Shown here: one piece after another, positions 1-38,891 of the stretch
Layout of the letters: the number at the start of each line of letters is the position of its first letter
How positions within the stretch are numbered: the first letter of the stretch is position 1
Origin: Armatimonadota bacterium
GTDB taxonomy: Bacteria; Armatimonadota; Fimbriimonadia; Fimbriimonadales; ATM1
DNA length: 38,891 bases
Reading direction: 5' to 3'
Assembly: GCA_040752255.1 (NCBI GenBank)
Contig: JBFMFD010000001.1
Coordinates: 1-38,891 of the forward strand
Position numbers and translations under genes: made by a program
The notes under the pieces: generated by a model
What the model saw: only the letters and a program-made list of their open reading frames with translations
Database searches by the model: none
Told to the model about the DNA's origin: nothing

Positions 1-1183
1 CGACGAAGCGCTCAACTGTGGCTGCGCCGCCCGCGTTATCAACCGCGGTTAGCGTAACTGGAAAGGTGCCGACGCTGCGGTAGGTGAACTGGGCGCTCTC
101 TCCGTTCGCGCCGCCGTTCTCACCGAAGGTCCAATACCGCGCAATGAGTTGGCCATCCGGGTCGTGCGAGCCGGCGGATGAAGCGGATACCGTGAACGGC
201 ACGTCGCCTCGCTCGGTGGAGAGCGAGATGCTCGGAAGTGGCAGGCGGTTCGCGTCGCCCTCGAGGAACCTTCGCAAGAACGCATAGACGGCGGAGAGCG
301 GCGTTCCCGACATGAATTGGGTGCCACCGTGCCCGCCGCCCACGATCGGAATGAACACGCGGTAGACGCCGGCTCGCGAGAGGAGGGCGTTGTAGCGCTC
401 GCTCTGGTTGAACGGCACGACGACATCAGACGTTCCGTGCATCATCAGGACCGGCGGGTCTTCGGCAGAAACGTATGTGTCTGGGCTTGCGGAGCGCGCG
501 AGCGGCAAGTTGTCCCACACCAGGCGGCCGATGAGTTCCGTCAGCGGAGAGTTGTTCTCCGGGTCGGGGAACACGGACGGGAAATCCTCGAACGCGAGCA
601 GGTCCGCCGGGCCGAAGTAGTCCACGACTGCCTGCACGGCGCTGGACTCTTGCAGGTTCCCGCCGATGTCGCCTTCGAGGTCGAAGGTCTGGCCATCAAT
701 CTTAATCTGCTTCACCCCGCTTGTGGCTCCGAGGATGGCGGCGAGGTGCCCGCCAGCGGAACTGCCCCAGACTGCAACTCGGTTCTTGTCAATGCGGTAC
801 TGGGCACTTCGGCTTCGAAGGAAGCGAAGCGCGCCACGGCAGTCATGGATTTGCGCGGGCCAGGTTCCCTGCTGTGTGAGGCGGTAGTTGATGCTCCCCA
901 CGACATAGCCGCTGGCGCACAGGTTGGTTACGGCGGCGGGCGCGGGATACTTGTCGCCTGCTCGCCATGCCCCGCCGTGAATCCAAACGACTGTAGGTCG
1001 AAGCAACGCCGAGAAGAGGATGGAGTCCACCGGCTCATAGAGGTCCAGTTTCAGTTGATGGGTGTTGCCCTGCTGATCCCGCCAGGTGCCGTAGGTGATG
1101 TCGCGCGTCAGCCGGTACGGCTGGGCGATGACGGCTGCCGCGGCGGCGAGCAGAAGCGTGCAGAGAAGGACCCTTGCTGCCAT
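1..1183 (-). CDS. Secreted alpha/beta-hydrolase (esterase/lipase fold) with a C-terminal PKD-like domain; the 3' end runs off the left edge
   Basis: Absent from the ORF track because it has no stop inside the window. Hand translation of the minus strand from ATG 1183..1181 gives MAARVLLCTLLLAAAAAVIAQPYRL (signal peptide), VVWIHGGAWRAGDK (HGG oxyanion motif), VAVWGSSAGGHLAA (GxSxG nucleophile elbow), PPVLMMHGTSDVVVP and VGGGHGG. It continues with FTVSASSAGSHDPDGQLIARYWTFGENG...GTFPVTLTAVDNAGG, a PKD-type repeat. The listed + ORF 317..1354 is its antisense shadow. Confidence 0.85.
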   Translation of the reverse strand, partial: MAARVLLCTLLLAAAAAVIAQPYRLTRDITYGTWRDQQGNTHQLKLDLYEPVDSILFSALLRPTVVWIHGGAWRAGDKYPAPAAVTNLCASGYVVGSINYRLTQQGTWPAQIHDCRGALRFLRSRSAQYRIDKNRVAVWGSSAGGHLAAILGATSGVKQIKIDGQTFDLEGDIGGNLQESSAVQAVVDYFGPADLLAFEDFPSVFPDPENNSPLTELIGRLVWDNLPLARSASPDTYVSAEDPPVLMMHGTSDVVVPFNQSERYNALLSRAGVYRVFIPIVGGGHGGTQFMSGTPLSAVYAFLRRFLEGDANRLPLPSISLSTERGDVPFTVSASSAGSHDPDGQLIARYWTFGENGGANGESAQFTYRSVGTFPVTLTAVDNAGGAATVERFV

Positions 1184-1189
1184 GGGTGG

Positions 1190-1195
1190 AGTGTA
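1190..1195 (-). promoter_or_regulatory. -10-like hexamer TACACT, 6 nt upstream of the esterase ATG (possible leaderless start)
   Basis: The minus strand reads TACACT-CCACCC-ATG. There is no Shine-Dalgarno sequence between them. Confidence 0.3.
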
Positions 1196-1325
1196 TCTGT
1201 TCTGTCAGCGGGCCGTCGAGTCCGGGCCGAAGCGCCCCCGCGAAGGCAGTGGGGCGGGCGGGTTTCGGCTCGAGGGCGCGGGTGTAGCATCGGGGGCGCG
1301 CGCTGTCGGCGCAGTCGCCCGAGGA

Positions 1326-1418
1326 TAGGCTTTTCCGGGCAAGCGGCAAGCTAAAGCGCTCCGCCGCCTATCCTTTGCACCCCCGGCTCGCGGGGACGCT
1401 CGCCCTCCCTGTTGCAAC
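1326..1418. repeat. Intergenic repeat, copy A (about 93 nt)
   Basis: The segments taggcTTTTccgggcaagcg ... gcctatcctttgcacccc ... cgccctccctgttgcaac recur at 1480..1585. Copy A contains the inverted pair ggataggc/gcctatcc and a CCCCG/CGGGG hairpin. Confidence 0.7.
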
Positions 1419-1479
1419 GCGGGCGCGGGGGTGTCGGCATCCTGTCCAGAAAAGAGGCAGCAGGCGGGTCGCACGAGGT

Positions 1480-1585
1480 TAGGCTCTCCGGGCAAGCGCC
1501 ACGCGGGAGCGCTCCGTCGCCTATCCTTTGCACCCCCTCCTGGCCTCCCCCGCAAGCGGGGGAGGGGATCGCCCTGTGTCGCAAC
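1480..1585. repeat. Intergenic repeat, copy B (about 106 nt)
   Basis: taggctctccgggcaagcg ... GGAGCGCTCC (10-bp palindrome) ... gcctatcctttgcacccc ... CCTCCCCC-GCAAGC-GGGGGAGG hairpin ... cgccctgtgtcgcaac. It is collinear with copy A. Confidence 0.7.
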
Positions 1586-1683
1586 TCCTGCTCGCCTCCC
1601 GGCTCAGGACGCTTCCACGGCAAGCTGTAGAGGGATAAGGGATGTGAGATGGAGCTTGGGGCGCACGCCGGGAGCGCAGGCGA

Positions 1684-2712
1684 CTACTGCAGGTCGGCGT
1701 GGTGCTCGCCGCGGAGGGCGCCCCAGACGGCGCGAGCGCGGAGGGCAAGGCGGGCGAACGAATCGAAGTCGAGCGTTTGAGCACCGTCCTTCACCGATGA
1801 CTCTGGGTCAGGGTGCACCTCGACCATCAGGCCGACCGCACCCGCCGCAACGGCCGCCAGGGCGAGCGGCTCGACGAAGCGCCGCACTCCGGCGGCGTGG
1901 CTCGGGTCGGCGAGAATGGGAAGGTGCGTACGCGTGCGCGCGGCGGCGATACCCGAGACGTCGAGGCTGGCGCGCGTGAGAGGGTCGAACGACCGGATTC
2001 CTCTCTCGCAGAGAATGATTCGCTCGCTGCCCGCGACGGCGATGTGCTCGGCCGCGTTGAGCCACTCGTCGAGCGTCGCGCCGAAGCCGCGCTTGAGCAA
2101 AACGGGCGCTCGTGAGCGTCCGACCTCGCGCAGCAGGTCGAAGTTCTGCATGTTTCGCGCACCGACCTGCAAGATGTCTGCAACTTGGGTGACGCGCTCA
2201 ACCTGTGCGGGCGACATCACTTCGGTGACGACGCCGATGTCCATCTCCTCGCGCACGGCGGCGAGCGCCTGCAGCGCCTCCTCCCCGCCGCCCTGGTAGC
2301 TGTAGGGCGACGTGGTTGGCTTGAACGCACCGCCGCGAAGGAACTGCGCGCCTGCGCCGCGTGCGACCTGCGCGGTTTGCAGCAGCGCCTCATACGTTTC
2401 GACGGTGCACGGCCCGGCGATGAGCGCGAGGTCGTCTCCACCGAAGCGAAAGCCCCTGACGGCGACGGGCCTCATGGCGACGCCGCCGACCCTGGGGATC
2501 AGCGTCTCCAATCCACGCACGTCGGCAACCCATTCATTGGCCTTCACCTGGCTTGTCAAGTCGAGCGGAGGCGTTTGCCAGTGTCTGTCGGCAATGAGCA
2601 TGACTACTCGCCCGGCGAACACCTCTGCGACGTCGCATCCCTCGGTGAGGAGGAGTGTTCTGATTCGCTCGACCGCCTCTCGCGGCGCGCCGGGAAGAAA
2701 CTCGACGATCAT
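1684..2712 (-). CDS. aroF: 3-deoxy-7-phosphoheptulonate (DAHP) synthase, type I-beta, with an N-terminal regulatory (ferredoxin/ACT-like) extension
   Basis: 342-aa ORF. The core reads LIAGPCTVE, FLRGGAFKPTTSPYSYQGGG, ILQVGARNMQNF, PVLLKRG, ILCERGIRSF, LPILADPSHAAG and LMVEVHPDP, as in the KDO8P/DAHP synthase I-beta family. About 95 extra N-terminal residues resemble the Thermotoga-type allosteric domain. Its start overlaps the hisC stop (ATGA at 2709..2712). Confidence 0.9.
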   Translation of the reverse strand: MIVEFLPGAPREAVERIRTLLLTEGCDVAEVFAGRVVMLIADRHWQTPPLDLTSQVKANEWVADVRGLETLIPRVGGVAMRPVAVRGFRFGGDDLALIAGPCTVETYEALLQTAQVARGAGAQFLRGGAFKPTTSPYSYQGGGEEALQALAAVREEMDIGVVTEVMSPAQVERVTQVADILQVGARNMQNFDLLREVGRSRAPVLLKRGFGATLDEWLNAAEHIAVAGSERIILCERGIRSFDPLTRASLDVSGIAAARTRTHLPILADPSHAAGVRRFVEPLALAAVAAGAVGLMVEVHPDPESSVKDGAQTLDFDSFARLALRARAVWGALRGEHHADLQ

Positions 2713-3815
2713 TCTCTTGGCAGGCTCTCCATCACTTCTTTCAGCGCGGCTTCAAAGATGCTCAACTCCTCGTCGGTGCCGACGCTCACGCGAACGCAGT
2801 CGGCGCAGTCGAACACGTCGCCGGAGCGGATGATGACACCTTTGGCGAGGAGCCTGCCGCACAGCGCGCCCGTGGGAAAGGGGAACCGGGCCCAAACGAA
2901 GTTGGCGTAACTCTTCGCGACGGTCGCGCCGGCCGCGGCGAGGATGTCGGTCAGCCGCGCGATGCCGCGTCGATTCTGCTCGATGCTCCTTTGCAGGTGC
3001 TCTTCGTCACTCAGAGCGGCGACGGCGGCGGCTTGCGCCAGGGAGTTCACGTTGAACGGCTCGCGCACTCTCTCGACTGCCTGCACCCACTCGGGCGGGG
3101 CGAAGAGGTAACCGACGCGAAGGCCGGCAAGCCCGTACGTCTTGCTCAACGTGCGCAATCCGATGACCTGTCTGCCCTCGTGGAGGAGTTGGTGCGCGCC
3201 GACATAGTTGGGGCTGTCGCAGAACTCGTGGTACGCCTCATCGAGCACGACGACCGCCCTCTCGGACACGGCATCGAGAAAGCGGCGGAGGCGATCTGCG
3301 GAAACGATCGTGCCGGTTGGATTGTTGGGGTTGGCGATGAAGAGGAGCCGCGTTCGGTCATCTACCGCCGCCGCCATCGCGTCGAGGTCGTGCGCGTCGG
3401 TTTCATCCAACGGGATGAGCCGCAACTCCGCGTCCGCGAGGTGCGCGGTGGCGTAGTAGCGGACGAAGGAAGGGTGGGCCGCAACAACGTTGTCGCCACG
3501 CTCGAGGAACGCTACGCCGAGGTAGTGGATCAGCTCGTCGCTTCCGTTGCCGACGGAGATCTGCTCTGCTGGAAGGCCGATGTGGCTGCTGAGCGCGAGG
3601 CGGAGGTCGGCTGCCGCCGCGTCGGGATACAGATGAGCGCGCTCCGCGGCGGCTCGAATCGCCTGGACGGCGTGGGGCGAGGGGCCGAGCGGGTTCTCGT
3701 TGCTGGCGAGTTTGACAATCCGCTGGAGTCCGAACTCCCGCTGCACCTCCTCGATCGGCTTGCCCGGCGAATAGGGCTGCAGGCGCTCGAGGTTCGGTCG
3801 CGGGGAGGTCGGCAT
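2709..3815 (-). CDS. hisC: Histidinol-phosphate / aromatic aminotransferase (class II PLP enzyme)
   Basis: ORF 2709..3887. It contains LASNENPLGPSP, YPD, GNGSDELI, NPNNPTG, VVLDEAY and RTLSKTYGLAGLRVGY (PLP lysine motif). The ATG at 3815 (MPTSPRPNLERLQPYSPGKP) is preferred over the ORF-track start at 3887, because homologs start just before the L..Y.PGK motif and a -10-like box sits 7 nt upstream. Confidence 0.88.
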   Translation of the reverse strand: MPTSPRPNLERLQPYSPGKPIEEVQREFGLQRIVKLASNENPLGPSPHAVQAIRAAAERAHLYPDAAAADLRLALSSHIGLPAEQISVGNGSDELIHYLGVAFLERGDNVVAAHPSFVRYYATAHLADAELRLIPLDETDAHDLDAMAAAVDDRTRLLFIANPNNPTGTIVSADRLRRFLDAVSERAVVVLDEAYHEFCDSPNYVGAHQLLHEGRQVIGLRTLSKTYGLAGLRVGYLFAPPEWVQAVERVREPFNVNSLAQAAAVAALSDEEHLQRSIEQNRRGIARLTDILAAAGATVAKSYANFVWARFPFPTGALCGRLLAKGVIIRSGDVFDCADCVRVSVGTDEELSIFEAALKEVMESLPRE

Positions 3816-3822
3816 GCGGGTG

Positions 3823-3828
3823 ATTTTG
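3823..3828 (-). promoter_or_regulatory. -10-like hexamer CAAAAT, 7 nt upstream of the hisC ATG 3815
   Basis: The minus strand reads GCGC-CAAAAT-CACCCGC-ATG, with no SD. Confidence 0.3.
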
Positions 3829-3926
3829 GCGCATGGGGGTGCCTGGGAGAAGGGTTCGCCCAGCCGCGTCGAAGAGGTGGGAGGCATCAGTTTCCGGCAA
3901 TCGTGCTTGGGTTTGGGGGCTGAGAA

Positions 3927-3934
3927 GCCGACAA
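3927..3934 (+). promoter_or_regulatory. Weak sigma28 (FliA)-like -10 element GCCGACAA upstream of fliK
   Basis: GCCGACAA resembles the GCCGATAA consensus and lies 40 nt upstream of the fliK ATG. The TAAA -35 element is not found at the expected spacing. Confidence 0.2.
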
Positions 3935-3973
3935 TTCAGCCGGGAACGAATCCTTTCCAAGGAGGTGCAAACC

Positions 3974-5674
3974 ATGCAAGTCAACCTTGCAGCCACTGCT
4001 CTGAGCGCCCTGGGGCTGGAAGCCATCGTGGGCGGGAAGAGCGAAGAGGCGTCTGACGTCGCCTTTGCCTCCCAGACGGAGGCGGCGGCGACAGCGCCGA
4101 CACAGAAGGACCTAACGACGGTGGACGAGGCGCTGGCTTCGGCGCTCGCTCGCGCATTCAACGGCGCGCCCGAGACCGAGGCGAAGACGCAACCCTCGAA
4201 CACCCAGGCAGGGGCGGATGCCGACACGGCTGCCGCACCTATTCTTACAACCGCGGCGGAGACGATGACCGACGGCACGGAGGCGGCGAACACCAAGACG
4301 CCCGCGCTGTTTGCTACGGCCATCGGCGATGTCGCTCTGACTCAGGAGTCGGACCTGGCGAGCCTTGGCACGACTGCTGCCGGCACGCCGGTGGCGCTCG
4401 AGGCGCAGGAGACTTCAGTTGCGGGCGCCTCGACCGTGCCCCCGCACACAGACCCGGAGGTGGACTCGCCGCTTCCCGCCTTCGTTCCGGCGGAGGAGAG
4501 CGAGGCAGCCAACGGACACAGGTCGTCTGCCGCGCCTGAGACCGAGGCGGCATCGGCGTCGGCGAAGCCGAATCCGGATTCTGCGACAGCGCCTGTGGCG
4601 ACGGTGCGCGAGCGCGCGTCCTCGGAAGCAGCGAACGCGCCTGAAACGACCGCTCGACCGCTGCCTCCTCGCCTGGAGAGCATGTTGAGTCGCATGCCGA
4701 CCGAACTGCGCGAGGCGATCACCTCGGTGCGCGAGATGGCGCACACGATGTTGAGTCGTGGAGCGCGGGTCGGAGAGGTTGTCTCGGCGATTCGCGCCGC
4801 GGTCGCCGCGGCTGTGCGCGAGAGCGCGCATCCCGGAATCGCGACGCATGTTCGCGCGAGCACCGGCGCCCTGATCGCGGACGTTGTGGCGCAGTTCCGT
4901 CGCGGAGGGATCGTGCGCGAGCCGATGACCTCGGTTGCGGAGGTGTCCACAAGCGCGGAGGCAACGCGGACCGCTGACATCACCAACGGCGATCTCCCGA
5001 TCGCACCGGAGACCGAAGCGTCGTTCGCCGACTCTCCGCTTCTCTCGAAGGGCGGCGAGCGAACCACGACGGACGTCGCCACCATCTTCCAGCGGGAGAC
5101 CTCGCAGGCGACCGTCACCGTCCAACCGACAAAGACAACGGTTGCTGAGGAGCCGAACGGCGAGGTGCCCACGGATGCGAAGGGGACACCCGTCGGCGCT
5201 CCGATGACGGCCGCGCAGTCGTCCGACGGCACGACCATCGCGCAGCGAGCGACCGAGGCGCGTTTCGCTCCCGTCATCCAGAAGGTGACGGAGCAGATCG
5301 CGGATCTCGTGTCTTCCGCGAGGAAGTCGCTGACGCTTCGCCTCGACCCGCCTGACTTGGGGTCGGTGGACATCACAATCCACTCCCGCGGCTCGAAGAT
5401 CGAAGCGCACGTGTTGGCTTCGAATGCCGACGTTCGATCGGCGCTGCAGGTGAACCGCAACGCGCTCACCGAAGCGCTCGCACAGCACGGGCTTGAGTTG
5501 AGCAGCCTTTTGGTCGGAGACGACCGGAGCGGCTCATCGGCTCACCGCTTCACGGAAGCGGCGAATCAAGCCCCGGCTTATCGCTTCGAGTCGGAGTCTG
5601 CGGTTGCGGAGGCAGTCGCTCGGTCGGCTGCTCGCTGGAACTGGGCCTCGACGGCGCTGGACCTGAAGGTTTAG
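3974..5674 (+). CDS. fliK: Flagellar hook-length control protein FliK
   Basis: ATG 3974 is preceded by GGAGGT with a 7-nt spacer (3961..3966). The N-terminal two-thirds are low-complexity and rich in Ala/Thr/Glu/Pro. The C-terminus LTLRLDPPDLGSVDITIHSRGSKIEAHVLASNADVRSALQVNRNALTEALAQHGLEL is the Flg_hook domain. The track ORF start at 3833 is an upstream extension. Confidence 0.85.
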   Translation: MQVNLAATALSALGLEAIVGGKSEEASDVAFASQTEAAATAPTQKDLTTVDEALASALARAFNGAPETEAKTQPSNTQAGADADTAAAPILTTAAETMTDGTEAANTKTPALFATAIGDVALTQESDLASLGTTAAGTPVALEAQETSVAGASTVPPHTDPEVDSPLPAFVPAEESEAANGHRSSAAPETEAASASAKPNPDSATAPVATVRERASSEAANAPETTARPLPPRLESMLSRMPTELREAITSVREMAHTMLSRGARVGEVVSAIRAAVAAAVRESAHPGIATHVRASTGALIADVVAQFRRGGIVREPMTSVAEVSTSAEATRTADITNGDLPIAPETEASFADSPLLSKGGERTTTDVATIFQRETSQATVTVQPTKTTVAEEPNGEVPTDAKGTPVGAPMTAAQSSDGTTIAQRATEARFAPVIQKVTEQIADLVSSARKSLTLRLDPPDLGSVDITIHSRGSKIEAHVLASNADVRSALQVNRNALTEALAQHGLELSSLLVGDDRSGSSAHRFTEAANQAPAYRFESESAVAEAVARSAARWNWASTALDLKV

Positions 5675-5683
5675 GAGGAACGG

Positions 5684-6088
5684 ATGGAGATACCGGGCGC
5701 ACGCAACGACTACATCCTTCCGACGCCACCGCCGCCGAGGGACACGTTCCTCGACCAAAGCGCGTTCCTGCGCCTGCTGACGGTTCAGTTGGCGACGCAG
5801 GATCCGCTGCAGCCGATGAACGACCGTGACTTCTTCGCGCAGTTGGCTCAGATGGGGATGGTGCAGGGGCTGGACCGCCTACAGCGGAACCTCTCGCTGA
5901 CCCAGGGCGCGGCGCTCATCGGGAAGAGGGTCGAGGTTTCGGCGCCGACTACCGATGATATCAACGGCGGCAGAGTGTTCGGCGTTGTCGAATCGGTGGT
6001 CGTGGACAACAACCGCGTGTTCGTGGTTGTGAACGGCGGCCGCTACCCGATGGAGGACATCGTGACGATTCTGCCGGAGGCGCCATGA
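5684..6088 (+). CDS. flgD: Flagellar hook assembly/capping protein FlgD
   Basis: An AGGAGG RBS lies 5 nt upstream. The motif DQSAFLRLLTVQLATQDPLQPMNDRDFFAQLAQMGMVQGL is the FlgD N-terminal signature. Confidence 0.9.
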   Translation: MEIPGARNDYILPTPPPPRDTFLDQSAFLRLLTVQLATQDPLQPMNDRDFFAQLAQMGMVQGLDRLQRNLSLTQGAALIGKRVEVSAPTTDDINGGRVFGVVESVVVDNNRVFVVVNGGRYPMEDIVTILPEAP

Positions 6089-6462
6089 GCGATCCGATTG
6101 TGAATCCGCGAGTTCATGAACTGCTTCAGGGGACGACCGTCGCCCCGCAGCAGCGCAGAGACACACGCGCGGCGGAGAGGCCCTTCGCCAAAGTCCTTGA
6201 GGAACAACAGGGCTTGCGGCTTTCCGGGCACGCGGAGACGCGTCTTCGGAGCCGCGGTATCGAGTTGAACGGCGAGGACTGGGCGCGCATCCGCGAAGGC
6301 GTGGACCGCGCCGCAAGCAAGGGGAGTCGGGAAAGCCTGATTCTTGTGAACGACGTTGCACTCGTCGTCAGCGTGAAGAACCGAACGGTTATCACGGCTG
6401 TGGCGAAGGAGCAACTGAGGGAGAACGTGTTTACGAACATTGACAGCGCAGTCATTCTGTAG
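6085..6462 (+). CDS. Small flagellar operon protein (TIGR02530 / flg_new-like)
   Basis: 125 aa, with an ATGA overlap to the flgD stop. Its position between flgD and flgE matches the arrangement in Firmicutes, Thermotogae and spirochaetes. The middle reads LSGHAETRLRSRGIELNGEDWARI...LVVSVKNRTVITAV. Confidence 0.65.
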   Translation: MSDPIVNPRVHELLQGTTVAPQQRRDTRAAERPFAKVLEEQQGLRLSGHAETRLRSRGIELNGEDWARIREGVDRAASKGSRESLILVNDVALVVSVKNRTVITAVAKEQLRENVFTNIDSAVIL

Positions 6463-6571
6463 GGAGCCGGACCCGCGCCTGCGTACCGCAGCCGGGAGGC
6501 ACCTCGGATACCGACAGTGAAGACGATGCTGTCGCTGACAACCAAACTACAACCATGGAGGTGCAATCAGA

Positions 6572-7852
6572 ATGCTTCAGGCATTGCTCGCTGGCGTAGC
6601 CAGCATCCGCGCGCAACAGACGCGCATGAACGTCATCAGTAACAACCTGGCGAACGTCAACACGACGGCATTCAAGGGAAGCCGCGTTACGTTCCAGGAG
6701 ATCGTCGCCCAAACGATTCGCGGCGCGAGCCGCCCGCAGACGGGAAGCATCGGCGGTACCAACCCGGTGCAGTACGGTCTGGGCGTGGCGGTCGCGGGCA
6801 CGGACGTGAACCTGGACCAAGGTTCGCTACAATCAACGAACCGACAGACGGACCTTGCGATTCAGGGAACGGGCATGTTCCTCGTCTCAAACGGCGAGCG
6901 AGTTGCATACACCCGCGACGGGTCGTTCGATCTCGACGCGGAAGGTTCGCTCGTTATGCGCAGCACCGGCGAGAAGTTGCTCGGATGGCCGGCGGACCTG
7001 AACGGCGACATTGACACCGGCACACCGATTGACGCGGCAAGCTCAATTCGCATCCCGATCGGCTCGCTGAACGCCGTGCAGGCAACCACACGCGCCACGT
7101 TCGCGGGCAACCTCAATTCGGAAGCGGGACCCGGCGAAATCTGGCAGACGCGCTTCCGCGTGTACGACACGCTCGGAACGTCGCACGACATCGACATCGA
7201 GTTCAACAACCACGTCGTCAATCCGCCGATTCCACCGGCTCCTCCTGGAACCGTTGCGAGTTGGGATTGGGTGGCGTTGGAGAACGGTAACCCCGTCGGC
7301 GGCTCTGCAACCACGGGCGAGCCGCTGTACTTCGATGCGGATGGCAACCTCATCAATGTGGGCGCGACGCAGAACCTCGACATCCCGGGTTCGGGAGGGT
7401 CGCCAAACTTCTTGGTTGGGGTGAACTTCGACTCAATCACCCAGTTGGCGACCGACAGCCAAGTGCAGCTGGCAAGTCAGAACGGCTTCCCGCCCGGCTC
7501 CTTGGCAAACTTCACGATCGGCGTTGACGGAACGATCACCGGGTTGTTCACGAACGGCCTGACCAGGGCGCTCGCGAGGATCGCGATGGCGATCTTCCCC
7601 AACCCGGCCGGTCTGGAGCGCATCGGGAACAACCTGTGGCGAACCACCGACAACTCGGGAACCGCCACGATCGGCTCGCCTCGTTCGGGCGGCCGAGGCG
7701 GCATCACCGCGGGCTTCCTCGAGCAATCGAACGTGGACATCGGCAACGAGTTCACCGAACTCATCGTGACGCAGCGCGGGTTCCAAGCGAACACTCGAAT
7801 CGTCACTACGGTTGACGAGATGCTGCAGGACCTTATGAACATGAAGCGGTAA
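6572..7852 (+). CDS. flgE: Flagellar hook protein FlgE
   Basis: A GGAGGT RBS lies 9 nt upstream. The N-terminus LLAGVASIRAQQTRMNVISNNLANVNTTAFKGSRVTFQE and the C-terminus GFLEQSNVDIGNEFTELIVTQRGFQANTRIVTTVDEMLQDL are the conserved rod/hook terminal segments. Confidence 0.95.
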   Translation: MLQALLAGVASIRAQQTRMNVISNNLANVNTTAFKGSRVTFQEIVAQTIRGASRPQTGSIGGTNPVQYGLGVAVAGTDVNLDQGSLQSTNRQTDLAIQGTGMFLVSNGERVAYTRDGSFDLDAEGSLVMRSTGEKLLGWPADLNGDIDTGTPIDAASSIRIPIGSLNAVQATTRATFAGNLNSEAGPGEIWQTRFRVYDTLGTSHDIDIEFNNHVVNPPIPPAPPGTVASWDWVALENGNPVGGSATTGEPLYFDADGNLINVGATQNLDIPGSGGSPNFLVGVNFDSITQLATDSQVQLASQNGFPPGSLANFTIGVDGTITGLFTNGLTRALARIAMAIFPNPAGLERIGNNLWRTTDNSGTATIGSPRSGGRGGITAGFLEQSNVDIGNEFTELIVTQRGFQANTRIVTTVDEMLQDLMNMKR

Positions 7853-7875
7853 CTGCCTCGCTGAACCGCTCGCTC

Positions 7876-7911
7876 GGCCTCCCGCCTGCCCGGCGGGGGG
7901 CCATTGTTTTT
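7876..7911 (+). terminator. Rho-independent terminator closing the fliK-flgE module
   Basis: GGCCTCCCGCC-TGCCC-GGCGGGGGGCC forms an 11-bp stem with one G-U pair. It is followed by ATTGTTTTTG. Confidence 0.8.
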
Positions 7912-8025
7912 GCGAGATACTCCTCTCACAAGTGATGGTTCTTGGTCGGCTCGGAGCAGTTTTCGGCGAGCCCGCCCCATTTCCGCACGGCGTATGCCAC
8001 ACTAAGGGCGAAAGGAGGCAGAAGA

Positions 8026-8643
8026 ATGACCTTGGCATTGATAGCCGCGCTCGCCGGGATGAGTCAAGCCGGTGACGTCGTCCTGTGGGACAACGAGCTT
8101 CAGGCAAACGGCGTGTCGGGAATGGCGGTGTCTGGTCCGCGCTTTCCGACGACGCGCGTCGCGGACGACTTCATCGTTCCAGAGGGCCAGAGGTGGCACA
8201 TCAAGCGCTTCACCTACGTTGCAGCCAATGAACCCACGTGGAAGGACGGAGGCATCTCCGAGATCTGCGTGTGGTCTGATAACGGCGGCCGCCCGGACAA
8301 GACGGTAGCAGAAGGAATCTCCCCGCACTCGCGATCGTTTCAAACCGTGATTGATGGGATGGACTGCTACATCTACACGGTGAAGGGGCTTGACATCGTG
8401 TTGCCGCCGGGCCGGTATTGGATCGGCCCGCACCACCCCGAGGCGAGCGGCGAAGGCACCGCATGGTGGATGACGTCAAGCGGCGGCAAACGTGAGCCGG
8501 CGAACCTTCAGGGCTGGGTCTCACACGACTACCAAGACGGTAAAGGCAATTGGACTACACTCGACGGAAACGGCTGGGATGGAGGCTACTGGCATCAAGC
8601 ATTCCAGATCGGGGGCAGGGTTCTCCGGGGAGGCGAGCAATGA
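8026..8643 (+). CDS. Secreted protein of unknown function, paralog 1 of 3 (N-domain only)
   Basis: ATG 8026 is preceded by AAAGGAGG. The signal peptide is MTLALIAALAGMSQAG. It shares DVVLWDN, FP..RVADDF, YWIG.HHPE.SGEGTAWWMTS and WHQAF with the next two genes. The track start at 7942 is a TTG extension. Confidence 0.8.
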   Translation: MTLALIAALAGMSQAGDVVLWDNELQANGVSGMAVSGPRFPTTRVADDFIVPEGQRWHIKRFTYVAANEPTWKDGGISEICVWSDNGGRPDKTVAEGISPHSRSFQTVIDGMDCYIYTVKGLDIVLPPGRYWIGPHHPEASGEGTAWWMTSSGGKREPANLQGWVSHDYQDGKGNWTTLDGNGWDGGYWHQAFQIGGRVLRGGEQ

Positions 8644-9722
8644 CAGGGATACTGATTGCCGTTGCTGCGTTGGCGTCGCCTGTTCCGGCAGGCGGCAACG
8701 CAGACCAGCAGGACATGCTTTGGGACAACCAGCTCATCACGAACGGCGTTATGGCAAGGGCAGTGTCGCCGCCTGCGTTTCCGAACATCCGCGTGGTTGA
8801 CGACATCTTCGTTACGCCGGGAACCCAGTGGCACATCGAGTCGCTGAAGGCGGACCTCATTGAGGACTCCACTTGGACGCATGGTGGCCGCATTTCCGTT
8901 TACGTGTGGCTATCCGACGGCAACCGACCTCGAAACGGAAACGTGAACATGATCGCATTCTCGGAGAGGGTGGTCGAGCGCTTCCACACCGGTAACACCT
9001 ATTTCGGTCGCCCTGACTTCCACCATACGGCCCGCAACCTGGACATCACGCTGCCGTCAGGCCAGTACTGGATCGGCATCCGTCACCCGCTGGGAGGCGG
9101 CTCGGGCACCGCGTATTGGTTCACTACCGACGTGGCAGGCACGGACGGAGACGGGACTTCGACGGGCTTTTTCAGCCTTGACGCAGGGGGTACATTCAAC
9201 CCGGAAGGTAGCGGGTGGCACCATGCGTTCGAGCTCCGGGGGCACGAGGAGCCGACAGTCCCCGTCACCTCGATTCAAGTCGTTCGGGGAGAGCGGGTCT
9301 CGGGCGGCACGATCTCGCTGTCGCGGAGCGACGATGATCGCTACATCATCAGCGCTCGCCGGCCTACCGCAGTCGGGCAACCTTCCGTCGAGGTAATCGT
9401 CGAGGGTCGCGCTACGCCGGGCGACGTGACGTGGACTTCCTTCACGCTTGAGAGCAAGGCCACCGCGTGGCCGGTGAGGCAGCAAATCGAGTTGTGGAAT
9501 TTTGAATCGAACACCTGGAACTTGATCCACGAGCGGATCGCGATTGCCGACGACTTCTTCAGCTTCCGCCGCCTTCGGGCGAGGCGAAACGAGGCGCCGG
9601 GGCGATACGTCTCTGCGAATGGCACCGTCCGTGCGCGATTGACATGGTTCGACCTGGGAGTCACCAGCGTCGGCTGGACGGTTCAAATTGACCAAGCCGG
9701 ATGGCACGTGGTGGCGAACTAA
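8640..9722 (+). CDS. Secreted protein of unknown function, paralog 2 of 3 (N-domain plus shared C-terminal module)
   Basis: ATG 8640 overlaps the paralog-1 stop (ATGA) and is preceded by GGGGAGG. The signal peptide is MTGILIAVAALASPVPAGG. Shared motifs are DMLWDN, FPNIRVVDDI, YWIGIRHPLGGGSGTAYWFTT and WHHAFEL. Confidence 0.85.
   Translation: MTGILIAVAALASPVPAGGNADQQDMLWDNQLITNGVMARAVSPPAFPNIRVVDDIFVTPGTQWHIESLKADLIEDSTWTHGGRISVYVWLSDGNRPRNGNVNMIAFSERVVERFHTGNTYFGRPDFHHTARNLDITLPSGQYWIGIRHPLGGGSGTAYWFTTDVAGTDGDGTSTGFFSLDAGGTFNPEGSGWHHAFELRGHEEPTVPVTSIQVVRGERVSGGTISLSRSDDDRYIISARRPTAVGQPSVEVIVEGRATPGDVTWTSFTLESKATAWPVRQQIELWNFESNTWNLIHERIAIADDFFSFRRLRARRNEAPGRYVSANGTVRARLTWFDLGVTSVGWTVQIDQAGWHVVAN
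9255..9722 (+). other. Shared C-terminal module (about 155 aa), copy in paralog 2
   Basis: IQVVRGERVSGGTISLSRSDDDRYIISARRPTAVGQPSVEVIV...IELWNFESNTW...FFSFRR...GTVRARLTWFDLGVTSVGWTVQIDQAGWHVVAN. This is collinear with 10402..10878 and 30574..31032. Confidence 0.8.
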
Positions 9723-9744
9723 TCGAGTGCGGAGAAGAGGAACG

Positions 9745-10878
9745 ATGAAGAGGAATACGGCCAACGACGCGAGGCTGTTCAAATGGCGCACGGCTTCGCC
9801 CTGCCTTTCGTTGCTCCCGTTGTTGCTCCTCACGCCAAATCCCGACCAGCGGGATGTGCTGTGGGACAACCACATCATTCTGAAGGGCGACATCACCGGC
9901 CGAGCGATCTCGCCGCCCGCGTTTCCTAGCATTCGAGTTGTGGACGACATTCCGGTCACGATTCGCACTCGCTGGCACGTTACGTCGGCATGGCTGAACA
10001 CGATCGAAGACGGCGCCTGGCGGCCCCGAGAAACGATGGAGCTCTTCGTTTGGAAACAAGCGCCGAGCGGTGGGGGCCCGCACCCCGGGCAGGACGGCAT
10101 CGTCGCGTGGCTGGAAGCCCCGCTTAGGCGTTCGGCCACCGGCGCTACGTACTTCGGTCGGGCGGCATACCTTCATGGCATCGAGGACTTGGACCTTGTC
10201 CTGGGCACTGACGCGAAGTTCGTCGGCTTCAGACACCCTGAAGGCTCCGGCTCGGGGACAGCCTATTGGATGACGAGCGACGGTAAAAACGACCACGGCC
10301 GGGGGCGGTTTCACTACTACAGCCTCGACCAGGGCGGGACCTGGATAAACGCCGGCATCCGGTGGCACAACTCGTTTATCCTCTACGGCTACGAGGAGCC
10401 GTCCGTGCCTCCCTCCTTCTTCGTCATCTCGCGTGGCGCTCACGTCTCCGGCGGGACGATCTCGCTTTCACGCGTGGACGACGATCGACTGGTCATCAGC
10501 CCGCGCCGGCCGATCGAGGTGAATGCGCCGTCAGCCGAGTTGATCGTCAACTCGAATGTTGGACCAAACTCCGGCGCGGCGTGGCTCTCCTTCACCCTGC
10601 TTTCCAACGTAACGGCGCAGGGTGTTGATCAAGAGGTGTGGTTTTGGGATCACGTGAACCGAAGATGGGTGCTGGCGCATTTCCGCCGTGCCGACACCGA
10701 GGAAGTCTTCAGCTTCAGGCGTTATCGAGAAGGCACCGTGTTTGACACCGACCCGACGCTGTTCGTCGCTGCGGACGGGACCGTTACCGCGCGCATCCGC
10801 TGGTTCGACCGGGGCGTGCCTTCGGTCGGCTGGACGGTGCAGGTGAACCAGGCGGGATGGCACGCCGTGCTCAACTGA
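9745..10878 (+). CDS. Secreted protein of unknown function, paralog 3 of 3 (N-domain plus shared C-terminal module)
   Basis: ATG 9745 is preceded by a GAGAAGAGGA RBS. The hydrophobic leader is CLSLLPLLLL. Shared motifs are DVLWDN, FPSIRVVDDI, RHPEGSGSGTAYWMTS and WHNSF. Confidence 0.85.
   Translation: MKRNTANDARLFKWRTASPCLSLLPLLLLTPNPDQRDVLWDNHIILKGDITGRAISPPAFPSIRVVDDIPVTIRTRWHVTSAWLNTIEDGAWRPRETMELFVWKQAPSGGGPHPGQDGIVAWLEAPLRRSATGATYFGRAAYLHGIEDLDLVLGTDAKFVGFRHPEGSGSGTAYWMTSDGKNDHGRGRFHYYSLDQGGTWINAGIRWHNSFILYGYEEPSVPPSFFVISRGAHVSGGTISLSRVDDDRLVISPRRPIEVNAPSAELIVNSNVGPNSGAAWLSFTLLSNVTAQGVDQEVWFWDHVNRRWVLAHFRRADTEEVFSFRRYREGTVFDTDPTLFVAADGTVTARIRWFDRGVPSVGWTVQVNQAGWHAVLN
10402..10878 (+). 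other. Shared C-terminal module (about 158 aa), copy in paralog 3
   Basis: FVISRGAHVSGGTISLSRVDDDRLVISPRRPIEVNAPSAELIV...EVWFWDHVNRRW...VFSFRR...GTVTARIRWFDRGVPSVGWTVQVNQAGWHAVLN. Confidence 0.8.
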
Positions 10879-10911
10879 CCAGGCGGCGTGCGGGCAGGAC
10901 GGCGAAAGCCG

Positions 10912-10917
10912 TATAAT
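10912..10917 (+). promoter_or_regulatory. Perfect -10 box TATAAT, 6 nt upstream of GTG 10924 (leaderless candidate)
   Basis: GCCG-TATAAT-CGGGCC-GTG. A perfect TATAAT is rare in this GC-rich sequence, and there is no SD. Confidence 0.45.
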
Positions 10918-10923
10918 CGGGCC

Positions 10924-12078
10924 GTGACTGGAACGACGATTGCAGCCGCCGACCTAAAGCAAGTCCGCGAGAAGGTGGAGCGGGGCGAGCGGCTCTCCTT
11001 CGACGATGGAGTGCTCCTTTATCGCCATCCCGATCTCACCGCCGTAGGAGCGCTGGCGAACATCGCGCGCGAACGCAAGCACGGCGACAAGGCGTACTAC
11101 GTTCGCAATCAACACATCAACTACACGAACATCTGCAACAAGTTCTGCAAGTTCTGCTCGTTCTATGCCAAGAAGGGCGGGCCGGATCCGTATGAGATGA
11201 GTCTGGAGGAGGTGCGCAACGTCGTCCGCAAGTACAAAGACGTCCGTATCACCGAGATTCACAGCGTCGGCGGCATCAACCCGCGCATCCCATACGAGTA
11301 CTACCTCGACTTCATCCGAGTCATCAAGGAGGAGCGGCCGGGGATTCACGTCAAGGCGTTCACCGCCGTTGAAATCGTGCAGATTGCCGAGGTCGGCAAG
11401 CGGAGCATCGAGGAGACGCTCGCCGACCTGAAGCAGGCGGGGCTGGACAGCCTGCCCGGCGGCGGCATCGAGGTGCTCAGCGATCGAGTTCACCGCGAAC
11501 TGTTCGGGAAGAAGCTGAACGGCGAAGAGTGGAAACGCGTCGCTCGCGCAGCTGCGGCGCTTGGCCTTCCCCAGTACGCGACGATGCTCTACGGTCACAT
11601 CGAGACCATTGAGGAGCGCGTGGACCACTTAGTGCAACTTCGCGAGTTGCAGGATGAAACGCAGCACTTCTTGTGCATGACGCCGCTGTCGTTTCACCCG
11701 GAGAAGACCGAGTTGGAGCACGTGCCGATGCCGACGGGCGACATGGATCTTCGCAACATCGCGGTTACCCGCCTGATGCTCGACAACTTCGACCACATCA
11801 AGAGCTTCTGGATCATGAACACTCCGGCTATCACGCAGATCGCCCTGTGGTACGGAGCGGACGACTGCGACGGCACGGTGCTCGAGTACGAGATTACGTA
11901 TGAACTGGGCAAGTTCGGCCACAAGAGTCAAGCGCTGACACCGGAGAACATGCGCGCCATGATCCGCGAGGCGGGCCGCACGCCCGTCGAAAGGGACAGC
12001 CACTACAAGGAGATTCCTTACGACGAGGCGGAGGAGCGCACGGAGCAGAAGCGCATCCCATTGCCGGTGGTCGGTTAG
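10924..12078 (+). CDS. Radical SAM menaquinone (futalosine pathway) enzyme, MqnE/MqnC family
   Basis: It contains NINYTNICNKFCKFCSFYA (CxxxCxxC radical SAM cluster), GGIEVL, TMLYGHIETIEERVDHLVQLRELQDETQHF and GADDCDGTVLEYEI. I cannot separate MqnE from MqnC, or from CofH-like enzymes, by eye. The start is either GTG 10924 (preferred, see the -10 box) or the track start at 10888. Confidence 0.8.
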   Translation: MTGTTIAAADLKQVREKVERGERLSFDDGVLLYRHPDLTAVGALANIARERKHGDKAYYVRNQHINYTNICNKFCKFCSFYAKKGGPDPYEMSLEEVRNVVRKYKDVRITEIHSVGGINPRIPYEYYLDFIRVIKEERPGIHVKAFTAVEIVQIAEVGKRSIEETLADLKQAGLDSLPGGGIEVLSDRVHRELFGKKLNGEEWKRVARAAAALGLPQYATMLYGHIETIEERVDHLVQLRELQDETQHFLCMTPLSFHPEKTELEHVPMPTGDMDLRNIAVTRLMLDNFDHIKSFWIMNTPAITQIALWYGADDCDGTVLEYEITYELGKFGHKSQALTPENMRAMIREAGRTPVERDSHYKEIPYDEAEERTEQKRIPLPVVG

Positions 12079-12085
12079 GCGCGGG

Positions 12086-12544
12086 TCATCGCTTGGTTAT
12101 CTTGACTGAGATCATTCGCTGTCCCGAGATGTTCGGCGCGGTAACGTCGAGAATCTGATCTCGAAACTCGAATCGCAGCTTCAGTTTCTTGCCTTCTACG
12201 ACGTATTCACCGTCGGCGGTTCTCACCATCGGCTCGCGACCGCGCGGAGGCGTTGTGTTGACGCTCGGGTCGTCGTCCATGTTGTCGTTGAAGGTGAGGT
12301 CGAGCGTAATGCGCCACCGATTGGTCGCATCCTCGAAGACATGCCCGACCGAGAGCCACACCTCCCGCTCGATCGTCGGCACCTTCACCCTGCCGTAGGC
12401 GAAGTCTCCGTTCTTCGCTTTGATCAGCTCCACAGGCTTCTTCCACACGAGTTTCGTAAAACCCTTGGGCGGCTCCTGCTGAAGCGCGGGAGTCAGCAAG
12501 GCAAGGGCGGCGATTGCGGCGACCATGCTGCGATTATGCCCCAT
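12086..12544 (-). CDS. Small secreted or periplasmic hypothetical protein
   Basis: 152-aa ORF with the hydrophobic leader [16 protein letters not shown] and no recognisable motif. An alternative start at ATG 12526 has CATAAT (12533..12538) 6 nt upstream. Confidence 0.55.
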
Positions 12545-12585
12545 TTCGCGCCGAGGGACGGCGCGCTGCTACGGGTTGCCGTTTT

Positions 12586-12594
12586 TGGTAGAAT
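12586..12594 (+). promoter_or_regulatory. Extended -10 element TGG-TAGAAT, 8 nt upstream of the uvrA ATG
   Basis: TTTT-TGGTAGAAT-CAGGTCGA-ATG, with no usable SD. Confidence 0.45.
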
Positions 12595-12602
12595 CAGGTC
12601 GA

Positions 12603-15491
12603 ATGTCCCAGGACAGGATCAGCATCCACGGCGCCCGGCAGCACAACCTCAAGAACCTGAGCCTGGAGATCCCCCGCGACCGGCTTGTGGTCATCACGGG
12701 TTTGAGCGGCTCGGGCAAGTCATCGCTTGCGTTCGACACCCTGTATGCAGAGGGGCAGCGGCGCTACGTTGAATCTCTGAGCGCCTATGCGCGGCAGTTC
12801 CTCGGGCAGATGGACAAGCCGGACGTAGACCACATTGACGGGCTGTCTCCCGCCGTGAGCATTGACCAGAAGTCCGCCAGTCGGAACCCTCGCTCGACGG
12901 TCGGCACGGTTACTGAAATCTATGATTATCTTCGCATTCTGTACGCGCGGGCGGGGGTTCCCCACTGCCCCGGCTGCGGCAAGCCGATCCAGAGAATGAC
13001 GGTTGAGCAGATCGTGGACGCGACCCTTGAGTTCGGCGAAGGCGCGCGCCTGCAGGTCCTCGCGCCCATCGTGCGCGGGAAGAAGGGCGAGTTCAAGTCC
13101 GTCATCCAAGACGTCGCCAGGCAGGGCTACGTGCGCGTGCGTGTGGACGGCAAGATGTTTGAGGTAACAGACGACATTCCGATGCACCGCTACAAGAAGC
13201 ACACCATCGAGGCGGTGGTTGACAGACTTGTGTTGAAGGATGGCATCGAGCAGCGCCTGGCGGACAGCATCGAAACCGCACTGAAGATGGGCGAGGGGCT
13301 GGTCACCATCGGCGAGCCCGACGGGGAGGAGCGGCTGTTCAGCGAGAAGTTCTCGTGTCCTGATTGTGGTATCGCGCTCGGGGACATCGAGCCGCGCATG
13401 TTTTCGTTCAACTCTCCGTATGGCGCGTGCGACGAGTGCATGGGCTTGGGGACGAAGACGGAGTTCGACCCCGAGCGAATCGTCGGGGATCCGAATCTGC
13501 CGCTCCGTGCCGGCGCCCTGACTCCCTTCGTACACAAGAACGGCGAGTTGAAGGAATGGTGGCCGGAACTGTTCGACGCTCTCGGACGCCACATGGGCTT
13601 CGACGCTTCCCTTCCCTTCCGAAAACTGTCGTCGGAGGCGAAGCGGGCGGTGTTTGAAGGTGTGCCGGAAAAGATCACCGTGGAGATGCGATACGGTTCG
13701 AATCGCATGCGCAAGTTCGAGACCTCATTTGAAGGCGTCCTCAACTACTTGAAGCGGCGATACGAAACAACCGAGAGCGATTGGGTCAAGCAGGACCTCG
13801 AACAGTATATGTCCACGCGGCCGTGTCCGAAGTGCGGGGGCAAGCGATTGAAGCCCGAAGCGTTGGCGGTTACGATTGACGAGCGCAGCATCTCGGACGT
13901 TACCGAGATGTCGGTGCGCGACGCGCTTGCGCTCTTCGAGCGCCTGCCGAAGCGCCTGAGCGAGCGGCAGCGGGCAATCGGCACGCGGGCGATACGAGAG
14001 ATTCGTGAGCGACTCGGCTTCTTGAACGACGTTGGCCTCGGCTACTTGACGCTCAGCCGCAACGCGCGGACGCTTGCCGGTGGCGAGGCGCAACGCATTC
14101 GGCTCGCAACGCAGATCGGCTCGGGCCTGATGGGCGTTTTGTACATCCTGGACGAGCCAAGCATCGGCCTTCACCAGCGAGACAACGCCCGACTCATCGA
14201 GACGCTGTTACGCTTGCGTGACCTGGGGAACACAGTCATTGTTGTTGAACATGATGAGGAGATGATACGAACCGCCGATTGGATCATTGACCTCGGCCCT
14301 GGCGCAGGCGCCGACGGCGGCGAGGTCGTGGCTGAGGGGACGTTGAAGGAGTTCCTGAAATCACCCAGCCTGACGGCGAAGTACCTGCGAGGCGAGGAGC
14401 GAATCCCCGTCCCGCCGATGCGCCGCGAGCCGAAGGGCATGCTGCGAATCGAAGGCGCGAGCGGCAACAACCTGAAGAGTATTGACGTCGAGATCCCGCT
14501 CGCAGCGTTTACTTGCGTTACGGGCGTCTCCGGCTCGGGCAAGTCAACGCTTGTCCAAGACACGCTGTTCCCCAGATTGATGTATGAGGTGTACGGCACG
14601 CGGGGCGCATGGCAGCCTCACAAAGGCATCCGAGGCTTGGCGGCGATCGACAAGGTGATTGACATTGACCAATCGCCGATCGGTAGAACACCTCGCAGCA
14701 ACCCCGCGACCTACACGGGCGTGTTCGACATGATCCGCGAGCTTTTCGCCATGACGCCGGACGCGAAGATGCGCGGCTACAAGCCGGGCCGCTTCTCTTT
14801 CAACGTGAAGGGTGGACGGTGCGAGGCGTGCAAGGGAGACGGAATCATCCGCATCGAGATGGTGTTCCTTCCGGATGTGTATGTGCCGTGTGAGGTGTGC
14901 AAGGGCAAGCGGTACAACCGAGAGACGCTTGAGATACGCTACAAGGGCAAGAACATCGCAGACGTGCTGGACATGAGCATCACGGAAGCGCTCGATTTCT
15001 TCTCGCCCATTCCGAAGATTCGCCGGCGGCTGCAAACGTTGCACGATGTCGGGCTTGGCTACGTCAAACTCGGCCAGCCGGCGACGACGCTCAGCGGCGG
15101 CGAGGCGCAGCGCATCAAACTCTCCGCCGAACTCGGCAAGCGCGATACCGGCCAGACGTTCTACATCCTCGACGAGCCTACGACAGGTTTGCACTTCGAC
15201 GACATTCGAAAACTGCTCGGCGTGCTGCATCGTCTTGTCGAACAAGGCAACACGGTGCTGGTCATCGAGCATAACTTGGACGTCATCAAGACGGCGGATT
15301 GGGTGATTGACCTCGGGCCCGAGGGCGGAGACGCCGGCGGCGAAGTCGTCGCGGTTGGGCCACCGGAAGAGATAGCACGGTGCAAGCACAGCCTCACCGG
15401 CAAGTATCTCGCCCCTCTGCTTGACCTGCCGCACCGAAACGGGAAGCGCCGGGTGAACCGAAGCCCGCGCAAGAAGGCGAAGACGCGATGA
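12603..15491 (+). CDS. uvrA: Excinuclease ABC subunit A
   Basis: [66 protein letters not shown]. It has two ABC modules ([16 protein letters not shown]; LSGGEAQRI twice) and zinc-finger CxxC pairs. The track start at 12525 is an extension. Confidence 0.98.
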
Positions 15492-15901
15492 ACCGACAGG
15501 CGGAGACGATGCTGACGTGCTTCATCCTCTGGGCGGTCTCACTGCTCGCGTTTGTGCTGTACCTCATCCTACGCAGCACGTTTACTTGGGACGCCGTCAT
15601 CATCGGAATGGTCGCGACCGGAGCGCCCGCATGCATGCTCGCGGTCGGGTTCACCGTCATGGGGGCCGAGGGGAGACCCACGTCCGCGCCGGAGGCGGCC
15701 ACACTCTCGGTGGTGTCGGCGCTACTCATCGTGTCTGCGGCAAGCCTCGTCTTCGCCTTCGCGCCCGAGATGAGCGCTGACCCCGGTACGCGCGGGGCAA
15801 CCGCCCTCGCCTCCTGGCAGTTGCCGCTCGGAATAGCGGTGGCATTGTTTCTTGTGCTCTACCTCACGCGGAGGCAAGGCGCGGATCCGGAGGTAGACTG
15901 A
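15488..15901 (+). CDS. Integral membrane hypothetical protein (about 4 TM helices)
   Basis: ATGA overlap with the uvrA stop. It has four hydrophobic stretches ([76 protein letters not shown]). Confidence 0.6.
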
Positions 15902-15911
15902 GCGGGCCCCT

Positions 15912-16838
15912 ATGCTCACGTTCTTCGGGCTACCCGACTTCCAGCGTGACCGCCTTCCGCCGCTGTGCGTGAGCATCGGCGTGTTTGACGGGCTGCACCT
16001 GGGGCACCGAGAGGTAGTGAGCGCAGGGATGCGGGACGCTCGCGATTCAGGGATTCCCTGCGCGGCGCTGACGTTTGACCGTCACCCTCTCGCGCTTCTG
16101 CGCCCTGAGCAGGCTCCACCGATGTTGTGCTCCCTCGGTGAACGCTTGCGGCTGCTTGAGGGAATGGGCGTGGATATGGCAGTCGTCGTCCCGTTCGATC
16201 TCAAGTTCGCATCCCAATCGCCGGATGAGTTCCTCAGCTCCGTTCTGCGCGAGTCGTTGAACGCCCAGCGGGTCGTAGTGGGGCATGACTTTCGGTTCGG
16301 GAGGCACCGTGTGGGCGATGCGGCGTGGCTGAGCGAGCGGATATCAACGCGCGTTGTGCCGCCGGTTGAAATGGATGGCGAGCGCGTGAGCTCATCTCGC
16401 ATTCGCGCCATGGTCGCCTCTGGCGATGTGGAGGGAGCCGCCCGACTGCTCGGCAGAAGGTTCAGCATCGAGGGCTTCGTCGTTCCGGGGAACCGGCTGG
16501 GGACAACGCTCGGCGTCCCGACGGCGAACCTTGCGCCTATCGAGGGGATCGCCCTGCCGTCGAACGGCATCTACGCCGGTGTGGCAACGGTTGACGGCAA
16601 GGCGTTTCCGGCCGCCGTCAGCGTCGGCGATCGCCCAACCGTGCCGGGTGCGGGCTTCGCCATCGAGGCGCACCTGGTGGATTATGTCGGCGGGTCGCTC
16701 TACGGCAAAGCGATGCGCCTGGAGTTCGCCCGCCGCCTGCGGAACGAGGAGCGGTTCGACACGACGGACGCAATGCTGGTACAGATGCGGCGCGACATCG
16801 AGGAGGTTCGTCACGTCTTGGAGGATGTTCATGCCTAA
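15912..16838 (+). CDS. ribF: Bifunctional riboflavin kinase / FMN adenylyltransferase
   Basis: GVFDGLHLGHREV, LTFDRHP, VVGHDFRFG, SSSRIR, PTANL and IEAHL.D......LYG...RLEF..RLR.E.RF. Confidence 0.93.
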   Translation: MLTFFGLPDFQRDRLPPLCVSIGVFDGLHLGHREVVSAGMRDARDSGIPCAALTFDRHPLALLRPEQAPPMLCSLGERLRLLEGMGVDMAVVVPFDLKFASQSPDEFLSSVLRESLNAQRVVVGHDFRFGRHRVGDAAWLSERISTRVVPPVEMDGERVSSSRIRAMVASGDVEGAARLLGRRFSIEGFVVPGNRLGTTLGVPTANLAPIEGIALPSNGIYAGVATVDGKAFPAAVSVGDRPTVPGAGFAIEAHLVDYVGGSLYGKAMRLEFARRLRNEERFDTTDAMLVQMRRDIEEVRHVLEDVHA

Positions 16839-17364
16839 ACTTCCCGTTTGGATGTGGGCCGCGCTCTTTGCTTGCGTCGCCTTGCTCGTGCTTGTGGTGA
16901 TCAACATCGTCGCCGTGATGAACAAGCCGAACGACGAGACGCAGATCCTGCAGGCGCTCGAGGAGATGCGCGTAGCCAGCATCGAAGGCCGCCCAGGCGG
17001 GGTGCTGGAGTACATCTCAGACAGCATCGAATTGCCGACTCAACCGGAGGATCAATGGATGGGTCGGTCGCCGAAGGCGCAGATCGCGCGCTTTCTGCGG
17101 CAGGCGGAGATCCGAAGCGTCGAAATATCGGACACGAAGGTTGAACTTCACGGAGAGTTGGCGCAGGTAACGTGCTCGGTTCGCGCGGACTTGTCGTATC
17201 CCGCCTTCGGCGACGTTCCCATTGCGTTTGACCGAGTCGTCATCGAGTTTCGGCGTGAAGCAAGCCGGAGGCTGTTCGTCGTGCCGGATTCCACTTGGCG
17301 AGTCGTCCGGTTTCAGCCTGTCTCGCTTCCGAGCGTAGACGGGATGCCTCTGCTGTCGAGGTAA
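16831..17364 (+). CDS. Membrane-anchored hypothetical protein (single N-terminal TM; NTF2/SnoaL-like fold is a guess)
   Basis: ATG 16831 overlaps the ribF 3' end by 8 nt. The TM anchor is MPKLPVWMWAALFACVALLVLVVINIVAV. The rest of track ORF 16426..17364 is an out-of-frame overlap with ribF. Confidence 0.55.
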   Translation: MPKLPVWMWAALFACVALLVLVVINIVAVMNKPNDETQILQALEEMRVASIEGRPGGVLEYISDSIELPTQPEDQWMGRSPKAQIARFLRQAEIRSVEISDTKVELHGELAQVTCSVRADLSYPAFGDVPIAFDRVVIEFRREASRRLFVVPDSTWRVVRFQPVSLPSVDGMPLLSR

Positions 17365-17374
17365 TCTGAACCGC

Positions 17375-18493
17375 ATGCTCGATCCACGTGTTACGAAACT
17401 GGCAAACCTCCTGTGCGAGCACAGCACGCGGCTGAAGGACGGGGACAACCTCCTCGTCGAGGCGTTTGACATTCCGCCCGAGTGCGTCGCGGAAGTGGTC
17501 CGCGTAGCGCGAGAGCATGGCGCAAACGTCGTCGCGCAGACCTACTCGACGCGGGTGCAGCGGGCGTTGTTGCTGCACATGAGCGAGCGGAACGCCGACC
17601 TGTGCGCGGAGGTTGACCGTTTTCGTATGGAGAAGATGGACGCCTACATCGCGCTTCGCGGCGCAGACAACGTGATGGAGGCAAGCGATGTGCCGACCGC
17701 CAACATGAAGATGTGGAACCAAAGGTACGGCGTGCCTGTACACTTTGAGGTTCGCGTGCCGAAGACACGCTGGGTCGTGCTCCGCTGGCCTACCCCGAGC
17801 ATGGCGCAGCAGGCGAGCACGAGCACCGACGCCTTCGAGGACTTCTACTTCCGCGTGTGCACTCTCGACTACGGCAAGATGGCGAAGGCGGTCGAGCCGC
17901 TGGTATCGCTGATGGAGCGCACGGATCGCGTTGAGATAACCGGCCCAGGAACCGACCTCTCGTTCAGCATCAAGGACATTCCGGTTGTGCCGTGCGTCGG
18001 CCTGCGGAACATCCCCGACGGGGAGTGCTTCACCGCGCCGGTGCGAGACTCGGTGAACGGGACCCTGCAGTACAACACGGACACGCTTTACCAGGGCAAA
18101 CTGTTCAAGAAGCCGAGACTCACCTTCAAAGATGGTCGCATCGTCGAGGTGAGCGCCGCCGAGATGACCGACGCGATGAACGAGGTGCTCGACACCGACG
18201 AAGGCGCGCGCTACATTGGAGAGTGGAGCCTCGGCTTCAACCCGCACATCCAGCACCCGATGCTCGATACGCTGTTCGACGAGAAGATTGCGGGGAGTTT
18301 TCACATGACGCCGGGGAACGCCTATGACGAGGCGGACAACGGCAACGACAGCGCGGTGCACTGGGACATGGTTTGCATCCAGCGCGCGGAGTACGGCGGG
18401 GGCGAGATTCGGTTTGACGGAGAGGTGATTCGCAAGGATGGCGTATTCGTTCACCCTGACCTTGCGGCTCTGAATCCGCAATCTCTCGCCTAG
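17375..18493 (+). CDS. M29-family aminopeptidase (AmpS/PepS type)
   Basis: LDPRVTKLANLLCEHSTRLKDGDNLLVEA..., GECFTAP, EWSLGFNP, HMTPGNAY, NDSAVHWDMV and GGGEIRFDGEVIRKDGVF are typical of thermophilic metalloprotease M29. Confidence 0.85.
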   Translation: MLDPRVTKLANLLCEHSTRLKDGDNLLVEAFDIPPECVAEVVRVAREHGANVVAQTYSTRVQRALLLHMSERNADLCAEVDRFRMEKMDAYIALRGADNVMEASDVPTANMKMWNQRYGVPVHFEVRVPKTRWVVLRWPTPSMAQQASTSTDAFEDFYFRVCTLDYGKMAKAVEPLVSLMERTDRVEITGPGTDLSFSIKDIPVVPCVGLRNIPDGECFTAPVRDSVNGTLQYNTDTLYQGKLFKKPRLTFKDGRIVEVSAAEMTDAMNEVLDTDEGARYIGEWSLGFNPHIQHPMLDTLFDEKIAGSFHMTPGNAYDEADNGNDSAVHWDMVCIQRAEYGGGEIRFDGEVIRKDGVFVHPDLAALNPQSLA

Positions 18494-20388
18494 CGAGAGG
18501 CCTGCGTGAGCGAAGCAAGCCCCTCGCGGGCGACGTCGTTTTGCGGGTTGATGCTTAGGGCGCGCTGATAGTGAAGCGCCGCGAGGTCTTTGCGCCCTGC
18601 CGCAACCAGGCTTTCGGCAACCTGCACCTCTGCCACGTCCCACGGCGGCAGAACGGAGAGCGCGGCCTCTACTTGCTCGAGGCCTTCGTCCACCGATCCG
18701 GTTCGGATCAGCGAGACGCCCAGGCGATACTGCGAGTTTGCGTCGCCGCTGTTGAGACGAAGCGCCTCGCGCAGGTGCGGAAGGGCGTGCCGGTATAGGC
18801 CGCCGTTGAAGAGATGAAGCCCATAGACGCGGTGCTCATCTGCGGCGGAAGCCTTCGGAATCGTGTTCGCCATCAACCGACCGACGAGCGCCTCGCGCGT
18901 GCTCTCGGTGCGAACGGTGTTGATCGCTTGCACCATCTCCTCCCACGGCTTGGCCGCCAGCGGGTCTGAGGCAACCGCAGAGGCGAGTGTCAGCGCAGCA
19001 CCGGCGGCGATCGCGTCGGCGGTCCTGCGGCACAAGCTCGCCAGCGGCGGAAGCGCGCGAGAGTCATCTGCTGCGGCGTGGTACACATTCGCGATGCGCA
19101 GCAGGGTGCTCGCCGGTGGGGTGTACTCCTGAGCCAACCGCAAGACATCGCCGAGCACTTCAACGGCGAGCGCGTGGTTTCCGAGAGCGGAGAGGTGCTC
19201 GGCAAGGCGCAACGAAACGATCAGCGCTGAATGTTCGCGAACGATGCCGTCCCACCGCCCGGGCCACGGCGCAGCGAGGTTCTCGTTCAGCTGGGTGGCA
19301 TCCTTGAGGCGGCGCGCGTCTGAGACGAGGTCCGCGGGCGCAATCGCGCCGGTGTACATTTTGACGATCCGACCGTTGCTGTTGACCAGGACGCTGCTTG
19401 GAAGAACGATATCCTGCTCGCGATCAACGAGAACGCGCTGCAGAGCCTGATAGAGCGTAAGCATCTGCTGGTCGGCGATTCCGGTGTCGAACCAGAAGCG
19501 GGCCTCTTGTACCTGCTTGCGCGCCGTATCTAGGTCCTTCGGCTCATCAACCGTCAGAGCGACGATGCGGATGCCGGCGGCTTCGAGGGACCTGCGCGCG
19601 CTTTGGAATTCACCCATCTCCTTCTTGCACGCGGCGCACCAGGATGCCCAGAAGTTGATCAGCGTGACACCCTCACCCACAAGCGGCAGCACGCCGCCTT
19701 CAAGCGACCGAGCACTCAGAATGGGCATGCGCGGCGGGTAGGCGAGGGCGACCGAGCCGGTGGGCGAGAAGTGAGCCTCTGGGATGCGCTCCTCCGTCCA
19801 AGAGAGCGGCTCGTCGAACGGTTGCGCCTCGGCGCCCGCGGCTCCCTCCGTGAGAACGTAGCGTCGGTTGGGTCGGATGCCCTCAAACGTCTGCGTTACT
19901 CCGCTGGGCCAGCGCACGCGTAGGGCGACCGGCGCATTGTGGCTTCCCAACCCGAAGTGGAGCCACTTAGTTCCCTGGGCAAGGAAGCCCGTGCCTGCTC
20001 TCACCGTGTCGTGCAGGGGCTTGCCGGCGCCGAGGACCTCGACCCGCGCGCCGACGGCGTCCTTGTTCGACTGCGTTCCTACAAGGCGGACGGCGATAGA
20101 GTTGCCGCCCGTCTCAGTCTGGTTGAGCAGCAGGCGGACTTGCGGGCCGGTGCGGTTTCGGAGCCAGACATCGAGGTCTCCGTCTCCGTCCCAGTCAACG
20201 AACACGACGGCTCGCGCATCGTCGGAATACAACAACCCGGACACGTAGGAGACGTCGTAGAAGCGTCCGGTGCCGGTGTTGATGAGGGCGACGTTCGGCT
20301 CGTGCCCGCTCCAGGAAAGCCCCTGCCTGAGTTGTGCCTGCAACGCGGACCAACTGGTCATGTACGCGGTCGGGTCTTGCCCCTTCAC
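18490..20388 (-). CDS. C-terminal part of a CRTAC1/ASPIC-UnbV-type protein: UnbV/ASPIC module, TlpA-like thioredoxin (WCAAC) and TPR repeats
   Basis: SWSGHEPNVALINTGTGRFYDVS...VDWDGDGDLDVWLRNRTGPQVRLLLNQ...NSIAVRLVGTQSNKDAVGARVEV is the UnbV_ASPIC signature. INFWASWCAACKKEM (19627..19638 encodes CAAC) is a redoxin motif. The C-terminus is TPR-like. The listed GTG start has no SD, and the ORF is in frame with 20425..22200. Confidence 0.8.
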   Translation of the reverse strand: MKGQDPTAYMTSWSALQAQLRQGLSWSGHEPNVALINTGTGRFYDVSYVSGLLYSDDARAVVFVDWDGDGDLDVWLRNRTGPQVRLLLNQTETGGNSIAVRLVGTQSNKDAVGARVEVLGAGKPLHDTVRAGTGFLAQGTKWLHFGLGSHNAPVALRVRWPSGVTQTFEGIRPNRRYVLTEGAAGAEAQPFDEPLSWTEERIPEAHFSPTGSVALAYPPRMPILSARSLEGGVLPLVGEGVTLINFWASWCAACKKEMGEFQSARRSLEAAGIRIVALTVDEPKDLDTARKQVQEARFWFDTGIADQQMLTLYQALQRVLVDREQDIVLPSSVLVNSNGRIVKMYTGAIAPADLVSDARRLKDATQLNENLAAPWPGRWDGIVREHSALIVSLRLAEHLSALGNHALAVEVLGDVLRLAQEYTPPASTLLRIANVYHAAADDSRALPPLASLCRRTADAIAAGAALTLASAVASDPLAAKPWEEMVQAINTVRTESTREALVGRLMANTIPKASAADEHRVYGLHLFNGGLYRHALPHLREALRLNSGDANSQYRLGVSLIRTGSVDEGLEQVEAALSVLPPWDVAEVQVAESLVAAGRKDLAALHYQRALSINPQNDVAREGLASLTQASR

Positions 20389-20396
20389 CGGCGACT

Positions 20397-20427
20397 GCGC
20401 CGCGACGCGGCGCCAGAAGAAGCTTCA
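20397..20427 (-). other. In-frame TGA (20425..20427) followed 11 nt later by a GC hairpin (20397..20413)
   Basis: The mRNA sense reads ...GAC GAC TTG TGA AGCTTCTTCTG GCGCCGCGTCGCGGCGC AG.... The hairpin has a 7-bp GC stem and a GUC apical loop. The reading frame is continuous on both sides (...TNTDADDL*SFFWRRVAAQSPVKGQDP...). Confidence 0.6.
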
Positions 20428-22200
20428 CAAGTCGTCGGCGTCGGTGTTGGTGATGAAGCCGTTCGGGCTGATGATATCCAGCCAGCCGTCGTTGTTCAGG
20501 TCGCCGAAGTGGGCGCCCCAGGCGAAGCGCCCCATCTCCGTGCGCGTCTCCATGGTTACATCGCTGAACGAGCCGTCGCCACGATTCTCGAAGAGACTGT
20601 TGCCGCGAGCGAAGTACTGAAGGTTCCTCGTGAACCCGCCGGTCGGCTCGAAGGCTCGTTGATACGTTACGCGGTTTCCTGCGGACGACCACATGTTCGT
20701 GACGTACAGGTCCATCAAGCCGTCTCGGTTGTAGTCTCCCCAAGAGACGCCCATCCCCGCGGCCTGATCCTGAACGCCTGCTTCTTCTGCACGCTCAACG
20801 AAGCGTCCGCCCTCGTTCACATACAGCTGATTCGGGCCAAAGTCGTTGGCGACGTAAAGATCTTGGTCGCCGTCGTTGTCGAAGTCTTCCCAAGCCGCGG
20901 CGAACGTCTGCCGATTGTTGTTGACGTTCAAGCCGACATCGTTCGTTACGTTTCGGAAGCGGAACGCACCGTCGTTCTTCAGCAGCGTGTTGGGCAGGCC
21001 CTGGTCAGAGTCGAAGATAGCCGCGCCGGTCGAGTTCGCCTGGCCTGAAGAGGTGTACTCGCAGAGATAGATGTCCACGAAGCCGTCTCGATCGTAGTCC
21101 GCGGCGGCCATTGAGGTCAACATGATGACTCGGTAGCGAGCCATCGGCTCGAACTTGCCGGTGCCGTCCCCTTTCATGAACAAGACGTGCGACACGGTGC
21201 CGACGACCAGGTCTTGGTTGCCGTCGTTGTCGAGGTCGAGGATCAGAGCGCTCGCCGTGTCGTTGAGCAGGTCTGCGCCGGACTCTCTCGAGGCGTCCCG
21301 TAGCGTTCCGGCGCCGGTGCGGAGGTACAGACGGTTCGGCAACCCGCCCGGCTGACACACGTACAGGTCGTCGAGGCCGTCGTTGTTGACGTCGCCAAAG
21401 GCGAAGCCGTAGTGCCCTGCGAGTGTGCCGCCCATTGAAAAGTCAAGTCCACCCCACCATCGCTCGAAGCCTTGATTGAGTTGCTCAAAGCTCTCGACAT
21501 CTTTGAAGGCGACCCTTGTAACCTCGCGCAGAAGCGGACGGGCGCGGCTGATCTCCTCGAACTCTTGCACGGTGAGGGACTTCAGCACGGGCTTATCGGG
21601 CCCTTTGGAAACGTCCCATGTGGCGGTCCACTTCGCGTTCTGCTGGACCACCCTGGTTGGTGAGCGCCCAGCGCCGAGATAGAGGAGGGTCGTTGTGCCT
21701 TCGGTTCCGACGACGTCGCTTCGGACTATCTTGAACTTGATCATGTCGACCGTCTCGCCGAGCGCCGCTCGCAGTTCGTTCCACGCGGATGCGACCGCGT
21801 CGGGACCCGTACCGGAGACGGGCGAGGCGGTGCCGTGGTGGGCGGTGATGCCGTCGCGCGCCCATGCGACTTCCACCCTCTTGGGCCTGAGTTCGGTCAG
21901 AGAAGCGCCGTCGGCGACAAACTCGGAGATCTCGCCACCCGAGGCGACCGCCTTGTCAATGGAGGAAAGCGCCTTACCCGCCGCGCTGTTCAGCGCCTCG
22001 CCCGCGCCCAAGTCGGCATCTTTCTGAGGGTCGAAGTAGGTGACCTCTTCGGCGATCCGCTCGTCCAACTTGACGTCAACAGCACCGAGCTCCTCGGGTC
22101 GGTACTCGACCGACGAGGTCTGAGCCTGGTCGCCGCCCGGAGAGCACGCCCCCCAGATCGCCGCCGACAGGAAGAAAACAGCCAGCTTGCGTGCCTGCAA
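20425..22200 (-). CDS. N-terminal part of the same CRTAC1/ASPIC-type protein: lipoprotein signal plus FG-GAP/VCBS repeats
   Basis: TTG start. MQARKLAVFFLSAAIWGAC is lipobox-like. The repeats read GDVNNDGLDDLYV, LDLDNDGNQDLVV, ADYDRDGFVDIYL, EDFDNDGDQDLYVAN, GDYNRDGLMDLYVTN and GDLNNDGWLDIISPNG. The ORF ends at an in-frame TGA. Confidence 0.85.
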   Translation of the reverse strand: MQARKLAVFFLSAAIWGACSPGGDQAQTSSVEYRPEELGAVDVKLDERIAEEVTYFDPQKDADLGAGEALNSAAGKALSSIDKAVASGGEISEFVADGASLTELRPKRVEVAWARDGITAHHGTASPVSGTGPDAVASAWNELRAALGETVDMIKFKIVRSDVVGTEGTTTLLYLGAGRSPTRVVQQNAKWTATWDVSKGPDKPVLKSLTVQEFEEISRARPLLREVTRVAFKDVESFEQLNQGFERWWGGLDFSMGGTLAGHYGFAFGDVNNDGLDDLYVCQPGGLPNRLYLRTGAGTLRDASRESGADLLNDTASALILDLDNDGNQDLVVGTVSHVLFMKGDGTGKFEPMARYRVIMLTSMAAADYDRDGFVDIYLCEYTSSGQANSTGAAIFDSDQGLPNTLLKNDGAFRFRNVTNDVGLNVNNNRQTFAAAWEDFDNDGDQDLYVANDFGPNQLYVNEGGRFVERAEEAGVQDQAAGMGVSWGDYNRDGLMDLYVTNMWSSAGNRVTYQRAFEPTGGFTRNLQYFARGNSLFENRGDGSFSDVTMETRTEMGRFAWGAHFGDLNNDGWLDIISPNGFITNTDADDL

Positions 22201-22240
22201 TCCACGCCCCCCTGCACAGGGATGCCTGACTGTAGTTTAC

Positions 22241-22271
22241 ACGAAAAGGGGCAAGTTGCAACACTTGCCCC
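22241..22271 (-). terminator. Rho-independent terminator after the DUF4139-like gene
   Basis: The minus strand reads GGGGCAAGT-GTTGCA-ACTTGCCCC followed by TTTTCGT (9-bp stem). The + strand side is also T-rich. Confidence 0.75.
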
Positions 22272-22307
22272 TTCTTTCTCGCCACTATCCCGCAAAAACT
22301 GGTAACC

Positions 22308-23741
22308 TTACCAGGTAGTCCGGATGGTGTACCTCACGACCTTCTGCTCGTCGGGCTGTAGGCGCAAGCTGTAGCGGAAGGTGTTCGAGTCCATCTTCTC
22401 GCTCTGCTGCGACTCGGAGACGATCTCCCAGTCGCTCCAGCCGTGCTCGATGACCTCGACGGTCTCGGCGACCTTCTTGCGATTTCGAACTGTAATTTCG
22501 AAGGTCTCCTCAACGACGTTCGACGCGATTCGCCGGAAGGATGTCCGCTTGCGCTCTGCGACGATGTCGAAGGCGTCGCCGATGTAGAGGCGAATCTTCT
22601 CTTCGCGCGGCGTGTGGTCGATCTGGTCCTCTCCGAGCATCTGCACCTGCCCTGAGGTATCCCTCTTGTAGACCCTAACCTTGCCCTTAGGCAGGGGCAT
22701 GCCGAGTCGGTTCTGGTCGCTGTTTGCAACCTCGACAACGATGTTGGCTTTGACGTTCGGATCTGTTGCGTATCCCTCACCGGGGCGATACGACCTGCCG
22801 TACCCCCTCCAGACCGACTGCTGCCCTTCGACGATGAGCCGCTTGGTTACCGCGGCGCCCTGCGCGGAGAGCAGGCTGATCTGCTTCGTCTCTCGGTTCC
22901 GCACGGTAGCCGGTCGCCCGAGCGTGTAGAGGTGATACTCGAACAGGGTCTCCTCGGCGAAGCCGAGGTCCGCTCGTGCCTGTTCCGGCATTCCTGCCCC
23001 GCCGCGACCTCCGAACTGGCGCGCCGGTTGGATGCGCCGCACGTCGCCGGCGATCAGTTTGAGCGTTGCGTTGTTGTAGGTCGCGCCGGACTGGTTGTTG
23101 ATGGTGACCCAGCCGTTGAGGTCCGCCATCGTGTCGTCGGCGCTCAGCGTGAGCACGTAGTCCGCCGACCAAGTGATGTTCTCTGTCAGGTAGGCGAGTT
23201 CGATGTTCCTTGCGCCACCGGTCGGCGCGAGGATGTCCCACATCAGGGTGGGCTTACTGATGAGCCCCTCTGGAAGTTCGAGCACTTCGATCGTTCCCGT
23301 TGGGTTGAGGATGAACCTGCCGTCATCCGTTTGAAGCACCAGGCCGCTGTACGTTTGCATCGCGCCACTCCCGGTGTTGACGACTCTGCCGGGAGCGCTC
23401 AGAAGAACGCCCTCCGTCGTTATCATCTGTCCGGAATCGAGCAGTTGCCGAAGGCGGATGCGCTTCCCGATAGACTTGGCAAGGATGCTCTCCGGCGACA
23501 GCAGGTCATATTGGTAGTTCTGTTCCAGCACTTCGATCGGCCCACCGGTGAGCGGTCGAATCGTTACGCTGGTCGGGTCAATTCTTTCGGCGACATCCTC
23601 GATTCGCAACTCCTGCCTGCCCTGCTGCAGGTTGACGGAGCGGACCTCTTTGACCAAGCCGAAGTTGGCGTTGTAGATGGTGATTTCGACTGATTGCGGC
23701 GCGGCCGCCACAATCAGTCCGGCGATCGTCAGTGTCAGCAT
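22308..23741 (-). CDS. DUF4139-like secreted protein
   Basis: An AAGGAGGAG RBS lies upstream. The N-terminus reads VEITIYNANFGLVKEVRSVNLQQGRQELRIEDVAERIDPTSVTIRPL...VLEQNYQYDLLSPESILAKSIGKRIRL. The C-terminal ...TFEITVRNRKKVAETVEVIE... pattern matches my memory of the DUF4139/DUF4140 family. Confidence 0.6.
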   Translation of the reverse strand: MLTLTIAGLIVAAAPQSVEITIYNANFGLVKEVRSVNLQQGRQELRIEDVAERIDPTSVTIRPLTGGPIEVLEQNYQYDLLSPESILAKSIGKRIRLRQLLDSGQMITTEGVLLSAPGRVVNTGSGAMQTYSGLVLQTDDGRFILNPTGTIEVLELPEGLISKPTLMWDILAPTGGARNIELAYLTENITWSADYVLTLSADDTMADLNGWVTINNQSGATYNNATLKLIAGDVRRIQPARQFGGRGGAGMPEQARADLGFAEETLFEYHLYTLGRPATVRNRETKQISLLSAQGAAVTKRLIVEGQQSVWRGYGRSYRPGEGYATDPNVKANIVVEVANSDQNRLGMPLPKGKVRVYKRDTSGQVQMLGEDQIDHTPREEKIRLYIGDAFDIVAERKRTSFRRIASNVVEETFEITVRNRKKVAETVEVIEHGWSDWEIVSESQQSEKMDSNTFRYSLRLQPDEQKVVRYTIRTTW

Positions 23742-23803
23742 TCTTTCTCCTCCTTGTTCTCTTGGACGTTACGAGCGCATCGCAGAGTTACCCAGGTCGA
23801 AGA

Positions 23804-24946
23804 CTAGTACACCGCGAGCGTGGGGTCAACTTCCCGCGCGTAGGCGTTGATTCCGCCCTCGACGTTGTAGACCCTCTTGAATCCCCGCCGCATCAGGTAC
23901 TCAGCCACCTCCTCGCTCCTCGCGCCTACTCGGCAAAGAACGAGGATCTCGTGGGTCGGGTCGAGTTCCCCGATGCGTTGAGGGATCTCGTCCATTGGGA
24001 TATGACGACACGGCTCCAGTTTCGATACAAGCAACTCCTCCGGCTCGCGCACATCGAGCAGCACGGCACCCGCGGCGAGCCGCTCCCGCACGGCGCCGGG
24101 CGGGACGCTCTGGACGCGCGTAAAGGTTTGCGTTCGCGGCGGAGAGCACGAAACGATCGTGTCCTGAAGGCTGCGGATGGTCGGCGTCTCGCCGCAGACC
24201 GGGCAAGACGGGTCCCGCTCGACGTCGAAGCGCCGCGCCTCTGCCTTCAGAGCGTCGAAGACAAGCAGCCTTCCGACAAGGGGCTCGCCCACGCCGAGCA
24301 GCAACTTGAGCACCTCGTTCCCTTGGATTGCGCCGAGGATGCCGGGCAGCACACCGAGCACGCCTGCCTCGGCGCAACTCGGCACGCTCCCGGGTGGGGG
24401 AGGTTCTGGATAAAGGCAACGGTAGCACGGCCCGCCCGGCGCGGCAAACACCGACGCCTGACCTTCAAACCGGAAGATGGAAGCGTACGCGTTCGGCTTA
24501 CCGAGCATCACGCAGGCGTCGTTGACGAGGTAGCGAGTTGTGAAGTTGTCGGTACCGTCGGCAACCACGTCGTATTCTCGGATGAGGTCGAGGGCGTTAT
24601 CAGCCGAGAGGTGCGCGTCGTGCTCGACGATTTCGATGTACGGGTTGTAGGCGCGCAACTTCTCTGCGGCGCTGACGGTCTTCTTCCTGCCGATGTCTGT
24701 GTGAAGGTGAAGCGTCTGTCGCTGCAGGTTTGAGGCGTCCACCTCGTCGAAGTCCACCAGCCCGATGCGACCGACGCCCGCGCCTGCGAGGTACCAAGCC
24801 ACCGGCGAGCCGAGCCCACCGAGGCCCACGACGAGCGCGGAAGAAGCCTTCAGTCGCTCCTGCCCTTCGATGCCGACCTCGGGAAGGATGAGATGTCGTG
24901 CATAGCGCGACCGCTCCTCGGCGTTCAGCGGTGGGCGGTTGGTCAC
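23804..24946 (-). CDS. moeB: MoeB/ThiF-family adenylyltransferase fused to a C-terminal rhodanese domain (MoeZ/MoeBR type)
   Basis: RYARHLILPEVGIEGQERLKASSALVVGLGGLGSPVAWYLAGAGVGRIGLVDFDEVDASNLQRQ. It has Zn CxxC pairs (CYRC, CPVC) and the rhodanese loop LVLCRVGARS. GTG start at 24946. Confidence 0.92.
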   Translation of the reverse strand: MTNRPPLNAEERSRYARHLILPEVGIEGQERLKASSALVVGLGGLGSPVAWYLAGAGVGRIGLVDFDEVDASNLQRQTLHLHTDIGRKKTVSAAEKLRAYNPYIEIVEHDAHLSADNALDLIREYDVVADGTDNFTTRYLVNDACVMLGKPNAYASIFRFEGQASVFAAPGGPCYRCLYPEPPPPGSVPSCAEAGVLGVLPGILGAIQGNEVLKLLLGVGEPLVGRLLVFDALKAEARRFDVERDPSCPVCGETPTIRSLQDTIVSCSPPRTQTFTRVQSVPPGAVRERLAAGAVLLDVREPEELLVSKLEPCRHIPMDEIPQRIGELDPTHEILVLCRVGARSEEVAEYLMRRGFKRVYNVEGGINAYAREVDPTLAVY

Positions 24947-24949
24947 AAT
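24944..24949 (+). promoter_or_regulatory. -10-like CACAAT, 8 nt upstream of the maf ATG; it overlaps the moeB GTG start codon
   Basis: CACAAT-CTACGATT-ATG on the + strand. Confidence 0.3.
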
Positions 24950-24954
24950 CTACG

Positions 24955-24960
24955 ATTATG
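24955..24960 (-). promoter_or_regulatory. -10-like CATAAT, 8 nt upstream of the moeB GTG; it overlaps the maf ATG start codon
   Basis: CATAAT-CGTAGATT-GTG on the minus strand. Confidence 0.35.
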
Positions 24961-25566
24961 GTCTCACGGTATCCGGTTGTGCTGGCGAGCGAAAGCCCCC
25001 GCAGGCGCGAGTTGCTGTCGAAGATACTCGGGGAATTCGACGTGGTGCCCTCGGGTGTTCCCGAGGATGTGCCTGAGCGGGGGGAGCCGGAGCGCATCGC
25101 GAAACGCCTCGCAAGGGCGAAGGCGCTCGGCGTGGCGATAGCACGGCCGGGCGCGCTGGTCATCGGCGCCGACACGGTTGTCGCAATCGGTGACTTGCTG
25201 CTCGCGAAGCCGGGGACGCGCGAGGACGCCGTGCGGATGCTGATGACTCTCAGCGGGCGCGAGCACACGGTTACCACCGGCGTCGCGCTCGTTTGGCCCA
25301 GTGCGGATGGGAAGTCGGCCGGCAAGCACGCTTTCGCGGACACTGCTCGCGTTCGGTTCCGCCGCATCTCCAGCGATGAAGCGGCCGCCTACGTCGAGAT
25401 CGGCGAGCCGATGGACAAGGCCGGAGCGTATGCGATACAGGGCGGAGCGGCGCGGTTCGTCGAGTCGGTGGAGGGCGACACTGACACGGTCATAGGACTG
25501 CCGGTCGCCGCCCTGCGAGAAGCGCTGCTGCGGCTCCGTCTGGCGGTCGAGTTCGCCGAGCGTTAG
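24958..25566 (+). CDS. maf: Maf-family nucleoside triphosphate pyrophosphatase (septum formation protein)
   Basis: VVLASESPRRRELL, VIGADTVV, LAKPGTREDAVRMLMTLSGREHTVTTGVAL and DKAGAYAIQGGAARFVESVEGDTDTVIGLP. The track start at 24898 is an extension into moeB. Confidence 0.92.
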   Translation: MVSRYPVVLASESPRRRELLSKILGEFDVVPSGVPEDVPERGEPERIAKRLARAKALGVAIARPGALVIGADTVVAIGDLLLAKPGTREDAVRMLMTLSGREHTVTTGVALVWPSADGKSAGKHAFADTARVRFRRISSDEAAAYVEIGEPMDKAGAYAIQGGAARFVESVEGDTDTVIGLPVAALREALLRLRLAVEFAER

Positions 25567-27731
25567 CCGCCGGGGGGTGGCGGGTCGCTGAACCGCCTCC
25601 GAGCGCGCTCCCTCGCTTGCTGCATTTGCCGGCGCAGTTCCTCGGGCAGGGAGTCGAACGGTCCGAACTCCGCTTTGGGGTCCGAAGTCGCGCCGCCGGC
25701 CTTGACGGTAAAGATGTCGTTCCGCGTGAGCGCAATCTCGAATGAGTACGCCTCGAGGGTGGCTGCTCTGAAACCGGAGAGCGCAACCGAGTCATCCCCT
25801 TCGAACACCTCAGCGAAGCCGTACGCTTCCGGGGACATTGCGAACGAGAACGCGGGCTGGCCGCCGAACGCCAGTTGCGCCTCCACGCCTGGGCGTACCC
25901 CGTGCTGGAGGCGAATCTCGGACCCGGACGGGATACCGGCTGGAAAGCGTTGCGTGAACTCGTCGTCGGGACGCTCGCCTTCCGAGAACATATCCTCCAT
26001 TGCGCTTTGCATCGCGGCGGAGAAGAAGTCATCCATGTAGAGGTTCAGAACGAGCGGCTCGTCTTCCACGAGGTAGAGGTACCGGTCAAGGTGCCCGCGT
26101 GCGTCGTTCGGTAGCAGGTCGCGCGTAACCGTCCGCCCCTGCTTCAGCGCCTCCTTCAACGTCGGCGAGAGGCTGCCCCACATGCGACAGAACGAGATGC
26201 CGGGCAGGTCAAGCCCGCCCTCCAGCAATGTGCCCAGGCTGAACATTGCGAACATGATCGCGGGCGAGGTCGCCTGCCGATCGGTGAGCCGCAGGATAGC
26301 GGAGGAGAACGAGTCGAAAGTGATGCCGCCGAGTCGCTCCTTCTCTTCGAGTAGCCGCTTCAGAACGCTGCGAGGAACCGTTGTTGCGCGGGCGAGCGCG
26401 TAGGGCGACGTGCGAACCGTGATCCAGGGACCGGCGTACGACCAGCCGGCGCCCATGGACCTTGCCATCGAATCGAGGAACAGCGCGGGGCTGTCGGCAG
26501 ACACTCCGAAGGTGCCGAACCCGCCCATCGCATGCGCGTCGTACGCATCGGAGATGAAGCAGACGTCCATGGCCTTTGCGAATTCCACCATTACGTCGCC
26601 AAACAGCTGCAGCGGCTCGGAGGAGCCGAACAGGTTCTTCAGCATGTCCACCATGACGAAGTCATCCTCGCCGCTCGAGGCGAGGACGAACTTCTTCACC
26701 GATTCGGGGGCGGACCAGGCTTCCTCGAAGCGCGCAGGGAGGCCCTCAGGCCGTTGCGGCTTGGCTTCGGCAGCATCGGGCTCTTCGCCAAACATGTCAA
26801 ACGCGTAGCCAAACAAGCCCTGCTCCTCCCGGTGGAGAATCGTGCCGTTCCCGCTCAGGAATTGGAAAGAGACGTCGGGGCCGGGCTGTCGCATTAGAAA
26901 GATGAAGCCTCCTCCCGCCCGTTTCACAACCGCACGAACGGCGCGTACTGCTTGCGGGTCGAAGCGGGGAGCTCCCTCCGGCGCATCGGGCATCTCCACA
27001 TCGTCGAAGATGGCGTCGTTGAACTGTGCAATCTCCTGGATGAGAGCCGGCAACTGGTCGATTACGGTGCGCGGCATCGGGCGCTGCAGTGCGGTCGGGT
27101 GCGTTGAGTACACCAGCTTGCCGAGCCGTTCGAGGTCAAGCGCGTCGCGCGTGCTCATCTGGGCGACGAGGAGAGCCTCCAGCCGCGTGCCGGGCGACAC
27201 CTGTTCGCTGAGATCCATGAGCCTGTTCCAGAGACGATAGCTCTCTTCGCTTTCGTCGTCAGGCATTTCGGCGATCTTCTTCTGCAACTCAGCGAGCTCG
27301 GCGCGCAGCTTTGCAAGGGCCTCCGGCGTACTTGTTTGGAGACGCTCTAGCGCCGCCTTCTTCGCTTGCTGGAACGGCTCGAGGATCAACTGCTCCAACT
27401 CGCGCCTTTCCTGGGCGGCAGCTTCGGCGGACTGCGCGAGCGTGTAGCCTTCGTCCGTCTTGCGCCACTCCCACCCGAAGTGCAGCGCGATGCGCGCGAG
27501 CACCTCGTGCGCAGGTCGCTCCTTCGCATAGAGCGTGATCAAGTCCTCGCGCAAGTCGTCTTGGATGCCGAGAGCGACGCCCGTGCGTTGCGCGAGGTCG
27601 TCGAGGACCTCTTTCATCGTCTTGACGGAGGCTTCGATCGTGACCGGCGGCTTCAGCCGGTCGTCGAGGGAGAGGTCCGCCTGAGGAGCGGCGGACGCCA
27701 GTGCAAGGGCGCAGCCCAGTAGGATAGTCAT
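25563..27731 (-). CDS. Large secreted protein of unknown function, paralog A (STN-like N-terminal domain plus coiled coil)
   Basis: An AAGGAG RBS lies upstream and the signal peptide is MTILLGCALALASAAPQA. The protein is collinear with 28337..30424. Shared segments include RPAHEVLARIALHFGWEWRKTDEGYTL, VYSTHPTALQRPMP, ISDAYDAHA, WITVRT...LARATTVPR and a basic C-terminal tail ending in prolines. Confidence 0.8.
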   Translation of the reverse strand: MTILLGCALALASAAPQADLSLDDRLKPPVTIEASVKTMKEVLDDLAQRTGVALGIQDDLREDLITLYAKERPAHEVLARIALHFGWEWRKTDEGYTLAQSAEAAAQERRELEQLILEPFQQAKKAALERLQTSTPEALAKLRAELAELQKKIAEMPDDESEESYRLWNRLMDLSEQVSPGTRLEALLVAQMSTRDALDLERLGKLVYSTHPTALQRPMPRTVIDQLPALIQEIAQFNDAIFDDVEMPDAPEGAPRFDPQAVRAVRAVVKRAGGGFIFLMRQPGPDVSFQFLSGNGTILHREEQGLFGYAFDMFGEEPDAAEAKPQRPEGLPARFEEAWSAPESVKKFVLASSGEDDFVMVDMLKNLFGSSEPLQLFGDVMVEFAKAMDVCFISDAYDAHAMGGFGTFGVSADSPALFLDSMARSMGAGWSYAGPWITVRTSPYALARATTVPRSVLKRLLEEKERLGGITFDSFSSAILRLTDRQATSPAIMFAMFSLGTLLEGGLDLPGISFCRMWGSLSPTLKEALKQGRTVTRDLLPNDARGHLDRYLYLVEDEPLVLNLYMDDFFSAAMQSAMEDMFSEGERPDDEFTQRFPAGIPSGSEIRLQHGVRPGVEAQLAFGGQPAFSFAMSPEAYGFAEVFEGDDSVALSGFRAATLEAYSFEIALTRNDIFTVKAGGATSDPKAEFGPFDSLPEELRRQMQQARERARRRFSDPPPPGG

Positions 27732-27835
27732 CGGTTTCTCCTTCCCCGGCGAGGGGGGTCAATCCCTATTGTGGCATAGGCGGCAAGCCCTTCGGGAGCG
27801 GCGCTGCGGGCGGACGCCCTGAGTCGCTCAGCGCG

Positions 27836-28294
27836 CTACTTCTTCCTCAACTTCGCCAGCCCTCGCTTGAGAGTGTTCATCTGCCCGAGGTGATAGCAGT
27901 CGTGGATGGCGATTCGCAGCAGGAGGTCAACCGCCTTCTCGTCGGACTCGCACTTGTGGGAGCCGAACCCCTCTCCGGCGAACCACCGCGCTCTCTTGAC
28001 TCCTTCGATGAACTGTTTGCGCAGGGCGGCGTACTCGGAGGGGTCGGGTTCGCGCCAGTCGTTTTTCCAGACCTCCATGCTGGGCGGTCGCGGCGTCCCT
28101 TCCAACATCTTGAGCCAAATATCCTGCCAATAGGCGGCGTGGGCGAGGTTCTTGACGAGGGGATAGGGGAACGCATCCACCTCGCGCGCGGCGTCCTCCT
28201 GTTTGAGTCGAAGCACACCTTGCGGGGTCGGAATGTCCCAGCCTTCGAGGATTTGCTGAAAGAGTCGGTCGAGGACTGCTTGAGTCGGGTTCAC
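27836..28294 (-). CDS. DinB-family (four-helix-bundle, metal-binding) protein
   Basis: 152 aa with a GTG start. KNLAHAAYWQDIW and LLLRIAIHDCYHLGQ match the DinB/YfiT His-motif layout. Confidence 0.7.
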   Translation of the reverse strand: MNPTQAVLDRLFQQILEGWDIPTPQGVLRLKQEDAAREVDAFPYPLVKNLAHAAYWQDIWLKMLEGTPRPPSMEVWKNDWREPDPSEYAALRKQFIEGVKRARWFAGEGFGSHKCESDEKAVDLLLRIAIHDCYHLGQMNTLKRGLAKLRKK

Positions 28295-28299
28295 GGGCG

Positions 28300-28305
28300 A
28301 TTGTA
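28300..28305 (-). promoter_or_regulatory. -10 box TACAAT (or overlapping TATACA), 5-7 nt upstream of the DinB GTG
   Basis: The minus strand reads GGTATACAAT-CGCCC-GTG. Confidence 0.35.
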
Positions 28306-28336
28306 TACCCTCGCCACGGATCCTGCCTCGGGGCCA

Positions 28337-30424
28337 TCAGTGGCGCGGGGGCGGAGCGCGGCGCGCCCTCTCCGCCTCGATGGCGCGCCGCAGCCGCTCG
28401 CCTAGGGGGCCGGGAAGGCGCTCAAGCGACTCGTATCGCACCGACACGTCCACAGTCGCGCCTCCGAAGACGATGTGGATGACCGGGCCACTCGGTAAAG
28501 CAACGCGGAGGAGATTGACTTCGAGTTCCGCGGGATGATACTGGTATCGAGTGTGCCCTCGTTCTGTCGCAGTAACCCATAGCCGAGCCGCCGACTCCAC
28601 GCTCCAAATGACGCGAATCCTAGATTCCCCCTCGACATGGGCCACCCCACCAGCGGCATCGGAGGTCAAAGTCAGAAGTGTGTCGGCTGGCATCCCATTA
28701 GGAATGACTTGAGTCCCTTCAATGTCCCGCTGTGAATCGTCCGGTGGGGTAGGAACACGCTCGCTCCAACGAAACAAATACGTCAGTAGCTCAAAGTGGT
28801 CGCAGTCCTCCAGGCCGTGGAGAAGGAAGAAGCGGTTCCACTCACGCTTCGTCCGTTCGGGAAGGCTTCCCCAGCGAATCTCGTACCGAGTGCCGACGGT
28901 GTCGTGCATACTCCTGCCCAGGGCTTGCCAGCCGCGTGCGAATGCCGCGGTCGCGCGATTGACCTCGAACAAACTGCTACTCATCGTTAGTTGCCAGGGG
29001 AGCACACCCCTAGTCACCTGAACGCTCGCCAATCCCGCTACGAATTCAGCCATTGCACTGAATTCCACGGCCCCCCGCTGAACGACGCGGGCGAACGGGT
29101 AGAGATGCTCGCGTGGCACGGTAGCCGCCCGCACAAGGGGCCAGTTCTCGGTGCGAAACGTGAGCCAGCCGTCAGTCAGTTCAACCGTGGCCCCCCTGGC
29201 GTGCGAGAGGGCTTCGAAAAACCCCTCGACAGTATCCAGGGAACTCCCAGCGGCATGCAGCGGCAAGACGATGTGAGCGTCATATGCGTCTGAGATGAGG
29301 TTTACTCCGACCCTCGATGCGGCAGCCAGCATTGCCGATGTCACCGGCTCGAGGGGCTCGACCGAGACGAGTCCTGGGTACAAGCTCGCTCGTAGCTCTG
29401 AGCGCTCGCTGTCGGAGAACGGACTCATTCCGACAAGAATCCGTCTGATGCTCGTCGGGGGATTCCACGGCTCGCGAAACGCCTCCGGCAGGTCCTTTGG
29501 CAGCCGGCGCTCCGCATCTGGGGGACCCTCTTCGTGCGTTGGCCCTTGTGGTTCATCAAACGGTACAGGATCTGCTAACCCTTCAAGCAGCAGTCCATCC
29601 GGTCCGAACCACGCGGTGCGCAGTTTCACCCCTTCAGGCCCCAGCGCACCCACTTGAACGCCCTCGACGGCAACCCGGACGGCGACGACCGAGGGTGGGC
29701 TAACCTGACGATCAGGTTGCTCGACGCGCAGCAATGCGAGTTCTCCAAGCAGGGGTAGCTCGGCCATCACTGCCGGTGGAAGCGCTCGCTGGGCGGCGGT
29801 CGGGTGGGAGGAGAATACCATCTTCCCGTCGCTCTCGATCCGTGCAAAGTCGCTTTCTGTCAGCGAACACAGAAGCAACGCGCCAAGCCAAGAGTCACCG
29901 TCCAAATAGGGAGACAGCTCCCACCACTCATCCCGCAAAGCCCATCGTTTATCGATGTCGGTCTCCACAGCCAGGGCAGCGACGAGCTCCCGCGCACGGG
30001 CGAGCATCCGCTCGGCCCCCGACACCTGCGCCAGGTACCGCCTCGCGTCCTCCTGTGCATCGAAGTAAGGCTGGAGGAGTTGTTTGCGCAACGCTTTTTC
30101 TTCGGCAACTCGCGACTCCGCCGGCCGATACAGCCGGTAACCGTCGTCCTTCTCCTCCCACGCCCAACCGAAGTGGCGCGCAATACGCTCCATCACTTCG
30201 TGTGCCGGGCGGGATGCCACTCGCAGCGTCGCCAAGTCTTGCCGTATGTCGTCCGCCGCCTCGATCCGGACGTTGGTCTTGCCGGATAGGTCCATTAGGA
30301 TCGTCTCGATGCTCTTGGCGGGATGCTCGAGCGAAACCGCAACCTGCAACCTCGGGTCATCCCGAAGGTCCACCCCCAGAGACGAACCGAGCATCGTTGC
30401 CGCGAGCGCAAGCGCGGACAGCAT
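28337..30424 (-). CDS. Large secreted protein of unknown function, paralog B (STN-like N-terminal domain plus coiled coil)
   Basis: The signal peptide is MLSALALAATMLGSSLG. It contains RPAHEVMERIARHFGWAWEEKDDGYRL, VFSSHPTAAQRALP, ISDAYDAHI, WLTFRT...LVRAATVPR and the C-terminal tail RRAIEAERARRAPPPRH. Confidence 0.8.
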   Translation of the reverse strand: MLSALALAATMLGSSLGVDLRDDPRLQVAVSLEHPAKSIETILMDLSGKTNVRIEAADDIRQDLATLRVASRPAHEVMERIARHFGWAWEEKDDGYRLYRPAESRVAEEKALRKQLLQPYFDAQEDARRYLAQVSGAERMLARARELVAALAVETDIDKRWALRDEWWELSPYLDGDSWLGALLLCSLTESDFARIESDGKMVFSSHPTAAQRALPPAVMAELPLLGELALLRVEQPDRQVSPPSVVAVRVAVEGVQVGALGPEGVKLRTAWFGPDGLLLEGLADPVPFDEPQGPTHEEGPPDAERRLPKDLPEAFREPWNPPTSIRRILVGMSPFSDSERSELRASLYPGLVSVEPLEPVTSAMLAAASRVGVNLISDAYDAHIVLPLHAAGSSLDTVEGFFEALSHARGATVELTDGWLTFRTENWPLVRAATVPREHLYPFARVVQRGAVEFSAMAEFVAGLASVQVTRGVLPWQLTMSSSLFEVNRATAAFARGWQALGRSMHDTVGTRYEIRWGSLPERTKREWNRFFLLHGLEDCDHFELLTYLFRWSERVPTPPDDSQRDIEGTQVIPNGMPADTLLTLTSDAAGGVAHVEGESRIRVIWSVESAARLWVTATERGHTRYQYHPAELEVNLLRVALPSGPVIHIVFGGATVDVSVRYESLERLPGPLGERLRRAIEAERARRAPPPRH

Positions 30425-30430
30425 AACGAC

Positions 30431-30436
30431 ATTGTA
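30431..30436 (-). promoter_or_regulatory. -10 box TACAAT, 6 nt upstream of the paralog-B ATG (leaderless candidate)
   Basis: The minus strand reads GG-TACAAT-GTCGTT-ATG, with no SD. Confidence 0.4.
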
Positions 30437-30573
30437 CCGTTGATCTGATTGCCTTGGTCCTATCCGAAGGCACGTTGCCGGGCGTCGTGATCAACGAGCG
30501 CCCGAGCGACGAGAACGCCTCGGCCCGCCGGGGGCCGGGGCGTTCGTGCGATTCCGCCGGGTTTGGGGGCGTG

Positions 30574-31032
30574 CTAACGGTCGGTAATCACCTGCCACCC
30601 CGCCATGTCAACGTGCGCTCGCCAGCCTGCGCTCGTGATGCCCCTGTCGTGGAATCCGAGGCGAAGCCGCATGGCGCGGCTACCCGCCTGGATGAACCGC
30701 TCCGGCGATTCCAGAACGGTGAACGTGAGCATCGAGTCCTCGCGCGTGGCTTCCTCCTCGCCGACGGTGACCCAGCGGCCGTTCGCGAAGTCGAACAGTT
30801 CGACGCGAACTACCGCAGGCCCCTCGGTTGTGGAGACCTCCACAACCGCCCGCAAGCCGTGCGGCTGATCCACCGGCGATGAGCCGGCCACTTCGACTTC
30901 GGCGGATGCGGCGGCGATCTCGGTGGGTCGGCGCGCTTCGATGCGCATCCGCCGGTCGTCGCTTCCAAACAGGTCCTCAAGCCCACCATCCAGGCGCACG
31001 CCGCGCGTGATGCTGAACTCACTCGGTCGCAC
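30574..31032 (-). other. Shared C-terminal module (about 152 aa), copy in the cupredoxin-propeller protein
   Basis: FSITRGVRLDGGLEDLFGSDDRRMRIEARRPTEIAAASAEVEV...VELFDFANGRW...MLTFTV...SRAMRLRLGFHDRGITSAGWRAHVDMAGWQVITDR. It aligns position by position with 9255..9722 and 10402..10878. Confidence 0.8.
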
Positions 31033-32868
31033 GTCCACGATCGTATGGTGGGATGGATCCTTCTGCTCATCCGTCAGAAGCCGAATCCATCCTTCGACCT
31101 CGGCGGACAGCCTGCCGGAGCCGACGAGCTCCACAGTCGGTTGAATCCAGCCGTCATGCGTCATCGGCAACGGCTTGACCCCCTGGCCGCCTGTCCCGTC
31201 GGTGACTCCGGCTCCGTCGCTTCCGTTCGCCAGGAGAATGGTTCCGACGATCGCGGCATCTTGTGCGCTGCCGTCGCCGTTGGGGTCGGGGTCAATGATG
31301 GTCAGCACGTTGGCATGCTGATTGGTCACGTAGGCGTAGTAGCCTCCGCCCAGTTTCGCGCCCCAATTGACGCCGTGCGTGCCAGCCGGTGTGGGGATGA
31401 ACTTGACGACTTCGTCGGTGCGCGTGTCAATGATGGCGACATGGTCTGCTGCGCCCGTGTTGCTGCGCGGCACGGTCGTGAGCGAGAAGACGGCGGTGGC
31501 GACCCACTTCTCATCCGGGCTTACGGGCGTTTGAATGGGCACCTGCAAGGTGTCCAGAAGCCCGAAGCCGGTCCGACCGTCCGGCGTGAGCGCGACGGGA
31601 ATGTTCTTTTCGAGCCTGAGGTCATCTACGTTGAGCACGGTTACCATGCCCGAGACCGCGTTGGCGATGTACGCCTTGTGGACTCCGCGCACATGACACT
31701 CCCCGACGGCGATCGGCATCAGCAGCGCCTTGCGAATCGGGTCGTTGGCATCGAACGTGAACTCTTGCATGACGGCTCCGGTGAAGCTATTCATCACGCT
31801 GACCGAACCGCCAAGTCCGATGCCGGTGAACACGTTCGGCACAACGACGCGATCCCCCGAGCCGCAAGTAAGCCAATGTCCATGCGGGTGAGTGTGCCCG
31901 TTGCCGGTTCGCGTCGAGGAGATGACGGTCAGGCCGCCGTTGTCGCGTACCTTGACGAGGTCGTTGTCGGCGCTCAGCGGGATCGTCAGCACGCCCTGCT
32001 GCGAGGAGCCGGGCGTTGGGATCGTGATGATGTGAGTGGGCGCCTCACCGACGGCTATGCTGTCGGTAATCCGCCCCGTCTCGCGCTCAATCTTGTTGAT
32101 CCACTTTCCGAACCAGTTCGAGTTGTAGACCGTGTTCAACTCGAAGTTCGCCCACATGTTGTGCGGGTTGTTCCACATGCCGTCCGCCGCCAAGCCGTTG
32201 ATCTCGCGCTCGACGGTGAAGGTGGCAGCGTCAAGGATCGTGATCGTGCCTGGCTTCAAAACGTCGTTTGCGTCCGTCTGGCCGGGAACACGCTCGAACT
32301 GAGTGTTGATCCAGACTTCGCCCACTCCGGGAACGGCCGGGCGTCGCTCGGCACTTGAGTCGAGGATGTCCCACTTGGCGGCCTTCTCGTCGTCGGTGGG
32401 GGCGATCGTGGTCATCACGGCGAGGACGGCCTCCGCCGGCAGGCTGTCCCTGCCGAGGTGTCGAATGAACGGCAGCGAGCCCGCCGTAACGTCCGGGATC
32501 TGTCCACTGCCGTCACGAACCGCCACGACCGCCGTCATGTAGGGATGGATTTTGCAGACGAAAACGTAAACCCCCGGTGTATCGAACTCAACCGAGAGGC
32601 TCCCGTTCTGCGACTTGTCCTGGTCCATGGTCACACCCGAGCCCTCCGGCTTGATGACCAGCGTTACCGTGTGCCGCGTGTTCGTGCAGCAGCCGTTGAT
32701 GACGAAGTCCACGCGGTCACCGCTGTTGACGACCGAGACCGGCCCGCCGGTAGTCTCCGACCGGAACCAGTTGCCTGGCTCGTCGGTGAGAAAGAAAGTG
32801 TCGGCGCTGTCCCGTGTAGCAAGCGGCGCTCCGCCTGCGACGAGGACTGCGAGTAGGGTCGAAAGCAT
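30574..32868 (-). CDS. Secreted cupredoxin (amicyanin-type Cu site) + YVTN-type beta-propeller + shared C-terminal module protein
   Basis: ATG 32868 is preceded by AAGGAGGAAA with a 6-nt spacer (9 nt from the AGGAGG core to the ATG); the track TTG start at 32895 is an extension. The signal peptide is MLSTLLAVLVAGG. Type-1 Cu ligand pattern: NTRHTV ... GVYVFVCKIHPYMTAVV (Cys-x2-His-x2-Met, 32536..32556). Propeller repeats: KAYIANAVSGMVTVLNV, HVAIIDTRTDEVV and YYAYVTNQHANVLTIID. A His cluster GHTHPHGHW lies at 31873..31896. Confidence 0.8.
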   Translation of the reverse strand: MLSTLLAVLVAGGAPLATRDSADTFFLTDEPGNWFRSETTGGPVSVVNSGDRVDFVINGCCTNTRHTVTLVIKPEGSGVTMDQDKSQNGSLSVEFDTPGVYVFVCKIHPYMTAVVAVRDGSGQIPDVTAGSLPFIRHLGRDSLPAEAVLAVMTTIAPTDDEKAAKWDILDSSAERRPAVPGVGEVWINTQFERVPGQTDANDVLKPGTITILDAATFTVEREINGLAADGMWNNPHNMWANFELNTVYNSNWFGKWINKIERETGRITDSIAVGEAPTHIITIPTPGSSQQGVLTIPLSADNDLVKVRDNGGLTVISSTRTGNGHTHPHGHWLTCGSGDRVVVPNVFTGIGLGGSVSVMNSFTGAVMQEFTFDANDPIRKALLMPIAVGECHVRGVHKAYIANAVSGMVTVLNVDDLRLEKNIPVALTPDGRTGFGLLDTLQVPIQTPVSPDEKWVATAVFSLTTVPRSNTGAADHVAIIDTRTDEVVKFIPTPAGTHGVNWGAKLGGGYYAYVTNQHANVLTIIDPDPNGDGSAQDAAIVGTILLANGSDGAGVTDGTGGQGVKPLPMTHDGWIQPTVELVGSGRLSAEVEGWIRLLTDEQKDPSHHTIVDVRPSEFSITRGVRLDGGLEDLFGSDDRRMRIEARRPTEIAAASAEVEVAGSSPVDQPHGLRAVVEVSTTEGPAVVRVELFDFANGRWVTVGEEEATREDSMLTFTVLESPERFIQAGSRAMRLRLGFHDRGITSAGWRAHVDMAGWQVITDR

Positions 32869-32952
32869 GGTACATTTCCTCCTTGTTTGATTCAAAGGAG
32901 GGCGCCAAGAGCGCGTTTGATACAGGTTCGCCGCTCGTCCGAGCGGTGGCGG

Positions 32953-34176
32953 CTATTGCGGCAGGCGGAAAGACTCGATCTCCGCCTTCACGTCGTTGAT
33001 GAAGTTCGCCGCGCCGACACCGTTGATGACCCGGTGGTCGAACGTCAGCGACAGCATCACCATCTCTCGGAAGTCGAAACCGCCCATCTTCGGAATCGGT
33101 TTGTGGTATGACTCACCCAAGAACAGCGTGGCGACCGCCGGAGACACCACCACCGGCACAGCGTTCCGCAAGCCGAAGGCGCTCATGTTCGTTATCGAGA
33201 GCGTGGTGGCTTCGGTTGCTTGATCCTTGCCGTTGCGGGCCAGGTCAATCTGCTGCCGAGCGGCTTCGGCGAACTCACGCCAAGACATCGAGTCCGCGTT
33301 CGGAACCACGGCCGTGACCAACTCGTCCCCAGGGAGCGCGACGGCGATGCCGAGGTGAACGCCCTTGTACACGCGGAGCGACTTACCATCTGCGCTCAGG
33401 GCGCTGCGGAACTTCGGGTTTCGCTTCATCGCTTGAGCGACGCACCACGCCATCATCGTGAAGGCGCTTGGCTGAAACTGGTCCCGCGACGCCTTGACCG
33501 TTTCGCGCGCCTCAGCAATCGCTTCCCACGACGCCTCGACCATGATCGTGCCGGGGACGCAAAGCTGCGCGCCTCGGCTCAGGCGGTACGACAACGTTTG
33601 CTGGCGCTGCGAGACCTCGACCTCGTCGTACTCCGCCGTCGTGCGAAGCACCTTCGGCTGGGCGGATGCCTGCGCCTCGGCAACGGCCACGCCGCCCGAC
33701 TTCGCGAGCCACGCGTCGACATCCTCGGGCATCAGCTTGGAACCCTTCGCGGGTATCTGCGCCGCCATGTCGAGCAGCCCCTTCTCTTTAAGGTAGCGGC
33801 GCGTTCGCGGTGGGATGACCGCGTTGCGCAAGCCGTCGCCGCCCGCAGGCTGCGGCTCAGGCTCCGGCTCAGGCGCTTTCTGCGCAGCCTGCTTCGGTGG
33901 GGGGCCGTGGCCCGCCGCCATCTCCTTCACGCCCTCTGCCACCTCCATCTTCGCAATCTCGGTGCCGATCGGGAGCACCTGCCCTTCCTCGGCGGTCCAC
34001 TCGACGAGCGTTCCGTCGTAGGGCGACTCGACGTCCATCAGCGCCTTGTCCGTCTCCATCTGGTAGATCGGCTCGTCGCGCTTGACCTTGTCTCCGGGCT
34101 TTTTGAGGAATGCGACGACGCGCGCCTCTTGAAGCCCCTCGCCCATCTGCGGTATTCGAACGGCAATGACCGGCAT
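32953..34176 (-). CDS. 2-oxoacid dehydrogenase E2 component (dihydrolipoamide acyltransferase)
   Basis: The lipoyl domain reads PQMGEGLQEARVVAFLKKPGDKVKRDEPIYQMETDKALMDVESP. It is followed by an Ala/Pro linker and an E3-binding segment (PRTRRYLKEKGLL). The catalytic domain ends in LSLTFDHRVINGVGAANF. Confidence 0.9.
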   Translation of the reverse strand: MPVIAVRIPQMGEGLQEARVVAFLKKPGDKVKRDEPIYQMETDKALMDVESPYDGTLVEWTAEEGQVLPIGTEIAKMEVAEGVKEMAAGHGPPPKQAAQKAPEPEPEPQPAGGDGLRNAVIPPRTRRYLKEKGLLDMAAQIPAKGSKLMPEDVDAWLAKSGGVAVAEAQASAQPKVLRTTAEYDEVEVSQRQQTLSYRLSRGAQLCVPGTIMVEASWEAIAEARETVKASRDQFQPSAFTMMAWCVAQAMKRNPKFRSALSADGKSLRVYKGVHLGIAVALPGDELVTAVVPNADSMSWREFAEAARQQIDLARNGKDQATEATTLSITNMSAFGLRNAVPVVVSPAVATLFLGESYHKPIPKMGGFDFREMVMLSLTFDHRVINGVGAANFINDVKAEIESFRLPQ

Positions 34177-34185
34177 GACGGGGCG

Positions 34186-34191
34186 ATTCTA
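34186..34191 (-). promoter_or_regulatory. -10 box TAGAAT, 9 nt upstream of the E2 ATG
   Basis: The minus strand reads GGA-TAGAAT-CGCCCCGTC-ATG, with no SD. Confidence 0.35.
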
Positions 34192-34241
34192 TCCGATGCG
34201 GCGCGCGAGCTTCCCCGCCGAAGGTAGGCTCATCGCTGGAG

Positions 34242-36086
34242 ATGGACCCGGTTTCGCAGGAGTACGTGGAGCTGACCGACCCGTTCTGGGCGCCCCGCCG
34301 CCGGGCGCTCGTCGAGAGCACCATCCCGCACCTGTTTGAGCAACTGGAGCAGGCCGGTAACGTCGAGAACTTTCGCCTCGCCGCTTCGGGGAAGCGCGAG
34401 GGCTTTCAAGGCCCCGTGTACATGGACTCCGACCTCTACAAGGCGCTCGAGGCGGCGGCTCTGGCCCTGCGCCTCGACGGCTCTCCGGCCTGGAAGCAGC
34501 AACTCGACGCGCTCATTGAACTCGTTGCGAGCGCGCAAGCCGAGGACGGGTACATCAACACCTGGTTCGCGGTGAACGCGCCCGACAAGCGGTACACGAA
34601 CCTTCGCGACGCGCACGAGTTGTATTGCATGGGGCATCTCATCAAGGCTGCGCTCGCGCATCGAGAGGTCGCCGGTGAAGGCAGCACGCTGATGAACGTC
34701 GCACGGCGAGTGGTCGCCCACTTGGTCGAGGAGTTTCTCACGCGGGGTCGGCTGGGCTATCCGGGGCATCCGGAGGTGGAACTGGCGCTGATTCGATACT
34801 ATGAAGCGACGGGCGAGGAACCGGCGCTTGAGCTTGCTCGCGAGTTCCTCAACCGCCGCGGCTCTCACTTCTTCGCCAAAGAGCACGGCACTCCCGAAGA
34901 GGAGTACGACGGCACGTACTGGCTGGATCGGGTGCCGATTCGCGATCTCGACGCGCTGGAAGGACACGCCGTTCGCGCGCTGTACCTCATGTGCGCCGCA
35001 ACCGACCTCGCGCGGATCGAGAACGACCGCTCGATGCGAGAGGTGCTTGAACGCATATGGGAGCACACAACGGAGCGCCGCATGTATGTAACCGGCGGCT
35101 TTGGCTCATCGGAGAGGAACGAGGGCTTCACGCGCGATTACGACCTCCCGAATCGCTCAGCGTATCAAGAGACGTGCGCTTCCATCGCGTTCGTGTTCTG
35201 GTGCGAGCGGATGGCGCGCCTCACGGGCGAGGCGAAGTACGTTGATGCGCTCGAGCGAACGCTCTATAACGCAGTCGCCGCGGGCGCATCGCTCGACGGC
35301 ACACTCTTCTTCTACGACAACCCTCTTGAGGACGACGGCTCGCGCAGGAGGCAGCCGTGGTTCCGCTGCGCCTGTTGTCCGCCCAACTATGCAAGGTTGG
35401 TCGCGCAGGTTGAGCGCTACGTTTGGGTGCGCGCCGACGAAGGGATTGCGCTACGCATCCCGATGGCATCGCGAGCGCGCTTCCCCGCCGAGGGCGGCGA
35501 GTTGCGCGTCACCATCGAATCGAAGTATCCGTGGAGCGGCACGGTGCGCATTGCGTTCGATGGAGAGGCGTCGAACGAGATGGACCTCTCCATTCGCTTG
35601 CCGCTTTGGGCGGACGCAATGAGCGTTTTCGTGAACAATGAAGCCGTCCTCGGCGACGGGGAGCAAGCGCTCCGCAAGCGATGGCGAGCCGGCGACGAGG
35701 TGCGAATCGAGATTCCAATGGCGCCCAAGGCGGTCGTCGCCCATCCCGAGGTTGAAGCCTGCCGAGGGCGGTTCTGCGTTCGGCGCGGGCCGGTGGTGTA
35801 TTGCCTGGAGGGCAGCGGCGACGAGGGCGAGTTCGCAAGCCTGTTCGCCTCGCCGGACGCAGCAGCCGCCGACGGCCCGCCCGAGCCGTCGCTGGACGAC
35901 GCCGCGCCGACGGTATTTCTTGAGGGCCACCGGTGGCGAGCGCGCCGTCTCTACTCGCCGCTCAACAAGGCGGAAGCGTCGCGCTTGCGGCTCATTCCCT
36001 ATGCATTTTGGGGGCACGGCGCGGCGTCGCCGATGCGCGTCTGGATACCCGCCACGCCCAACCCGCTCGAGGGCGGCACGAACTAA
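34242..36086 (+). CDS. Glycoside hydrolase family 127 (beta-L-arabinofuranosidase-like, DUF1680)
   Basis: LTDPFWAPRR...NFRLAAS...GPVYMDSDLYKALEAAA, ELYCMGHLI, GHPEVELALI, YVTGGFGS...EGF, YQETCASIA and WFRCACCPPNYARL (the Cys-rich Zn/nucleophile motif of HypBA1-type enzymes). Confidence 0.88.
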   Translation: MDPVSQEYVELTDPFWAPRRRALVESTIPHLFEQLEQAGNVENFRLAASGKREGFQGPVYMDSDLYKALEAAALALRLDGSPAWKQQLDALIELVASAQAEDGYINTWFAVNAPDKRYTNLRDAHELYCMGHLIKAALAHREVAGEGSTLMNVARRVVAHLVEEFLTRGRLGYPGHPEVELALIRYYEATGEEPALELAREFLNRRGSHFFAKEHGTPEEEYDGTYWLDRVPIRDLDALEGHAVRALYLMCAATDLARIENDRSMREVLERIWEHTTERRMYVTGGFGSSERNEGFTRDYDLPNRSAYQETCASIAFVFWCERMARLTGEAKYVDALERTLYNAVAAGASLDGTLFFYDNPLEDDGSRRRQPWFRCACCPPNYARLVAQVERYVWVRADEGIALRIPMASRARFPAEGGELRVTIESKYPWSGTVRIAFDGEASNEMDLSIRLPLWADAMSVFVNNEAVLGDGEQALRKRWRAGDEVRIEIPMAPKAVVAHPEVEACRGRFCVRRGPVVYCLEGSGDEGEFASLFASPDAAAADGPPEPSLDDAAPTVFLEGHRWRARRLYSPLNKAEASRLRLIPYAFWGHGAASPMRVWIPATPNPLEGGTN

Positions 36087-36164
36087 GGCGAACCAATCCC
36101 GCGCGGGCAACGTCTAAAGGGGTGAGTTGAGCGGTCCGCGCTGCTCGGCTCACTCGGCAATAGA

Positions 36165-36200
36165 CAGGGCGTCCCTTTGTTGGAACGCCCTGAATTTTTG
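36165..36200 (+). terminator. Rho-independent terminator after the GH127 gene
   Basis: CAGGGCGT(CC)-CTTTGTT-(GGA)ACGCCCTG followed by AATTTTTG. Confidence 0.8.
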
Positions 36201-36291
36201 GTCACTCCCCGTGCTCCGGTTCAGTTCAGAGGGGCAATTCGAGCTGGTTCGCTTCGGCGAGGACGCTGCGGCCGCTTGCAGGTGAACCCAG

Positions 36292-36366
36292 TGGAGCCGG
36301 CGACAGGATTCGAACCCGCGACCCGCTGTTTACAAAACAGCTGCTCTACCCCTGAGCTACGCCGGC
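36292..36366 (-). tRNA. tRNA-Thr (anticodon UGU), CCA encoded
   Basis: The reverse complement is GCCGGCG-TA-GCTC-AGGGGTA-GAGC-A-GCTGT-TTTGTAA-ACAGC-GGGTC-GCGGG-TTCGAAT-CCTGT-CGCCGGC-T-CCA. This is a complete cloverleaf with a 7-bp perfect acceptor stem, a TTCGAAT T-loop and anticodon TGT. Confidence 0.93.
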
Positions 36367-36381
36367 TCATTCGGTGCGATT

Positions 36382-36822
36382 CTACCCGTCGAGGGGCGAG
36401 CGCTCTCCATATCGCATAGACGCAACGAAGGATTCTGCCCACTCTCGAATCAGTTCGCGGACTTCGCGAACCACGGGGGCGGGATCGTCCGCTCCGGCAG
36501 CGAGGGCGCGCGGGTCAGGAAACGCTCGATGAACCCGCCTCAAAGCAGGCGGGCCGACTGGGCAGGTCTCGCGTGCCGAGTCACACACGGTAATCACCCA
36601 ATCGAACTGGACATCCTCGAACTCGCTGACGCTCTTCGGGCGTTCTGAACTGAGGTCTATTCCCACCTCCGCCATCGCTTCTACGACCGGCGGCCAGAGT
36701 TCCCCTTCCGGCCGGCTGCCGGCGGAGTAGACCTCAGCGCCATCGCCGAGGAGTTGCCTGAGGAACGCCGCAGCCATCTGCGATCGCGCAACGTTGCCGG
36801 TGCAGAGAACAAGAATCCGCAT
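36382..36822 (-). CDS. arsC: Arsenate reductase, thioredoxin-coupled LMW-PTP family
   Basis: MRILVLCTGNVARSQMAAAF (CX5R P-loop), SAGS, EVGIDLS and VITVCDSARETCPVGPP...HRAFPDP (the Cys82/Cys89-like pair as in Bacillus/Staphylococcus ArsC). ATG 36822 overlaps the hutI stop (ATGA). The track start at 37122 is an extension. Confidence 0.75.
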   Translation of the reverse strand: MRILVLCTGNVARSQMAAAFLRQLLGDGAEVYSAGSRPEGELWPPVVEAMAEVGIDLSSERPKSVSEFEDVQFDWVITVCDSARETCPVGPPALRRVHRAFPDPRALAAGADDPAPVVREVRELIREWAESFVASMRYGERSPLDG

Positions 36823-38063
36823 CAGTTGACTCTTCGACCCGAGATGAAGACGGCGCTGGGGCGGAGAAAGGTGAAGCCGTAAACCAACTCTTGAAGTGAG
36901 CCCACGCGCCACGCACAGAAATCCGCCGGCGCGCCGGGCGCGAGCGTTCCGAGACGCCTGGGCACGGCGCCACGCAGCGCATGCGCTGCGTTCGCGGTCG
37001 CCGCGCACAACGCTTCCTCGGCGGAAAGCCCCATCCTCGATACCGCGAGGCCCATCGCAAACAACATGGAAGGCGTCATCGCGCTGCCGGGATTGAAGTC
37101 GCTGCCGAGCGCGAGCGCGCAACCGGCGTCAACCATCGCTCGGGCGCGCGCGTACGGCTTGTCAAGGAAGAAAGCCGTGCCCGGCATCACGACAGCCGTC
37201 GTGTCCGAGCGGGCGAGTGCCGCAATCTCGCGCCTGCCGCTCACCAGCAGGTGGTCGCAACTCGCCGCGCCGAGCCGGCACGCCATCTCGACGCCGCCGA
37301 GAGCGGTGAACTCATCGCAGTGCAACTTCGGCACGAGGCCGATGCGCCGCCCCGCGTCCAACACGCGACGACACTCCGCGACCGAGAACGCCCCCTCCTC
37401 GCAGAAGGCATCCTGAAACGACACCTTGGCGCGGTGCGCGGCGACGAGGGGCAAGAGGTCGTCCACGAGCGCGCGAATCCACTTCGAGCGCGACCATCCG
37501 GGCGGCACGACGTGCGCGCCCATGAACGTTACGACCACTCGTTGTTCCGCCTTCCGGCGCATGCGCGCGACCGCGTCCAGTTCGCGCTTGCAAGCCTCCA
37601 CGGACGAGCCGTAACTCGCCTTCACCTCGACGGTTGTTGTTCCCAATCGGAGCAGGAGCCTCGCGCGCTCGAGCGTTTCAGCTGCTAGCGCTGCGACGGG
37701 CGCGTGCTCCACCGCACGCATCGTGGAGGCGATGCCACCTCCTGCCTCGGCAATCTGTTGATAGGACTCACCGGCGCACCTTCGAAGGAACTCATCGCTT
37801 CGGTCGCCCGACCAGACGAGGTGCGTGTGAGGGTCAACGAACCCGGGCGTTACCAACTCGCCGTCAACGGAGACCTGCTCCGCGTCCGCGAACCGCCTGC
37901 CCAGCGTCCGCCAGGAGCCGACGTCGAGCACTCTGCCATTGCTTACGGCGATTCCCGCATTGTCCGCTCTGGCGGTTTCTCGCATTGCCTCGCGCCTTCG
38001 GGGGGCGTCATCGCCCGCGAGCGTGTGCAGTTCCCGAATCGGGCCGTACAGGCGCACGCTCAT
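36822..38063 (-). CDS. hutI: Imidazolonepropionase-family amidohydrolase
   Basis: GFVDPHTHLVWSGDRSDEF, YQQIAEAGGGIASTMRA, TTVEVKASYG, TFMGAHVVP, KLHCDEF, SCDHL, VVMPGTAFFL and ALGSDFNPGS. ATG 38063 overlaps the upstream stop (ATGA). The track start at 38147 is an extension. Confidence 0.85.
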   Translation of the reverse strand: MSVRLYGPIRELHTLAGDDAPRRREAMRETARADNAGIAVSNGRVLDVGSWRTLGRRFADAEQVSVDGELVTPGFVDPHTHLVWSGDRSDEFLRRCAGESYQQIAEAGGGIASTMRAVEHAPVAALAAETLERARLLLRLGTTTVEVKASYGSSVEACKRELDAVARMRRKAEQRVVVTFMGAHVVPPGWSRSKWIRALVDDLLPLVAAHRAKVSFQDAFCEEGAFSVAECRRVLDAGRRIGLVPKLHCDEFTALGGVEMACRLGAASCDHLLVSGRREIAALARSDTTAVVMPGTAFFLDKPYARARAMVDAGCALALGSDFNPGSAMTPSMLFAMGLAVSRMGLSAEEALCAATANAAHALRGAVPRRLGTLAPGAPADFCAWRVGSLQELVYGFTFLRPSAVFISGRRVN

Positions 38064-38854
38064 CCTCCCTTCTCCCGAAGCACGAGGTCCGCGCTCACCA
38101 GCCGATGGTCGGAGTGCTCGGTCTTCAGAGCGCGCGCCCTGATGCACTCGAAGTGGGGCGAGGCGAAGATTCTGTCAATGCGGTGAATCGGGAATGAGTT
38201 GAAGATGGTGTTCCCCCAGCCGCTCCCCGCCTCTTCGAACGCGTCGCGCAATTCCTCGGGCATCTCTTCGAACACGGGATCGCCCACGGGAGCGTTGAAG
38301 TCTCCTCCGAGCACGACCGGAACGTCGCGCGGGAACGAGGAGACGAACTGCGCGACGGCGCGCAGTTCGTTCCGCCGAGCCTGCCGATTGGCGGTGTGCT
38401 TCCTCCATACCGATGGGAGCAGAAGGTTCGCGTTGAACACGGCGCTGCGCAACCGAAACGTAACGGCGAGGAGCCGCTTGCCGCTCGGCAGTCGGATGAG
38501 CGCTCCGACGCCGTGAGTGCCCTCTATGGCGCGTTGCTCCACAAGCTCTCCACGAAACAGAATCGCCACATCGTTGCCCCACACAATGTCCCACGGCTTG
38601 CGCATGCTCCGGTCGCCCATCGCGAGCAGATCGCGAGGCGGCGGAATCTCCTGCACCATCACGATGTCCGCCCCCTGCGAGAGCGCCTCCTCGACTGCGC
38701 CACGCTCCCCAACAAAACAGTTGAGAGTAACGATGCGCAGCGCGCTTCCGTCCTCTTTCGCCGCCTCCCATTCGGCGTCGTTATGGATCGGAAACCGAAC
38801 CAGCGAGCGCAACTCTGGAGCATACAGCACGAAGAACAGGAGCCAAGCCGACAA
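38060..38854 (-). CDS. Endonuclease/exonuclease/phosphatase (EEP) family protein; the N-terminus may extend beyond the right edge
   Basis: LRIVTLNCFVGE, ADIVMVQEI, VVLGGDFNAP and SDHRLVSADL. The frame stays open upstream of the listed TTG start all the way to position 38891, so the true start may lie outside the window. Confidence 0.8.
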   Translation of the reverse strand: MSAWLLFFVLYAPELRSLVRFPIHNDAEWEAAKEDGSALRIVTLNCFVGERGAVEEALSQGADIVMVQEIPPPRDLLAMGDRSMRKPWDIVWGNDVAILFRGELVEQRAIEGTHGVGALIRLPSGKRLLAVTFRLRSAVFNANLLLPSVWRKHTANRQARRNELRAVAQFVSSFPRDVPVVLGGDFNAPVGDPVFEEMPEELRDAFEEAGSGWGNTIFNSFPIHRIDRIFASPHFECIRARALKTEHSDHRLVSADLVLREKGG

Positions 38855-38891
38855 ACCCGCGGCGAGCAGCCTCCCTCCCCCGGCACGACCC

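Follow-up and report, generated by a model that had tools for sequence, protein, structure and literature searches.

To our knowledge, no biochemical activity has been assigned to bacterial CRTAC1/ASPIC-UnbV proteins or to vertebrate CRTAC1. Selenium use is established in the TlpA/ResA-like group, where the UGC-containing TlpA family and NF041054, the 'ResA-like WAxxUGC motif-containing protein', are exported and adopt a thioredoxin fold. A 2026 catalogue of 119 prokaryotic selenoprotein families contains no FG-GAP, VCBS, UnbV or CRTAC1 entry (PMC13188914). The gene described here, located in the window (the whole 38.9-kb stretch of DNA that was analysed), encodes a CRTAC1/ASPIC-type protein whose coding sequence is interrupted by one in-frame UGA. 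Like the TlpA/ResA-like selenoproteins, its product is exported, carries a thioredoxin-fold domain and is predicted to use selenium.

One gene across an in-frame UGA

Positions 22200..18490 on the minus strand of the window are one gene of 1,236 codons, not two (Table 1). The preliminary description had placed two ORFs in a single minus-strand frame, and both were found there, the upstream ORF at 20425..22200 (591 aa, TTG start) and the downstream ORF at 18490..20388 (632 aa, GTG start). Its account of the junction was likewise accurate, with a TGA at 20427..20425 and 12 sense codons (SFFWRRVAAQSP) ahead of the GTG.

Table 1. Features of the interrupted gene and its predicted product, in window coordinates.
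Feature	Position	Strand	Content or basis
CDS part 1, residues 1-591	20428..22200	(-)	TTG start
Signal peptide, lipobox-like ...AAIWGA/C19	22200..22144	(-)	Translation
In-frame UGA, predicted Sec codon, residue 592	20425..20427	(-)	Column conservation
11-nt spacer AGC UUC UUC UG, encoding S-F-F-(W)	20414..20424	(-)	Between UGA and hairpin
SECIS-type hairpin, nt 15-31 from the U of UGA	20397..20413	(-)	7-bp stem, GUC loop
CDS part 2, residues 593-1236, with TAG stop at 18492..18490	18490..20424	(-)	Stop-free translation
FG-GAP-like propeller blade, residues 633-679	20164..20304	(-)	Pfam FG-GAP_3, 27.4 bits (cut-off 26.9)
UnbV_ASPIC domain, residues 715-781	19858..20058	(-)	PF07593, 61.4-61.8 bits (cut-off 23.4)
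ResA/TlpA-like thioredoxin-fold (redoxin) domain, residues 844-954	19339..19671	(-)	Pfam AhpC-TSA, Redoxin, Thioredoxin_8
W-C855-A-A-C858 motif	19638..19627	(-)	CAAC verified by translation
C-terminal TPR region, residues about 993-1232	18505..19224	(-)	Several Pfam TPR families

The first part of the coding sequence comprises a family-specific N-terminal domain followed by FG-GAP/VCBS β-propeller blades, with Pfam matches to FG-GAP_3 in six stretches (132.9 bits) and to FG-GAP (76 bits). A further FG-GAP_3 blade lies 3′ of the UGA, at residues 41-87 of the post-TGA segment, and the propeller is therefore incomplete without read-through. UnbV_ASPIC follows downstream, so that Pfam bears out the previously proposed order of FG-GAP repeats and then UnbV/ASPIC; the CxxC thioredoxin domain proposed alongside it was located by Pfam and translation as WCAAC within the redoxin domain. 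Over the whole window protein, PF13517 (147 bits), PF01839 (69 bits) and PF07593 (61 bits) score above their Pfam cut-offs, as do the redoxin-domain families AhpC-TSA (41-42 bits), Redoxin (36 bits) and Thioredoxin_8 (29-30 bits). The TPR-bearing architecture is common to most relatives, and the lipobox is retained at the N-termini of the closest ones. The product is an exported protein, probably with a lipid anchor.

Reassignment of the genetic code was ruled out, since TGA is the ordinary stop of 9 of the 25 other ORFs in the window. A second candidate split gene, at window positions 10876..10878, was judged an ordinary gene junction; there, a GTG start lies three codons past the stop, without a conserved hairpin.

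Conservation of the UGA and its hairpin

Junction columns were read by regular expressions, HMM-anchored columns and pairwise BLASTP, which replaced a large MAFFT alignment in which repeats caused misalignment round the junction. All 95 TGA-bearing homologous loci, drawn from Planctomycetota, Verrucomicrobiota, Acidobacteriota and marine metagenomes, share the arrangement of a TGA in frame with S-F-F-W-R-Q-V-V next. Across 80 genome loci (85 occurrences), the column holds TGA 84 times and TCG once, never TAA or TAG, and the motif directly 3′ is always S[FV][FY]WR[QR]V; metagenomes contribute 10 further TGA loci. More than one paralog, each with TGA, is found in several genomes, and some have three or four copies. 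Among the 120 best protein relatives (55-99% identity), 41 terminate exactly at ...DL, and relatives with 99%, 95% and 93% identity stop at the same residue as CDS part 1.

Reading this column across homologs, a check that the preliminary description had proposed, revealed a conserved TGA together with Cys (TGC) in three loci (L161, L162 and L163). These three came from an exhaustive representative search and overturned the reading that no Cys homolog exists. In L161 (protein P0424), 6/6 hairpin pairs are intact beside the TGC, with CxxC and ERK-C present, and its hairpin is a fossil SECIS. L162 (P0494) and L163 (P0442) combine TGC with a decayed hairpin. In most other sense-codon homologs the residue here is E, S, D, A, N, M or G, with E, S, D, A and N dominating, so these proteins do not depend on this position. 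The earlier expectation that genuine recoding should be accompanied by a conserved Cys was too strict, because few homologs have Cys at the column (3 of about 48 representatives of sense-codon clusters).

The hairpin GCGCCGC-GUC-GCGGCGC was found exactly 11 nt after the TGA, as described previously. The accompanying caution that a hairpin alone is weak evidence also proved sound: the 51-nt fold is indistinguishable from shuffled sequence (z = -0.17), and chance alone would give 0.12 occurrences of the TGA-N11-hairpin pattern per window. Its significance derives from the comparison of homologs, not from the window alone. The family consensus is GCGNCA-GGUCG-UGNCGC, and the helix formed by nt 15-20 with nt 26-31 is paired in 98.1% of cells (77 distinct sequences). 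Compensatory changes alter both sides in three of the six hairpin pairs (28 cells), values reached by 0/500 shuffles, and pair 18:28 occurs as AU, GU, GC, CG and UA. The 6-bp helix is present in 80/87 TGA forms versus 1/40 sense-codon forms. For the same WRQVV peptide, TGA forms have fixed GTC (66/69), GTG (68/69) and NCG (66/69); the sense-codon forms use all synonyms at these sites. Within the spacer (81 distinct sequences), codon positions 1-2 are nearly fixed and variation is confined to synonymous third positions (nt 6 C28/T53; nt 9 C60/T20), so the spacer is translated. A previously noted likeness to the E. coli fdhF element holds for the GGUC loop, at nt 21-24 here and nt 22-25 in fdhF, whose SECIS sequence was checked against 5,419 E. 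coli genomes. An Rfam scan round the TGA site gave chance-level matches only, and Rfam has no model for this element.

One member of the family, L044, has a tRNA-Sec gene 3.4 kb from its TGA, detected by ARAGORN and by Rfam RF01852 (67.1 bits, gathering score 47). No selA, selB, selD or tRNA-Sec lies within the window, and tblastn with approximate E. coli selD and selA queries found no match in the window or in 160 loci (flanks only). No conserved gene neighbourhood was observed, the largest neighbour cluster (LTD/CotH giant proteins) occurring at 11/79 loci and DUF1501 at 7.

Decoding of UGA592 and its alternatives

UGA592 is most probably decoded as selenocysteine (Sec) by the standard bacterial route, with a probability of roughly 0.88. 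Sec recoding of a single CRTAC1/ASPIC-type exported protein had been the leading idea from the outset, and all comparative tests run support it: the TGA is conserved, the SECIS covaries, sense-codon homologs are without the hairpin, a TGC fossil exists and L044 lies near a tRNA-Sec gene. In this mechanism, SelB with Sec-tRNA(Sec) would bind the hairpin starting 11 nt after the UGA, whose apical loop presents G-U at the distance seen in the fdhF SECIS of E. coli.

An improbable alternative is read-through without Sec, in which the hairpin would aid near-cognate decoding (Trp, Cys or Arg) or serve solely as a regulated termination switch governing how much truncated versus full-length product is made. 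Such a reading fits a homolog column that tolerates many residues and an inserted residue that we infer, and it fits the truncated product that probably also exists because bacterial Sec insertion is usually inefficient. However, the stem position, 11-nt spacing and GGUC loop match the SelB-binding fdhF element, and the stop is only ever TGA. The TGA-to-TGC relative with its fossil hairpin, the co-occurrence of the CxxC and ERN-C cysteines with TGA and the tRNA-Sec gene near the L044 member all argue further against decoding by another residue.

Two separate genes, a propeller protein that stops at the UGA and a UnbV-redoxin-TPR protein re-initiated, for example, at a GTG in the hairpin or at 20388, are less probable still. 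Public annotation does list a 'VCBS repeat-containing protein' and an 'ASPIC/UnbV domain-containing protein', and a GTG is found at nt 25-27 in most family members, although it is absent from the window and about 12 other members. The halves never differ in frame and the stop is TGA in every case, codons from the TGA to any start are kept as protein (SFFWRQVV) with synonymous third-position variation, and sense-codon homologs run straight through the same SFFWRQVV peptide. A propeller blade also sits past the stop. Independent translation of the downstream ORF had been thought unlikely, and the scattered called starts support this: among relatives of the downstream half, 116/120 database entries have their start at an arbitrary internal Met or Val codon and are therefore truncated gene calls. 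Gene callers split the homologs because of the TGA only; the homologs are not naturally two genes.

A recent pseudogene, or a sequencing or assembly error of the TGA, would be compatible with a single window and with a hairpin that folds no better than shuffled sequence, but both are excluded because the TGA is conserved across three or more phyla, its column recurring in 95 independent loci from many assemblies, with protein-level conservation intact on both sides, relatives of 99%, 95% and 93% identity ending at the same residue and multiple paralogs in several genomes, all with TGA.

Possible redox role and comparison with known systems

The structure model is that of a full-length sense-codon homolog, P0178 (34-38% identical, pLDDT 85.6), which serves as a proxy for the window protein. 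In the PDB, this model matches murine CRTAC1 (9etn) and the ResA/TlpA group best. The match to 9etn_A has E = 1.4e-25 and a target-normalised TM of 0.71 over 639 columns, and the redoxin domain matches ResA, TlpA, CcmG and StoA structurally. Searching the PDB by sequence with only the propeller/UnbV region gave no match, and 9etn was reached by profile only. In the P0178 model, helix 642-652 begins with the residue at the Sec column, which suggests that Sec would start an α-helix, part of an insert of two helices that separates the last propeller blades.

Intact redoxin motifs occur mainly together with the Sec codon. CxxC is intact in 86/89 Sec forms but in few sense-codon forms (1/36 loci; 7 of about 48 cluster representatives). 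The ERN-C cysteine occurs in 59/76 Sec forms, 0/33 sense-codon loci and 3/3 Cys forms; the window protein is without this cysteine of the SWSG-ERN-C motif. P0139, P0367, P0373, P0395, P0418 and P0471 are exceptions to the Sec-CxxC association, and few evolutionary events may lie behind the pattern, since the two groups form largely separate clades.

There is about an even chance that Sec592 is a redox centre re-reduced by the fused ResA/TlpA-like domain. Sec592 would then be the redox-active centre on the CRTAC1-like propeller and, after reaction with its substrate, may form a selenenylsulfide with the SWSG-ERN-C Cys or directly with the redoxin CxxC, the latter of which would be the partner in the window protein because the motif Cys is missing there. 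The fused domain would re-reduce Sec592, and the TPR region may mediate partner binding.

The gene could represent a large uncatalogued family of exported multidomain selenoproteins, in which Sec on a helical insert of the propeller works with a built-in ResA/TlpA-like CxxC domain and which would extend over Planctomycetota, Verrucomicrobiota, Acidobacteriota and Armatimonadota-like genomes, often with several paralogs per genome; we hold this broader view with as much doubt as confidence. This widespread bacterial family is missing from each of the selenoprotein catalogues and annotation libraries that the search covered. The window protein reaches no NCBIfam selenoprotein model, and the family has no NCBIfam model. 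A full-text search of the available literature collection found no paper tying FG-GAP/VCBS/UnbV/CRTAC1 to selenocysteine. The family is mentioned neither in the main text and supplements of deep-Sep nor in the main texts of BSepDB and the GOS paper. If correct, this view would introduce a new kind of extracytoplasmic selenoenzyme and would be the first hint at what the CRTAC1/ASPIC-UnbV fold does enzymatically. The pairing of Sec with a dedicated thiol reductase domain suggests redox catalysis and provides specific residues to mutate.

In public annotation, such a gene appears as two entries, a 'VCBS repeat-containing protein' that is truncated and an 'ASPIC/UnbV' or 'TPR repeat' protein that lacks its N-terminus, so that hundreds of genes are mis-annotated in the environmentally abundant PVC and Acidobacteriota lineages and the selenoproteomes of these phyla are underestimated. 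The family also forms a series, from TGA with SECIS through TGC with fossil SECIS and TGC without SECIS to other residues with decayed CxxC, which could be used to study gain and loss of Sec dependence. Because its SECIS is written into a conserved peptide motif, the family is a useful test case for selenoprotein predictors.

Compared with E. coli fdhF, the element shares an in-frame UGA, a hairpin within the coding sequence that starts 11 nt downstream, an apical GGUC loop (G-U at nt 22-23 here, nt 23-24 in fdhF) and a stem kept by compensatory changes. However, its short GC stem spans 6-7 bp and lacks a bulged U, it overlies the conserved peptide motif W-R-Q-V-V-S/P/A/T, its host protein is unrelated to formate dehydrogenase, and the role of SelB is predicted from sequence.

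With CRTAC1/ASPIC-UnbV proteins, the window protein shares FG-GAP repeats followed by PF07593, and its full-length relatives are named 'CRTAC1 family protein' by NCBI. Between its last blades, however, it has a helical insert, about 55 residues long and bearing Sec-SFFWRQVV, whereas the corresponding loop of ordinary members such as P0058 is shorter by about 37 residues (BLASTP gaps 25 + 12). The family further adds an N-terminal domain, a C-terminal redoxin domain and a TPR region, and no CRTAC1-family member is among the catalogued selenoproteins (PMC13188914).

ResA, TlpA, CcmG and StoA share with the redoxin domain a thioredoxin fold, the W-C-x-x-C motif and an exported context, with structural matches of TM 0.7-0.8 for the P0178 model. 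Scores fall far below the NCBIfam equivalog or subfamily cut-offs for ResA (44.6 vs 170), TlpA (37.3 vs 230) and StoA (36.3 vs 210), and the similarity is therefore at the domain level only. Those proteins stand alone and are membrane-anchored, whereas here the domain belongs to a 1,236-residue protein whose own Sec centre is the presumed client. The redoxin domain matches NF041054 weakly (36.7 bits; cut-off 300), so the window protein is not a member. In the known TlpA/ResA-like selenoproteins, Sec takes the place of the first redox-motif Cys, whereas here the motif is an all-Cys WCAAC and the predicted Sec lies 263 residues upstream, in the propeller.

Reading frame and predicted read-through product

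The preliminary description reported two ORFs in one frame, an intervening TGA, a hairpin and a set of domains, and all of these elements are found in the window sequence (see table). A single TGA (20427..20425) and 12 sense codons separate the two ORFs, which share one reading frame, and the junction reads ...GAC GAC TTG TGA AGC TTC TTC TGG CGC CGC GTC GCG GCG CAG TCG CCG GTG... Read through, the gene encodes 1,236 residues. The product begins with a signal peptide and a lipobox-like AAIWGA/C motif, followed by an N-terminal domain without Pfam match. Pfam places six FG-GAP stretches before the junction, one more FG-GAP blade and an UnbV_ASPIC domain after it, and a C-terminal part comprising an AhpC-TSA/Redoxin domain with WCAAC and TPR repeats.

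Coordinates of the gene parts, neighbouring genes and tRNA-Sec (window positions unless another locus is named)
Feature	Coordinates	Strand	Details
Upstream ORF	22200..20425	minus	591 aa, TTG start
Hairpin GCGCCGC-GUC-GCGGCGC	20413..20397	minus	11 nt past TGA
Downstream ORF	20388..18490	minus	632 aa, GTG start
DUF4139 protein gene	22308..23741	minus	directly upstream of candidate selenoprotein gene, same strand, 107-nt gap
ThiF-rhodanese fusion (MoeZ/MoeB-like sulfur-carrier activating enzyme)	23804..24946	minus	two genes upstream of candidate selenoprotein gene
ORF without Pfam match	25563..27731	minus	E <= 1e-5
ORF without Pfam match	28337..30424	minus	E <= 1e-5
ORF without Pfam match	30574..32895	minus	E <= 1e-5
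ORF without Pfam match	8550..9722	plus	E <= 1e-5
tRNA-Sec, locus L044	13822-13921		ARAGORN anticodon tca; Rfam RF01852 67.1 bits vs gathering score 47

NCBI and JGI annotation enters the two halves as separate genes, and a GTG at nt 25-27 (counted here and below from the U of UGA) could hint at re-initiation; this codon is absent from the window and from about a dozen relatives. An FG-GAP_3 blade scores above the Pfam cut-off at residues 633-679, downstream of the TGA, so that a product ending at the TGA would lack part of the propeller. Among relatives of the downstream half, 116/120 begin at scattered internal Met or Val codons, a pattern that we take to be the signature of gene callers restarting past a stop. 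On these three points two separate genes were rejected, and the single-gene reading originally put forward is upheld by the continuing blade. Pairwise alignment with P0058, an ordinary CRTAC1-family protein, places the Sec column in an inter-blade connection, which by BLASTP gaps is ~37 residues longer in the Sec-type subfamily than in ordinary members.

Conservation of the TGA column and of the hairpin

Two classes of relatives emerged when proteins were searched with a query that spans the junction. Among the best 120, 41 relatives (55-99% identical) match the query over its upstream 43% only, all terminating at ...[DN]L, the residue just before the TGA; in the remaining relatives a sense codon carries the frame across the junction. 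GTDB genomes contain more than 500 candidate stretches for TGA forms of the gene. At the DNA level, 80 loci were taken from species-representative genomes, with phylum assigned by record title (32 Planctomycetota, 35 Verrucomicrobiota, 11 Acidobacteriota and 2 other or without phylum label). Of 85 occurrences of the column, 84 carry TGA and one carries TCG (Ser), with no TAA or TAG; each is in frame and leads into S-[FV]-[FY]-W-R-[QR]-V. Ten further TGA loci, mostly marine by sample name, came from scanning metagenomes with sense-codon homologs as seeds. Several genomes carry three or four copies of the gene, and tandem pairs occur at some loci.

Sequencing or assembly error and a private, recent pseudogene, which the preliminary description held open as alternatives, fall to the in-frame TGA conserved across homologous loci and to the multiple copies per genome. 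Reassignment of the genetic code is dismissed, since TGA also ends 9/25 other ORFs in the window and the code is thus standard.

As side observations, the three to four TGA copies lie on separate contigs in several MAGs (HKST-UBA30, UBA7890, B47T1L10), and tandem paralogs also occur at L005, L046, L067, L068 and L078. A typical TGA form is present at L057 (CAYTLW010000001.1), labelled 'uncultured Enterobacteriaceae bacterium'; the TGA form is otherwise known here from PVC and Acidobacteriota lineages, and this MAG label is probably wrong.

Taken singly, the window hairpin is unremarkable (fold z = -0.17 against dinucleotide shuffles), and a TGA-N11-hairpin pattern is expected by chance 0.12 times per window, which bears out the original caution that the hairpin alone is weak evidence. 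The family alignment is more informative. Across 77 distinct sequences of TGA + 33 nt, 98.1% of cells are paired between nt 15-20 and nt 26-31, with two-sided changes in 3/6 pairs (28 cells). None of 500 column shuffles matched the observed pairing or covariation, and pairing collapses when the partner is offset by ±1 to 3 nt. Pair 18:28 is the most informative, occurring as A:U, G:U, G:C, C:G and U:A; one partner is the degenerate third base of an Arg codon (CGN), the other the first base of an S/P/A/T codon (NCG), so that RNA pairing dictates the residue after W-R-Q-V-V. Variation in the 11-nt spacer is limited to third codon positions, which shows the spacer to be translated.

Sense-codon forms encode the same W-R-Q-V-V peptide and serve as a control, with all synonymous codons in use (third base of Val1: G25, A6, C5, T2; of Val2: C9, T11, G12, A6), whereas TGA forms are near-fixed for GTC (66/69), GTG (68/69) and NCG (66/69). 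All six pairs of the helix form in 80/87 TGA forms versus 1/40 sense-codon forms. These comparisons mark the hairpin as an RNA element under selection, coupled to the TGA.

Sense-codon relatives and a proposed redox relay

When the 120 residues after the TGA were run exhaustively with HMMER against 1.84 billion cluster representatives, ~48 full-length sense-codon relatives, 38-44% identical, were recovered. The column in these representatives holds E (~14), S (9), D (9), A (~7), M (3) and C (3), more rarely Q (2), N (2), R (1) and G (1); in 39 sense-codon metagenome loci it holds N21, S8, G4, A4 and M2. Cys, which had been named in advance as favouring recoding, is thus present in 3/~48 representatives, and DNA confirmed genuine TGC codons in all three (L161, L162 and L163). 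L161 (protein P0424, ENA contig k133_1489322) has TGC at about nt 2131 and a complete hairpin (6/6 pairs, GTC GTG GCG), and keeps both the CxxC and an ERK-C cysteine. We read its hairpin as a fossil SECIS, one mutation from TGA, and the locus seems to have switched from Sec to Cys very recently. The hairpin has decayed in L162 and L163 (3/6 and 2/6 pairs). Their JGI contig, Ga0366744_1002595, carries three family genes in a row, two of them Cys forms.

The conserved TGA, the covarying hairpin and the TGC relative with its fossil SECIS together favour selenocysteine recoding, the reading preferred from the outset, and we put the probability that the gene genuinely encodes Sec at roughly 0.9.

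Cysteines elsewhere in the protein accompany the Sec forms. The redoxin CxxC is intact in 86/89 Sec forms, versus 1/36 sense-codon loci and 7/~48 sense-codon representatives; sense-codon forms without it mostly keep the second Cys only, or neither. The Cys of an SWSG-x-ERN-C motif ~50 residues after Sec occurs in 59/76 Sec forms, 0/33 sense-codon loci and 3/3 Cys forms; the window protein has Val in its place. Exceptions to the association are P0139, P0367, P0373, P0395, P0418 and P0471, and it may rest on few evolutionary events, because Sec forms and sense-codon forms fall for the most part into different clades. In soil (Acidobacteria-like) non-Sec homologs (L081-L124 and P0010-P0227) the redoxin-like domain is kept and its CxxC has decayed to xxxC/xxxx, which suggests loss of redox function within a retained fold.

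The structure model is that of P0178, a full-length sense-codon homolog with Asp at the column (pLDDT 85.6, pTM 0.87). In this model the column residue is the first of helix 642-652, followed by a second helix (661-676) and then the next blade. From the co-occurring cysteines and this modelled position we infer a Sec-to-CxxC relay, to which we give even odds. Sec592, on the propeller at the N-terminus of a helix, would act as a redox centre, and the fused ResA/TlpA-like domain would recycle it through a selenenylsulfide; recycling would proceed via the ERN-C cysteine in most members and directly via the CxxC in the window clade. The signal peptide and lipobox of this clade, together with the ResA/TlpA-like fold, suggest an extracytoplasmic location.

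Genomic setting, novelty and likeness to known systems

The window is ordinary chromosome, carrying genes for DAHP synthase, an aminotransferase, FliK/FlgE, a radical-SAM CofH/MqnC-like enzyme, UvrA, Maf, an E2 acyltransferase, GH127 and an amidohydrolase; an Armatimonadetes MAG supplies the nearest named relative (85% identical). An M29 peptidase gene is convergent with the candidate selenoprotein gene (4-bp overlap). No neighbour gene, the DUF4139 gene included, is conserved across the family loci. MoeB and rhodanese families include known selenoproteins; the ThiF-rhodanese gene here has no in-frame TGA. Four large ORFs (390-773 aa, coding-like GC3) lack a Pfam match. Elsewhere on the plus strand, two 396-aa ORFs (9688..10878, without Pfam match, and 10888..12078, the radical-SAM protein) share a frame with TGA and three codons between them; with a GTG start, this seems to be a normal boundary between two genes and not a case of recoding.

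The window itself contains no sel gene and no tRNA-Sec. L044, from a Planctomycetia MAG (contig CAWEKV010000003.1), has a tRNA-Sec gene 3.4 kb downstream of its family TGA, beyond an M28 peptidase gene; this is the sole tRNA-Sec among 8 tRNAs in the window and 160 loci (L001-L160).

The May 2026 catalogue (PMC13188914) of 119 prokaryotic selenoprotein families and subfamilies does not list this family, the window protein reaches no NCBIfam selenoprotein model, and neither the deep-Sep paper with its supplements nor the BSepDB and GOS main texts mention the family. A full-text search, within incomplete literature coverage, never linked selenocysteine with FG-GAP, VCBS, UnbV, ASPIC or CRTAC1. 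This is apparently a new, uncatalogued selenoprotein family with recoding of a known type. The family is widespread, and its recognition would correct a systematic annotation error and offer a first lead on what bacterial CRTAC1/ASPIC-UnbV proteins do.

Among PDB structures, the best match to the propeller and UnbV region of the P0178 model is the murine CRTAC1 crystal structure (9etn_A, E = 1.4e-25, TM 0.71), and those to its redoxin domain are ResA, TlpA, CcmG and StoA (TM 0.7-0.8). Recoding here appears to follow the canonical bacterial mechanism. The family consensus loop is GGUC(G), with GGUC at nt 21-24, and the window version has a 7-bp stem and a GUC triloop with G-U at nt 22-23. The E. 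coli fdhF SECIS, whose sequence was confirmed at 99% identity or more in 5,413 of 5,420 matching E. coli records, within fdhF genes annotated as encoding a selenocysteine protein, carries GGUC at nt 22-25, and its stem likewise begins 11 nt from the UGA.

Follow-up and report, generated by a model that had tools for sequence, protein, structure and literature searches.

A C-terminal module with a predicted beta-jelly-roll fold shared by diverse, putatively exported proteins of Armatimonadota: a candidate surface-retention domain

Module-bearing genes and their surroundings in the window

The analyzed DNA, hereafter called the window, comprises all 38,891 nucleotides at positions 1..38,891 of contig JBFMFD010000001.1 (assembly GCA_040752255.1) from an Armatimonadota bacterium (Fimbriimonadia; Fimbriimonadales; ATM1). 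Three genes within the window code for proteins (A, B and C) which end in a common module (Table 1). The module of A is 33% identical to that of B over 153 aa (BLASTP, E = 3e-24) and 30% identical to that of C (E = 4e-19). This similarity is far above chance and bears out the shared C-terminal block which the first-pass annotation had seen in three proteins, its coordinates differing from the profile boundaries by only a few codons. The motif blocks listed there (RG, GG, L..SDD, RRP, ELF/W, W, R.R, D.G, GW and D..GW) turned out to be the best-conserved columns of the wider family. A profile search of the window did not detect a fourth module copy. It had also been claimed that each of the three modules is attached to a different N-terminal part (passenger). 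This is correct for A, whose passenger has no similarity to those of B and C. By contrast, B and C are paralogs over their full length (47% identity, E = 2e-99), and thus the window shows only two independent passengers.

Table 1. Positions of the module-bearing proteins, their parts and adjacent features in the window
Feature	Position	Strand	Remarks
Flagellar hook cluster	3833..7852	+	fliK, flgD, small 'Flagellar_put' gene, flgE; upstream of the paralog array
GC-rich hairpin and T-run	about 7865..7915		closes the flagellar cluster
Paralog 1 (N-domain without module)	8026..8643	+	BLASTP match to B; no profile hit
Protein B	8640..9722	+	RBS GGAGG, ATG at 8640
Passenger of B: short hydrophobic N-terminus and ~180-aa N-domain of unknown family	8640..9224	+	N-domain shared with C and paralog 1
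Module of B	9225..9722	+	profile E = 3.6e-52, end 1 aa before stop
Protein C	9745..10878	+	RBS, ATG at 9745
Passenger of C: signal-peptide-like N-terminus and B-type N-domain	9745..10377	+	B vs C alignment
Module of C	10378..10878	+	profile E = 5.6e-45, end 1 aa before stop
FG-GAP/ASPIC-UnbV protein, second FG-GAP protein, DUF4139/DUF4140 protein	18490..22200 and 22308..23741	-	first protein fused to thioredoxin-like domain and TPR repeats
Paralogous proteins X1 and X2 (~700 aa)	25563..27731 and 28337..30424	-	directly downstream of A
Protein A (773 aa)	30574..32895	-	signal-peptide-like N-terminus, cupredoxin, YVTN-type beta-propeller, module
Module of A (residues ~616-773 and stop codon)	30574..31050	-	profile envelope ends 2 aa before stop
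Passenger of A: signal-peptide-like N-terminus, cupredoxin and YVTN-type beta-propeller	31051..32895	-	NCBIfam and PDB sequence hits

The N-terminus of protein A, read directly, is MNQTRRKCTMLSTLLAVLVAGGAPLA. Searches of NCBIfam with this protein revealed matches to beta_rpt_yvtn (6e-8), pseudoazurin (2e-4) and amicyanin (6.5e-3), while the PDB sequences matched by its cupredoxin domain were the cupredoxin of copper nitrite reductase and pseudoazurin. The type-1 copper loop of the domain reads C-K-I-H-P-Y-M, which is of the amicyanin type (C-x2-H-x2-M). The passenger of A may be an exported redox protein. A weak similarity of A to lactonase-type NosZ (NCBIfam E = 0.0028) lies far below the model cut-off. 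The proteins X1 and X2 have signal-like N-termini and are separated by an ORF of 152 aa. By eye, a short N-terminal region of both resembles STN/secretin-N domains; Pfam or PDB matches were not obtained. X1 and X2 were considered as partner machinery of the module but rejected, since homologs are absent from the 20 genomic module loci described below. An FG-GAP protein of the window, itself without the module, is 27% identical to the passenger of the module protein at locus L019.

Proteins B and C belong to a tandem array, the first gene of which encodes paralog 1. Paralog 1 is 36% identical to B (E = 6e-32), but the match is confined to the N-terminal domain of about 180 aa, and paralog 1 ends where the module would start. 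The N-domain of the three proteins contains the motifs LWDN, SPP.FP..RV.DD and W.I and gave no match in Pfam, NCBIfam or the PDB. Paralogs with this type of N-domain, with and without the module, are also arranged in tandem at the loci L004 (2090..3535) and L005 (7104..7760) of two Armatimonadota MAGs. The existence of such proteins lacking the module, as well as of paralog 1, indicates that the module is a separable, modular unit. In Logan, three contigs (the longest of 83.8 kb) contain a gene for a protein of 243 aa, P0001, in which the N-terminal ~64 residues correspond to the beginning of paralog 1 and are fused directly to the C-terminal ~180 residues of B. Originating from a closely related population, this protein keeps the signal-like N-terminus and the module and looks like the product of a deletion by recombination between tandem paralogs. 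The array was judged not to be linked to the flagellar hook operon, given the terminator-like hairpin behind flgE and the separate RBS in front of every gene of the array; the RBS of paralog 1 (AAAGGAGG, ATG at 8026) is located downstream of the hairpin. As the flagellar cluster ends in a hairpin and T-run, the paralog array is probably a separate transcription unit.

Family size, position and passengers of the module

An exhaustive search of 1.84 billion representatives with the three-copy profile yielded 1,625 protein clusters at E <= 1e-3, so that the module is not confined to the three window proteins. Stricter cut-offs retained 499 proteins (E <= 1e-10) and 15 proteins (E <= 1e-30). Of the 1,625 hits, the best ~150 provided the details on position, passengers and residues given in the following. 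In a word-indexed protein search, the three-copy profile retrieved three and a 38-copy profile six proteins, all of them near-orthologs, and an exact-sequence look-up of protein B remained without a match. Comparison of the module with Pfam (E <= 10), NCBIfam (38 modules, E <= 10) and the PDB sequences gave no credible match either. The Pfam families GH114_assoc and Kelch_4, each found in three of 38 module members with E >= 0.0017, were regarded as noise, and the Kelch matches of the PDB sequence search as spurious since they comprise a stretch of only 24 residues. Sequence relatives were not detected on IMG/VR viral contigs with the patterns tried, nor was a description of the domain found in the literature. 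In line with the first-pass annotation, which had called it a candidate new domain, the module constitutes a large and new family for which neither Pfam nor NCBIfam holds a model, and it is a clear candidate for a new entry in these libraries.

All hits for which an organism is named (P0153, P0154, GIV01471.1, GIV01722.1 and RMG23490.1) originate from Armatimonadota; GIV01471.1 and GIV01722.1 are encoded on one Fimbriimonadales contig of 2.02 Mb. Two subfamily peptide patterns identified 20 module loci among 185,579 GTDB species genomes, two of them with a second copy. The 20 loci are all located in three Armatimonadota MAGs, which contain at least 10, 7 and 3 loci, respectively, these numbers being lower bounds as both patterns are narrow. 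The window itself is Fimbriimonadales-like as judged from its UvrA, the named relatives of which (66-77% identity) all belong to Armatimonadota. The family appears to be restricted to a single phylum, Armatimonadota (Fimbriimonadia-type genomes), judging from few named hits and a pattern-limited genome scan.

Each of the best 151 hits possesses one significant copy of the module, and tandem or N-terminal copies did not occur among them. In 150 of these proteins, the module envelope ends 0-4 residues before the C-terminus, which largely confirms the strictly C-terminal position claimed at the outset. At the DNA level, all 23 complete genomic copies (20 loci and the window) are followed by the stop codon within 0-2 residues. 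The distance between the conserved W152 and the end of the protein amounts to 3-7 residues in 146 of 147 modules and to exactly four in 98. The sole exception is P0082 (251 aa), an N-terminally truncated fragment with an internal module; behind it come about 110 aa with Cys/Asp-rich repeats and a tail resembling dockerins (DVNGNG..D, DINHDGVVDV).

To the module, a wide variety of passengers is attached. After removal of the last 155 aa, 127 proteins fell into 51 BLAST groups, and there are therefore at least 51 passenger groups. Pfam families detected on 106 passengers include FG-GAP (7), Peptidase_S8 (6), PD40 (6) and SBBP (6) as well as DPPIV_N, GSDH, PQQ_2, Peptidase_M28, Peptidase_C25, beta-helix and others, none of which is common to all. 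Representatives of 30 groups comprised propellers, FG-GAP, S8, GSDH, BNR, C-type lectin, LVIVD and NHL proteins, while 17 of the 30 remained without any Pfam match. Catalytic families of the GH, PL and CE classes were encountered neither in the 30 representatives nor among the 25 Pfam families found most often in the 106 proteins. One module cluster bears the name carboxypeptidase B in its source. A crude test for signal peptides, which required a hydrophobic 10-mer behind a K/R in the N-terminal 45 aa, was positive for 73 of 110 full-length module proteins, compared to seven of 110 interior controls. Many proteins that failed the test appear to have truncated starts. Hence, the enrichment at the C-termini of signal-peptide-like proteins with diverse passengers, for which the first-pass annotation had proposed to look, was indeed found. 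The profile of ~155 residues provides a simple sequence marker for a large part of the exported proteome of Armatimonadota, including proteases, propellers, redox proteins and adhesin-like repeats.

A low-complexity linker or a conserved cleavage motif was not found upstream of the module. Within the 30 aa preceding it, several unrelated hits share the sequence (V/M)R(V/L)RFSA.D....S..E.G.D.F.I....C directly before the module. This recurrent motif suggests that another small beta-sandwich domain is often situated in front of the module.

Predicted fold and conserved residues

An AlphaFold2 model calculated with 38 diverse modules as alignment reached a pLDDT of 97.2 and a pTM of 0.90 (pLDDT 82.6 with three sequences only) and comprises 11 strands and two short helices. 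According to this model, the module is predicted to be an autonomous beta-jelly-roll domain of ~155 residues. Foldseek comparison with the PDB yielded neighbours with E values of 1e-6 to 1e-4, TM scores of 0.45-0.69 and identities of at most 17%, among them phi812 baseplate modules, a chondroitin-sulfate CBM, CBM4-2, CBM15, CBM16, CBM22, CBM29 and CBM61, but also SGBP-B, MAM domains and domain III of Cry toxins. In the BFVD, the best matches were tail, baseplate and fibre proteins of phages (TMq up to 0.79, rmsd 2.5 A, 18% identity). The predicted fold is of the galactose-binding-like/CBM jelly-roll type, in which binding modules predominate; this should be understood as resemblance of folds and not as family membership. 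The first-pass annotation had named a confident match to a known carbohydrate-binding domain as evidence against a sorting role. A CBM-like jelly-roll was obtained (identity <= 17-18%), but a confident match to a known CBM family was not.

Conservation was determined over 147 modules. G17 and G22 are invariant (100%), followed by D105 and D148 (97% each), D31 (95%), W143 (94%), W152 (93%), G137 (91%), L27 (90%), E71 (88%), R130 (87%), Q81 (84%), R99 (83%), F119 (82%), R118 (80%), W93 (78%) and D32 (72%). In the strands 6, 8, 10 and 11, every other position tends to be hydrophobic, the charged and aromatic residues of the conserved set lying in between. Judging from this periodicity of the strands, the conserved residues are probably exposed on one solvent-facing sheet, as in the clefts of type-B CBMs. 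Several conserved acidic residues of the loops (S30-D31-D32, D105 and D135) would possibly suit a structural Ca2+ site. Such sites are found in many CBMs.

Possible function and comparison with known systems

Armatimonadota are a poorly studied diderm phylum. Armatimonadetes have been listed among the diderm Terrabacteria whose outer membrane is tethered to the cell wall by proteins of the OmpM/SlpA type (PMC9388160). A description of a surface-display or cargo-sorting mechanism of this phylum was not found, and sortase or secretion genes were not found next to the 23 module genes (20 loci and the window). Likewise, a recurrent neighbour gene family could not be identified at these loci; the apparently conserved neighbours were attributed to orthologous synteny among the three MAGs and to antisense shadow ORFs.

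The interpretation we prefer, albeit tentatively, is that the module serves as a surface-retention handle by binding to a constituent of the envelope or matrix of the producing cell itself. Fused once, and as the last element, to many unrelated proteins exported by the Sec pathway, it would act after export as a common handle for retention or anchoring. The binding face would be formed by the conserved polar and aromatic residues D31/D32, E71, W93, R99, D105, R130, W143, D148 and W152, possibly together with a structural Ca2+ site, and its target would be one shared constituent of the cell's envelope or matrix, a glycan being the most plausible candidate. In this way, proteins as different as proteases, propellers, redox proteins and those with adhesin-like repeats might be held on the cell surface instead of being lost by diffusion. 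In the window, the proteins tethered would be the blue-copper/propeller protein A and the tandem paralogs B and C. That the conserved site is kept across unrelated passengers, most of which are not carbohydrate-active, suggests one common ligand. Moreover, the CBM/galactose-binding-like fold favours a binding (anchoring) module over an export signal of the T9SS type. The idea of a sorting or anchoring domain, put forward in the first-pass annotation, is therefore plausible, but its anchoring half is better supported than its sorting half. If the ligand is a polymer of the envelope, the module could be used as a handle for surface display and as a probe for this polymer. A cultured relative, Fimbriimonas ginsengisoli, makes both the ligand and the question of retention versus cleavage testable.

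The near-absolute terminal position deserves attention, since it is more typical of sorting signals, while binding modules are generally not confined to the extreme C-terminus. It is conceivable that the module directs export or sorting from the C-terminus in the manner of the T9SS CTD of Bacteroidota (Por_Secre_tail, types A and B), being read by a dedicated outer-membrane translocon or attachment enzyme of Armatimonadota and perhaps cleaved. We regard this as unlikely and give the same low weight to the more specific assumption of a tag for an Armatimonadota-specific system, analogous to T9SS/CTD or exosortase/PEP-CTERM, that secretes across the outer membrane or attaches proteins covalently to it. 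What keeps a signal of this kind viable is that the module is almost always terminal, occurs many times in a genome and seems to be confined to one phylum. These properties are shared by the T9SS CTD, likewise a beta-sandwich that forms the very end of many unrelated proteins with signal peptides. Single terminal copies in all but one of the best 151 hits and the fixed spacing behind the last conserved Trp fit this explanation as well, as does the cargo (C25, S8 and M28 peptidases, FG-GAP proteins and propellers), which resembles that of T9SS or PEP-CTERM. On the other hand, neither the four window proteins (E <= 1) nor the 38 modules (E <= 10) matched TIGR04183 (type A), TIGR04131 (type B) or the models of short C-terminal sorting tags in NCBIfam. 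The T9SS CTD has an Ig-like fold of seven strands and ~70-100 aa, whereas the module, which belongs to a different phylum, is twice as large and is predicted to form a jelly-roll whose neighbours are binding modules; there is no CTD structure among its top 50 PDB fold hits. PEP-CTERM, LPXTG and GlyGly-CTERM tags are composed of a short motif, a hydrophobic helix and a basic tail, while in the module proteins the chain terminates with the last beta-strand. Neither a cleavage motif or linker before the module nor a recurrent neighbour gene or a T9SS-like partner next to the module genes was found, which also argues against a sorting signal, as does P0082 with its internal module and dockerin-like tail. 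Should the module nevertheless be a secretion tag, it would point to a new secretion or attachment system.

Binding might also be directed outwards. An ordinary CBM targeting an external polysaccharide or the surface of other organisms (substrate or prey), and not the producer's own envelope, would agree with the conserved Trp, Arg and Asp residues and with the structural similarity to glycosaminoglycan-binding CBMs and phage receptor-binding modules. Compared to CBM4/CBM22 (CenC-like) and CBM15, 16, 29 and 61, the module is alike in its length of ~150 aa, the two-sheet beta-jelly-roll and the conserved aromatic and acidic residues, and Foldseek assigned a probability of 1.0 (E 1e-5 to 1e-4, TM 0.5-0.6). 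However, identities to these modules are as low as 10-17%, and neither the Pfam CBM models nor the PDB sequences gave a match. Contrary to typical CBMs, it is single-copy and C-terminal without tandem, N-terminal or (apart from P0082) internal copies, has been seen only in Armatimonadota and, in the passengers surveyed, is not attached to CAZymes but to proteases, propellers, redox proteins and unknowns. We thus have doubts about an environmental CBM, which seems improbable. Even less probable, in our opinion, is a protein-protein module, be it for docking to an S-layer or outer-membrane protein, for oligomerization or as an intramolecular chaperone or prodomain. Contacts between proteins are the mode of action of MAM domains and phage baseplate modules, both neighbours of the predicted fold, and C-terminal PPC-type domains of secreted peptidases provide a precedent. 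MAM domains (meprin, enteropeptidase) and PPC/P-domain types likewise are beta-sandwiches following secreted peptidases, and MAM is among the top fold hits, but there is no sequence match and the range of passengers is far wider than peptidases. A chaperone fits badly with passengers of unrelated folds, and the conserved acidic/aromatic surface would suit a small common ligand at least as well. In structure, the module comes closest to the receptor-binding jelly-rolls of phage tails, baseplates and tail fibres (phi812 baseplate, 9eui/9euf; PDB TMq 0.62-0.69). These phage modules bind polymers of the cell surface, whereas the context of the Armatimonadota module is cellular, on Sec-exported proteins.
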